Assembly: GCA_964510585.1 (NCBI GenBank)
Contig: CAZECW010000027.1
Coordinates: 1-32,000, forward strand
From: an uncultured archaeon
GTDB lineage: Archaea > Asgardarchaeota > Jordiarchaeia > Jordiarchaeales > Jordiarchaeaceae
Direction of reading: 5' to 3'
Length of the DNA: 32,000 nucleotides
How positions within the stretch are numbered: the stretch's first letter is position 1; every line of letters begins with the position of its first letter. Below are positions 1 through 32,000 of this stretch, piece after piece. A program made the translations under genes and the position numbers. The notes beneath the pieces are model-generated. The model saw only the letters and a list, made by a program, of their open reading frames with translations, made no database searches and was not told where the DNA came from.

Positions 1-857
1 CACTGGATAGAAGGGCTGAAGAACCTTTAAAGGAGCCCCCTGCTTGGAGTAAAAGGTAGAGTCCGAGGTTGCTGCTACGGTTCTGGTGGCTGCTCACCAG
101 CCAAAACCAGTTTTAATAACCTATCTCATTTTCAAATACTGGGGTTTTAGAAAAGGTTTATAAATTCATAAAAAATCCCTGTGATTTCATTCTCTCGGGG
201 TGAATTTGTGTTTAATGCGCAGTTAATGCGTCTCGTCCTTACTAATTGCGTAGATAAATTTCCCATCTTTCTCAAAAGTAGGATAATCTTTTTTATAGGT
301 TTTTCTTGAAGGCAAATTGAGAGTGTTGAACTTCATAATAATTTTATTAGAAATACATAGTTGGATGCACCATTGGAAATACCATCCGGATGAAAATAGT
401 TAAAGGGGGTTGCAAAGCGAACATGCCCGCTACCTGTAGCAACAGTAAAGAGATTTACCATGTTGGAACATGTACCACACTTCAAGAAGAACTTATGAGA
501 CAAAAGGCTAAAACCACGGACAACCCAGCACAAATGGTGATGGAAGAATTTCAATTTTGGAGTCGACAGTTTGACCTTACTTTAAAGAGCTGCTATTTTC
601 TAACTAGGTTTCTGGATTCTGAGCTTAGACATTTGCGGTTAATGGGTGGGAAATCCTTCATTAATAAACTTAGTTTGGGAGTTCTATCTGGTGAAATGAA
701 TGTACTTAGAAAAAGTGTTTATGTAGCCAACTGTGAGGTGGTAGGATGCTTTTCTGTGGTGCTTGAGAGCATAATGTATTCGTCGCTAAACGTAAAAAGT
801 ACGCAAAATTTGGTATTTCCATGGTCATCCGAGTAAAAGATTTTGAAGGTGAGGGTA

Positions 858-1874
858 ATGGTGTATGGACTGTACATATTTGATGAGAATGGAAACAATG
901 TTTTCGAGAGGTTCTATGGAAAAATTAATTTGCATCCAGAAATCCTGCTCAGTTTTTGCAAAGAAATTACAAAATTTGTGCAAAACATAGATCAGAGCAA
1001 AAGAATCGGCCTTTTTAATATTGAGAAGTTGACTTTTATCTACTCGCTTTCCCAAGACATCTCCTTGGTGTTATGCTCCGACCAAAAGGAAGATGAAATG
1101 TACCTCATAAACAAACTAGTCAAAGTGCAAGAGGAAGCCCACAAAATCTTAAAACAAAAAACAGCAATGACAACCCAGACAGCAGAAGAAACAACAAAAA
1201 CAGAGGGAATAATGGAAACAGAATCAACTATGGAAACTGAAGAAGCAGTGGGACCTATAGAAACTATGGAAACAGAAACTAAGGAAGGGGTGGATGGGAA
1301 AGTTGAGGAAAGTCCTTTAAAGAATTTTGAGCAGGTTGTAGATGAGATTCTGTTTCCCTTCCTCAAAATAGCTATTCTCGGTTCAGGCGGGGTTGGGAAG
1401 AGTTCAGTGTTGAAACTGGTTTTAGGTGACGAGCCGGATGCCAACTATATTCCCACAGTGGGTGTGGATATTAAAGAGTTTGATTTTGAAGTAAAGAGTA
1501 TGAAGCTCGTTTTTTGGGACTTTTCGGGCCAGCCCCATTTCAGAAAACTGTGGCAACCGTTTCTTGAGGAAGCCGATTTGGTCATAGTGGTAAGCAACTC
1601 AACGGTTGAGAACCTGGTTGAAACTAAATCTATAATACAATTAATAAATGCGGAGAAACCAGACGCATGCATTGTACTAATAGCCAACAAGCAAGATTTA
1701 CCAGAGGCAATTCCTCCCGAAACAATCGAAAAATATATGGGAATGCCTGTACATGGACTGGTCGCAATAGACCCAAACCAGAGGGAAAAACTTTTGGAAA
1801 TCCTCAAAGAGGCAATCTTAGAACTCATCGAAAAAAGATCTCAAAAAACCTCTCTGGCAGAAATTAACACATAG
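858..1874 (+). CDS. Longin-like domain fused to Arf-like small GTPase (paralog 1), with acidic Thr/Glu-rich insertion
   Basis: ORF 843..1874; ATG at 858 follows AGGTGAGGG. GTPase motifs: G1 GSGGVGKS, G2 PTVG, G3 WDFSGQ (+RKLW, Arf-like), G4 NKQDLP. N-terminus VYGLYIFDENGNNVFERFY resembles the first beta-hairpin of longin domains. Confidence 0.85.
   Translation: MVYGLYIFDENGNNVFERFYGKINLHPEILLSFCKEITKFVQNIDQSKRIGLFNIEKLTFIYSLSQDISLVLCSDQKEDEMYLINKLVKVQEEAHKILKQKTAMTTQTAEETTKTEGIMETESTMETEEAVGPIETMETETKEGVDGKVEESPLKNFEQVVDEILFPFLKIAILGSGGVGKSSVLKLVLGDEPDANYIPTVGVDIKEFDFEVKSMKLVFWDFSGQPHFRKLWQPFLEEADLVIVVSNSTVENLVETKSIIQLINAEKPDACIVLIANKQDLPEAIPPETIEKYMGMPVHGLVAIDPNQREKLLEILKEAILELIEKRSQKTSLAEINT
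1212..1277 (+). repeat. In-frame imperfect repeat ATGGAAAC(A/T)GAA (METE) x3
   Basis: Copies start at 1212, 1230 and 1266, all in frame, inside the low-complexity segment. Confidence 0.7.
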
Positions 1875-2363
1875 GTTCAACCAGCAATGCAATCACAAAT
1901 GAAACAACAGATACCGAAAAATTTTGGAACCCCTACAATTTTTAAGGAATTTATTCAGACCCCACACTAACCCCTATTCACCTCAAACAAAATATTACGA
2001 TTATGCCTTTGGTTCAAATAACAGGATAAAGCAAGCATGGCTCTCTGCCTTTCTTTGGGAAATTTTTTGGCAGTGTTGCGTCTTCACCTTCTTGGATTTA
2101 TCTTTTCTAAATTTTATCTCCACATTCCGTGCTAGCTTCTCGAGTGGGTTGCACTACATGTAGTTTTCGTGATGGTTTTTGAAGCTTACAGATTTGTTGG
2201 ATTTCCATAGACTCATCTATAGTTTCAAAATTGGAGCACGAACCAAGTTGGTGAAATGGGGTTCTTTAGAGAATTTGGAGTATTGGACAAAAAAGCATAT
2301 TTGTTTAGAACGCATTTTTTTAGGTAAAGAACCCTTAGGTTGCATAAGGTGAGGGTTAACTTT

Positions 2364-3467
2364 ATGGAAGAGCTAATTTCGTTTTTGTCGGATCAGCGGG
2401 TGTGGCTTCTTATTGATCGGTTATTGGCTGAGCCGGATTTGGAGTTTTTTCCCCAATTTTCGCATTCAACCACCCTGGGATTTAGGTATCCTGAAGCGGA
2501 GAAAATTCTGGCAATGAACAGTTTGGAAGCCTTCGAAATTCTGAACCGCTTAACCTCTCTCAATGTTCTCTCTAAAAATGTTGAGGACACAATACTTACC
2601 TGTCCCGAGTGCAGGAATTACGACATCCATTTAAGGCTTACCTGTCCAAAGTGTGGGAGTGGTAACACTAGTCGCGAAACGGTGGTGGAGCATTTCGAGT
2701 GTGGACTCATCGATCTAAAGGAAAAGTTTGGAAAACACACTATGCTTCTTTGCCCGAAGTGCAAAAAGAAGCTGCGGTCTGAAGGCGAAGACTATAACGT
2801 TACTGTAACCAATATGTGTCACTCATGCGGGGCACTATTTTCTCAGCCTGCGGCGCGGATGCACTGTTTTAATTGCGATTCAGAATTTAAAGTCGACGAA
2901 GCTCAGAGACAGGAGGTCTACTCCTTCAGGTTCAATAAAGGAATTCGCCCCAGCATAATAAATCTATTAGCTTACCGACCAATGCTGACAGAAATTAAAC
3001 CCTCCAGGAAGAGAAAAGTTGAATTAGACCCCCTTAACGTTCACCTAATTAACGTTCTTCAAAAGGATGGACGGGCATCATTCCGGGAAATAAGCAGAAA
3101 ATTGAAAGTCAGCGACGCGACCATCAGAGACCGCGTTAACAAGCTTCTCAAAAGCGGAGTAATAGAGGAAATCACCGCCATCGTGAACCCACAAAAAGTG
3201 GGAAAAGAAGAAATATCCTTCATCATCCTAGAGATTGAACCCTCAGAACTAACAAAGGTTTTATCCAAACTAAAAGACATACCTGAAATAAAATTCGTCT
3301 GCGAAACCGCAGGCAAAGAAAACGCCCTCATTATGGTCTTCTCAGAAAACAGAGAAACACTAAAAGAACTCATCGACCAAAAAATCAGCGCACTACCAGC
3401 AACAAAAATAACACAAATCCTAAGTGTCACAAACTTCCAGAAAAAGGATTTAAAAGTAACACTTTAG
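2364..3467 (+). CDS. Lrp/AsnC-family regulator with N-terminal multi-zinc-ribbon (TackOD1-like) domain
   Basis: ORF 2340..3467; ATG at 2364 follows AGGTGAGGG. Cys motifs CPEC, CPKC, EHFECG, CPKC, CHSC, CFNC. C-terminal LDPLNVHLINVLQKDGRASFREISRKLKVSDATIRDRVNKL...GVI is a classic AsnC HTH, followed by a RAM-like ligand domain. Confidence 0.85.
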   Translation: MEELISFLSDQRVWLLIDRLLAEPDLEFFPQFSHSTTLGFRYPEAEKILAMNSLEAFEILNRLTSLNVLSKNVEDTILTCPECRNYDIHLRLTCPKCGSGNTSRETVVEHFECGLIDLKEKFGKHTMLLCPKCKKKLRSEGEDYNVTVTNMCHSCGALFSQPAARMHCFNCDSEFKVDEAQRQEVYSFRFNKGIRPSIINLLAYRPMLTEIKPSRKRKVELDPLNVHLINVLQKDGRASFREISRKLKVSDATIRDRVNKLLKSGVIEEITAIVNPQKVGKEEISFIILEIEPSELTKVLSKLKDIPEIKFVCETAGKENALIMVFSENRETLKELIDQKISALPATKITQILSVTNFQKKDLKVTL

Positions 3468-3894
3468 CAATAACCCATTATTGCCCCCAGCCAGCATCAC
3501 TTTCCAACAATTAGACTTGTGTCTGAAAAATTTTCCAAATAAACTAAAATTGCAAAAAATTCGCCAAAACACATCAAAGGTAATAGCTCCTAAAATATAG
3601 ATTTTTGTGGCCAGCTCTCCTATCTTCTCTTATGAATAATATCTGGATGTTATTCCAACCAAGCAAAGAGCTTTGCTCAAATATTTTGAAGGAAAGGGGA
3701 TGGAGGAGAATGAGTTTACTACCCCCGATGTGCGCATAAAGGAAACCAAAAGAACATGAAAACTATGGAAATACCTGCCTTACTGCATAATTCTATTTTT
3801 TCAATTCGTTTGCCTTTTTAGATGAATTTTTGCAATTACGCGATGCTGAAAAATTTTCGGAACAACAAATAAAATCGCCAGAAAAAGCAAAATT

Positions 3895-4812
3895 ATGAAA
3901 CAGGAGAGGGATGCCACAAACTTTTTATCCATGGGCGAAAAGTTTTTACTCATGTCACGCCCATCTTTTCTTAACGTTGGTTTTGATCAGAACGGTCAAT
4001 TCATTCCCCTAACCTATGAACACATAAGCACCACACTGGACAATGTGAAATTCGACAAGGACTGGGGAACATTAACAATATCCGATGTTCGTATCGTTTG
4101 GTACAAAAAGAGAAGTGTTGGAAAAGCAATCCTCAAAGGAGCTCTAGCAGCAGCCGCCGTTGGTATCGCTAGTGGGGTGGCCGGAGAAATTGTGGGAAGA
4201 AATGTAGGCGGCTTGGCTGGCCACATCGCTCGAAGGGCCATAACTGGCGCTGGCTTTGCAATTGGTTCTGGAATGATTCTCGGTGCTATGACTGGAAATG
4301 ACTTTATGAATATTGGTCGGGACGGCAAACTCGAATCTCTAGCGATTCCCCTAGCTTCGGTTAAAGACGTTCAATCCGACAGTAAGGGCCTAACCATAAT
4401 TCTGGAAAGCGGCGACTCTATGCGTTTCGAAGTAAAGAACTTAAAAGCTTTACCAGCAATCAAGACGACAATAAAAGCAAAAAAAGACGAAGGAAAATGC
4501 CCATACTGTGGAGCAGTAATCCCTCCAGGTAACACTTCCTGCCAATCCTGCGGAGCCCCAGTTAGAGCATCCACAGTGCCTCCGGGCACTGCAAGAACCC
4601 AATCTGCCTTCGGCTCACAAATCGGTGCACAAGGCCCCGCATCCCAAACAATGCAAACAACAAGATGCCCCTCATGCGGTAAACAAGTACCATTGGCAAA
4701 ATTTTGTTTTGAGTGCGGTTCCCCAATAGGACAAGTGTGCCCTAACTGCGGGCAAGCAATTCCATCAAACATGTCTGGTAAATTCTGTCCACACTGTGGC
4801 GGTAAGTTATAG
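3895..4812 (+). CDS. PH/GRAM-like domain with Gly/Ala-rich (glycine-zipper-like) insertion and C-terminal zinc ribbons
   Basis: WGTLTISDVRIVWYKK and IPLASVKDV...LTIILESGDSMRF resemble PH-like strands, separated by ~55 Gly/Ala-rich residues. Six CxxC motifs in the C-terminal third. Start could instead be the second Met (MGEK). Confidence 0.7.
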   Translation: MKQERDATNFLSMGEKFLLMSRPSFLNVGFDQNGQFIPLTYEHISTTLDNVKFDKDWGTLTISDVRIVWYKKRSVGKAILKGALAAAAVGIASGVAGEIVGRNVGGLAGHIARRAITGAGFAIGSGMILGAMTGNDFMNIGRDGKLESLAIPLASVKDVQSDSKGLTIILESGDSMRFEVKNLKALPAIKTTIKAKKDEGKCPYCGAVIPPGNTSCQSCGAPVRASTVPPGTARTQSAFGSQIGAQGPASQTMQTTRCPSCGKQVPLAKFCFECGSPIGQVCPNCGQAIPSNMSGKFCPHCGGKL

Positions 4813-5425
4813 TTCTTAAAAGCTTCAATGCAAGTGAGTCATCCCGTAGGTAGTATTCCCAATTTTATTCCTAGTTTGTGACAGTAGCCTCCAGGCGGTT
4901 CCAGGACATTTTAGCCACTAGAGCTAGGCACAGGTAGATGGGTGCGAAGCCGTAGTTGTTTTGGAACGTGACTTCCGTAGAATTAAGCATCTCACTTTTT
5001 TGCGTTGGGGGCGTTCGATCCAAACAATTATTTCTTTGTAAAATTAGAAATCTTGCAAGTACAGAAGGCTCTCTCCGTATCAAACAGCTTTTTATCAACT
5101 CGTGACAGTCTTCAAAAAGATTTATAAGTACTCAATATTTTTCTGAATTCCCTTTTTCTTTTGTGATTCTGGGCTTAATGCGCTGTTGAAATGTAAAATA
5201 ATTTGCGGGTTGCGTGGCTTAGACTCACTTTTTTTGGCAAAATAAGTATTGCGTTTTTTCTTGTATTTGCTTTTTAGGTTTTTTGCCAGCTTTTGCGGGT
5301 TTTAAGCATATTAAATCTGTGATTAGTTAGTGACCAGGCGATTCTTGCAACCTCCCGAATCGATTTAATTCAATAAGCGAGGACGAGCTAATGAGAACCA
5401 GTTTCCCTGTTGAAGGTGGAAAGAG

Positions 5426-6277
5426 GTGGGTAAAGTTAAAGCTTTAGTTGCCGGTGAGAATAAGGAAGTTTTCCGGGAGGAATCCCCTGATACCATCGAA
5501 GCGAAGTTGATGGGATGCGTAGCCAAAATTAGGAACGAATTGGTTCAGGGTATAACTATGAAGTTTCCTATTAAGGGCTTAGAAATGGTTGTTGGACAGG
5601 TATTTGATGGTGCTATAGAGAAACATTTTGACTCCCTCCTGAAAATTTTGGATTTAAAGCATTCACCATTAAAGGATAATTCTTCGAAGGTAGAGTCTTC
5701 GAAGTCTAGAATTTTTGATTCTCGCGGTTATGTTTACTCTCAGTCGAAGGTTAAGGTAAGTGATGCGGTTAAACGTTCTGAGGAAAATGTAAACTTATCA
5801 CTGGACACCCGTGTCCAAACTGGTGCTGAGACAGTTGGAAAAATAGATGAGAGAGTGATTAGTGAATACCAGAAAAGAATAGATGAATTAATGTTGGGAA
5901 TAAAAGCTAGAGATAGCAAAATATTGGGGCTCAAAAGGGAGATAGAAAAGCTTCAAAAATCATTAGAGCTCTTACAGGCACAAGCGTCTTCTCCATTTAT
6001 TTATTCTGCATCTCCCAACCAGGAAGAGGCGATACATATTCAGAATCAGTTGAGAAGTATGATGGAATTTATGAGAAGAATCACCCCTATTCTAAATAAG
6101 GATCCCAAATACAAGATAATGTTCTTCCTGAAACGTGTGGGCAAAGCCCCGGCTAGTAAACTCGGCGAAGAACTGGGCATACCTCCAAAGGAATTAGACT
6201 CACTCATCAAAGAACTTGAAACTATGAAAATAATAAGAAAAGAAGAGGAAACCGTTTTCCTCACTGATGTCCATTGA
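5426..6277 (+). CDS. Hypothetical protein: central coiled coil plus C-terminal winged-helix domain
   Basis: 283-aa ORF. Heptad-like YQKRIDELMLGIKARDSKILGLKREIEKLQKSLELLQ; wHTH-like DPKYKIMFFLKRVGKAPASKLGEELGIPPKELDSLIKELETMKII. Ends 57 nt upstream of the next gene. Confidence 0.7.
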   Translation: MGKVKALVAGENKEVFREESPDTIEAKLMGCVAKIRNELVQGITMKFPIKGLEMVVGQVFDGAIEKHFDSLLKILDLKHSPLKDNSSKVESSKSRIFDSRGYVYSQSKVKVSDAVKRSEENVNLSLDTRVQTGAETVGKIDERVISEYQKRIDELMLGIKARDSKILGLKREIEKLQKSLELLQAQASSPFIYSASPNQEEAIHIQNQLRSMMEFMRRITPILNKDPKYKIMFFLKRVGKAPASKLGEELGIPPKELDSLIKELETMKIIRKEEETVFLTDVH

Positions 6278-6334
6278 ATAAACTAGTAGTTAAAGAATTA
6301 GAAACAATCCATCTTCTCCCAACTAAAAAAGGTT

Positions 6335-7249
6335 ATGAAGGCGAAGAAATTGATATATGGACTATTCATATTTGATAGGGTTGGAAAAAGCCTTTACCAA
6401 AAGTTTTATGGAAAAATTAACTTAGACCGCGAACTCCTAACCCGTTTCGTAAGGGAGTTTATAGTTTTCATTCTAAATTTTGACCAAAGCGATAGGGTGG
6501 AATGCCTAAACCTTGAAAACATGAAATTAGTTTACTCCATAATTAAAAACACGGTTTCCGCAATTTCCACGGATCAAAAAGAAGACGAAATGTATCTAAT
6601 GGACAAACTCATCAAAATACATGAACAATTCATTAAAATTTACGAGAACCCCTCCAAAGAGGAAGCAGAAGAAAAAGAAAAGGTAAATGCGCCGACAATC
6701 GAGGAAAACCCATTAATGAATTTTGAGAAGACAGTGGATGCGATCCTGTTTCCCTTTCTAAAAGTAGCTATCCTCGGTTCAAGTGGAGTTGGAAAAACCT
6801 CGGTGATGAAACTAATTGTGGGCGACGAGACGGACACAACATACACTCCCACAGTAGGTGTAGACATTAAAGAGTTTGACATGGACTTCAAAAATATGAA
6901 ACTCATTTTTTGGGACTTCTCAGGCCAACCACATTTCAGAAAACTGTGGCAACCCTTCCTCGAGGGAACTGACATCGTCATACTCGTAACCGATTCCAAA
7001 ACCGAAAACCTAGCGGAAACCAGAGCAATACTACAACTAGTTAAGAGGGAAAAGCCAGACGCAAACATCCTATTAATAGCAAATAAGCAGGACTTACCCA
7101 ACGCAAACCCCCCAGAAACAATAGAAAAGTACATGGGAATAAAGGCATATGGAATTGTGGCAATCGACACAAAATACAGAGAAAAAGTAATAAAAGCACT
7201 CAAAGAGACGATAACGGGACGCATAGAACCCCAACCTCAACAAACCTAA
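6335..7249 (+). CDS. Longin-like domain fused to Arf-like small GTPase (paralog 2)
   Basis: G1 GSSGVGKT, G2 PTVG, G3 WDFSGQ, G4 NKQDLP. N-terminus IYGLFIFDRVGKSLYQKFY. Aligns end to end with 858..1874 apart from a shorter acidic insertion. Confidence 0.85.
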   Translation: MKAKKLIYGLFIFDRVGKSLYQKFYGKINLDRELLTRFVREFIVFILNFDQSDRVECLNLENMKLVYSIIKNTVSAISTDQKEDEMYLMDKLIKIHEQFIKIYENPSKEEAEEKEKVNAPTIEENPLMNFEKTVDAILFPFLKVAILGSSGVGKTSVMKLIVGDETDTTYTPTVGVDIKEFDMDFKNMKLIFWDFSGQPHFRKLWQPFLEGTDIVILVTDSKTENLAETRAILQLVKREKPDANILLIANKQDLPNANPPETIEKYMGIKAYGIVAIDTKYREKVIKALKETITGRIEPQPQQT

Positions 7250-7490
7250 TAACAAGAATTACCACATAAATCCTACTATAATACTAATTTTCCCCTCTTT
7301 TAGAAATAGGTGTAGTGCGGTTTTTAAATTAGTTCGCCCAAATTAACATTGTAAATTTTCAAATAATCTTTAAGCCCCATTTAACAAATTTTAAATATCC
7401 CATGGAACATTTTTGGGGCAGAGTTCAACAATATTCAGCGCAAAAAGTGGAGTGGGATAGGGGATGATTTCTAATTGGGATGCTGCCTTT

Positions 7491-8921
7491 TTAGAGGATG
7501 CTCCTTAGTGATACTTCGTTGTTTCCGTTCACGTTTTCGATAACCAAGGCATACATTTCCGTTGGGGGAAACTCGCCGTATATTACTGTTGTCCCTATGC
7601 GTTCCATAACGAAATTGGTTGATGATAGGTGCCTTAAACTGTCTATGCATTGAATGCCTTGCCTTGCCATTGCTAAGATTATTCCCTTCATGTAGCCAGT
7701 TTCAAGAACTATTGCCCCTATATTTCTTCGGAGAGCTTCTTCTCCGAAAATTCTCTCCAAAGTGTCTACTCCAAGGAGCCATAGGAATGTTTCAGCACCC
7801 AGCCGCTTGGTGACCTCAGTTACCGCATTACGGAAATCCAAAATAAACTCTTGTATGTTATCCTTTGAAACACTAATCTCGTTAAGTTCACTTTCTGCCT
7901 CTTCTGTCAATACTAAAAAATGAAGATACTTTCTAATCAGCGAGAGAATCTTCTCATCATTTCCTAATCCCACTGTAGATGATAAGTATTCCATAGCTAA
8001 TTTGGTTGTAGCGGTTTGTGGTAAATTTATAAAAGCGGGTATTTCCTGCCGAATAAAACTTAATACAATTGGCCATAGGAAGTAAACGTATTCTGTTCCT
8101 ATGCCTTTTGCCACTTCAAGGAGGTTAAGTGTACTCTTCCTCAACCCCCCATTCAAAATTTTATCCAGCTCTTGAATGCTTGTGGAGATAAACATACTCT
8201 CTCCTGATTTTTCAAGTTTTGGAGGAGCATATTTAATGTGGGGAAAGTTTATTGGTTCGAAGATGGTGAATCTTCCATTTTTGAGGGAGAAAAGATAGAA
8301 TGGCTGTTTTATCTCCCCACCACGTAGCTTTTCCAGATACAGTTTCCTAACAAGCCTATCCTTCACTATTCCCCTTTCCAGTCTAACCACTGCATCAGTT
8401 AAATAGTCGAGTCTCTGGTTCTCACTTGCCTCCGATACGAAGATCATGTTTGTGTTTGTCTTCGCTCCCAATTCCAACAGAATGCTTTCAAGCGTGGTGT
8501 CACCAAGGGGAATGTTCATGTTTGTTTTAATAGCATCCAAACTGTCAATAATGACTGTTACGGGCCGCTTCTCCGACTGTTGGATCCTATCATTTATCGA
8601 CCTTAAAAATTCTGGCTGCTCAGTATACTCAAATATTGCACTCCTGGGAAGATCAGAGGACAAATAGGAGCGCCTAGCATCCAGAATGTTCCGCTCATTC
8701 AGGCATTCACCTATCCAGGGAAACTGATCCAAAAGTCTATCAGGAGAAACCCGCGAAGAAAGATAGATAACAGTCTTATCCCCAGTGGAAATACCCTTAA
8801 CCATCTCTAAAGCCAAAGTAGTCTTACCCGAACCAGGAGCCCCCTTAATATGAACAGAATATCTTCCCTTCTCCAAAAGACCTATAAGCTCAGCCGGAAC
8901 ATTCCTTTCAACACTCAGCAT
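7491..8921 (-). CDS. GvpD-like / KaiC-RAD55 superfamily ATPase with two RecA-like domains
   Basis: ORF 7491..8936; likely ATG at 8921. Walker A GAPGSGKT, YLSSRVSPDRLLDQFPW, Walker B VIIDS, LDYLTDAVV, LEKLRG. Second domain starts ISTSIQELDKILNGGL with a degenerate P-loop (EVAKGIGTE). Confidence 0.8.
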   Translation of the reverse strand: MLSVERNVPAELIGLLEKGRYSVHIKGAPGSGKTTLALEMVKGISTGDKTVIYLSSRVSPDRLLDQFPWIGECLNERNILDARRSYLSSDLPRSAIFEYTEQPEFLRSINDRIQQSEKRPVTVIIDSLDAIKTNMNIPLGDTTLESILLELGAKTNTNMIFVSEASENQRLDYLTDAVVRLERGIVKDRLVRKLYLEKLRGGEIKQPFYLFSLKNGRFTIFEPINFPHIKYAPPKLEKSGESMFISTSIQELDKILNGGLRKSTLNLLEVAKGIGTEYVYFLWPIVLSFIRQEIPAFINLPQTATTKLAMEYLSSTVGLGNDEKILSLIRKYLHFLVLTEEAESELNEISVSKDNIQEFILDFRNAVTEVTKRLGAETFLWLLGVDTLERIFGEEALRRNIGAIVLETGYMKGIILAMARQGIQCIDSLRHLSSTNFVMERIGTTVIYGEFPPTEMYALVIENVNGNNEVSLRSIL

Positions 8922-9187
8922 CGTTCCCACCCACACTTCTCAAAAAATATAAACATTCCTAAATTAAAAATACACACCCTTTTTTAAAAACATTATTGGT
9001 TAAGGAAGCATACCCCACACTCAAAAACCAAAAAAGAAAACATCAACGAAAAATAAATAATAGAAAACCATACTAACCACACAAATTATTTAAATAAAAA
9101 CAAGAACTCTACATAGTTATTACCCCATGGCAAATCCCCCTTTTTTTTCCCGCCTCATTCCACAGAATTTCTTGGTAACATTACAAC

Positions 9188-9232
9188 GCTGAAAAAATTA
9201 CAACACAAAAAATAAACAAGCTGAAAAAATTA
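9188..9232. repeat. 13-nt direct repeat GCTGAAAAAATTA, two copies 32 nt apart
   Basis: Copies at 9188-9200 and 9220-9232 in the intergenic region upstream of the ATPase gene. A-rich, so may be chance. Confidence 0.35.
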
Positions 9233-9355
9233 AAATTATGCAGCATCCAAAGAAAAATTCCCGCGCCTTGGAAAAAAGCTACATCGCTATACCACACTAA
9301 ATGTGGAGCCCCAAATATTTAAGAGAATAACAAAGAAAAAAGGAAGGGAGGGAAG

Positions 9356-10291
9356 TTACCGCCTTCTAAGATACAATGCCACCCCAGCAACCACCAAGAT
9401 AATTACTGCAGCCCCTACACCCGCCATTATCCTCAAATTAGCCTGCTGCTGTTGCTGATACGTGTTAAATAGAGTAAACGTAGTCAACATCATAATAAGC
9501 TCATGTATCGGATAAGAAACACTGTAATCCGTCAAATTCCAAGAAAGGTAGAGAACGCCCCCACCAGTATAGTCTTCTCTGTAAACAACATTCTTGACGT
9601 CTGGATTATACCACATGAGCGAATAGTAACCAGTTGCGAATGCGCTGGTTTCGTTGACCAGCCAGCACTCGAAAGTCCCCTTTGCAGTTATAACAGTAGT
9701 AACATTCACGACAGACCCGGTAACAGTGATGTCATATGGAGTTGTGTTTTCCCAACTAAGAATAATCCTTATGCCAGAAGAAGAGTTGTAAAAAGAGCCT
9801 ATGAAGTAGACTCTTATGCCCTCGCTCCAAGTTTTGCCTTCGCTGAGTGGGAATTCAAACATTTTCCATGTATCATTAAAGTGGTACCAGCCGTCAGTCT
9901 CAAAGTAGTAACTGGGAGGCGTGAGATATGTATCATTTCGGTGCATATATATTGCTGTTACGTTTCCATCCATCGAGTAATAGGTCTGAAGTATCATTTC
10001 CGTCTTCACTAATGGGTTTGTTGTACTATAGTTGGTAGTATAGTTGTAGCAGTGGTAAGTTTTTGATTCGTTGAATCCAGCGTTTATATCTGCGAGACCT
10101 GTGACCATCAATTTAGCATTACCTGTTGTAAAAGGCCCCGTTAAGTCGTATTGCCATGTGTCACCTATTGCGGGTATATCTGCGGGCATGCCGCTTAAGG
10201 GAGCTGATAGGGATGGTGTAACAATTGTGGCGGCTAACAAAAGAACCACAGCCACCGCTGCAACAGAAGCAAAGAAAGACCTTTTCCTCAC
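9356..10291 (-). CDS. Exported beta-rich surface glycoprotein with C-terminal membrane anchor
   Basis: GTG start 7 nt after AGGAGGT. Signal peptide MRKRSFFASVAAVAVVLLLAATIV, about 11 N-x-S/T sequons, C-terminal MAGVGAAVIILVVAGVALYLRRR. Confidence 0.8.
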   Translation of the reverse strand: MRKRSFFASVAAVAVVLLLAATIVTPSLSAPLSGMPADIPAIGDTWQYDLTGPFTTGNAKLMVTGLADINAGFNESKTYHCYNYTTNYSTTNPLVKTEMILQTYYSMDGNVTAIYMHRNDTYLTPPSYYFETDGWYHFNDTWKMFEFPLSEGKTWSEGIRVYFIGSFYNSSSGIRIILSWENTTPYDITVTGSVVNVTTVITAKGTFECWLVNETSAFATGYYSLMWYNPDVKNVVYREDYTGGGVLYLSWNLTDYSVSYPIHELIMMLTTFTLFNTYQQQQQANLRIMAGVGAAVIILVVAGVALYLRRR

Positions 10292-10999
10292 TCCATAACC
10301 TCCTTCTAAATTGCAAATATATTTGTTGCTTCTAATTAAAAAGATTTTCGCCTATCTGCTGTGTTGCATAATTCTTATTTTTTAATTTATTTATATATTA
10401 TTTTGAATTTTTTGCAATTTCACATTGTTAATTTGAAAAAATTTAAGAAAATTAAATAAATTCATTAGAAAAAATAAAATTATACAACACAGCACGCCTA
10501 TCAAATTAGCACAATTAACTAGGAGTTACCTATTGTGTGCATGTTTGAACGTGTTCTAAGCCCCTCTATGGAAGCCTGCTCGCAGTTGTTCCACCAGTAA
10601 AGCAAGCTGAAAAACACGTCCAGGAAGAAGGGCGTTTGAGACGAAAAATGTACAGCACACAACAGGTGCCACCGGGTTAACAGTCTCATCAAATTGTACA
10701 CGATGTAACGGGTATGTATTTTTGGTGTTTGGTATTGTGGAAGTGTTTTTCTTAACTCCTCTAATAAGTCTCAGAATTGGAAAAAAGGTTAATAGTGCTT
10801 CTTTTAAGGCAACCAACAAACAAAAATACATACCCTCTGTGTAAAACACACACTACATTGTGCCATCAAATTGTGCCCTTCAAAAGACAAAAGGGAGGCT
10901 AGTTAACCTACTTCTCAAAAAAATAATTATTACATTGTGTTTTTGGGAGAAGTAAACTTAATATGTTTGGTGCACGGTAATAATTTCTTGGTGTTATCC

Positions 11000-11764
11000 T
11001 TGCCTGCTGTTGAGGTTAACGGTGTAAATATTTCCTATGAGGAGGTTGGCTCCGGAGAGGCTATTGTCTTTGTACATGGCCTTTGGGTTGACAGGAGGTG
11101 CTGGCTTCACCAGAAAAAACACTTCTCAAAGGACTTTAAAGTTGTAATATATGATCTCAGGGGACATGGTGAATCCGGTAAGCCGTCCAAGCAGTACAGC
11201 GTCTGGACACATGGAGAAGACCTCTACGCCTTGATAAAGCACTTAGGACTTAAACAGGCCAACATTGTTGGGCACTCGATGGGGGGCATGGTTGCCTGCG
11301 TTTTGGCTGTGAGACACCCTGAAGTAGTTAAGCGCCTGGTGCTAGCGGATACTATGTGCAACGTCATACCTGAAGCCGTAGGTGAGAGGGTGGCGTGGGT
11401 TAAGAAGATGAGCATGGAGGAAATAGGGCGCCTCATAGCTAAGAGGGGTATAAAGCTCGTAGGAGAAGATGCCATACGCCTCGTGGTGGATATGGTTAAG
11501 GGGCAGACTCCAGAGGTATACGTGAGGAACGCAGTTGCAACCTCAGGCTTCAACATATGTGGTGAGCTCAAGAAAATCGATAAACCAACCTTAATCATAG
11601 TGGGCGGAAAAGATGAGGCAACACCAGCCTGGATGGCGGAAACACTACACGGACTCATTCCCAACTCTGAACTCTATATCATGAAGGGAGCAGGACACCT
11701 AACATGCCTCGACAATCCCAAAGAATTCAACAAAGCCATAAGCGACTTCCTATCAAAAACATAG
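11000..11764 (+). CDS. Alpha/beta hydrolase (enol-lactonase/esterase-like)
   Basis: ORF 10937..11764; TTG at 11000 gives the family-typical MPAVEVNGVNISY. Motifs FVHG, YDLRGHGES, nucleophile elbow GHSMGG, GAGH. Confidence 0.9.
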   Translation: MPAVEVNGVNISYEEVGSGEAIVFVHGLWVDRRCWLHQKKHFSKDFKVVIYDLRGHGESGKPSKQYSVWTHGEDLYALIKHLGLKQANIVGHSMGGMVACVLAVRHPEVVKRLVLADTMCNVIPEAVGERVAWVKKMSMEEIGRLIAKRGIKLVGEDAIRLVVDMVKGQTPEVYVRNAVATSGFNICGELKKIDKPTLIIVGGKDEATPAWMAETLHGLIPNSELYIMKGAGHLTCLDNPKEFNKAISDFLSKT

Positions 11765-12434
11765 CCACAAAAACCAAGCAAAGCACGAAAACACACCTCG
11801 GCTCGAGCAAAATTGGAAAAACAGAGATAGCAATACCTCACAAATAATTCAACCTCCCCCCTTTTTGAACTATTTGATCAGGCATCGAACAGTGCTGGGC
11901 ATCTGGCCCTCATTCAATAAAATAAGGGTTGCTTTCTTGGGCTAACATCCACACTACATGCTTTTTAAATATGTCTGGTGCAAGCTGTCCTACTGCTTGA
12001 TTTTACTCTTTAGGTATGTTCTCTTGGTGTGCTAAAAATTTTTTCAATATGGCTTCGCGGTTGGGCGGGTGTTTGTGTGTGGTCTGTGGTGGGTTTTTTC
12101 TAGTTTTTCTATTTCACATTTTTTTGTCCTTTTTGAGAAATGATAAAAAATACTGCTTTCTACTATTTCAAGGTAAAATGAGGGTTCATTCTAACGGGTG
12201 CGATCTGCCCACAAATCGACCTTCAACTTTTCAAATTAAATTGTGTATTTGCCGAAATTTTTGGTTGCAGAAACTTCACAGATTATAACCAAATAGTTGC
12301 TTGAAACTTGGAAGCAAAATGCTGGTAAAGATATCAGTAAAGTAATATAGGAGAAGAACTAATTAGTAAAAGTGAGACATAAATAAGTGGAGAAGCTTTT
12401 TTAACTTTTAAAATAGAGGGAGCCGAGGTGTGTT

Positions 12435-13088
12435 GTGTTGCCTGGAAATCCGCGCGCAGTTAAGGTGCAGCTTGACACTTTGAGGAATGACCACCTGATT
12501 TTATCCTCCCTAGTCCGTTTAATCATAAAGTACGTTTTAGATTATGTTGCAAGTAACTTTGGTGTCAGTGGGTCTGCGGAGACACTGGATGAGCTGGAAA
12601 ACTTGCTACTTAGAGTCGCACAAGAACATCCAGCAGAAGAAGCGGTAGTATACGGAATTTATAAAGGTGAGAGCATGCTTGCCGGCGCGGTGGGCACTAT
12701 AGCTCGGCGTTTCGGAAAAGAGGCACCCAAAAGACTGGTTAACACACTCGGGTTAATGGAAACACTTATAGAATCAGGGAGCCTCTACGACTGCCTATCT
12801 AAGTACAAGGCTTCCCTTGTTGGGATAGGTTTAATGAGGGAGGATGAATTAATTCTGGAAGACTCTTGTAACGAAGTTCTCGTTAAACTTCGAGGACACT
12901 GCACATATGCCAACGTCTGCACCCAGCTCCACAAAGAGGGGGTGTACAACGTATTCGGCTCCGTACCCTGCGGCAGACTCCTCGCATTCGCCGGCATAGC
13001 CGAAGCCACACTAAACAAAGGCTACGACATAAAAATCACAAAATATAATCCTCCAAACTGCGAAGGAAAAATATTTGAAATCCCCTAA
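12435..13088 (+). CDS. Putative V4R/HNOB-like ligand-binding domain protein
   Basis: GTG after GAGGTG. Helical N-terminal half, then C-terminal VLVKLRGHCTYANVC...PCGRLLAFAGIAE...YDIKITKYNPPNCEGKIF with Cys spacing like the V4R/MetOD1 fold. Confidence 0.55.
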   Translation: MLPGNPRAVKVQLDTLRNDHLILSSLVRLIIKYVLDYVASNFGVSGSAETLDELENLLLRVAQEHPAEEAVVYGIYKGESMLAGAVGTIARRFGKEAPKRLVNTLGLMETLIESGSLYDCLSKYKASLVGIGLMREDELILEDSCNEVLVKLRGHCTYANVCTQLHKEGVYNVFGSVPCGRLLAFAGIAEATLNKGYDIKITKYNPPNCEGKIFEIP

Positions 13089-13380
13089 ATCACACACCGA
13101 TATTCTCCAACAAACATTAACCACCACAAGTTCATAAGAGGGAAGAATAGCTAAATCACCGTGGGGGGATATTTGCCACTCCACACAAATTTAGATTCAG
13201 GGAGCCATTCCCGCCAAACAACATACGCTAGAAACGTTTTATAATTATGAGAATATATCATCATACCCAAAGTTTTGTGAAGCTTAATTAAATGCGCAGC
13301 TTTTTCATACACAAAGATTAAATATTAGAAAGAAGAAGGTAAGAAGAAATCAATATATTAAGGGAAAGGAGGATAGAAGT

Positions 13381-14715
13381 GTGACAGAACCTGAAGTTGA
13401 AGTCGTTGTGGTTCCTAGGTGGCGTCAGCCACTTTCAGGGCTTTGCGCTTTGCTTCTAGGAGTGCTTATTGCTCTTTTCACTTGGTGGATTTTTGCTGAC
13501 ATCAGATTTTCTCTGGGACACTTCATGTTCGGCTGGTACCCTGAGGTAGCATCGCTCCTGGGCGGATGGGGGCTTCTTGTCGCGGTCTGGCAGGCTTGGC
13601 TGGATAACTATCCATACTCCAAGCTTAAGAGGTCTTGGGCAGTGGGTATCGCGGGAACCGTTCTAAACATAGTTGTGGTTTGGTTCATGGTTTATGTGGT
13701 GTTCTACCAACTGATCGGTAGCTTGGTCCCTGAGGCCAGCTTTCCGAAGCTTCTCGCGTACGGGTTCCCCATCGAAACTGCGCTTTACATTTCTTCATCC
13801 GCTACTGGTATGGTCACCGGGGCTACGTTTTCCTTCGGTTTACTTTGGGTAGCAGGCACAATGTTTTGGCCCCTCTACCACGCCAAGCAGCCGAAAAGGG
13901 GACTTTACAGTGTCCTTCTCGCATTCGCCATTGGGCTGACCGCTTGGTACTTTTTACTCCTTCCACCTGTCTCTCAGATGGCGCAGAACTCCGCAGCAAT
14001 ATTAACGTTTATGGGCCTCTCAGAGCTTCAACCAGCCATGAGCACAATATACACCATTATAATCTACTACTACACAGTCTCGTGGTTCTACCTTAACACT
14101 GGAGCCCTGAGAATGCTTAACTTGACTCAGTGGGTAATTTTCTTCGCACTGCTCACAATGCTAACCTGGGAGTATGAGCCTTGGATAAGGCTGAAAAAAC
14201 AGCCTTTGGTAGGCATGGTCGCTTTCGTCTCTTGCACGTTTCTAGGTGTGCTCTTCGGACTCGTCCTATCACAAATGGTATACACGCCGCCTATCCCCTC
14301 GTCTTACGTGTGGTTTGCGTTGGGCCAAACGTTACTGGCTCCTATGGCAGAAATTGCGAGGGAGGGTGCGAGGTGGACGGCTCCGCTAGTCTTAGCAGTG
14401 TTCTTCATTATGGCAGAGTTTATCCTCTATTTCTACTTTGACAACTGGCCCAAAAAGTACAATAAACTGGTCAACATCGCGGTGAGAACTGTGATAGTCG
14501 TCCTGGGAGGGCTGGCAATGCTTTATCTATACTACCTATTCTCGGCCAGAATCATTGGCGACCCGGACATACTCACGATGCTAAGTTACCCCATACTCTT
14601 CCTAGACCCTAGACCACTGACAAACCCATTACCCTTCCAGCTCTGGCTCCTATGGGTTCTACTGCTACACGGATATGTATGGAGGAAATGGCCCATCTGG
14701 AAGCCCCTAACATAA
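13381..14715 (+). CDS. Polytopic membrane protein, putative transporter, with internal repeats
   Basis: 444 aa, highly hydrophobic (about 10-12 TM segments). Recurring (W/Y)P-x4-6-QP-xx-G motif. Confidence 0.75.
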   Translation: MTEPEVEVVVVPRWRQPLSGLCALLLGVLIALFTWWIFADIRFSLGHFMFGWYPEVASLLGGWGLLVAVWQAWLDNYPYSKLKRSWAVGIAGTVLNIVVVWFMVYVVFYQLIGSLVPEASFPKLLAYGFPIETALYISSSATGMVTGATFSFGLLWVAGTMFWPLYHAKQPKRGLYSVLLAFAIGLTAWYFLLLPPVSQMAQNSAAILTFMGLSELQPAMSTIYTIIIYYYTVSWFYLNTGALRMLNLTQWVIFFALLTMLTWEYEPWIRLKKQPLVGMVAFVSCTFLGVLFGLVLSQMVYTPPIPSSYVWFALGQTLLAPMAEIAREGARWTAPLVLAVFFIMAEFILYFYFDNWPKKYNKLVNIAVRTVIVVLGGLAMLYLYYLFSARIIGDPDILTMLSYPILFLDPRPLTNPLPFQLWLLWVLLLHGYVWRKWPIWKPLT

Positions 14716-14720
14716 AAAGA

Positions 14721-14750
14721 GGAGGGCAAGAACCCTCCAATTTCTTTTCA
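14721..14750 (+). terminator. Possible terminator hairpin GGAGGG-caagaa-CCCTCC followed by a T-rich tract
   Basis: 6-bp stem at 14721-14738, 6 nt after the stop codon at 14715, then AATTTCTTTT. Confidence 0.4.
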
Positions 14751-14810
14751 ACCCAAATTTTATGAATAATAAACTTCTCATAGAAAGCCAAAAGCAGTGG
14801 GATAAGCAAA

Positions 14811-14843
14811 ACTTTTTTATTAAAAAAGTAGGTCTAATATAAA
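14811..14843 (+). promoter_or_regulatory. Inverted repeat ACTTTTTT-att-AAAAAAGT next to a TATA-like TAATATAAA
   Basis: Perfect 8-3-8 palindrome at 14811-14829; TATA-like element at 14835-14843, upstream of the hydrolase/ligase operon. Confidence 0.4.
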
Positions 14844-14923
14844 CCCTAGCCTGTATGGATTTACCTTGATGAAAGGTTTGAGGGACGGTGAAGAAATTTT
14901 TCGTTATTTGGGAGTGGTTTGGT

Positions 14924-15784
14924 TTGCCGTATACTGAACTCAGGGATGGTGTGAGACTGTTTTTCGAAATCCGGGGAGAAGGGCCTCCCCTTGCGATGAT
15001 AGAAGGGTGGGGATACTCCCGATGGATGTGGTTTAAACAGATTAACCACTTCTCAAAAAAGTATACATGCATCGTCTTTGATAATAGGGGGGTGGGTTTG
15101 AGTGATAAGCCCGATGAACCTTATAGTGTCGAGTTGTTCGCTGATGACTTGAGGGAGCTCCTTGACCATATTGGAGTTAGTAGGGCGCACATACTAGGGA
15201 TTTCTATGGGGGGCTTTATTGCCCAAAAGTTCGCCTTAAAGTATCCGGGGAGAGTGTTGAGCCTGATCCTTGTATCCACCCACTTTGGGGGAGAAAAAGC
15301 AAGGCAAACGCCAAAGGAAACCATGGACGCTATTTTGAGTATAAGAGAGGAGGACCTTGGGGCTGGAGAAGCCTTAAAGAGAAAGATGTCCTTTGCATTT
15401 AACCCAAAATACTTAGAGGAAAACCCAGAAGAAATAGACCAGATAATATCGTGGAGAATTGAGGAAGCTCAGCCAAGATACGCTTGGCTCAGGCAGGCCG
15501 AGGCTGTCCAAAACTTCAACCTTGGAAACAAAGCATCGCAAATAAAAGCCCCCACCCTGATTGTGGCAGGCACCAATGATCGGGTTGTCCCACACCAGAA
15601 CGCCGAGCTACTACTGGAAACCATTCCCAACTCGAAACTGGTACTTTTTGAGGGGGGCTCCCACCTCCTCTTTATAGAAAACGCGGACACCTTTAACAAA
15701 GTGGTTATGAAATTTCTAAACGAGGTGGATGAAGGAGTGTTTAGCACAAGTAAAAGAAAGATAACGATAAATGTTAAGAGGTGA
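14924..15784 (+). CDS. Alpha/beta hydrolase (enol-lactonase / PHA-depolymerase-like)
   Basis: ORF 14888..15784; likely TTG at 14924. FDNRGVGLSDKP, nucleophile elbow GISMGG, GGSH. Stop lies 4 nt before the ligase ATG. Confidence 0.9.
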   Translation: MPYTELRDGVRLFFEIRGEGPPLAMIEGWGYSRWMWFKQINHFSKKYTCIVFDNRGVGLSDKPDEPYSVELFADDLRELLDHIGVSRAHILGISMGGFIAQKFALKYPGRVLSLILVSTHFGGEKARQTPKETMDAILSIREEDLGAGEALKRKMSFAFNPKYLEENPEEIDQIISWRIEEAQPRYAWLRQAEAVQNFNLGNKASQIKAPTLIVAGTNDRVVPHQNAELLLETIPNSKLVLFEGGSHLLFIENADTFNKVVMKFLNEVDEGVFSTSKRKITINVKR

Positions 15785-15788
15785 GCGC

Positions 15789-17315
15789 ATGTCTTGGAGC
15801 TGGATTGGAGACTGGTCTGAGAGGCGGGCTTCACTAACACCCAAGAAAGAAGCCCTAATATATGAGGAAAAATCATTCACCTACGGTGAACTGAACTCTA
15901 GGGCCGATAGACTTGCAGGATATCTCGCTAAGAAAGGTGTCGGCAAGAGAGACAGAGTCTCATACCTTCTCAGGAACTGTGTAGAATGCTATGACACCTT
16001 CTTCGCGACAGGAAAGCTCGGAGCCATCTTGGCCCCTATGAACATAAGACTTTCTCCCAGAGAGATGACTCTCTTAGTGAAGCAAGTAAAACCAAAAGTT
16101 TTCATTTACGACCCAGAGTTCGAGGAAATCGTAAAGGAGATAAAGAAAGAGGTTAAGAGAGTCGACTTTCTTTCTATAGGCGAGGGAGGAGAGTACGAGG
16201 CAGCCCTCGATGAAGGAGGCGAAAAGCCGAAAAGAACGCTTGCCTCAATGGAGGATCCACACTTGATGCTGTTCACCGGCGGAACCACTGGTTTGCCTAA
16301 GGGGGCTATTCTTTCCCACAGGATGATTTTCTGGAACTCAGTGAACACTATAGTTACGTGGGGAATAACTCCTGAGGACATATCACCAATAGTTTTCCCA
16401 CTCTTCCACACTGGAGGGTGGAACACACTCGCAGTCCCCCTAATCCATGTTGGAGGCAAAATGATAACTTGGAGAAAATTCAACCCCGACGACGTCTTAG
16501 ACGCAGTGGAAAGGTACAAGTGCACCATAGTAATAGGCGCACCAACAATGTTCCACATGATGATGAACTCGCCGAAATTCGAAAAAACAAACATATCCTC
16601 AGTTAGAATGTGGATATCAGGAGGCGCCCCATGTCCCCTCCCAGTTATGGAGGCGTTCTGGAAGAGGGGCGCCGTCTTCATCCAGGGCTATGGACTAACG
16701 GAGGCGGGGCCAAACAACTTTTACATGCCAGTCGAATACATGAAGGAGAAGCACAGGTCGGTGGGGCTGCCATTCTTCCACAACGAGGTTAAACTTGTCA
16801 ACGAAAAGGGGAAAGAAGTTGGGGTAGGCGTGCCAGGAGAACTCCTCATCAGGGGACCCCACACCTTCTCAGGATACTGGGAGATGCCCGAAGAGACATC
16901 AAAAACTATAGACAAGGAAGGTTGGGTTCACACAGGAGACATAGTCATGAGGGACAGCGACGGCTTCTACTACATAGTAGACAGGAAGAAGGACATGTAC
17001 ATTAGTGGAGGCGAAAACGTATACCCAGTTGAGATTGAAAACGTAATATACCAGCACCCGAAGGTGGCAGAGGTTGCAGTCATAGGGGTTCCAGACGAGA
17101 AGTGGGGAGAAGTGGGAAAAGCAATAATTGTGCCCAAGCCGGGAGAGACCATAACCAAGGAGGAAATAGTGGAGTTCTGCAAAGGGAAACTGGCAAAGTA
17201 CAAGGTGCCGAAATACGTGGCACTTGTCAACTCGCTTCCAAAGTCACCTGCAGGAAAAATACCAAAAAAAGACCTGAGAGGGGAATACGGGAAGCCGCAG
17301 GACGAAATACCCTAG
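15789..17315 (+). CDS. AMP-forming acyl-CoA synthetase (long-chain fatty acid-CoA / MenE-like ligase)
   Basis: ATG at 15789 after GAGGTGA. Motifs FTGGTTGLPKG, GYGLTE, HTGD, RKKDMYISGGENVYP, PKSPAGKI. Confidence 0.92.
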   Translation: MSWSWIGDWSERRASLTPKKEALIYEEKSFTYGELNSRADRLAGYLAKKGVGKRDRVSYLLRNCVECYDTFFATGKLGAILAPMNIRLSPREMTLLVKQVKPKVFIYDPEFEEIVKEIKKEVKRVDFLSIGEGGEYEAALDEGGEKPKRTLASMEDPHLMLFTGGTTGLPKGAILSHRMIFWNSVNTIVTWGITPEDISPIVFPLFHTGGWNTLAVPLIHVGGKMITWRKFNPDDVLDAVERYKCTIVIGAPTMFHMMMNSPKFEKTNISSVRMWISGGAPCPLPVMEAFWKRGAVFIQGYGLTEAGPNNFYMPVEYMKEKHRSVGLPFFHNEVKLVNEKGKEVGVGVPGELLIRGPHTFSGYWEMPEETSKTIDKEGWVHTGDIVMRDSDGFYYIVDRKKDMYISGGENVYPVEIENVIYQHPKVAEVAVIGVPDEKWGEVGKAIIVPKPGETITKEEIVEFCKGKLAKYKVPKYVALVNSLPKSPAGKIPKKDLRGEYGKPQDEIP

Positions 17316-18334
17316 CATGGCCCCCACTTAATTACTAAAGCGTCCCACGCATAACCTATACCTGCGCTAACTAGTACCACAAGGCTTCCATCCCTTATTT
17401 TTCCGCTTCTTAAACCCAACTCTAAGGATAGTATCTGGTCGCACTGTCCCAGATGGCCGTACTCCTCGAAATAGGTTGTCTGGTTCTCTTTTAGTCCCAG
17501 CTCGCTGAGTATGTAGTTATGTGCACTGCGTTTCATATGGAGAATTGCCAGGTAGTCTATGTCTTTGACGGTGTAGCCGCTTTTCTCCAGGGCATCGTTG
17601 ATCACCTTGAGGAAGTTTTTCATTGATAGGTCGTCGAGTCTGCGCTTCATATCCTCTGGGTCTCTTACGTCAAGGTAGTGGAGTTTACGCTCCAGGGTTT
17701 CGTGGCTTGTGGGCATTACGGTGCCTCCAGCCGGTACGTAGACGTCGTCCGCGAAGGAGCCGTCAGACATGAAGGCAGCACCTAATATGTGGTTGCTGGG
17801 ATGGTTTTTTCTGAGAACTGCCGCCGCGCCCCCAGCGGCTAGGTTGAACATGAACCTTGTTCTTTGGTTTTGATAATTTATGAGGTCGCAGTTTCTGTAT
17901 CCTGCGGCTACAAGGACTGTGTTTATGTCCTCGTTGGCTATCATCATGTCTTTTGCCAGTTTTAAACCGACAATCATTGTTCCGCAGCGTTGAGATATGT
18001 CGAATGCCCAAGCGTTAATTGCGCCAACCTCGTGTTGAAGCTTAATCCCGGCAGTAATCATTGGGTACTCCTTGTACTCCTCTCCAGACCATATAACTAA
18101 GTCGATATCCTCAGGATTGACATTCCCCCTTTCAAGTGCCGCCTTTGAGGCTTCGACACCCATGGATATTGGGTGGTCTTTATCGCTTGATGGCATAACT
18201 TTCCTTAGTATTCCCATCTTTTCCTCAACGATTTGCTTAGGTACTCCTGAAGCCCTAGCTATATCCTCGCTTGTGTGGAAACCTTTAGGTACGTAAACAC
18301 CTATCGAAACAACACCCACAGATGGCTTACCCAA
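17312..18334 (-). CDS. 3-oxoacyl-ACP synthase III (FabH)-like condensing enzyme, GHxGQ subfamily
   Basis: ORF 17312..18370; likely TTG at 18334. Catalytic Cys in AFDISQRCGT, His in ILHMKRS, YGHLGQ at the usual GNT position, SAGIG oxyanion loop. Confidence 0.88.
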   Translation of the reverse strand: MGKPSVGVVSIGVYVPKGFHTSEDIARASGVPKQIVEEKMGILRKVMPSSDKDHPISMGVEASKAALERGNVNPEDIDLVIWSGEEYKEYPMITAGIKLQHEVGAINAWAFDISQRCGTMIVGLKLAKDMMIANEDINTVLVAAGYRNCDLINYQNQRTRFMFNLAAGGAAAVLRKNHPSNHILGAAFMSDGSFADDVYVPAGGTVMPTSHETLERKLHYLDVRDPEDMKRRLDDLSMKNFLKVINDALEKSGYTVKDIDYLAILHMKRSAHNYILSELGLKENQTTYFEEYGHLGQCDQILSLELGLRSGKIRDGSLVVLVSAGIGYAWDALVIKWGPC

Positions 18335-18846
18335 AATGAGCACCACCTTCCCTTCAAAATGGAGAACCACAAAGGCCTAAATGAGTTATGCTTAATAAAT
18401 TTTGCAAATGTGTTATATATACTTCACTGCTTTGCAGGATGTATTTAATTTTCCTGTTTGGTATGCTTTTCGAAAACTTGTGTGTCTCATTTAGCTTTTA
18501 GCGTCTATTCCTACTGGTTATGTGGTTTTTCATCTATGTTTTCTTAGCAGTGCTTCTTGCGACTCACAAACTATGCTTCCTAAAATGGGTGGATTTAAAA
18601 AGGGGAGCCTTTAAGAGGAATTTTCTTAGCTGAGCCCTTTGTTTGTAAATTCATTTATTTTTCTGTGGCTTCACTCCCCTTGATGGCCAAAAAGTAGATA
18701 CTTTTATTTATAATTGGGGGGAATAATAAGAAAAGAACCAATTGTTTGAGAATATGTGGTGAAAAAACAAGTTTGTTTCTATGTTTTTGGGAGGGTTGCG
18801 GTGTTATTACTTGGTGTGTTGTGTGAATTAGAGTTTTTGTGAAGGG

Positions 18847-20289
18847 GTGGCTGAGTTAAAATTGCTGGGAAAAGTCTTTAAACCCGTTTGGGAGGCTCTC
18901 GCAGTCCTTTTGGCGGGTAAATGTGAAAAGTGTGGTCGGGAACGTTTACTCTCAATTTTTGATTCATTTACTGGAAGGAGCGAATTTGTCTGTGAAGGTT
19001 GCTTGTTGGTCTCTGCTTTTTTGAAGCCTTTGATTCGCTTGTTTTTCTTCCGTATTGGTGTTGATAATAGTACACTAAGTGGGCTATTGGAGGATGATTT
19101 GATTCGCAAGTGCATGCTTAGTGTAATTAGGGGCGTAGCTCTTTTTGGAATGAGGAATCCTCAGCCTACCGGTGCTCCGGTGACTGTTGTTTGGAACTTC
19201 ACCAACAGGTGCAATCTTAACTGTTTACACTGCCATCAGGACTCCTCGGCCCACGCATCTGAACCGGAACTGACAACGTCTCAAGCCTTCAAGGTTGTTG
19301 ATAACCTGGGCGAGGCGGGGGTAGCTGTTTTAACCTTTTCTGGGGGTGAACCGCTTCTACGTAGAGACGTTTACCAAGTAATCAGAAGATCTGATGACTG
19401 CGGGATGCTCTGCACAATCGCCTCAAACGGAACCCTTATGACCCCAATGGTTGTAGAAAGGTTGGCTAGGGCGGGGATTAAGCGGGTGGAAATAGGATTG
19501 GACGGAGCAAGGGCTGAAACCCACGATTTTCTGAGAAACAAGCCTGGAAGTTTTGAAGCAACAGTTGAGGGAATAAAGAACTGCGCAAGGCAGGGCTTTG
19601 AAGAGTTGGCCACCACAATGACACTATACTCAAAAAACATCAACGAGCTTGAAGAAACAATGGAGTTAGCAGAGAAGCTGGGAGCAACTAGGTTCTATTT
19701 AAACCGACTTATACCTGCTGGTCGAGGAAGGGAATCAATACACCTTGACGTGACGCCCGAGGAAAAAATTAGAGCACTCGAAACCCTGTACAAAAAATTC
19801 TATAAAAGCATTGTTAGAGGAGGGGGCATGCAGTGCTATGCTCGGGGAATGACCTACTACGCTCGACTAGGTTATGAGCGTTCAGGTGGAAAAATTTTCA
19901 CGGTAAGCGAAGCCCTCTCTGGCTACGAGAACATGTTTCAAAGAAAGTTCGGCCTGGAAGTTTCCAAAATTGTGAGAAGGCTTGCCTCCGGTTTCGGTGG
20001 ATGCTCAGCTGGCATAACCTATGCAGGGCTCACCCCATCCGGAGACCTCCTACCCTGCGTTCCCGCCCCCATAAAACTGGGAAACCTCCTAGAAAAAAGC
20101 CTAGAGGAAATTTGGGTTCACAACGAAACACTAAACTATATCAGAAACAGAAAAGATTTGAGGGGCTCCTGCAAAAAATGTGCATACAATTGGATATGTG
20201 GCGGTTGCAGATACACCGCTTATGTGGCTACCAAAGATTGGCTGGGCCCCGACACTTCCTGTCCTTTCGGCCCAAAAATCTACGCCTAA
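18847..20289 (+). CDS. Radical SAM / SPASM domain protein (NirJ/PqqE/Ahb-like subgroup) with N-terminal Cys-pair extension
   Basis: CNLNCLHC, FSGGEPLL, IASNGT. SPASM motifs GCSAG...GDLLPC...CKKC...CGGCR...D-x-x-C. Confidence 0.92.
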   Translation: MAELKLLGKVFKPVWEALAVLLAGKCEKCGRERLLSIFDSFTGRSEFVCEGCLLVSAFLKPLIRLFFFRIGVDNSTLSGLLEDDLIRKCMLSVIRGVALFGMRNPQPTGAPVTVVWNFTNRCNLNCLHCHQDSSAHASEPELTTSQAFKVVDNLGEAGVAVLTFSGGEPLLRRDVYQVIRRSDDCGMLCTIASNGTLMTPMVVERLARAGIKRVEIGLDGARAETHDFLRNKPGSFEATVEGIKNCARQGFEELATTMTLYSKNINELEETMELAEKLGATRFYLNRLIPAGRGRESIHLDVTPEEKIRALETLYKKFYKSIVRGGGMQCYARGMTYYARLGYERSGGKIFTVSEALSGYENMFQRKFGLEVSKIVRRLASGFGGCSAGITYAGLTPSGDLLPCVPAPIKLGNLLEKSLEEIWVHNETLNYIRNRKDLRGSCKKCAYNWICGGCRYTAYVATKDWLGPDTSCPFGPKIYA

Positions 20290-20532
20290 AAATTCAACTA
20301 ATGAACCAACAAAGAAAGATTCGAAAAATGAAGCAGTTCATCGGAAAAAAGGATTAGTGAGGATTAAAGGAAAAATCTGTACTGAGGTTTTGCGGTTAAC
20401 AAGCAGGACACTATTTCTTCCCTTTGCCCTGCAGAATTTATGATGCCATTCGTTCATTAGTTCCCCAAAAGTTTGTTAGGCGGTTTGCTCACCACTTCCC
20501 TTCCACCGCTAATCCTTTGAGTAATAACAGGC

Positions 20533-20562
20533 ACCATTTTCTGGTGAAAATGGTTTTTGTTT
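20533..20562 (+). terminator. Possible terminator hairpin ACCATTTTC-tggt-GAAAATGGT followed by a T tract
   Basis: Perfect 9-bp stem at 20533-20554 between the convergent radical SAM and HEPN genes. Confidence 0.35.
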
Positions 20563-20718
20563 CTGCTTCCCTTTCTTTGGGGATTTATGTGCATTTCGAC
20601 CGGTAAAATATTGACGCAAGACTAAAACTGTCATAAGCAGTCTTTTGACCTTTCAAAGATTTATCATAATTATTCCGAGGAATCGAGTCTATTTCCTCAG
20701 TAAATCCTTCACCCTCTC

Positions 20719-21105
20719 CTAGAATTCTTTTAAGAATCCACTATCATTCTGGAGTATACTGTAAACCTTATTCATGTCTGAATTCCAGTACATGTGAACC
20801 AGCATGTTTCGGAAACCCGCTAGGTCTGATAAATTGTTTGCTAAATCAGTTAGTATTATGTTTGATTCTGAAAGTATCTCGAAAGTTTCCTTATAAGTTA
20901 AAGGCTTTCTATGCCCCCTTTCCGCAATTACATGGTTAGCAATATCTATTGCCGACTGAATGCTTACCAGCATGGCGTGTAAAACCATGTTTCTCTTATC
21001 TCTATCTTTTGCTAAATCCTCTTTTGAAATAGACTGATAACGCTCCCAGTCACTAAGAGACGCTTTTAATTCCTGCAAATGCTGCAGTATTCCCTCCACG
21101 TCCAT
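20719..21105 (-). CDS. hepT: HEPN/DUF86 (HepT-like) ribonuclease toxin, probably truncated by a premature TAG
   Basis: SIQSAIDIANHVIAE and catalytic FRNMLVHMY (R-x4-H-x-Y). The frame continues past the TAG as ERVKDLLRK to a second TAG at 20689-20691. Confidence 0.85.
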   Translation of the reverse strand: MDVEGILQHLQELKASLSDWERYQSISKEDLAKDRDKRNMVLHAMLVSIQSAIDIANHVIAERGHRKPLTYKETFEILSESNIILTDLANNLSDLAGFRNMLVHMYWNSDMNKVYSILQNDSGFLKEF

Positions 21106-21107
21106 AA

Positions 21108-21517
21108 CTATATCCTCGCTAGAAATTTTTTGTTAAACCAGTCAAGAGTCTCCTTGTAGTCGAGATAGTTTGAGATAACCTCAGCCTCAAATCTCACGCG
21201 CTTAACATTATCCCTAGAAAAAACAAGCTGGTCGCTCCTTATCACCTCATACTGGAAGGTGACTGGAGCCGTGTTAAGATCTTTTACGTCAAACTAGTCG
21301 AGGCTTCACCTTACTCTCCAAAGCCCTTGCAACACTCATAGTAAACTTCATCAAACCGTAGGAATCATAATCTCCCCCCCACATAGATAGCTACATCTAC
21401 ATCTCTAAATCCCCGATCTCCAAGAAAAGAGCCGAAAACGTATCCAAAATCAACATCGCCGAACCCCCACAGAACCCCACCAATCCTTCCCAGTATTTCT
21501 TCCCTTTCCTGAACCAA
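21108..21517 (-). pseudogene. mntA: MNT (minimal nucleotidyltransferase, MntA-like) antitoxin with two frameshifts
   Basis: Not in the ORF track; reconstructed by hand. From TTG at 21517 (after GGAGG): VQEREEILGRIG...YVFGSFLGDRGFRDVDVAIYV / (shift at G7 run 21374-21380) GDYDSYGLMKF...KVKPRL / (shift near 21293) FDVKDLNTAPVTFQYEVIR...FEAEVISNYLDYKETLDWFNKKFLARI*. Ends 2 nt before the HEPN ATG. Confidence 0.88.
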
Positions 21518-22381
21518 GAGCGAACCTCCAAAAACCAGTAAACCTATTCAGCAAAAAATAATAATCAGACTATAATATTTAAGACCTTCTGTGCCGAGGG
21601 AACACTAAAATCTGGAAAACTATTTTTGCAAGTTTTAATCATCCAAAGCTAAATGGAAGGGTTAAAAATGAGCCCCAAACCTCCCCGACTGGAAACTACG
21701 TTTTTTCGCTTTTAGGCTTATGAGAAAGATTATGGCAACCAAGTTCCAAGATAGAGAAAAATAAAGACCCTTTGAGGTGATAGAAACAGAAAAACTGAAA
21801 CTCTCAGATAAAATGGTTAAAAACCGGTGAACTTTTCTCTGCCACTTTACCAATTTCTAGTGTTGATGATTACGGTGGATAAAGGTGGAGCTCCTGGCAC
21901 TCTAGAATTTTTATCCTCTACTCTTCAAACTCATAACATAGCAAAAACCAGTATTATACCGAAAATGTGCACGTTTCATAACTCCAAACTCTTTAGTCAA
22001 AGGGAAAAACACACCCTAAAACTCGGGCATAAAAAGGCGTTGGGAATTAATTAACCAAAAAATTGGAGTAGATCTTCATAGCTGCTAGTCCAAGGAATAT
22101 GGTAAAAGATCTATCAGAGCATTATGTACACGCATCGAAATCCGGCCAGAGGCAAATCCCCTAAAAAGTTTCTAGGAAGTAACTTTAACACTCCTAAAAA
22201 TTTGGGTTCGGAAAAAGAGGAGAAACCGAATCTCTATCATCCTTCGGAAATACATGGTGCTTATGGGAAAATAATAGGGACACACGGTGAGACTTGATGC
22301 AGTAACCTCGGATAATGTTCAGAGAGGCTGGAAGAGCCCCCCTAAAATGTTGTACAAAGGCTTTTTACGTCCAAATATGAG

Positions 22382-25246
22382 TTATTTTACTCGCCTTTTA
22401 TCTAATTGTTCGATGAGGTTCATAAGTTCTTTCTTAAGTTTTTCTTTGCGTTTTAATTCTTTAGCGGTTATTACTCCCCCCTGTTCTTTTCTCTGCAATT
22501 CGTCGATTTGCATGCGGATTTCAATGAATCTGTCCCTTATGGTTTCTATCCCCTCTTTGTCTTGTGAGATCTCCCACATGGATTCTATGGTGTAGGGTAC
22601 CTTGCTTAGAATTATGCTTGTTCGGATATAATCCATTTGAATCTTGTCATATCTGGGTTCTATCTGAGATTTTCTGGCTTGAAAATCCATTTCACTAATT
22701 TTTCCTTCGCGATATTCCTGGTTCAGTTTCTGCAACTTTAAGCCCAGATTGTTGAGTTCCTCTTGGAGCTTCTCCCGTTCCCTAAGCAGTTTCACAATTT
22801 TCTTTCTCTGAAGTGTCTCTACCTTATCCAAATCAATCAAGGAAGACAATATCTCCAATAGAGAAGCCTTTAATGTTGAAACTTCACCCTTCCAATTTAC
22901 AAGCTTTTCCCAGTTTTGCTCCTCAGCGCTAGACACAAATTCACGTAGCCTTTTTCTAATCCATTTCTCTTCTTCCACAGTGACACCACTGGTGATACAG
23001 GTTGCGGTCAGTATATTTCCATCCTCCCGAATAAAGGTGCCGAACTCCGTCTCCAACTTTCTCAGACCGCCCTTCTTCATCTCGGCAAGGAAAGTCTTAA
23101 CCGCTGACATAAAGCCCGAAACCAAAGTCGCATCCTGTTCCATCTTGAAAAAGTCAAAAGCCCACACAGTAACACCACTTGGAATGTAGTCAACAATAAT
23201 GTTCTCAAGACTAGCCATAGCCCTCAACGGAACCATGCGTCTCCTATGTACTCTACTAGCCACCATTCCCCCCACAGCCGCCAATCCCACAACAACTCCT
23301 AAAGCGAGGTAACGTGTAATTTTCTGATTTTGCTCAGATAACATATTAGACACTAACAGGATTAAACCAGTTACCTCGGGATTAATAACCACGTAATATG
23401 GAGCCTTAAAGTTAATGGTAACAGTACCAGAAACACTCGACGCATAAAATCTTACGCCACTAGCTACGAAACGAATTTCGTGAACTCCAAAATCTGTGCC
23501 AAAATCCACAATGAAACTATAAGTACCGTTCCCATAATCCGTTTTATTATAAATAGGTAAAACCTTCGCACCCTCATAGGCCATTATTGCAGCACCAGCC
23601 AACCCCTCCCCTGTTACATTATCATAGTAGAAAAGAGTTATTGGGACAGTATTAGGATACTCAACATGTTCAGGAAAACTAGTCACAACCAAGCCAGTAG
23701 CAATTAGAGGCACAATTTCCAGAACAGTTTCATTATATCCCACTGATAATCCATCCCTAAAACTAATCGTCACATTAAACATTCCGTGGGTGGTGGCTGT
23801 ACTTCTCACATTCCAACTAAACACCACACTAGGAACACCCGACAAAGCCTTCGTATTTGTATAATTCAACCTTTGAGATGAATCATAAATATCCAGAGTC
23901 ACACTTCCACTAACAGAAGCATCAAAGCTCACAGCGATCTCAAGAAAATCATCCAGGGTGGCGTTTTCAACAGGAACCCCACCAACCATAAAACCTATGC
24001 CGGAAAGATAATTGGGAGCCGTGCAGTTAACAGTCCAAGTACCATTACCAGCAACAAAACTAATAGCATCGGGAGGGTGAGAGTCCAATGCAACCCAATT
24101 GGCACCATCAAAAGCCATCGAGCTCGAATCACCCCAGTCTGAAGGAATACCCGTAATGTTAATATGATTAACACCAGTGCCAGTCATAGGGAAGGCGTTT
24201 TCAGCATCGATGGTAACATTCCAAAAAGCGTCACTATTATTATAAACAACAAAATTAGTTGTAGCAGTGAAATTCCTGGCGTAGGTTACGTTCCAAACAT
24301 AAGAAAAACTAACAGGGGCCCACCATGTAGAAGCTACATCATAAAAGATATATCCCGTTGAAACAGGTGTTTCGCTACCGCTAATCCAGTTTCCATTACC
24401 CCTACTGGCGTCTAAAACAGTTGAACCATTAATAGTTAAACCCACTTCTGATGGAAGAAAAATATTACTAACATTTACTTTCAGCTTAAAATCAACATTC
24501 AACGGTGACCAGGTTCCAGACTGGTATTCGTATGCGTATCCTCCACTAGACGGTGAGACTTGTTTCCAGTAAAACTTGGAGGAGTCTATGTTTTCAATAC
24601 CGATGAAAAACGTGTTATCAAATGTAGTGGAAGTGTCAAGGAATTGATGGCCAAAATCCACATCAAACCAAATGGGGTTACCAGAGGGTATAGAAATGGT
24701 TGAAACATTTTTAATTAAATTATTCGGTACGGGCACTCCACCGCTGTTAATTGCATTGTAGACATAAAAGTGACCGATGCTTCCCCCACCGGGCGACCTT
24801 AACTCAACACTAACATTATCCAGGTAGGCGTTACTCGTCAATCTAAATGACATGGCAAGAAGGCTAATTTTTGTGTCGCCGTTGTACGGGTTAGGATTTG
24901 GTTCAATTGTAGTATTTGGTGCATTAATACCAGTGAGTGTTAGGTTTGCCCAGATGATTTTCCAACCGCTGGGACAGGGAACATAAATATCTGAAGAAGT
25001 GTTCGTGTAATTTGGCACATTATCATAATTGTTTGTAATATACAATAAAGCATTTAATTGATCTCCGCTGCCCGTGTATGATTTTGTCATGTTGTCCAAG
25101 TTATTCAAGTTTAGGAAGGTGAGGGGCTGATTCGGGCTTAATGTGGCGAGTATAGCGATTGTTGAAATGGCAAAAATCAGAAAGGTTGCTAACGCTACCC
25201 TTTCTTTCAATTTTATCCTCCCAAAGATAGAATTTTTAGTCTTCAT
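22382..25246 (-). CDS. Large receptor-like membrane glycoprotein: ectodomain, TM helix, cytosolic longin-like domain and coiled coil
   Basis: N-terminal signal/anchor VALATFLIFAISTIAILATL. About 600-aa beta-rich region with ~23 N-x-S/T sequons. TM YLALGVVVGLAAVGGMVA-SRVHRRR, then IIVDYIPSGVTVW...DATLVSGFMSAVKTFLAE (longin-like) and charged heptads. Confidence 0.8.
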   Translation of the reverse strand: MKTKNSIFGRIKLKERVALATFLIFAISTIAILATLSPNQPLTFLNLNNLDNMTKSYTGSGDQLNALLYITNNYDNVPNYTNTSSDIYVPCPSGWKIIWANLTLTGINAPNTTIEPNPNPYNGDTKISLLAMSFRLTSNAYLDNVSVELRSPGGGSIGHFYVYNAINSGGVPVPNNLIKNVSTISIPSGNPIWFDVDFGHQFLDTSTTFDNTFFIGIENIDSSKFYWKQVSPSSGGYAYEYQSGTWSPLNVDFKLKVNVSNIFLPSEVGLTINGSTVLDASRGNGNWISGSETPVSTGYIFYDVASTWWAPVSFSYVWNVTYARNFTATTNFVVYNNSDAFWNVTIDAENAFPMTGTGVNHINITGIPSDWGDSSSMAFDGANWVALDSHPPDAISFVAGNGTWTVNCTAPNYLSGIGFMVGGVPVENATLDDFLEIAVSFDASVSGSVTLDIYDSSQRLNYTNTKALSGVPSVVFSWNVRSTATTHGMFNVTISFRDGLSVGYNETVLEIVPLIATGLVVTSFPEHVEYPNTVPITLFYYDNVTGEGLAGAAIMAYEGAKVLPIYNKTDYGNGTYSFIVDFGTDFGVHEIRFVASGVRFYASSVSGTVTINFKAPYYVVINPEVTGLILLVSNMLSEQNQKITRYLALGVVVGLAAVGGMVASRVHRRRMVPLRAMASLENIIVDYIPSGVTVWAFDFFKMEQDATLVSGFMSAVKTFLAEMKKGGLRKLETEFGTFIREDGNILTATCITSGVTVEEEKWIRKRLREFVSSAEEQNWEKLVNWKGEVSTLKASLLEILSSLIDLDKVETLQRKKIVKLLREREKLQEELNNLGLKLQKLNQEYREGKISEMDFQARKSQIEPRYDKIQMDYIRTSIILSKVPYTIESMWEISQDKEGIETIRDRFIEIRMQIDELQRKEQGGVITAKELKRKEKLKKELMNLIEQLDKRRVK

Positions 25247-26199
25247 TTTTGGATTCTTGAGGTCTTCCCAATTTTTCGCCCTTAAATAATTTATATAATA
25301 ATAAGTATTTTTAAATATTTACTTCTATAAAACATTAGATATTTCAAAAACATTTTTATAAAGATGGCGCCATTTCTCTTCTTTTTGGATAAGAATTTAT
25401 TGAGTTAAGTAAAATGGAATAGTAATAATCACAAAGTTGCAGAAAATTCTCCATCAAAATTACCTTCAAAAAACATCCAACGTATGGATTTCACTCCAAA
25501 AGAGAAGAATGAACGAATAAGTGCGGAGGAATAACTAAATAAAGGGAGGTAAGGGTGTGACCAGAGTACATAAACCGTTAACTCTTAGTTAAAAATATTA
25601 TCAATCAATCGGGATAAGGCATCGACAATTGTTGATTTATGTTGGCGTGCCGGTGCTGCTCTTCCTTTGAAATTTAAAAAACTTTACGCAGTTGGGCGGG
25701 TATGTGTAGGGTTGATGATGGAATTGATTGATTTACCCTTCTCTTTCTATTTTAGCCCTTTTTTGGACATTTTTTGAAAAAAGGGGAATAAATAATCCCT
25801 GTGTCCATATGTTTAAACAACGCTCCTAGAATGTGGCTTGTTTTGATCCGCCTGTTTTTTAGCCTCTATGCTCCTTTTTTCCAGTGACATTTTCTGCACA
25901 GTGATGTCAAAAAGAGCGGAAAACAGATTCATCAAACCCAGCAACACCAGATTCTTAACACAAGGAGCGGCGATTAAACATATTGGAATAATTCTGTTTT
26001 TCACAAATTCAGGGTAAAAAGAGTTTAGTCTCATCACTTGTGTAATCCGCCCATAAAGTAATCTTCAACTGTATAACTCTTATAAAAGAATATGAGAGGC
26101 AGCTACAAAATTATCTGCGTAGATCTCCTATGTAGGTTGGGGAAGGGGTGGGCTTCTTTTTATTTTTCTGGTATTTTATTTTTGGGTTTGTTTTTTGTG

Positions 26200-26214
26200 C
26201 AAAAGATTTATATA
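26200..26214 (+). promoter_or_regulatory. Archaeal BRE/TATA promoter of the PadR operon
   Basis: CAAAAGA followed by TTTATATA (26207-26214), about 60 nt upstream of the PadR ATG. Confidence 0.55.
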
Positions 26215-26235
26215 TATCTTAATGCGACATATTAC

Positions 26236-26263
26236 ACATATTATATCGTATAACATAATATGT
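26236..26263. promoter_or_regulatory. Inverted repeat ACATATTAT-N10-ATAATATGT, candidate PadR operator
   Basis: Perfect 9-bp arms at 26236-26244 and 26255-26263, between the TATA box and the start codon; an extra half-site ACATATTA at 26227-26234. Confidence 0.55.
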
Positions 26264-26276
26264 CTTGGTGAAAATT

Positions 26277-26636
26277 ATGTCCAAAAAATCCATCCCTCAA
26301 GACCTAGTAGAAAACTGGAAAAGACAGTTACGAAAAGGAATCCTCGAACTCGCCGCCCTATCAAGTGTTGCAGAGGAAGAAGTTCACGGCTATGCATTGA
26401 TAAACCGCCTCAAAGAGTACGGCATTCCGGTAACTTCAAGCACAATATACCCAATACTTCAGAGGCTCACAGACAATAACCTAATAGAATCAAGGTGGGC
26501 GGAGTTCGACCAGGGACACCCCCGAAAATACTACACGATCACGGAACAGGGAAAACTAGTACTCGCAGAACTGAGGGAAGAATGGAGAAACTTTACCAAC
26601 CTAATAAATTCTCTCATCCTGAAAGAAAAGAGGTGA
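26277..26636 (+). CDS. PadR-family transcriptional regulator
   Basis: QLRKGILELAALS...HGYALIN...STIYPILQRL...LIESRW...PRKYYTITEQG is the PadR wHTH signature. ORF 26265..26636; likely ATG at 26277. Confidence 0.93.
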   Translation: MSKKSIPQDLVENWKRQLRKGILELAALSSVAEEEVHGYALINRLKEYGIPVTSSTIYPILQRLTDNNLIESRWAEFDQGHPRKYYTITEQGKLVLAELREEWRNFTNLINSLILKEKR

Positions 26637-26641
26637 AGTGA

Positions 26642-27445
26642 ATGGTAAGCAAAGAAGCAGAAAACATGATAGAAGACTACCTGAAAAAAGTTGAAAAGAG
26701 TATGACTGAAGCGAGCAAAGCCAAGAAGCAAGAGGTACTCAAAACACTGAGATCCCACATAATGGACGCACTACAAGACCAGAAGGGAAAAATGCCCGAA
26801 ACCGAAATAGTCAAAAACACGATAAAAGACTTGGGAGTGCCCAAAACAGAGCGTTTCGCTGAAAAGTTAATACCCTTGATTGTTTTAACAGTCGTTGGCC
26901 TATTCATCCTAACAGTAGAAAACATTGCTGGCCTCATGTACCATTTTTCGCTTCCCTACTTTGTATGCGTTTTCTCCGCGGTAGGAGTATGGGAAGTCTG
27001 GCGTAGAACCATAGGCGAAAGATTTGAGAACAGGAGAATAGACATTATTGGATTCTGGCTGATCTACCTAGTGGCTATAGTTGAACTATTCTTACTTGAA
27101 CATTACATTATTCCAGTAATGGGACCAGCAACCATACTGAAACTTGTAGGATTCGTTTCGGTAAGAGATGCACTCCTTGGGTTTGTTAACCCGCCAATCG
27201 TAGTGGATTTGCTTATGTATGAGGCTCTAAAGTCGCTTTCGTTTGAGATCCTTATCGTTTCAGCCCCAGGCGGAATCGGTTTAACAAGCATGGTTGCACT
27301 AAGCGCAGGTATCATAACAGTTTTGATGTCTGGCTTCTTGATTCTAAGGCCCCAAGAGTTCCAGAGTAAAAAGTGTTCAAACTGTGGGAAAGAAGTCGAA
27401 GGAAACGCGAAGTTTTGCTGGAATTGTGGAGAAGAAATCGCATAA
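26642..27445 (+). CDS. Membrane protein with N-terminal HAAS/DUF1700-like domain and C-terminal zinc ribbon
   Basis: IEDYLKKVEKSM...KQEVLKTLRSHIMDAL...IKDLGVP, several TM helices, CSNCG...FCWNCG. Starts 5 nt after the PadR stop, behind GAGGTGA. Confidence 0.75.
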   Translation: MVSKEAENMIEDYLKKVEKSMTEASKAKKQEVLKTLRSHIMDALQDQKGKMPETEIVKNTIKDLGVPKTERFAEKLIPLIVLTVVGLFILTVENIAGLMYHFSLPYFVCVFSAVGVWEVWRRTIGERFENRRIDIIGFWLIYLVAIVELFLLEHYIIPVMGPATILKLVGFVSVRDALLGFVNPPIVVDLLMYEALKSLSFEILIVSAPGGIGLTSMVALSAGIITVLMSGFLILRPQEFQSKKCSNCGKEVEGNAKFCWNCGEEIA

Positions 27446-27933
27446 CTTCCATCTTCCCTTTTTCACTTTTTTGAGTACTAATTTCCGTCTTTTCTTGGAT
27501 AAGTACAAAAAGAAGAATTAAATTGATAAGAGAGGTTTGTTTCTGTTCCTCTGAAAAATAAGTGGATTGACGACACTATGATAATCACCACCACAATAAA
27601 TGTATCAAGTGGATACCAGCACCAGTCAAATCTAGTCAGAACCAATACAAGTAATATGTTGCTGCATTTATTGGACCGAACTCTTTTGAAACTAAATAAA
27701 CTGTAAAAAAGTTGGGGTTGAAATACTGAATCAGCCAATCGTTATTTAGGAAAACTGAAGGCAATCCTAAAAGTTCAGCGGAGAAAGGTACAGCCTTCTT
27801 TTTCCTGTATAATAATTGTCTCAAAAAAAGTTAATTATCTCCCAAATATTTTGATGTATTAGGATATTATTTTGAACATTTAAAGGACTATTTTCGGTAA
27901 GGATATTATTGAAATTTTTTGGGTGTCAAGAGT

Positions 27934-28179
27934 ATGGTAAAAGTTAGAGTCTATTCGACGCCGGAATGTCCCTATTGCAAGATGGTGAAGGAGTTTTTGA
28001 AGAGAAAGGGTGTAGAATTCGAGGACATAGATATTTCGTATGACGAAGAAGCGGTTAAGGAATTGTTTCAGAAATCTGGGCGATTTGATGTTCCCCAAAT
28101 TGAAATCAACGGAAAAATGATCATGGGATTCGACAAAAAAGCTCTGGAAAAAGAGTTGGAAAACTCCCAAACCAAATAA
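27934..28179 (+). CDS. Glutaredoxin (NrdH/YruB-like)
   Basis: YSTPECPYCKMVKEFL, VPQIEING, MGFD. ORF 27919..28179; likely ATG at 27934. Confidence 0.93.
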   Translation: MVKVRVYSTPECPYCKMVKEFLKRKGVEFEDIDISYDEEAVKELFQKSGRFDVPQIEINGKMIMGFDKKALEKELENSQTK

Positions 28180-28533
28180 TTGCGCCGAGTGAAAAACCCA
28201 GCCACAGACAGACAAATAACAGAAACCACCATTCTACCACTATCTGTATAACCCCCTTCCAACTAGTCCACATATTTTCGAAGCAGAGATATAATTGAGA
28301 AGAGTTCAAATGTTAAAAAGGAATATTAGGGCTCGTTTGGAAGAAGGATAGGTATGGAAAATATTAGCCGGGAATGTCGGTACATCTAAGACTTGTGCAG
28401 TGGTATATACTTCTATGCTTAAAGGATTGAAGCTATGTGGGTTGAGGGACTGCATAAAAAGAGCAAAGTTCTCCTTTTGGTTAAGTTTTTGAACGTTACA
28501 AAAATAAAAAGGAGGGGGGAATGACGATGATTG

Positions 28534-29956
28534 TTACTTTACTTCTGGGCGTGTGTCTTTTAGGAAGATGACTATTGCTATTAGTGCTATACCAACTATT
28601 ACCACGAAGAGTATGGCTCCGAAGAATGCTCCGGGGAGGTTTAGTGGTGCGCTGGGTATTAGGCTGAACCACCATGCTCTGCTGACTGCGGAGAGGTAGC
28701 TTTGCCAGTAGTATATTTGGGATAGGAGGTAGGAGAATGAGGAGGTTTCTAGCGATTCCATGACTAGTGGTCCCACGGCGCCGCCTAGGTTTCCTAGGGT
28801 GTATAGGCCTCCGACTGCGAGGCCTGCCAGCATGGGTCCGATTGCTTTTGTTTCCATTGCGACTTGGAAGGATATGGGCATGGCGGAGAGTAGGAAGAAT
28901 CCTAGTAGGAAGGCTGCAAGCATTATGATCCAGCCGCTCATTGTTCCTATGATGTAGACGAGTGGGGGTGTTACTATTGCTGTGAGGACTATGAAGGGTT
29001 TTCTTCTTTTTATCTTGTCTGATATTGTGGGAAGTATTAGGCATCCGAAGATTCCGCCGAAGGTGATTAATGCGCCTACTGTTCCTCCTGTAATTTGTGA
29101 CTGTGACACTATGATGGGTAGAAGGTAGGGGTTGGCTTGGGCGAGGTATACTTCAACGAATTTTTCGAAGATTGGTGCGTTTGAGGAGACAATGTTTTGT
29201 ATCCAGGTTGTCAGGCCCAAATAAACTATGAAGCCTAAAGAATAGTGCCGAGAGTACCCAGAACTGTCTAACTCTTAGTATTCGACTGAAGCCCGCTCTT
29301 AGGGGTACCTCCTTTTCCTCAACTCTTGGTTCTGGGGGTAGGGGTGGCTTCTCTCTGGCAACTGCAAAGAATATGATTGCAACAATGACTGCCATAAATC
29401 CGTAAATGAGGCTGAGGTTTCTTAGGCTCTCATAAGCGTTGAAAAGTGGGTTGCCTAACATGTTTACGAGCACTGGGGAGAGGAATAGTGGAACCATTAG
29501 GCCCACGAATTGGGATAGCACTCCTATCCCTTGGGCTGTTGCGCCTTCCTTGAAGGGGAACCATTGGGTTGTTAGTTTTGAGATGCCGTCAAAAACAAAG
29601 AGTCCTACTGTTGTTATTGCTATTTGGCTAATCAGCAAAGTTACTAGGTCTGGTGCGAAGGCTCTCAAAACTCCTATTACTGCGAAGGCAATGGCACTAA
29701 ACCCGCTGGTTTTTTTCCATCCCCACTTATCAACACCTGCACCGAAGGGAAACGATAGTACGAAGGACACCAATGGGCCTTCGATGGTTAGGAGGGCAAC
29801 TAAGCTTTGATCTGCAAACGGTCCGAATGCGAAGGCCACTGTTTGAGGTATTGTTGCGAACTCAATCCATAGGAGCTGTGTAATGAAGAAAACAAGGCAA
29901 TAGGAGCCGAGTACTGCCCACCGCCGTCTATATACTTGGTAAGTGGCTTTGCTCAT
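28534..29956 (-). pseudogene. MFS transporter split by a single +1 frameshift (or a sequencing error)
   Basis: ORFs 29153..29956 and 28534..29220 join as ...FWVLSALF/LGFIVYLGLTTWI if one base of the A3 run at 29237-29239 is removed. MFS motif-A-like FGAGVDKWGWKK and ISDKIKRRKP. Confidence 0.85.
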
Positions 29957-30520
29957 TTTAATTACCTCAAATTTTTGCCTTTTTTTGGAGGCAACCCCTA
30001 TTTAAACTATACGATTATGTAACATAAATATAATTTAATATAAAATTACAAATATATGAAAAATAGAAAAATTATTAACTTTACTAAAATAACATATTTA
30101 ATAGGAATAAACTATCCATAACAATTTTAAAAAGAAAACTTTACAAAATCAACCCACAAACCCGCTGAAAAATAAAGGAACCGTGACGATTTTCTTCCCC
30201 ACAAAAAAGGGTAGATGCATATAACTATTAGGATAAGGAATGAAAGAAACAAATCATAAAAAATGAAACTGGAACATACCCTGCTCGCGAAACCCCCTTC
30301 GAAAAACTCCCTGCTTTTCGAAAAAAGCTCCATTTAGGGCATCCTTCCTCAGCTATGATTGCTTATCAAAAAGTCCAAAAACAAATTCTTGAGAGCCTCA
30401 GTGACATAGCACCCCGTTTTCGGCTGCAACAGCTTAAGCGTGTACAAGAGGTTTAAAAAGTCTTATAATGGAATTCAGCTCATGTCCAGTCTGATAAACT
30501 TATTATTGGAGGATTAATAA

Positions 30521-31591
30521 TTGGATGAGATTTACAGAAAGCTGAGAGGGAAGCTCGACCGGGCTCCCATTGGATTTCCAGAAGGCAGAGGAGCCATCGA
30601 GATTCTCAAAAACCTTTTCACCCCCGAAGAGGCGGAACTGGCACTCAAACTCCCTATGATTACCAAATCTCTTGAGGAGATAGCCGCCGAGCTAAACGAA
30701 GACCCCGCAACTCTTAGAGAGAAGCTTGACGGTATGGCGAGTAGAGGAACAGTTTTAGCCGTAGAAAAAGAAGGAAAAAAGCTTTACCGACTACTACCCT
30801 CCGTGGTGGGATTTTGGGAAACACCCTTCTGGCCAGGAAAAAAGGATGAGAGAACACTAAAGCTTGCTCCACTTTGGAGAAACTACTTTGAAGAAAAATT
30901 CGCTTACGAAGTGGGTGACAGGAAACAGATCATATTCCGCATCATACCCGTAGACATTGCCATATCGCCCAAATCTATGATAACTCCCTTTGAAGATGTT
31001 ATCGAGCTCCTCAAACCCTTAAACTATTTTGCAGTTGCCCATTGCCCCTGTAGACAGATTGCAGCCTACACCGGCGATGGATGCGATCACTCACTTGAGG
31101 TATGCCTTCACTTTGACAGTATTGGAGAATACATGGTAAAACATGGTTTAGCAAGAGAGATAACCAGGGAAGAAACAATAAAAATTCTCAGAAAAGCCAA
31201 CGAGGAAGGACTCGTCCACATGACTGATAATCACCAGGGAAAAATCACCACAATATGCAACTGCTGCGGGTGCTGCTGCATATTCTTCAAAATGCTTAAA
31301 GAAATGAACCTACCCAGAGCAGTGGCAAAATCCAACTACGTAAGCAGGGTAGACACCGAGCTATGCGCAGCCTGTGGAACCTGCGCCGAACGCTGCCCCA
31401 TGCAAGCAATAAAAGTAGACGACTTCGCAGTAGTAAACGAGGAAAAATGTGTGGGATGCGGAGTCTGCTACCCCACATGTCCACAAAAAGCCATAACCCT
31501 CGTAAGAAGGCCCGAAGATAAAATCGTAGAAATCCCAGACAGAAAAACATACATAAACAACCTCCTCAAAGAAAAAGGACTAATCCCATAA
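30521..31591 (+). CDS. 4Fe-4S dicluster domain protein with N-terminal helical/wHTH region and extra Cys-rich motifs
   Basis: CAACGTCAERCP and CVGCGVCYPTCP ferredoxin motifs; also HCPCR, CDHSLEVC, ICNCCGCCC. Confidence 0.88.
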   Translation: MDEIYRKLRGKLDRAPIGFPEGRGAIEILKNLFTPEEAELALKLPMITKSLEEIAAELNEDPATLREKLDGMASRGTVLAVEKEGKKLYRLLPSVVGFWETPFWPGKKDERTLKLAPLWRNYFEEKFAYEVGDRKQIIFRIIPVDIAISPKSMITPFEDVIELLKPLNYFAVAHCPCRQIAAYTGDGCDHSLEVCLHFDSIGEYMVKHGLAREITREETIKILRKANEEGLVHMTDNHQGKITTICNCCGCCCIFFKMLKEMNLPRAVAKSNYVSRVDTELCAACGTCAERCPMQAIKVDDFAVVNEEKCVGCGVCYPTCPQKAITLVRRPEDKIVEIPDRKTYINNLLKEKGLIP

Positions 31592-31875
31592 CTAGAAACC
31601 AACCCCTCTCCTTACCAAAAGTAACAAAACTCTCATAAAAAACAGTACCTACTACAAATTCACCCCTTTTCCCAATCATGACTCCCACGGTTAATTCACA
31701 AAAAATATTTCAAGCGTATTTGCGCCGCAACAATTGATTATTGGTTCTTCTTGCGGTAATGTTTTATAAGACTGGCGATCCACTATTTTTTGGCTTGGCA
31801 AACAATGAAGTTTTGCATTTGATTTCCAACTCTCACCTGTCACTAAGGGATGTTGGACTTGCGGAGGCTTAATCC

Positions 31876-32000
31876 TTGTTAGTTTTGGGAGTCGATGGTG
31901 GGGCCACAAAGACTGCATGTGTGGTGGCTGACGAAAATTTTAAGATTTTAGGTGTGGGAGTAGCTGGCTCCAGTAACTACCACGTGGTAGGTGTGGAAGC
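31876..32000 (+). CDS. BadF/BadG/BcrA/BcrD-type ATPase (N-acetylglucosamine-kinase-like), 5' part only
   Basis: Not in the ORF track. TTG at 31876 after GGAGG gives MLVLGVDGGATKTACVVADENFKILGVGVAGSSNYHVVGVE..., with the ASKHA phosphate-1 motif GVDGGATKT and the family motif GSSN. Runs off the window. Confidence 0.85.
   Translation, partial: MLVLGVDGGATKTACVVADENFKILGVGVAGSSNYHVVGVE

Follow-up and report, generated by a model that had tools for sequence, protein, structure and literature searches.

We asked whether the longin-GTPase genes in a 32,000-nucleotide stretch of archaeal DNA (the window) belong to a wider signalling locus. The original prediction described six genes, none metabolic, with two longin-Arf GTPases, DNA-binding proteins and a KaiC/GvpD-like ATPase among them. 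ORF calling places all six between positions 858 and 8921 as predicted, and none is metabolic. We find this reading partly supported. Specifically, genes for GTPases, for DNA-binding proteins and for a KaiC/GvpD-like NTPase form a neighbourhood that holds no metabolic gene and is conserved across lineages, and a shared promoter/leader element, missed in the first reading, points at the sequence level to a co-regulated gene set. We lean, with some reserve, towards the view that the window is one half of a co-regulated signalling gene set specific to Freyarchaeia.

The features of the window are collected in the table. One further open frame, orf148, is probably not a gene; it has no match in a Pfam search, a search for paralogues or homologues found none, and in G001, G003 and G004 the region carries a ~250-nt deletion and the frame is closed. 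The genes do not form one operon, since long gaps of about 430-610 nt separate them and a promoter of its own precedes TackOD1-Lrp. A comparison with PADLOC defence systems returned only HTH-level matches (to the Lrp part) and one weak mad8 match (to the one-domain KaiC described below), and so no match to a known anti-phage defence system.

Table. Genes and promoter features of the window.
Feature	Coordinates	Strand	Description
Element copy 1 (class upL1)	146..381	+	BRE/TATA 151-163, box 1 215-226, box 2 246-257; upstream of lonG1
orf148	390..836	+	Open frame within the long lonG1 leader
lonG1	858..1874	+	N-terminal longin, acidic Thr/Glu-rich linker, Arf/Rab-like small GTPase domain
TackOD1-Lrp promoter	2290..2310	+	Own BRE/TATA-like promoter; invariant block in 8 lineages
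TackOD1-Lrp	2364..3467	+	Multi-zinc-ribbon TackOD1 domain and full Lrp/AsnC regulator (HTH and RAM)
Gly-zipper / triple zinc-ribbon protein	3895..4812	+	Possible PH/GRAM-like N-terminus
Element copy 2 (class upc)	5110..5348	+	BRE/TATA 5114-5127, box 1 about 5177-5188, box 2 about 5210-5221
ccHTH	5426..6277	+	N-terminal helical hairpin, disordered linker, long coiled-coil-like helix, probable MarR-like winged helix at the C-terminus
lonG2	6335..7249	+	Longin and Arf/Rab-like GTPase
KaiC-like (clade A)	7491..8921	-	GvpD-like two-domain KaiC-family NTPase

The two lonG proteins are paralogues (51% identical) that both match the Pfam Arf, Roc and Ras models. Their Arf scores of 69.6 and 79 bits (cut-off 22.3) and intact G1-G4 motifs (GxxxxGK[ST], PTxG, DxxGQ and NKxD) identify an Arf family G domain. 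In a PDB profile search, this domain matches Rab35/Sec4 as strongly as Arf1, so "Arf/Rab-like" is the safer name. Arf proteins bind membranes through an N-terminal amphipathic helix or a myristoylated Gly2; the lonG N-terminus has neither, and a longin domain followed by a linker stands there instead. Longin-type Pfam models remain below their gathering scores (Clat_adaptor_s, 21.1 against 22.5 bits; Fuz_longin_1, 14.4 against 26.1 bits). A profile of 30 lonG N-domain sequences matches the known longin AP-2 sigma (E 1.5e-5), then AP-3 sigma, zeta-COP, Bet5 and Mon1, and the AF2 model of lonG2 (pLDDT 82.7) has the longin order beta-beta-alpha-beta-beta-beta-alpha-alpha (E7-14, E19-24, H32-49, E54-59, E64-70, E73-79, H85-104, then more helices), that is, a beta2-alpha-beta3-alpha2 fold. 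Together with the Pfam matches, these results uphold the longin-GTPase calls. The lonG1 start, with its SD and ATG at 858, is conserved, and orthologues in G001, G003 and G004 are 81-83% identical. The lonG family occurs widely in the phylum, in 31 of 41 searched genomes (G000 included), and Asgard genomes commonly carry lonG homologues without the window's neighbours.

Of the two predicted DNA-binding proteins, TackOD1-Lrp is borne out and ccHTH is a probable one. TackOD1-Lrp, which is 80-87% identical within the genus, matches Pfam TackOD1 (PF18551) at 131.7 bits over residues 22-197 (cut-off 32) and shows the Cys-rich CxxC pattern. It also contains an AsnC-type HTH (HTH_AsnC-type, 45.2 bits) and then a RAM domain (AsnC_trans_reg, 31.8; AsnC_trans_reg_3, 43.3), the arrangement of Lrp/AsnC (FFRP) regulators, and NCBIfam gives partial Lrp-type matches. 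Its promoter block has one exact match only in the window; a conserved SD (GAGGGT) and then the start codon at 2364 (ATG) lie downstream. This promoter is distinct from the shared element described below. ccHTH has no Pfam match. Its AF2 model shows a long helix (142-187) and a winged helix (227-279; H-H-H-beta-beta, pLDDT near 89), and the top Foldseek matches, MarR, PH1061 and AspA, are weak (E 5e-3). Only 14 members of the ccHTH family were found among 5.8 billion proteins, and every taxon-named one is Frey- or Jordarchaeal. ccHTH lies directly upstream of lonG at every locus compared; in the window lonG2 begins 58 nt past it, indicating that the two are probably co-transcribed.

The gene predicted to encode a KaiC/GvpD-like ATPase does encode a two-domain protein of the KaiC/GvpD family (Pfam KaiC, 54.5 bits; GvpD_P-loop, PF07088, 53.8 bits, cut-off 24), but the catalytic Glu pair is absent. 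In a motif alignment, the N-domain keeps Walker A and B, with (S/T)-T-R standing where the Glu-Glu pair would be, and the C-domain is a degenerate KaiC domain (profile against PDB, E 2e-4) without Walker A. The protein therefore lacks the full set of Walker A, Walker B and Glu-Glu motifs that an active KaiC ATPase/autokinase has in each RecA-like domain. GvpD basic region 2 (GvpD_bR2, PF20440) gives no match to the window protein at E <= 0.1 and a faint match to the L028 orthologue. Paralogues on contigs C81 and C116 score 33-61 bits for this region (cut-off 27.9), and the gene's paralogues reach the Pfam cut-offs for both GvpD_P-loop and GvpD_bR2. In a tree, all cluster-adjacent KaiC-like genes, including that of the window, fall in one 100/100 clade of nine, within which the window gene and its putative orthologue, the cluster-adjacent copy of other lineages, stand in a polytomy. 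G005 also carries a remote KaiC-like paralogue (54%).

The protein between TackOD1-Lrp and ccHTH had been proposed as a membrane-interacting adaptor within the locus. It matches the Pfam DZR and Zn_ribbon families, and a glycine-zipper stretch is visible in its translation. Nearly all domain calls in the window are upheld; the PH-like domain assigned to this protein is the one without confirmation, with no Pfam match and, in the Atlas, only low-score leads to GRAM/bPH_3. The gene is missing at this site in G001, G003, G004 and G005 and sits elsewhere in all five congeners. The protein is 64% identical, compared with 85-95% for the genes flanking its G004 orthologue at that other site (against own-genome genes), and the GC content of the insertion is 0.47, compared with about 0.38 in neighbouring 1-kb windows. 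The gene is a local insertion and not a conserved member of the set, and the adaptor claim is not supported.

Using synteny searches, we found that four families (longin-Arf-like GTPase, TackOD1-Lrp, ccHTH and GvpD-like two-domain KaiC) are linked in five of the six species genomes of the genus and in three further metagenomic lineages. The genes have stayed linked although the proteins have diverged to about 50% identity and the locus has been rearranged, which is more than chance. All five genes are missing together from G002, whose genome is 99% complete. The predicted bracketing by two longin-GTPases is seen in the window and in G001, G003 and G004, where lonG1, TackOD1-Lrp, ccHTH, lonG2 and the convergent KaiC-like gene are syntenic, but not in the other lineages. 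Specifically, in the complete genome of Ca. Freyarchaeum deiterrae (G005) and on contigs L028, L030/L031 and L032, the GvpD-like gene and TackOD1-Lrp are transcribed divergently, and ccHTH comes next with a tandem run of one to three lonG genes; their ccHTH and lonG are about 50% identical to those of the window. Searches of other Asgard families did not find the linkage, which is confined to one GTDB genus and its close metagenomic kin, so this is not a general Asgard locus. At the depth of one genus, shared descent alone can hold genes together.

The gene set exceeds the window, and its remainder lies on contig C117 in the order one-domain KaiC, element, Roadblock protein, Ras-like GTPase, weak FlaH/KaiC-like protein and TackOD1 protein. 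The same block adjoins the cluster in G005 and L028. The one-domain KaiC is 91% identical across lineages and keeps all catalytic motifs. The Roadblock protein (Robl_LC7, 24.8 bits, cut-off 23) and the Ras-like GTPase (Ras, 181 bits) are encoded 32 nt apart, the direct Roadblock/LC7-GTPase pairing of an MglA/MglB-type module. The G005 cluster also contains a Gtr1/RagA-family GTPase.

One ~230-bp element, present as old paralogous copies, stands at the start of several transcription units of the set. It consists of a canonical BRE/TATA, then two direct-repeat boxes that lie about 31-34 nt apart and share the consensus WTGCGYRGWTAA, then T-runs. In copy 1 both boxes are the exact consensus; copy 2 stands upstream of ccHTH-lonG2, and 8 lineages keep it at a fixed distance from the start codon (276-301 nt). 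When every copy from the window's species group is left out of the profile, a search of the whole 3.78-Mb genome still recovers the two window copies and no others (E 1.2e-16 for copy 1 and 3.4e-14 for copy 2), and the sequence model R1 detects them at E 1.9e-24 and 1.7e-21. All strong copies in this genome lie inside the gene set. Across 11 genomes of the order, the sequence model finds 2-4 copies per cluster-carrying genome of the genus, none in G002 and only marginal matches elsewhere. By position, the 17 aligned copies make up four classes (upstream of ccHTH, the GvpD-like gene, lonG1 and the Roadblock-GTPase unit), and they cluster by class and not by genome, indicating that each class predates speciation. 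No consensus RNA fold and no Rfam match were found, so conservation is at the level of sequence. A second AT-rich block lies nearer the start codon than the element's BRE/TATA, and either may be the active promoter. Sharing of the element argues for common regulation of the gene set.

A possible but less probable explanation is that descent alone accounts for the neighbourhood in a young genus, with independent regulators and with the element as a by-product of segmental duplication of promoters together with genes. Confinement of the linkage to the genus (g1) agrees with this, as do the long gaps with separate promoters; lonG1, lonG2 and lonG3 are recent paralogues, so some promoter copies could have duplicated with their genes. 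However, the element precedes non-homologous genes (ccHTH, GvpD-like, Roadblock and lonG1), and each of the four classes is conserved, boxes included, across lineages with ~50% identical proteins. Moreover, the linkage outlasts at least one rearrangement, and the cluster-adjacent KaiC-like genes are all of one clade despite 4-7 matches to the window protein per genome.

We consider it unlikely that the locus is a local circuit for GTPase gene expression only, in which TackOD1-Lrp and ccHTH, as ordinary transcription factors responding to a metabolite, govern lonG and further GTPase genes, the KaiC-like genes merely happen to lie nearby and no signal passes from GTPase to DNA. Lrp/AsnC regulators typically sense small ligands, and TackOD1-Lrp has a RAM domain; the KaiC-like promoter in the window's species group is different and lacks the element. 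Factor-specific transcriptional control of Asgard GTPases, as suggested by Tran et al. 2024 (PMC10933270), would also fit such a circuit. Against it, the element is present at the GvpD-like/one-domain KaiC operon in G005, L028 and L030, a weak copy precedes another GvpD-like gene on C116, and C81 pairs a second lonG paralogue with a GvpD-like gene of a different clade.

It is very improbable that the repeat is a MITE-like mobile or repeat element or an sRNA gene instead of a promoter/operator: several copies occur per genome, the T-runs past the boxes could terminate a short transcript, and in three of the four draft assemblies a break lies some 130-170 nt ahead of the copy next to lonG1, but the copies are few, restricted to this gene set, grouped by position and without Rfam match or conserved fold, and every one points to a downstream gene, with the BRE/TATA about 215-300 nt from the start codon in four of five positional sets (440-700 nt for lonG1).

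In a co-regulated signalling gene set, the eukaryote-like small-GTPase members would be two or three lonG paralogues and the Roadblock/Ras-like GTPase operon on C117. The KaiC family would contribute the GvpD-like two-domain protein and the highly conserved one-domain KaiC, which appears catalytically complete from its sequence, and TackOD1-Lrp and ccHTH would be dedicated DNA-binding members. We propose that one locus-encoded regulator binds the element boxes, switching all units together. Because it has its own separate promoter, TackOD1-Lrp would be the likeliest box-binding regulator, and ccHTH could autoregulate. The lonG GTPases may be the switch whose state is read out, dimerising or self-regulating via longin, with ccHTH, encoded directly upstream throughout, as the best candidate effector or partner. 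By analogy with GvpD acting on GvpE in haloarchaea, the GvpD-like protein might act post-translationally on a regulator. The gene set gives testable partners for otherwise orphan Asgard GTPases.

Asgard longin-GTPase fusions are known as Arf-like/Rag-like "AArf" proteins, for which no conserved partners are reported (Tran et al. 2024, PMC10933270; Vargova et al. 2025, PMC11914678), and the GTPase genes of MK-D1 generally lie outside operons with regulators (Tran et al. 2024, PMC10933270). Like AArf fusions, lonG carries an N-terminal longin in cis to an Arf/Rab-like G domain; unlike in those reports, lonG paralogues belong to a conserved set with two DNA-binding proteins, GvpD-like NTPases and a shared promoter element.

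GvpD of haloarchaeal gas-vesicle clusters is a P-loop protein of the KaiC superfamily that reduces the level of GvpE, an activator. The locus likewise encodes a two-part P-loop protein with GvpD_P-loop above cut-off, and paralogues reaching GvpD_bR2, beside transcription regulators bearing a long helical, dimerisation-type segment. In contrast, gas-vesicle genes are absent here, the regulators are not GvpE homologues, the set includes GTPases, and we only infer action on a regulator. KaiC-like ATPases were reportedly proposed as archaeal signalling hubs by Makarova, Galperin and Koonin in 2017 (cited in PMC5847659). Here too KaiC-family proteins, inactivated forms included, are encoded with signalling and DNA-binding partners, but the association is with longin/Roadblock GTPase modules and TackOD1 proteins, and none of the papers searched brings up KaiC alongside Asgard small GTPases and Roadblock.

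MglA-MglB type operons combine a Ras-like GTPase with a Roadblock GAP. The C117 Roadblock protein and following Ras-like GTPase resemble them, and lonG carries a related longin platform in cis; however, the shared element ties the C117 operon to KaiC-family and transcription-factor genes, and polarity or motility genes are not adjacent. In Rag/Gtr GTPases, a C-terminal roadblock domain mediates heterodimerisation. Paralogous GTPases are also encoded together here, each with a longin/roadblock-type dimerisation platform, but the lonG platform is an N-terminal longin and the G domain scores best with Arf/Rab, unlike the Rag/Gtr arrangement. Finally, TackOD1 is an output domain of archaeal response regulators (Galperin et al. 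2018, PMC5847659). TackOD1-Lrp shares this Cys-rich multi-zinc-ribbon domain, but its fusion partner is an Lrp/AsnC regulator and not a receiver domain, and the gene set includes a second TackOD1 protein.

We found that the locus originally proposed as an Asgard signalling system holds a real linked gene set, but that its membership differs from the one claimed and its range is narrower. All six genes named are present in the sequence, which comes from a 3.78-Mb draft genome that is 96% complete; window DNA also occurs in hot-spring metagenome runs, and one congener, Ca. Freyarchaeum deiterrae (Asgard class Jordarchaeia/Freyarchaeia), has a complete chromosome (CP147778.1). Three congener genomes (G001, G003 and G004) share the order lonG1 (longin plus Arf/Rab-like GTPase), TackOD1-Lrp, ccHTH (coiled-coil winged-helix protein), lonG2, a convergent KaiC-like gene, a 311-aa gene and a hydrolase gene, which is the order of the window minus the Zn-ribbon gene. 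The rarest component is ccHTH, with 14 proteins among 5.8 billion, every one that bears a taxon name being Frey- or Jordarchaeal. Tracing ccHTH led to four further contexts, namely Ca. F. deiterrae (G005), the 87-kb JGI contig L028, the ENA contigs L030/31 and the Jordarchaeaceae MAG L032, all with a second arrangement. In it, the genes for a one-domain KaiC and a GvpD-like two-domain KaiC share a strand and diverge from a run made up of TackOD1-Lrp, ccHTH and between one and three tandem lonG genes. Since the ccHTH, lonG and KaiC-like proteins of these lineages have ~50% identity to those of the window, the four families have remained linked although the sequences diverged considerably and the locus was rearranged at least once. 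In every case ccHTH directly precedes lonG, with a gap of 58 nt in the window and 186-237 nt elsewhere, and the cluster-adjacent KaiC-like genes all fall in one clade (100/100 support), although each genome has 4-7 matches to the KaiC-like protein. All five genes are absent together from the congener genome G002, which is 99% complete.

The synteny comparison thus bears out linkage of a four-family core across lineages. Homologues of lonG are common outside the genus (31 of the 41 genomes searched, our own included); around 20 lonG loci of other Asgard families, tblastn found no KaiC-like, ccHTH or TackOD1-Lrp neighbours, and an HMM search of the same loci gave one weak KaiC-like match. The gene set is a real, lineage-specific signalling set. 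A reading of it as a defence system found no support from PADLOC.

Positions of the features in the window and in related contigs
Feature	Sequence	Position	Strand	Remarks
Start of window, upstream of first element copy	window	1-146
Element before lonG1	window	146-381
orf148	window	390-836
lonG1	window	858-1874	+	start ATG 858 by phylogenetic footprinting
Acidic linker of lonG1 (residues ~105-150)	window	1150-1300
TackOD1-Lrp	window	2364-3467	+	start ATG 2364 by phylogenetic footprinting, with a conserved SD before the ATG
Region of the insert	window	3468-5109
Zn-ribbon gene	window	3895-4812	+
Element before ccHTH and lonG2	window	5110-5348
Out-of-frame ATG and its reading frame	window	5392-5445		stop TAG 5443-5445
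ccHTH	window	5426-6277	+	main frame from GTG 5426
lonG2	window	6335-7249	+
KaiC-like (GvpD-like) gene	window	7491-8921	-	start probably ATG 8921, from phylogenetic footprinting
Near-match to box consensus	window	23330-23341		inside gene 22382-25246; probably chance
C117 gene order, 1: one-domain KaiC	C117			91% identity across lineages; all catalytic motifs
C117 gene order, 2: element	C117	1400-1533
C117 gene order, 3: Roadblock/LC7 protein, then Ras-like GTPase	C117
C117 gene order, 4: weak FlaH/KaiC-like protein	C117
C117 gene order, 5: TackOD1 protein	C117			511 aa
Weak element copy	C116 (L038)	2386-2510		E 0.002
lonG paralogue and GvpD-like gene	C81 (L001)	258-2657		convergent
Transposase/TnpB gene	C81	5072-6745		IS200/IS605 type
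Genes after the lonG triplet	L028	14226-18564
Gtr1/RagA-family GTPase	L027 (G005)	8485-9603		372 aa

The domain content read from the sequence is largely borne out by Pfam, which matches Arf/Roc/Ras in both lonG1 and lonG2, TackOD1 with a complete Lrp/AsnC unit, and KaiC with GvpD_P-loop. It also finds several zinc ribbons in the gene described as PH-like/Gly-zipper/zinc-ribbon, whereas the PH-like label goes no further than low-score Atlas leads. The longin call falls under the Pfam cut-offs, yet is upheld by the AF2 topology of lonG2 and by profile matches of the N-terminal domain (AP-2 sigma, E 1.5e-5, followed by zeta-COP, Bet5 and Mon1). The two lonG proteins are paralogues (51% identity) with intact GTPase motifs; in lonG1, the longin and G domains are joined by an acidic, Thr/Glu/Met-rich low-complexity linker with a repeated M-E-T-E, which is absent from lonG2. 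In the AF2 model, ccHTH begins with a helical hairpin at residues 24-75, on which ground we rejected a roadblock domain as its N-terminus; a disordered linker and a helix of 46 residues (142-187) follow, and then a winged helix that Foldseek comparison marks as putatively MarR-like. In the KaiC-like protein, Walker A and B are kept, Ser/Thr-Thr-Arg replaces the KaiC catalytic Glu-Glu, and the second domain resembles KaiC but has no P-loop. To judge from these motifs, the P-loop domain probably binds NTP without hydrolysing it.

An alignment of eight lineages places an invariant BRE/TATA (AAAAAGRTTTATAA) upstream of ccHTH; its distance from the start codon is fixed at 276-301 nt, and after it come two conserved boxes and then T-runs. 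The boxes are direct repeats (consensus WTGCGYRGWTAA) spaced by ~31-34 nt. The same architecture occurs in front of lonG1 in the four genomes of the window type and in front of the GvpD-like gene in G005, L028 and L030; L028 has a further copy before a longin/roadblock-like gene and a Ras-like GTPase gene. With a profile built from other lineages only, the whole genome yields the two window copies and no others (E 1e-16 and 3e-14), and a covariance model of sequence alone, applied to each of the order's 11 genomes, finds 2-4 copies per cluster-bearing genome, none in G002 and only marginal matches in the sister family. Two further copies are present in our own genome, one on contig C117, which groups with the L028 copy (support 0.996), and a weak one on C116, which precedes a 154-aa ORF with no Pfam match and a GvpD-like gene and sits in the divergent region between two GvpD-like genes. 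The copies group by position and not by genome, indicating that each of the four classes is old and has been maintained. RNAalifold found no common RNA fold in 17 element copies or in 8 ccHTH leaders, and we dropped the reading of the element as a riboswitch or structured sRNA; window positions 1-10500 have no Rfam match either. What is conserved is thus the sequence, the pattern that sites bound by proteins should show. As judged from its sequence matches, the element belongs to this gene set alone, and the set is probably co-regulated.

The Zn-ribbon gene, originally cast as a membrane-interacting adaptor of the locus, drops out of the set. It is missing from the locus in G001, G003 and G004, and each congener has one orthologue, always elsewhere; in G004 and G005 this adjoins a 405-aa gene common to both. 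In the window, an insert of ~1.3 kb with the Gly-zipper/zinc-ribbon gene lies between TackOD1-Lrp and the element. Because the orthologues are elsewhere, the window copy has 64% identity to them and the stretch around it is GC-richer, the gene is, on sequence grounds, an insertion rather than a member. The genes around the G004 orthologue have 85-95% identity to genes of our own genome on contigs C21 and C48, and this difference from the 64% suggests that a more distant copy replaced the original. In G005 only, the corresponding slot between TackOD1-Lrp and ccHTH holds a Gtr1/RagA-family GTPase gene.

The rest of the set lies outside the window. The block on C117 (see the table) has counterparts in G005 and L028 that directly adjoin the GvpD-like gene. 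In L028, the lonG triplet is followed by an incomplete copy of the element and by a KaiC-like gene (DUF7125) in divergent orientation; the same stretch also carries genes for a response regulator and a PAS histidine kinase, a two-component system inserted into the gene set. Contig C81 carries a third close lonG paralogue (54% identity to lonG2), convergent with a GvpD-like gene of a different clade that matches GvpD_P-loop and GvpD_bR2 above cut-offs. G001, G002 and G004 keep this pair, whereas its two genes are not adjacent in G005. We rejected a co-duplicated block as its origin, since the KaiC-like gene belongs to the other clade and the pair is split in G005.

With regard to mechanism, a regulator encoded in the locus would bind the two boxes and control all units. 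TackOD1-Lrp is a candidate master regulator, as its own, differently built but equally conserved promoter is what would be expected of one. On the model of the GvpD/GvpE pair, the GvpD-like protein may govern how much of one regulator is present or how active it is. Longin and roadblock domains are platforms for dimerisation or self-regulation of Rag, SR-beta and MglA, and the longin domain of lonG may, by analogy, be another. The complete scheme would be a dedicated Freyarchaeia GTPase-to-transcription circuit, in which the longin-Arf-like GTPases bind ccHTH and/or TackOD1-Lrp in a nucleotide-dependent way, and the GvpD-like KaiC resets the regulator, which in turn acts back via the two-box operator on every GTPase and KaiC unit; we consider this scheme rather unlikely. 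Complex prediction for a single pair, ccHTH and lonG2 loaded with GTP and Mg, gave a score of 0.23 (mark, 0.32), a value that argues neither way on binding. If the circuit were true, eukaryote-type small-GTPase switches would be wired directly into the archaeal KaiC signalling network.

The components are of known kinds, and their combination and shared cis element are new. Asgard longin-GTPase fusions have been published (Tran et al. 2024, PMC10933270; Vargova et al. 2025, PMC11914678), as has TackOD1 as a response-regulator output domain (Galperin et al. 2018, PMC5847659), and work cited in the latter proposes KaiC-like proteins as archaeal signalling hubs. A literature search found no published link of KaiC with Asgard GTPases and Roadblock. 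Small GTPases and longin/roadblock proteins number in the dozens in Asgard genomes, yet for almost none of them is a partner, a regulator or an output known. For these GTPases, gene order is reported to be of little help, and those of MK-D1 are generally encoded outside operons with their regulators (Tran et al. 2024, PMC10933270). Here, matched candidates come together. Two to three longin-GTPases and a Roadblock-GTPase pair stand beside KaiC proteins, both GvpD-like and active, and beside two proteins that bind DNA. With them comes a defined two-box cis element of ~230 bp, ready for direct use in assays of binding or with reporters. Should the coupling hold, eukaryote-like GTPase switches in these archaea would serve gene regulation with the KaiC network and not membrane traffic, which would bear on how GTPase roles are read in eukaryogenesis scenarios.

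Some features of the leaders deserve mention. Three of the four drafts (G003, G004 and our own) break ~130-170 nt upstream of the lonG1-proximal element; G001 alone reads through. The lonG1 leader is occupied by orf148, for which no homologues were found; the leader in G001, G003 and G004 is ~250 nt shorter and the frame is not open. We ruled out a degraded ccHTH or KaiC remnant, as orf148 has no similarity to either, and it is probably non-coding, in which case the distance from the TATA of the element to lonG1 is unusually long, about 700 nt. Upstream of ccHTH, the ATG used as its start in other lineages is conserved in the window but out of frame, opening a frame of 17 codons. The protein is likewise 283 aa in two assemblies at 93% identity, so the start region looks like a genuine N-terminal truncation or a short upstream ORF.

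Follow-up and report, generated by a model that had tools for sequence, protein, structure and literature searches.

The window, the whole stretch of 32,000 nucleotides analysed here, contains two genes in which a longin domain precedes a small GTPase domain, assigned below to the ArfL type. The first, longin–ArfL GTPase paralogue 1, occupies positions 858..1874 of the forward strand, as do all features of both genes, and encodes 338 aa from ATG 858, with an in-frame TTG at 843; its start residue is that of the homologues, and a Jordarchaeum relative is also 338 aa long. The longin core (858..1184, residues 1-109) comprises β1-β2, α1, β3-β5, and α2 and was modelled by AlphaFold with a pLDDT of 83-96 over residues 1-100. 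It is followed by an acidic, Glu/Thr-rich disordered insert between α2 and α3 (1185..1325), the closing helix α3 of the longin (1326..1352; helix 157-165 of the AlphaFold model, part of the longin superpositions), and the G domain (1362..1830), which was assigned from the Pfam models Arf/Roc/Ras, motifs, and trees. The G motifs lie at 1380-1403 (G1), 1452-1463 (G2, with its Thr), 1515-1532 (G3, WDFSGQ with the catalytic Gln kept), 1686-1697 (G4, NKQD), and 1752-1772 (an atypical G5).

Paralogue 2 (6335..7249) starts at ATG 6335 or TTG 6350, the latter being the position that matches the start of the homologues. Its longin domain (6350..6748, from the full-length AlphaFold model) has a shorter acidic insert and ends in the closing helix (6710-6748); the G domain (6755..7225) was delimited by Pfam, the full-length model, and motifs. 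The two paralogues were 45% identical in the longin core and 68% identical in the G domain, and a third longin–ArfL paralogue of the same genome lies on contig C81. Both ORFs are single open frames in which the longin runs directly into the G domain, confirming the fusion in cis described in the initial annotation. The motifs quoted there are present (YGLYIFD, 864-884; LTFIYS, 1029-1046; LVLCSD, 1065-1082; NFEQVVDEIL, 1323-1352), and the pattern recurs in paralogue 2 (6356-6376; closing helix, 6719-6748). The interval it gave for the domain, 858-1330, is longin, but its end truncates the closing helix, which reaches 1352.

Synteny was found in three relatives (window 858-8936; loci L038-L041), in the order longin–ArfL gene, TackOD1-Lrp regulator, coiled-coil/wHTH protein, longin–ArfL gene, and convergent KaiC/GvpD-like ATPase. 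In the complete relative G038, the same neighbours surround three tandem longin–ArfL genes and a GTPase whose C-terminus resembles a roadblock, and the ATPase also follows the third paralogue (C81, L049). A Gly-rich/zinc-ribbon gene in the window (3895-4812) looks like a recent insertion, because none of the three syntenic loci contains it. The upstream 148-aa ORF (390-836) had no counterpart in the syntenic loci.

Fold of the N-terminal domain

The AlphaFold model, built with 73 homologues, showed strands at residues 2-9 and 14-19, a helix at 27-44, strands at 50-55, 58-64, and 68-75, and helices at 80-109 and 157-165. This ββαβββα-α topology, with its N-terminal β-hairpin and a closing helix where a roadblock has its first helix, is that of a longin. 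In Foldseek, the highest ranks went to zeta-COP (E 5e-6) and AP sigma, the two spanning E 5e-6 to 7e-5, and Bet5 came 13th. The full structural search placed VAMP7 (Z 13.4), Sec22 (13.1), a TRAPP subunit (12.8), and synbindin (12.4) at the top, with sigma at Z 11.2-11.7, SRX at Z 9.3-11.0, and the TRAPP subunits as a whole at Z 10.5-12.8; the leading VAMP7, Sec22, TRAPPC2, and synbindin lay within about 1 Z unit of each other. Longins superposed on model residues 1-171, closing helix included, whereas roadblocks superposed only on residues 1-103. The best PDB matches of the family profile were nearly all longins (AP-2 sigma, E 2e-4), which, together with the fold scores (E 5e-6, Z 13.4), argues that the longin match is not due to chance. 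Matches to Omega_Repress, QacR, and Pumilio were dismissed as helix matches. As modelled, the domain is thus the longin that the initial annotation had proposed and not a roadblock, and no eukaryotic subfamily stands out.

The annotation had gone further and likened the domain to longins of the Bet5/AP-sigma type, which proved too specific. Bet5 appeared in the profile search at E 0.2, and Bet5-type structural scores were no better than those of VAMP7 or Sec22. The Bet5 family model Sybindin (PF04099) matched none of 30 close members and two of 39 distant ones. Specificity for Bet5 is therefore unsupported, and the longin is generic. AP sigma subunits ranked first with a profile of the close clade (E 0.003), and PF01217 matched 29 of 30 domains of the Freyarchaeia clade as against three of 39 from other Asgard lineages, whose orthologues matched Fuz/Mon1 (16) and SNARE longin (11) models. 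The window proteins themselves, in which the domain is fused to a GTPase, reached 18.5-21.1 bits on PF01217, under the Pfam cut-off of 22.5; the longin of paralogue 2 matched Clat_adaptor_s at E 3e-4, under the cut-off. As judged from these comparisons, the sigma-adaptin likeness is restricted to the paralogues of Freyarchaeia and is a lineage effect, which corrects its reading as a type.

Affiliation of the G domain and spread of the fusion

The second correction concerns the G domain, which the initial annotation had called Arf-like. It is a small GTPase, but its clade is ArfL, without direct relation to Arf or SRβ. The G domains of the window proteins scored 70-80 bits with the Arf HMM, as against 120-163 bits for the ArfR-type proteins of other Asgard genomes, a set defined by this high score in which many members have a free N-terminal helix. 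In trees built from non-eukaryotic sequences, the window proteins grouped with longin-GTPases of Loki, Odin, and Thor and with the stand-alone ArfL C73 (support of 97 in the quick tree and 90/92 in the careful tree), separate from ArfR, RasL, and MglA, and a Rag-like protein adjoined ArfL. Forcing the Freyarchaeia proteins to the ArfR-type side was rejected (AU p=0.004). Because C73 is encoded in the same genome, an ArfL G domain can do without a longin in cis.

The G2-to-G3 distance was 21 in longin–ArfL, 19 in Arf6 and ArfR, and 23 in Rab35, and G3 was DxSGQ or DxAGQ rather than DxGGQ (WDFSGQ in 41 of 41 members of the close clade). Switch II keeps GQxxxRxLW in the Arf register. The Arf-family traits of a free N-terminal amphipathic helix, Gly2, and a short interswitch with DxGGQ were absent. 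The Rag/Gtr family was not indicated either, as the model had no C-terminal domain and PF04670 gave 17-30 bits, well under Arf/Roc/Ras. Klinger 2016 is reportedly among the sources of the ArfL group.

Published work describes ArfL as exclusively Asgard and without direct relation to the Arf family (Vargová et al., bioRxiv 10.1101/2024.02.28.582541) and places it near Rag, outside the Arf clade (Zhu 2025, PMC11914678). Among the rows listed of Table S3 of Vargová et al., TKJ18978.1 and TFG24099.1 are labelled ArfL by tree, and no accession of a close homologue occurs in these rows, which precede most of the Jordarchaeia rows. Compared by eye, TKJ18978.1 reads as nearly the same protein as the homologues P0097 and P0107, and it is by this comparison that the published label reaches the window proteins; P0097 aligned end to end with paralogue 1 (E 6e-46) and fell into the same clade in the trees. 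By sequence and phylogeny, then, the G domain is a member of the Asgard-only ArfL group, not of Arf/ArfR/SRβ, and not an Arf ancestor.

We found 259 homologues, and every source that named a taxon was Asgard. The closest named homologues were from Freyarchaeota/Jordarchaeia (57-80% identity for the top matches), and more distant ones were from Loki-, Odin-, Thor-, Hermod-, and Hodarchaea, which assigns the window to an Asgard archaeon. With a whole-protein profile (E ≤ 1e-30), at least 116 of 151 Asgard genomes had a match, the best matches spanning both domains; this count is a lower bound, as 15 candidates were scored in each of the non-matching genomes. The two ORFs are almost certainly Freyarchaeia paralogues of a pan-Asgard longin–ArfL family.

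The architecture itself is common in Asgard archaea and already published, and the window adds two members. In Ca. Prometheoarchaeum syntrophicum MK-D1, 26 of 74 small GTPases are fused to a longin or roadblock, many of them annotated as Arf, and WP_147664152.1, listed there as 'LG', carries the G5 motif of the longin–ArfL family (Tran et al. 2024, PMC10933270). Longin-GTPase fusions were mentioned by Liu et al. (2020) and longin-bearing Asgard Arfs by Zhu (2025, PMC11914678), and close Loki relatives were classed as ArfL (Vargová 2024, bioRxiv 10.1101/2024.02.28.582541). In the genome of the window, 22-30 ORFs are longin-like and small GTPases number about two dozen, one longin–RasL fusion among them. 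Since longins are joined to ArfR-type GTPases in another Asgard genome (L060, L081) and to a RasL-type GTPase in the genome of the window (G000:C118:13150-14166), the fusion appears to have arisen or been reshuffled several times.

The first rank of AP sigma subunits with the close-clade profile and the best PDB sequence matches of the G domain, Arf6 and Arf1, would fit a specific relic of an ancestral pair, AP-sigma/Bet5 with Arf or SRα with SRβ, that eukaryotes later split. This origin is scarcely credible: ArfL falls outside the Arf/ArfR/SRβ clade, so that phylogeny already largely refutes it; the sigma likeness is rare in the other orthologues, which favour Fuz/Mon1 and SNARE longins; and the longin fusions of RasL and ArfR GTPases point to domain shuffling. 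SRα SRX–SRβ, AP sigma/zeta-COP, and TRAPP Bet5-Trs23 have the longin fold in common with the window proteins but are separate chains, and SRβ belongs to the Arf/ArfR clade. Because the G domain belongs to ArfL, the pairing of SRα with SRβ in trans, cited in the initial annotation as the eukaryotic arrangement, is an analogy only; domains of this fold class are also fused in cis in eukaryotes, as in the Rag roadblocks.

Remodelled longins in the Freyarchaeia clade

Two minor local novelties set the Freyarchaeia longins apart: a disordered, acidic segment inserted ahead of the last helix, and an α1 docking face that has been remodelled and carries charges. Residues 107-149 of paralogue 1 had a pLDDT <50 and are disordered, accounting for about 45 of the 158 codons of the interval 858-1330. 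The segment from the conserved Phe of α2 to the Phe of α3 was 20-22 residues long and contained a Trp in 66 of 66 distant members, whereas in the close clade it spanned 25-80 residues (62 in paralogue 1 and 30 in paralogue 2) with 28% Asp/Glu; in other Asgard longins, a short W-x-G loop occupies the place of the insert. In the close clade, Lys/Arg/Glu have replaced the small residues that form a stripe along α1, positions 35/36 being charged in 35 of 41 members as against small in 62-66 of 66 distant members. Because α1 and β3 form the face by which longins dimerise and bind GTPases (PMC3747258), this replacement may mean that the canonical symmetric longin dimer was lost in the Freyarchaeia clade.

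The careful tree left an open fork at this clade. The clade is probably derived, since both the W-x-G loop and the stripe of small residues on α1 persist in most other lineages and in an unrelated longin encoded elsewhere in the window. The latter belongs to a 954-aa protein on the reverse strand (22382-25246) that combines a large region at its N-terminus, a likely membrane helix, and a longin-like domain followed by a coiled coil. The longin-like domain (residues ~681-800) is cytoplasmic and matched profile A4 at E 1e-7, with no Pfam name; the protein is a possible membrane-bound longin partner or sensor.

Relatives also have a separate gene of about 284 aa (G028:C328, G038:C1:2037559, G056:C189, G064:C55, G082:C419), apparently the short-loop type represented by P0120 (P0120-P0122), in which the W-D-G loop is kept and α1 is already partly charged. 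This gene was not found in the 96%-complete assembly of the window.

Candidate role of the longin domain

The spacing from α3 to the Lys of β1 was 12 residues in 107 of 107 family sequences, and two-domain models of Thorarchaeota proteins superposed across both domains (TM 0.72-0.74), which suggests that the joint between the longin and the G domain is fixed. The reading we lean towards makes the longin a module for scaffolding or partner binding, rigidly joined to a soluble, Rag-like switch, rather than a lipid anchor or a proven cis-regulator. The last longin helix passes straight into strand β1 of the G domain through a short joint, and the protein would be a soluble GTP/GDP switch. From the topology, the longin would carry the G domain on its 'bottom' face, the one with two helices, and keep the α1/β3 'top' face free for partners in trans; with α3 on the two-helix side, contact of the attached G domain with the α1 face of the same chain is improbable. 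The longin would then localise or scaffold the protein as the roadblock does in Rag GTPases, where the cis domain scaffolds without setting the nucleotide state (PMC3747258), and nucleotide cycling would depend on outside factors. In Freyarchaeia, the charged top face and the added acidic loop most likely changed the choice of partners among the paralogues. AF2 dimers of MK-D1 longin-GTPases mostly formed through the interface that is usual for longins (PMC10933270 suppl. Fig. 8); our full-length model had a pTM of only 0.66, and the homodimer prediction of paralogue 2 scored 0.28 against a mark of 0.42, a value that argues neither for nor against a dimer.

A built-in regulator, one of two roles offered in the initial annotation, is possible by analogy: longin/roadblock platforms regulate GTPases in TRAPP, Mon1-Ccz1, and MglB (PMC3747258), the fusion is retained across most Asgard families, and the charged longin residues D75, K86, and D130 are nearly invariant in the family. 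Nevertheless, we regard it as rather unlikely that the longin is a GEF-, GAP-, or GDI-like regulator of the G domain fused to it, whether in cis or via a dimer partner. Longins are platforms, not catalysts, and usually require extra subunits (PMC3747258). The GAP longins FLCN, NPRL2, and SMCR8 carry a GP motif in the β1-β2 loop and an arginine finger (PMC12290439), and no GP motif was present in the first 35 residues of any of the 107 family sequences. The invariant short joint would leave no flexible tether to the top face in cis, and stand-alone ArfL exists.

The other role proposed, that the longin replaces the lipid anchor, found no support. Gly2 was absent from all 107 family members, as noted for the window protein at the outset, and a C-terminal Cys occurred in one of 107, so that any membrane link must come from elsewhere. 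The net charge of the longin core was -3 and 0 in the window proteins (family medians -2 and -4), and that of the full proteins -23 and -6. Direct membrane binding is thus very improbable for a protein that lacks a lipidation site and has a neutral to acidic core with no basic surface charge and an acidic α3 that is integral to the longin fold. If the link were indirect, by way of a longin partner in the membrane, it would be covered by the scaffold reading.

α3 also raises the prospect of an Arf-like toggle, in which GTP binding moves the interswitch and detaches α3 from the longin sheet. Residues 121-292 of the model aligned to Arl2 1-191 in 9edr_G (Z 18.9), with α3 where the N-terminal helix of the Arf family sits; switch II is in the Arf register, and the long insert would provide slack for the core to detach or for α3 to be swapped with a paralogue. 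In the Freyarchaeia, α3 would then be an Arf-style N-terminal helix that the nucleotide state and the long acidic insert free from the longin core, letting paralogues exchange helices or uncover another docking groove; if true, this release would be the protein-based equivalent of the membrane switch of Arf. We give it little chance, as the G2-to-G3 distance and G3 differ from those of Arf, α3 was confidently modelled in place (pLDDT about 80-87), and the insert is absent from most of the family.

The scaffold reading finds a likeness in the eukaryotic Rag/Gtr, small GTPases with a longin/roadblock-class domain in cis as scaffold (PMC3747258), although the Rag roadblock is C-terminal and the proteins are obligate heterodimers, whereas the window longin is N-terminal and the G motifs are different. 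The 'LG' fusions of MK-D1, such as WP_147664152.1, share with the window proteins the N-terminal longin, the small GTPase, and the atypical G5 G-M/L/I-x-A-I-D/N-P-x-x-R; the window proteins differ in the acidic insert before α3, the charged α1, DxSGQ, and the presence of three paralogues. The LG class has been called Rag-like with closeness to Arf (Tran 2024, PMC10933270). The signatures VTDS, ANKQDL, and the G-x-V/I-A-I G5 are common to the ArfL group and the window proteins, and Vargová 2024 does not discuss the N-terminal domain. Because PDB sequence and fold searches returned no solved longin–ArfL chain and the literature searched no ArfL biochemistry, this compact family of two-domain proteins lends itself reasonably well to tests of the effect of Asgard longins on GTPases, with the Freyarchaeia paralogues supplying natural variation in docking face and loop.

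Families f5, f18, and f21 had no longin–ArfL match among the 15 candidates scored per genome and have many high-scoring ArfR-type genes, which offers a lead towards complementarity of the two types. At about 25 loci of the distant family that matched best, with Loki-type sequences (L008-L036, L046-L048), the orthologue lies between a phosphoglucomutase-like gene, recognised by eye from motifs, and a divergent helical protein of 190-217 aa with no match in the genome of the window, and a Rab-like GTPase often adjoins the orthologue.

Follow-up and report, generated by a model that had tools for sequence, protein, structure and literature searches.

A lineage-specific family of predicted Asgard surface glycoproteins with a cytosolic longin-fold domain

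In eukaryotes, small GTPases dock on longin-fold platforms. Small GTPases number in the dozens in Asgard archaea, as do longin and roadblock proteins. To our knowledge, no study has established how any of these Asgard proteins is connected to a membrane or to external cues. Longin and roadblock dimers are conserved small-GTPase platforms (PMC3747258; PMC10933270), and some longin domains serve roles unrelated to GTPases, e.g. in SNAREs (PMC10933270). Fusions of longins to GTPases have been described (Klinger et al. 2016 as cited in PMC4917890; Tran et al. 2024, PMC10933270), and an earlier review found the longins of Loki to be without any coiled-coil companion (PMC4917890). Because Asgard GTPase, longin and roadblock genes rarely sit in operons, their partners are hard to predict (PMC10933270).

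We analyzed a window of 32,000 nucleotides (the whole stretch of DNA presented here) from an Asgard archaeon of hot springs, focusing on gene P0001 on its minus strand. The DNA was present in several hot-spring metagenome runs, and none of the sequencing runs listed as containing it was an RNA run. The features of the gene, and two further genes of the window, are as follows (aa, amino acid positions in the P0001 product).

22382..25246, minus strand: whole gene P0001, an intact open reading frame of 954 aa; predicted single-pass surface glycoprotein with a cytosolic longin domain and helical tail
25133..25246, minus strand: N-terminal signal or anchor, aa 1-38; basic N-terminus and hydrophobic aa 17-37
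23381..25132, minus strand: all-beta ectodomain, aa 39-622; string of beta-sandwich/Ig-like modules with all 23 sequons
23234..23380, minus strand: membrane-proximal and transmembrane (TM) region, aa 623-671; hydrophobic helix, Q/N-rich spacer, TM helix aa 645-666, RVHRRR
22847..23233, minus strand: cytosolic longin-fold domain, aa 672-800; signature L-V-S-G-F-M-S-A-V-K-x-F ... W-x-G
22385..22846, minus strand: helical tail, aa 801-954; two helix + SHOCT-like units
22646-22723, minus strand: SHOCT-like motif 1, about aa 842-867, from the family tail alignment
22403-22483, minus strand: SHOCT-like motif 2, about aa 922-948, from the family tail alignment
843..1874, plus strand: longin-Arf GTPase 1 (Pfam Arf 2.9e-19); context gene, no partner role claimed
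6335..7249, plus strand: longin-Arf GTPase 2 (Pfam Arf 3.9e-22); context gene, no partner role claimed

The database version of longin-Arf GTPase 1 begins at Met7, the N-terminal domain of this protein aligns in register with the longin family of P0001, and longin-Arf GTPase 2 has a weak Pfam match to Clat_adaptor_s over aa 7-105. For P0001, 44 full-length homologs were found. When P0001 was compared with its ortholog in L004, dN/dS was 0.157 in the ectodomain, 0.083 in the longin domain and 0.085 in the helical tail; judged by these ratios, the gene is under purifying selection and its tail is roughly twice as constrained as its ectodomain (0.08 versus 0.16). We concluded that the architecture of P0001, a sequon-rich ectodomain joined through a TM helix to a cytosolic longin domain, is real and previously undescribed. 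No description of a TM-anchored longin glycoprotein was found in the literature searched, an absence that is no proof in itself.

Hydropathy analysis revealed two hydrophobic segments in P0001, aa 17-37 and aa 645-666, the second of which is followed by RVHRRR. The first reached a Kyte-Doolittle window value of 2.38, has a counterpart at the N-termini of the paralogues, and is probably a signal peptide or an N-terminal anchor. The second, rich in Gly, Ala and Val and closed by RVHRRR as a basic stop-transfer sequence, corresponds to the one TM helix described in an earlier note on this DNA, which did not mention the N-terminal segment. The same note had reported a beta-rich ectodomain of ~600 aa with ~23 sequons. 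Our count of N-x-S/T sequons was 23, all within aa 52-573 (10.8 ± 2.8 expected from shuffling of the ectodomain), and the AF2 model of the ectodomain was all strands (pLDDT 84.2), with a membrane-proximal helix at residues 585-606 of the model. The 274-aa tail of P0001 contained no sequons. Across 41 family members, the density was 4.64 sequons per 100 ectodomain residues versus 0.17 per 100 tail residues, a 27-fold bias. The signal, the sequon-bearing ectodomain, the single TM helix and the positive-inside flank, as predicted from sequence, are those of a type I N-glycosylated membrane protein.

A Foldseek search with the ectodomain retrieved multi-Ig surface proteins, S-layer proteins and adhesins, all of them generic matches (TM-scores 0.13-0.39) that offered no functional clue and no ligand-binding signature. 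One homolog had Filamin/Invasin_D3/Big_1 matches in the membrane-proximal module. The layout of helix, spacer, TM helix and basic residues recurs in the paralogues, and also in a 311-aa surface protein at 9356-10291 that has no longin tail. We considered whether 'helix-QNQ-TM-RRR' could be a cleaved C-terminal sorting signal of the archaeosortase type, and rejected this reading because ~290 conserved, constrained residues lie downstream.

The motifs quoted in the earlier note were placed correctly (LENIIVDY at aa 680, DATLVSGF at aa 705, WKGEV at aa 785), and its proposal that the cytosolic domain is longin-like was borne out by AF2 topology, Foldseek, VIA-align and hhalign to the longin-Arf N-domain. 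The AF2 model of the longin domain (129 aa, pLDDT 88.7) showed a beta-beta-alpha-beta-beta-beta-alpha-alpha topology, assigned by DSSP as E9-16, E22-27, H39-55, E59-62, E65-71, E75-81, H86-106, H108-112 and H119-128, with a short H2-8 as the juxtamembrane linker. As in longins generally, a five-stranded antiparallel sheet lies between helices, and there are C-terminal helices and no long N-terminal one. All of the top 50 Foldseek matches in the PDB, and almost all of the top ~40 in VIA-align, were longin or roadblock proteins. The VIA-align Z-scores were 10.9 for Fuzzy LD1, 10.8 for AP-3 sigma, 10.6 for SRX (rmsd 2.4 Å, 105 aa), 10.4 for Sec22b and VAMP7, and 9.3 for the longin domain of a Lokiarchaeota Roadblock-Longin protein; Mon1/Ccz1 was also among the longin matches. 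Some 30 longin entries scored Z 10.9-9.0 and aligned over residues 8-129, versus Z 7-8 over residues 4-109 for the roadblocks. In AFDB Swiss-Prot, the best matches were SR-alpha, AP sigma and Fuzzy. On the evidence of the predicted model and of profile alignments, the domain at aa 672-800 belongs to the longin superfamily.

Profile comparison tied this domain to the longin-Arf GTPases. With hhalign, the longin family profile matched the longin-Arf N-domain profile at 98.5% (E 2.2e-15), and the full-length longin-Arf GTPase 2 family at 98%, confined to residues 8-136, whereas unrelated negative controls gave probabilities of 0.04-0.12%. Single GTPase sequences aligned in register at just 8-9% probability, such that the comparison was decisive only with the GTPase N-domain profile. 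By this comparison, the P0001 longin domain and the N-terminal domain found in the window's longin-Arf GTPases are homologous. Direct searches returned less: Pfam on aa 672-800 gave no match even at E<=1, Pfam and NCBIfam on the whole protein, tail and domain gave nothing above threshold, a profile search of PDB sequences with the longin domain gave chance-level matches only (E>=0.3), and in the protein atlas the best score of the tail was 0.79, under the useful range. A longin paralogue in the genome (L009) passes Pfam Fuz_longin_1 at 30.1 bits (cut-off 26.1). Because no Pfam or NCBIfam family reached threshold, kinase, cyclase and methyl-accepting (MCP) domains appear to be absent, as the earlier note had stated.

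The remainder of the tail, described in the earlier note as ~140 aa of coiled coil, was not one continuous coiled coil. Alignment and heptad scans showed instead that the C-terminal ~150 aa comprise two units, each a helix plus a G-x-I-S/T SHOCT-like motif, split by a Pro/Gly linker. SHOCT is, according to its Pfam description, a presumed oligomerisation module. Two members passed Pfam SHOCT (PF09851; gathering score 27 bits), P0041 at 28.6 bits and P0039 at 28.5 bits, aligned to P0001 aa ~842-867. P0019 and P0036 matched below the threshold, at 15 bits. For P0001 itself SHOCT was not among the matches listed, and aa ~842-867 gave a weak GvpG/SHOCT-like match.

Of the 301 genomes searched, 11 contained the exact tail, with 1-8 matches each; all belonged to two sister families within a single Asgard order, which the source records call Freyarchaeota or Jordarchaeaceae. 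No other part of the protein was as well conserved: tails were 50-90% identical among paralogues, with 31 invariant columns in the longin part of the alignment, and ectodomains were 25-80% identical. An earlier suggestion that the same tail would be found attached to variable ectodomains was thus upheld for the conserved tail and for ectodomain length, which varied from about 300 to 860 aa, but not in the sense of unrelated ectodomains, since those of the family are homologous modules. Several paralogues occur per genome, some of them in tandem with other large glycoproteins. One paralogue without an ectodomain, conserved in at least five genomes, keeps the signal peptide, TM helix and tail; the tail therefore has a role at the membrane that does not depend on the ectodomain. 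We concluded that P0001 represents a lineage-specific family of single-pass cell-surface proteins with predicted N-glycosylation.

The longin family has further members in Asgard genomes. In the same genome, one soluble longin paralogue includes a Ras-family GTPase (Pfam Ras 2.1e-45) in its chain, and two others adjoin Ras-like GTPase genes. Fusions of soluble paralogues to wHTH (L005, L006, P0068, P0071), CARF-Csm6 HEPN (L010) and zinc-ribbon (L008) domains indicate that the longin domain is a general interaction module rather than a dedicated GTPase regulator; it is also fused to LRR (P0073) and to a prenyltransferase toroid (P0084). In a tree of the genome's longin domains, the membrane-anchored clade was separate, on a long stem with 100/100 support. 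Its sister was a zinc-ribbon protein (91/83), and it was not adjacent to the GTPase-fused longins. The backbone of this tree was unresolved, and so no donor lineage can be named.

The reading we prefer, at a probability of about 0.45, is that these glycoproteins use their conserved longin/SHOCT-like tail as a membrane docking platform for a cytosolic partner. In the predicted layout, the beta-sandwich modules form a chain that a helical stalk holds out from the cell. On the cytosolic side, the TM helix leads straight into the longin domain and then the two helix + SHOCT-like units, a highly conserved arrangement found in every paralogue. The helical/SHOCT-like part may oligomerise the tails, and the longin domains could then build a membrane-anchored docking platform, in a role analogous to that in SRX-SRbeta, Mon1-Ccz1, TRAPP and AP sigma/mu. 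Such a platform would bring its partner to the places on the membrane that the glycoprotein occupies. Most probably this partner would be either a small GTPase itself or, in a longin-GTPase fusion protein, the longin domain homologous to that of P0001; any outside-in signalling is putative. In favour of this reading are the topology and sequon bias, the longin fold, the profile match to the longin-Arf N-domain, the GTPase-linked longin paralogues of the genome, the conservation of the tail and the synteny in Ca. Freyarchaeum deiterrae. Against it are the restriction of that linkage to one locus, the fusions to modules other than GTPases, the position of the clade in the tree, the existence of longins with GTPase-independent roles, and the failure of P0001 to reach a Pfam longin or SHOCT threshold. 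As a membrane-anchored longin docking platform the tail is plausible; it is by analogy only that it might be said to bind or regulate a small GTPase, or to signal at all.

Gene linkage was examined with respect to the GTPase question. The P0001 ortholog of Ca. Freyarchaeum deiterrae has three longin-Arf genes in tandem at a distance of 1.8 kb; in this window, P0001 and the longin-Arf genes are 15-21 kb apart. At the sister-family loci and the other paralogue loci, no GTPase gene was found within about 10 kb. In a survey of 33 family genes from 11 genomes, plus two other loci, five GTPase genes were counted in 419 kb, all of them at one locus, where ~3-4 were expected from about 30-39 genes per 3.78 Mb. 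The linkage to longin-Arf genes is therefore synteny at one locus in one genus only. Complex prediction for the longin domain with full-length longin-Arf 2 scored 0.00, a result from one pair without controls that counts neither way. The stronger claim, that on engagement of the ectodomain the tail recruits small GTPases (longin-Arf or others) to the membrane or activates them there, seems to us improbable; were it true, the two longin domains might heterodimerise, or the tail might bind the GTPase domain directly.

A structural role, as a surface coat or adhesin whose tail only oligomerises, clusters or pins the protein to a cortical scaffold and has nothing to do with GTPases or signalling, is somewhat unlikely. 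It would suit an ectodomain that resembles S-layer proteins, adhesins and Ig-array surface proteins and bears no ligand-binding signature, the presence of several paralogues in a genome (some arranged in tandem with other large glycoproteins), the passing of the Pfam SHOCT threshold by two members, an anchor layout held in common with the ordinary 311-aa surface protein that has no such tail, and the lack of any general linkage to GTPase genes. However, constraint on the tail exceeds that on the ectodomain along the entire length of the tail, seemingly beyond the needs of simple clustering, and the conserved paralogue that has no ectodomain retains the tail.

We regard as distinctly unlikely that the longin has a partner other than a GTPase, or is a regulatory or sensor domain like those of the paralogues fused to wHTH and CARF-HEPN. 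The protein would in that case link the envelope with transcription, with defence or with some other pathway, or would itself be under inside-out regulation. The fusions of the family to wHTH, CARF-Csm6 HEPN, zinc ribbon, LRR and prenyltransferase toroid are consistent with such a role, as are the zinc-ribbon protein on the closest branch of the tree and the many Asgard longin fusions to two-component signalling domains reported by Liu et al. (bioRxiv 10.1101/2020.10.19.343400). A PadR-HAAS regulator pair is also a conserved divergent neighbour of the P0001 gene within the genus, but this linkage is synteny at the genus level only. No such partner was identified among the evidence gathered, and the solved structural neighbours of the domain are all longins of trafficking or GTPase platforms. 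Lastly, a SNARE-like or cargo-receptor-like role, with the proteins either acting in membrane fusion or undergoing sorting by coat-like machinery, is most improbable: three building blocks (longin, helical segments, TM anchor) are shared with Sec22b, VAMP7 and Ykt6, few structures match the P0001 longin better than those of Sec22b and VAMP7 do (Z 10.4, TM 0.63-0.66), and earlier work stressed that in Loki the longins have no coiled-coil or SNARE partner region (PMC4917890), but the order of parts is inverted (ectodomain-TM-longin-helices versus longin-SNARE motif-TM), no Synaptobrevin/SNARE Pfam match appeared even at E up to 1-5, the helices are broken by Gly/Pro and SHOCT-like motifs with no continuous 16-layer heptad, and a 600-aa ectodomain with predicted glycosylation has no SNARE counterpart.

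In the docking-platform reading, a conserved longin directly under the membrane offers a concrete, purifiable handle, and the ~290-aa tail could be used as bait for what would be the first membrane-proximal partner known among these proteins. A longin, a putative helical oligomerisation region and a TM anchor are here combined in Asgard archaea, and not in SNARE order. A GTPase partner would make the family directly relevant to how membrane-identity signalling arose in eukaryotes; with any other partner, it would still be a new class of Asgard surface protein. Were GTPase recruitment true, there would be a prokaryotic pathway from receptor to small GTPase in the closest archaeal relatives of eukaryotes, with membrane anchoring like an inverted SR-alpha/SR-beta or Ragulator.

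Comparison with known systems places P0001 as follows. By Pfam and NCBIfam, it lacks the output domains of classical prokaryotic TM receptors (histidine kinase, MCP, Ser/Thr kinase, cyclase). Among the longin SNAREs, Sec22b has the highest Foldseek TM-scores against the P0001 longin (0.63-0.66), but SNAREs have the inverted domain order, whereas P0001 has a large ectodomain and no SNARE motif; membership of this group was rejected on domain order and on the absent motif. Giant surface proteins of Lokiarchaeota/Promethearchaeota (P0064, 2774 aa; P0091, 1510 aa), all annotated 'hypothetical', have a sequon-rich Ig-like ectodomain, a TM helix and a C-terminal, cytosolic domain of P0001's longin family, and P0091 and P0081 show weak ectodomain similarity to P0001. 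In contrast to P0001, their domain is just 25-34% identical, the double SHOCT-like tail is missing, and in some, such as P0062 and P0064, hundreds of residues separate the TM helix from the longin domain. Mon1-Ccz1, Fuzzy-Inturned/CPLANE, TRAPP, Ragulator/LAMTOR and bacterial MglB have the same fold as the P0001 longin (Z 8-11), and Ragulator is comparable in that it, too, holds platforms of roadblock and longin domains at a membrane. These GEF/GAP platforms are soluble or lipid-anchored multi-subunit complexes, none of them the tail of a single-pass glycoprotein, and we infer no catalytic activity for the P0001 tail. SRX of SRP receptor alpha with SR-beta (PDB 1nrj, 2go5, 5ck3) is among the best structural matches, and is a longin domain that ties an Arf-family GTPase to the membrane; its polarity is opposite, with the GTPase membrane-anchored and the longin soluble, and P0001 has no NG domain. 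The Asgard longin-Arf and Rag-like 'ArfR' fusions have a homologous longin (profile 98.5%), occur in the same organism and share a gene neighbourhood within the genus. The P0001 longin differs from them in that it is not fused to a GTPase, is preceded by a TM helix and an ectodomain, is followed by SHOCT-like helices, and forms a clade of its own.

The gene at 22382–25246 on the minus strand is an uninterrupted reading frame encoding a 954-aa protein (P0001, the receptor). A hydropathy scan located an N-terminal hydrophobic segment preceded by Lys/Arg (aa 17–37), which is a signal peptide or anchor, and a single internal TM helix (aa 645–666) followed by RVHRRR. The earlier note had described one TM helix; this holds for the internal segment, and the N-terminal one went unmentioned there. 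All 23 N-x-S/T sequons lay within aa 52–573, in agreement with the ~600-aa beta-rich ectodomain with ~23 sequons described before. Shuffling of the ectodomain yielded 10.8 ± 2.8 sequons, and the 274-aa tail contained none. Across 41 family members there were 1015 sequons in 21,864 ectodomain residues versus 20 in 11,538 tail residues, a bias that fits a glycosylated outside and a tail inside. Pfam and NCBIfam gave no match above threshold for P0001; thus, as had been claimed, the protein is without a kinase, cyclase or methyl-accepting (MCP) module. The dN/dS values against the ortholog at L004, the syntenic locus of a close relative, were 0.157 (ectodomain), 0.083 (globular tail domain) and 0.085 (helical tail), indicating that the gene is real and that the tail is its most constrained part. 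The analysis shows P0001 to be a single-pass surface glycoprotein; its cytosolic tail is conserved and places the predicted longin domain within a few residues of the membrane.

Relatives were collected by a word-indexed search with the tail only (44 proteins) and by an exhaustive phmmer search with the 129-aa domain (57 matches, 23 below 1e-10). The resulting alignment of 45 domains (A2) carried the signature L-x-S-G-F-x-S-A-I-x-x-F-x-x-E ... W-x-G, and the tail motifs quoted earlier were found at aa 680, 705 and 785. AF2 on A2 predicted the order beta-beta-alpha-beta-beta-beta-alpha-alpha-alpha (pLDDT 88.7, pTM 0.82). The best 50 Foldseek matches of this model in the PDB were all longin/roadblock, with TM-scores up to 0.66, and included AP sigma, Fuzzy, zeta-COP, SRX, Sec22b, Mon1/Ccz1, VAMP7 and LAMTORs. 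VIA-align, a search of 48,161 chains independent of Foldseek, gave Z = 10.9 for Fuzzy, 10.8 for AP-3 sigma, 10.6 for SRX (rmsd 2.4 Å over 105 aa), 10.4 for Sec22b and VAMP7, and about 10 for Mon1/Ccz1. A Lokiarchaeota Roadblock-Longin protein scored 9.3 through its longin domain, and true roadblocks 7–8 with shorter coverage than longins. A structure search of AFDB Swiss-Prot was concordant with the longin fold. The A2 profile had no match among PDB sequences; the fold assignment, by which the cytosolic globular domain of P0001 is a longin domain, thus depends on the AF2 model.

A sequence argument independent of the model came from the longin-Arf GTPases encoded in the window (843–1874 and 6335–7249). 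A profile built from the N-terminal ~110 aa of such GTPases (A4) matched A2 with 98.5% probability (E = 2.2e-15, 112 columns); when the full-length GTPase profile was used instead, A2 matched GTPase residues 8–136 only. Controls (the unrelated ectodomain profile and two functionally uncharacterised proteins encoded nearby) gave probabilities of 0.04–0.12%. We concluded from this profile match that the cytosolic domain of P0001 is a paralogue of the longin domain in both window GTPases. The longin-like domain proposed in the earlier note was therefore upheld by model, structure searches and profile comparison alike.

The complete tail (profile A1) occurred in 11 of the 301 Asgard genomes searched, with 1–8 matches per genome: in all six genomes of the window's family (its own included), in all five of the sister family, and in none of the 28 other families. 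Source names of the carriers were Freyarchaeota, Jordarchaeaceae and Ca. Freyarchaeum deiterrae, and the DNA occurs in hot-spring metagenomes. The members fell into three size classes.

Size classes of the receptor family
Class 1: about 950–1170 aa; complete ectodomain
Class 2: about 610–690 aa; ectodomain shared over its N-terminal ~280 aa only, at ~27% identity
Class 3: about 334–347 aa; signal peptide, Q-rich spacer, TM helix and tail kept, without the ectodomain

Two class 1 proteins (P0003 and P0020) had a 224-aa module duplicated internally. In the ortholog of a close relative (L004:10001–13492 and P0020), this is the membrane-proximal ectodomain module (P0001 aa 379–602) in tandem; that ortholog is 209 aa longer than P0001 and 88–91% identical in the tail. 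The short form without ectodomain was nested within the 954-aa type in the domain tree. Identity within the family was 50–90% in the tail, always above that of the ectodomain (25–80%). The earlier note had expected one tail on variable ectodomains. The tail is indeed conserved and the size classes differ, but the ectodomains are homologous and modular, not unrelated. In one sister-family genome, three short frames of 132, 228 and 206 aa (L037:13131–15244, G006:C1) adjoin an intact 953-aa member and match pieces of that protein; they are probably a broken second copy.

More distant A2 relatives came from Lokiarchaeota/Promethearchaeota, Helarchaeota and Hodarchaeota. Some of them were giant sequon-rich Ig-like proteins, all annotated as hypothetical; P0091 and P0081 had a TM helix directly before the longin-like domain, and P0062 and P0064 had this domain at the far C-terminus. 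Surface proteins that bear a longin domain on the cytosolic side occur repeatedly among Asgard archaea. The distant member P0087 (714 aa, JGI metagenome) has a TM helix, a longin-like domain and ~230 further residues, and is annotated at source as a KaiC/GvpD/RAD55-type ATPase.

The C-terminal ~150 aa were not the single ~140-aa coiled coil of the earlier note. They formed two units, each a helix plus G-x-I-S/T-x-x-(D/E)-(F/L), joined by a Pro/Gly linker; Pfam SHOCT exceeded its threshold in two family members, where the match coincides exactly with the first unit, and stayed sub-threshold elsewhere. We propose that the two SHOCT-like units would oligomerise the tails, whose longin domains could then form a docking platform, as longin domains in general do (PMC3747258; PMC10933270). 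As its clients, small GTPases would be most probable, or else longin-GTPase fusions engaged through their homologous longin domains. Overall, we give this reading a probability of about 0.45; a version that is both GTPase-specific and triggered by a ligand seems improbable.

The strongest competitor, somewhat unlikely in our judgment, is a solely structural role, with the protein a coat component or adhesin and the tail serving only to cluster it. The ectodomain model (aa 39–645; pLDDT 84.2) was all beta, with a terminal helical stalk leading into the TM helix. Foldseek matched it only to Ig-like/beta-sandwich arrays, including a phage tail tip, PrgB, alpha-2-macroglobulin MG domains, Eph and RPTP ectodomains, a Nitrosopumilus S-layer and Big-1/PKD/CARDB proteins, and the membrane-proximal module of one homolog matched Filamin/Invasin_D3/Big_1. 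No ligand could be inferred from these fold and domain matches. The longin family resembles ordinary surface proteins with a C-terminal anchor to which a cytosolic module has been added. On inspection by eye, a 311-aa sequon-rich surface protein of the window (9356–10291, minus strand) shares the membrane-proximal layout of P0001 and its paralogues, running from a hydrophobic helix through a Q-rich spacer and a Gly/Ala/Val TM helix to RRR, where it ends.

Gene neighbourhood bears on the clients of the proposed platform. At L023, in the complete Ca. Freyarchaeum deiterrae genome, the order is HAAS, PadR, MFS, receptor (1071 aa), radical-SAM/SPASM, three tandem longin-Arf genes, a homolog of window 5426–6277, a GTPase-like gene, TackOD1-AsnC and KaiC-like; only 1.8 kb separates receptor and GTPase block. 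The window has this gene set plus ~8 kb of inserted acyl-lipid genes. The linkage of receptor and longin-Arf genes is shared ancestry within one genus: sister-family loci had no neighbours in common with the window and no GTPase gene. Across 419 kb around 33 family genes, GTPase genes occurred only at that one syntenic locus; a genome density of about 30–39 in 3.78 Mb predicts about 3–4 for the whole 419 kb.

In the window and L004, the acyl-lipid insert (10937–18370 in the window) separates the radical-SAM gene from the longin-Arf/KaiC block; L023 lacks it. The inserted set has genes for two alpha/beta hydrolases and an AMP ligase, a KAS III-like gene and two unknowns. The KaiC-like ATPase gene (7491–8936, minus strand) belongs to the conserved block in the window and L023. 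Directly upstream of each window longin-Arf gene is a gene without a Pfam match (5426–6277, plus strand, 283 aa; 390–836, plus strand, 148 aa), neither product matching the longin profile. The former is also kept directly upstream of the three tandem genes at L023 (13265–14173), and its position makes the product a more obvious choice than the receptor as candidate partner of the GTPases. Within 20719–21517 (minus strand) lies a HepT-like toxin gene (Pfam 2.1e-29) with an upstream MNT-type partner that is apparently split (short frames 21108–21245 and 21365–21517); the pair is absent at L004 and L023.

Points in favour of a GTPase link, besides the A2–A4 match and the gene order at L023, came from the window's own genome (G000). 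There the A2 profile found about 26 proteins, six membrane-anchored and the remainder soluble, one soluble paralogue exceeding the Pfam Fuz_longin_1 threshold; a copy at a contig end (C21) was confirmed as a member of the receptor family. Another (L007, G000:C118:13147–14145) is fused to a Ras-family GTPase (Pfam Ras 2.1e-45), and longin/roadblock-like genes sit directly beside Ras-like GTPase genes at two loci (C117, 1615–2205/2237–2767; C193, 34555–36224). The C117 pair is MglB/MglA-like, on one strand with a 32-bp gap. Against the link, the domain tree showed no affinity of the membrane clade with GTPase-fused longins. Fusions of further paralogues of the domain to wHTH, CARF-Csm6 HEPN, zinc-ribbon, LRR and prenyltransferase-toroid modules also count against it. 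One such fusion (L010, G000:C210:311–2002; 563 aa) joins an N-terminal A2-family longin-like domain (E = 8.6e-8) to CARF, Csm6 6H and Csm6 HEPN, and so equips a cyclic-oligoadenylate effector of CRISPR type with a longin domain. A longin platform serving a non-GTPase partner is improbable in our estimate. A SNARE-like protein is very improbable, since the defining order of parts is violated and the SNARE motif is absent.

Large expansions and extensive shuffling of Asgard longin and roadblock domains are well documented (bioRxiv 10.1101/2020.10.19.343400; PMC10933270; PMC4917890), so the longin domain itself is not new. In the searched literature, neither a TM-anchored glycoprotein bearing a longin domain on its cytosolic side nor a longin joined to SHOCT-like helices is described; one review states explicitly that Loki longins are without a coiled-coil companion (PMC4917890). 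The main interest of the P0001 tail is that it offers a membrane-proximal bait which can be purified and used on the Asgard GTPase/longin network, as yet unmapped. The closest analogy in logic is the SRX domain of SR-alpha with SR-beta, but with the polarity reversed: P0001 has its longin domain fixed to the membrane, and a GTPase client would be the soluble partner.
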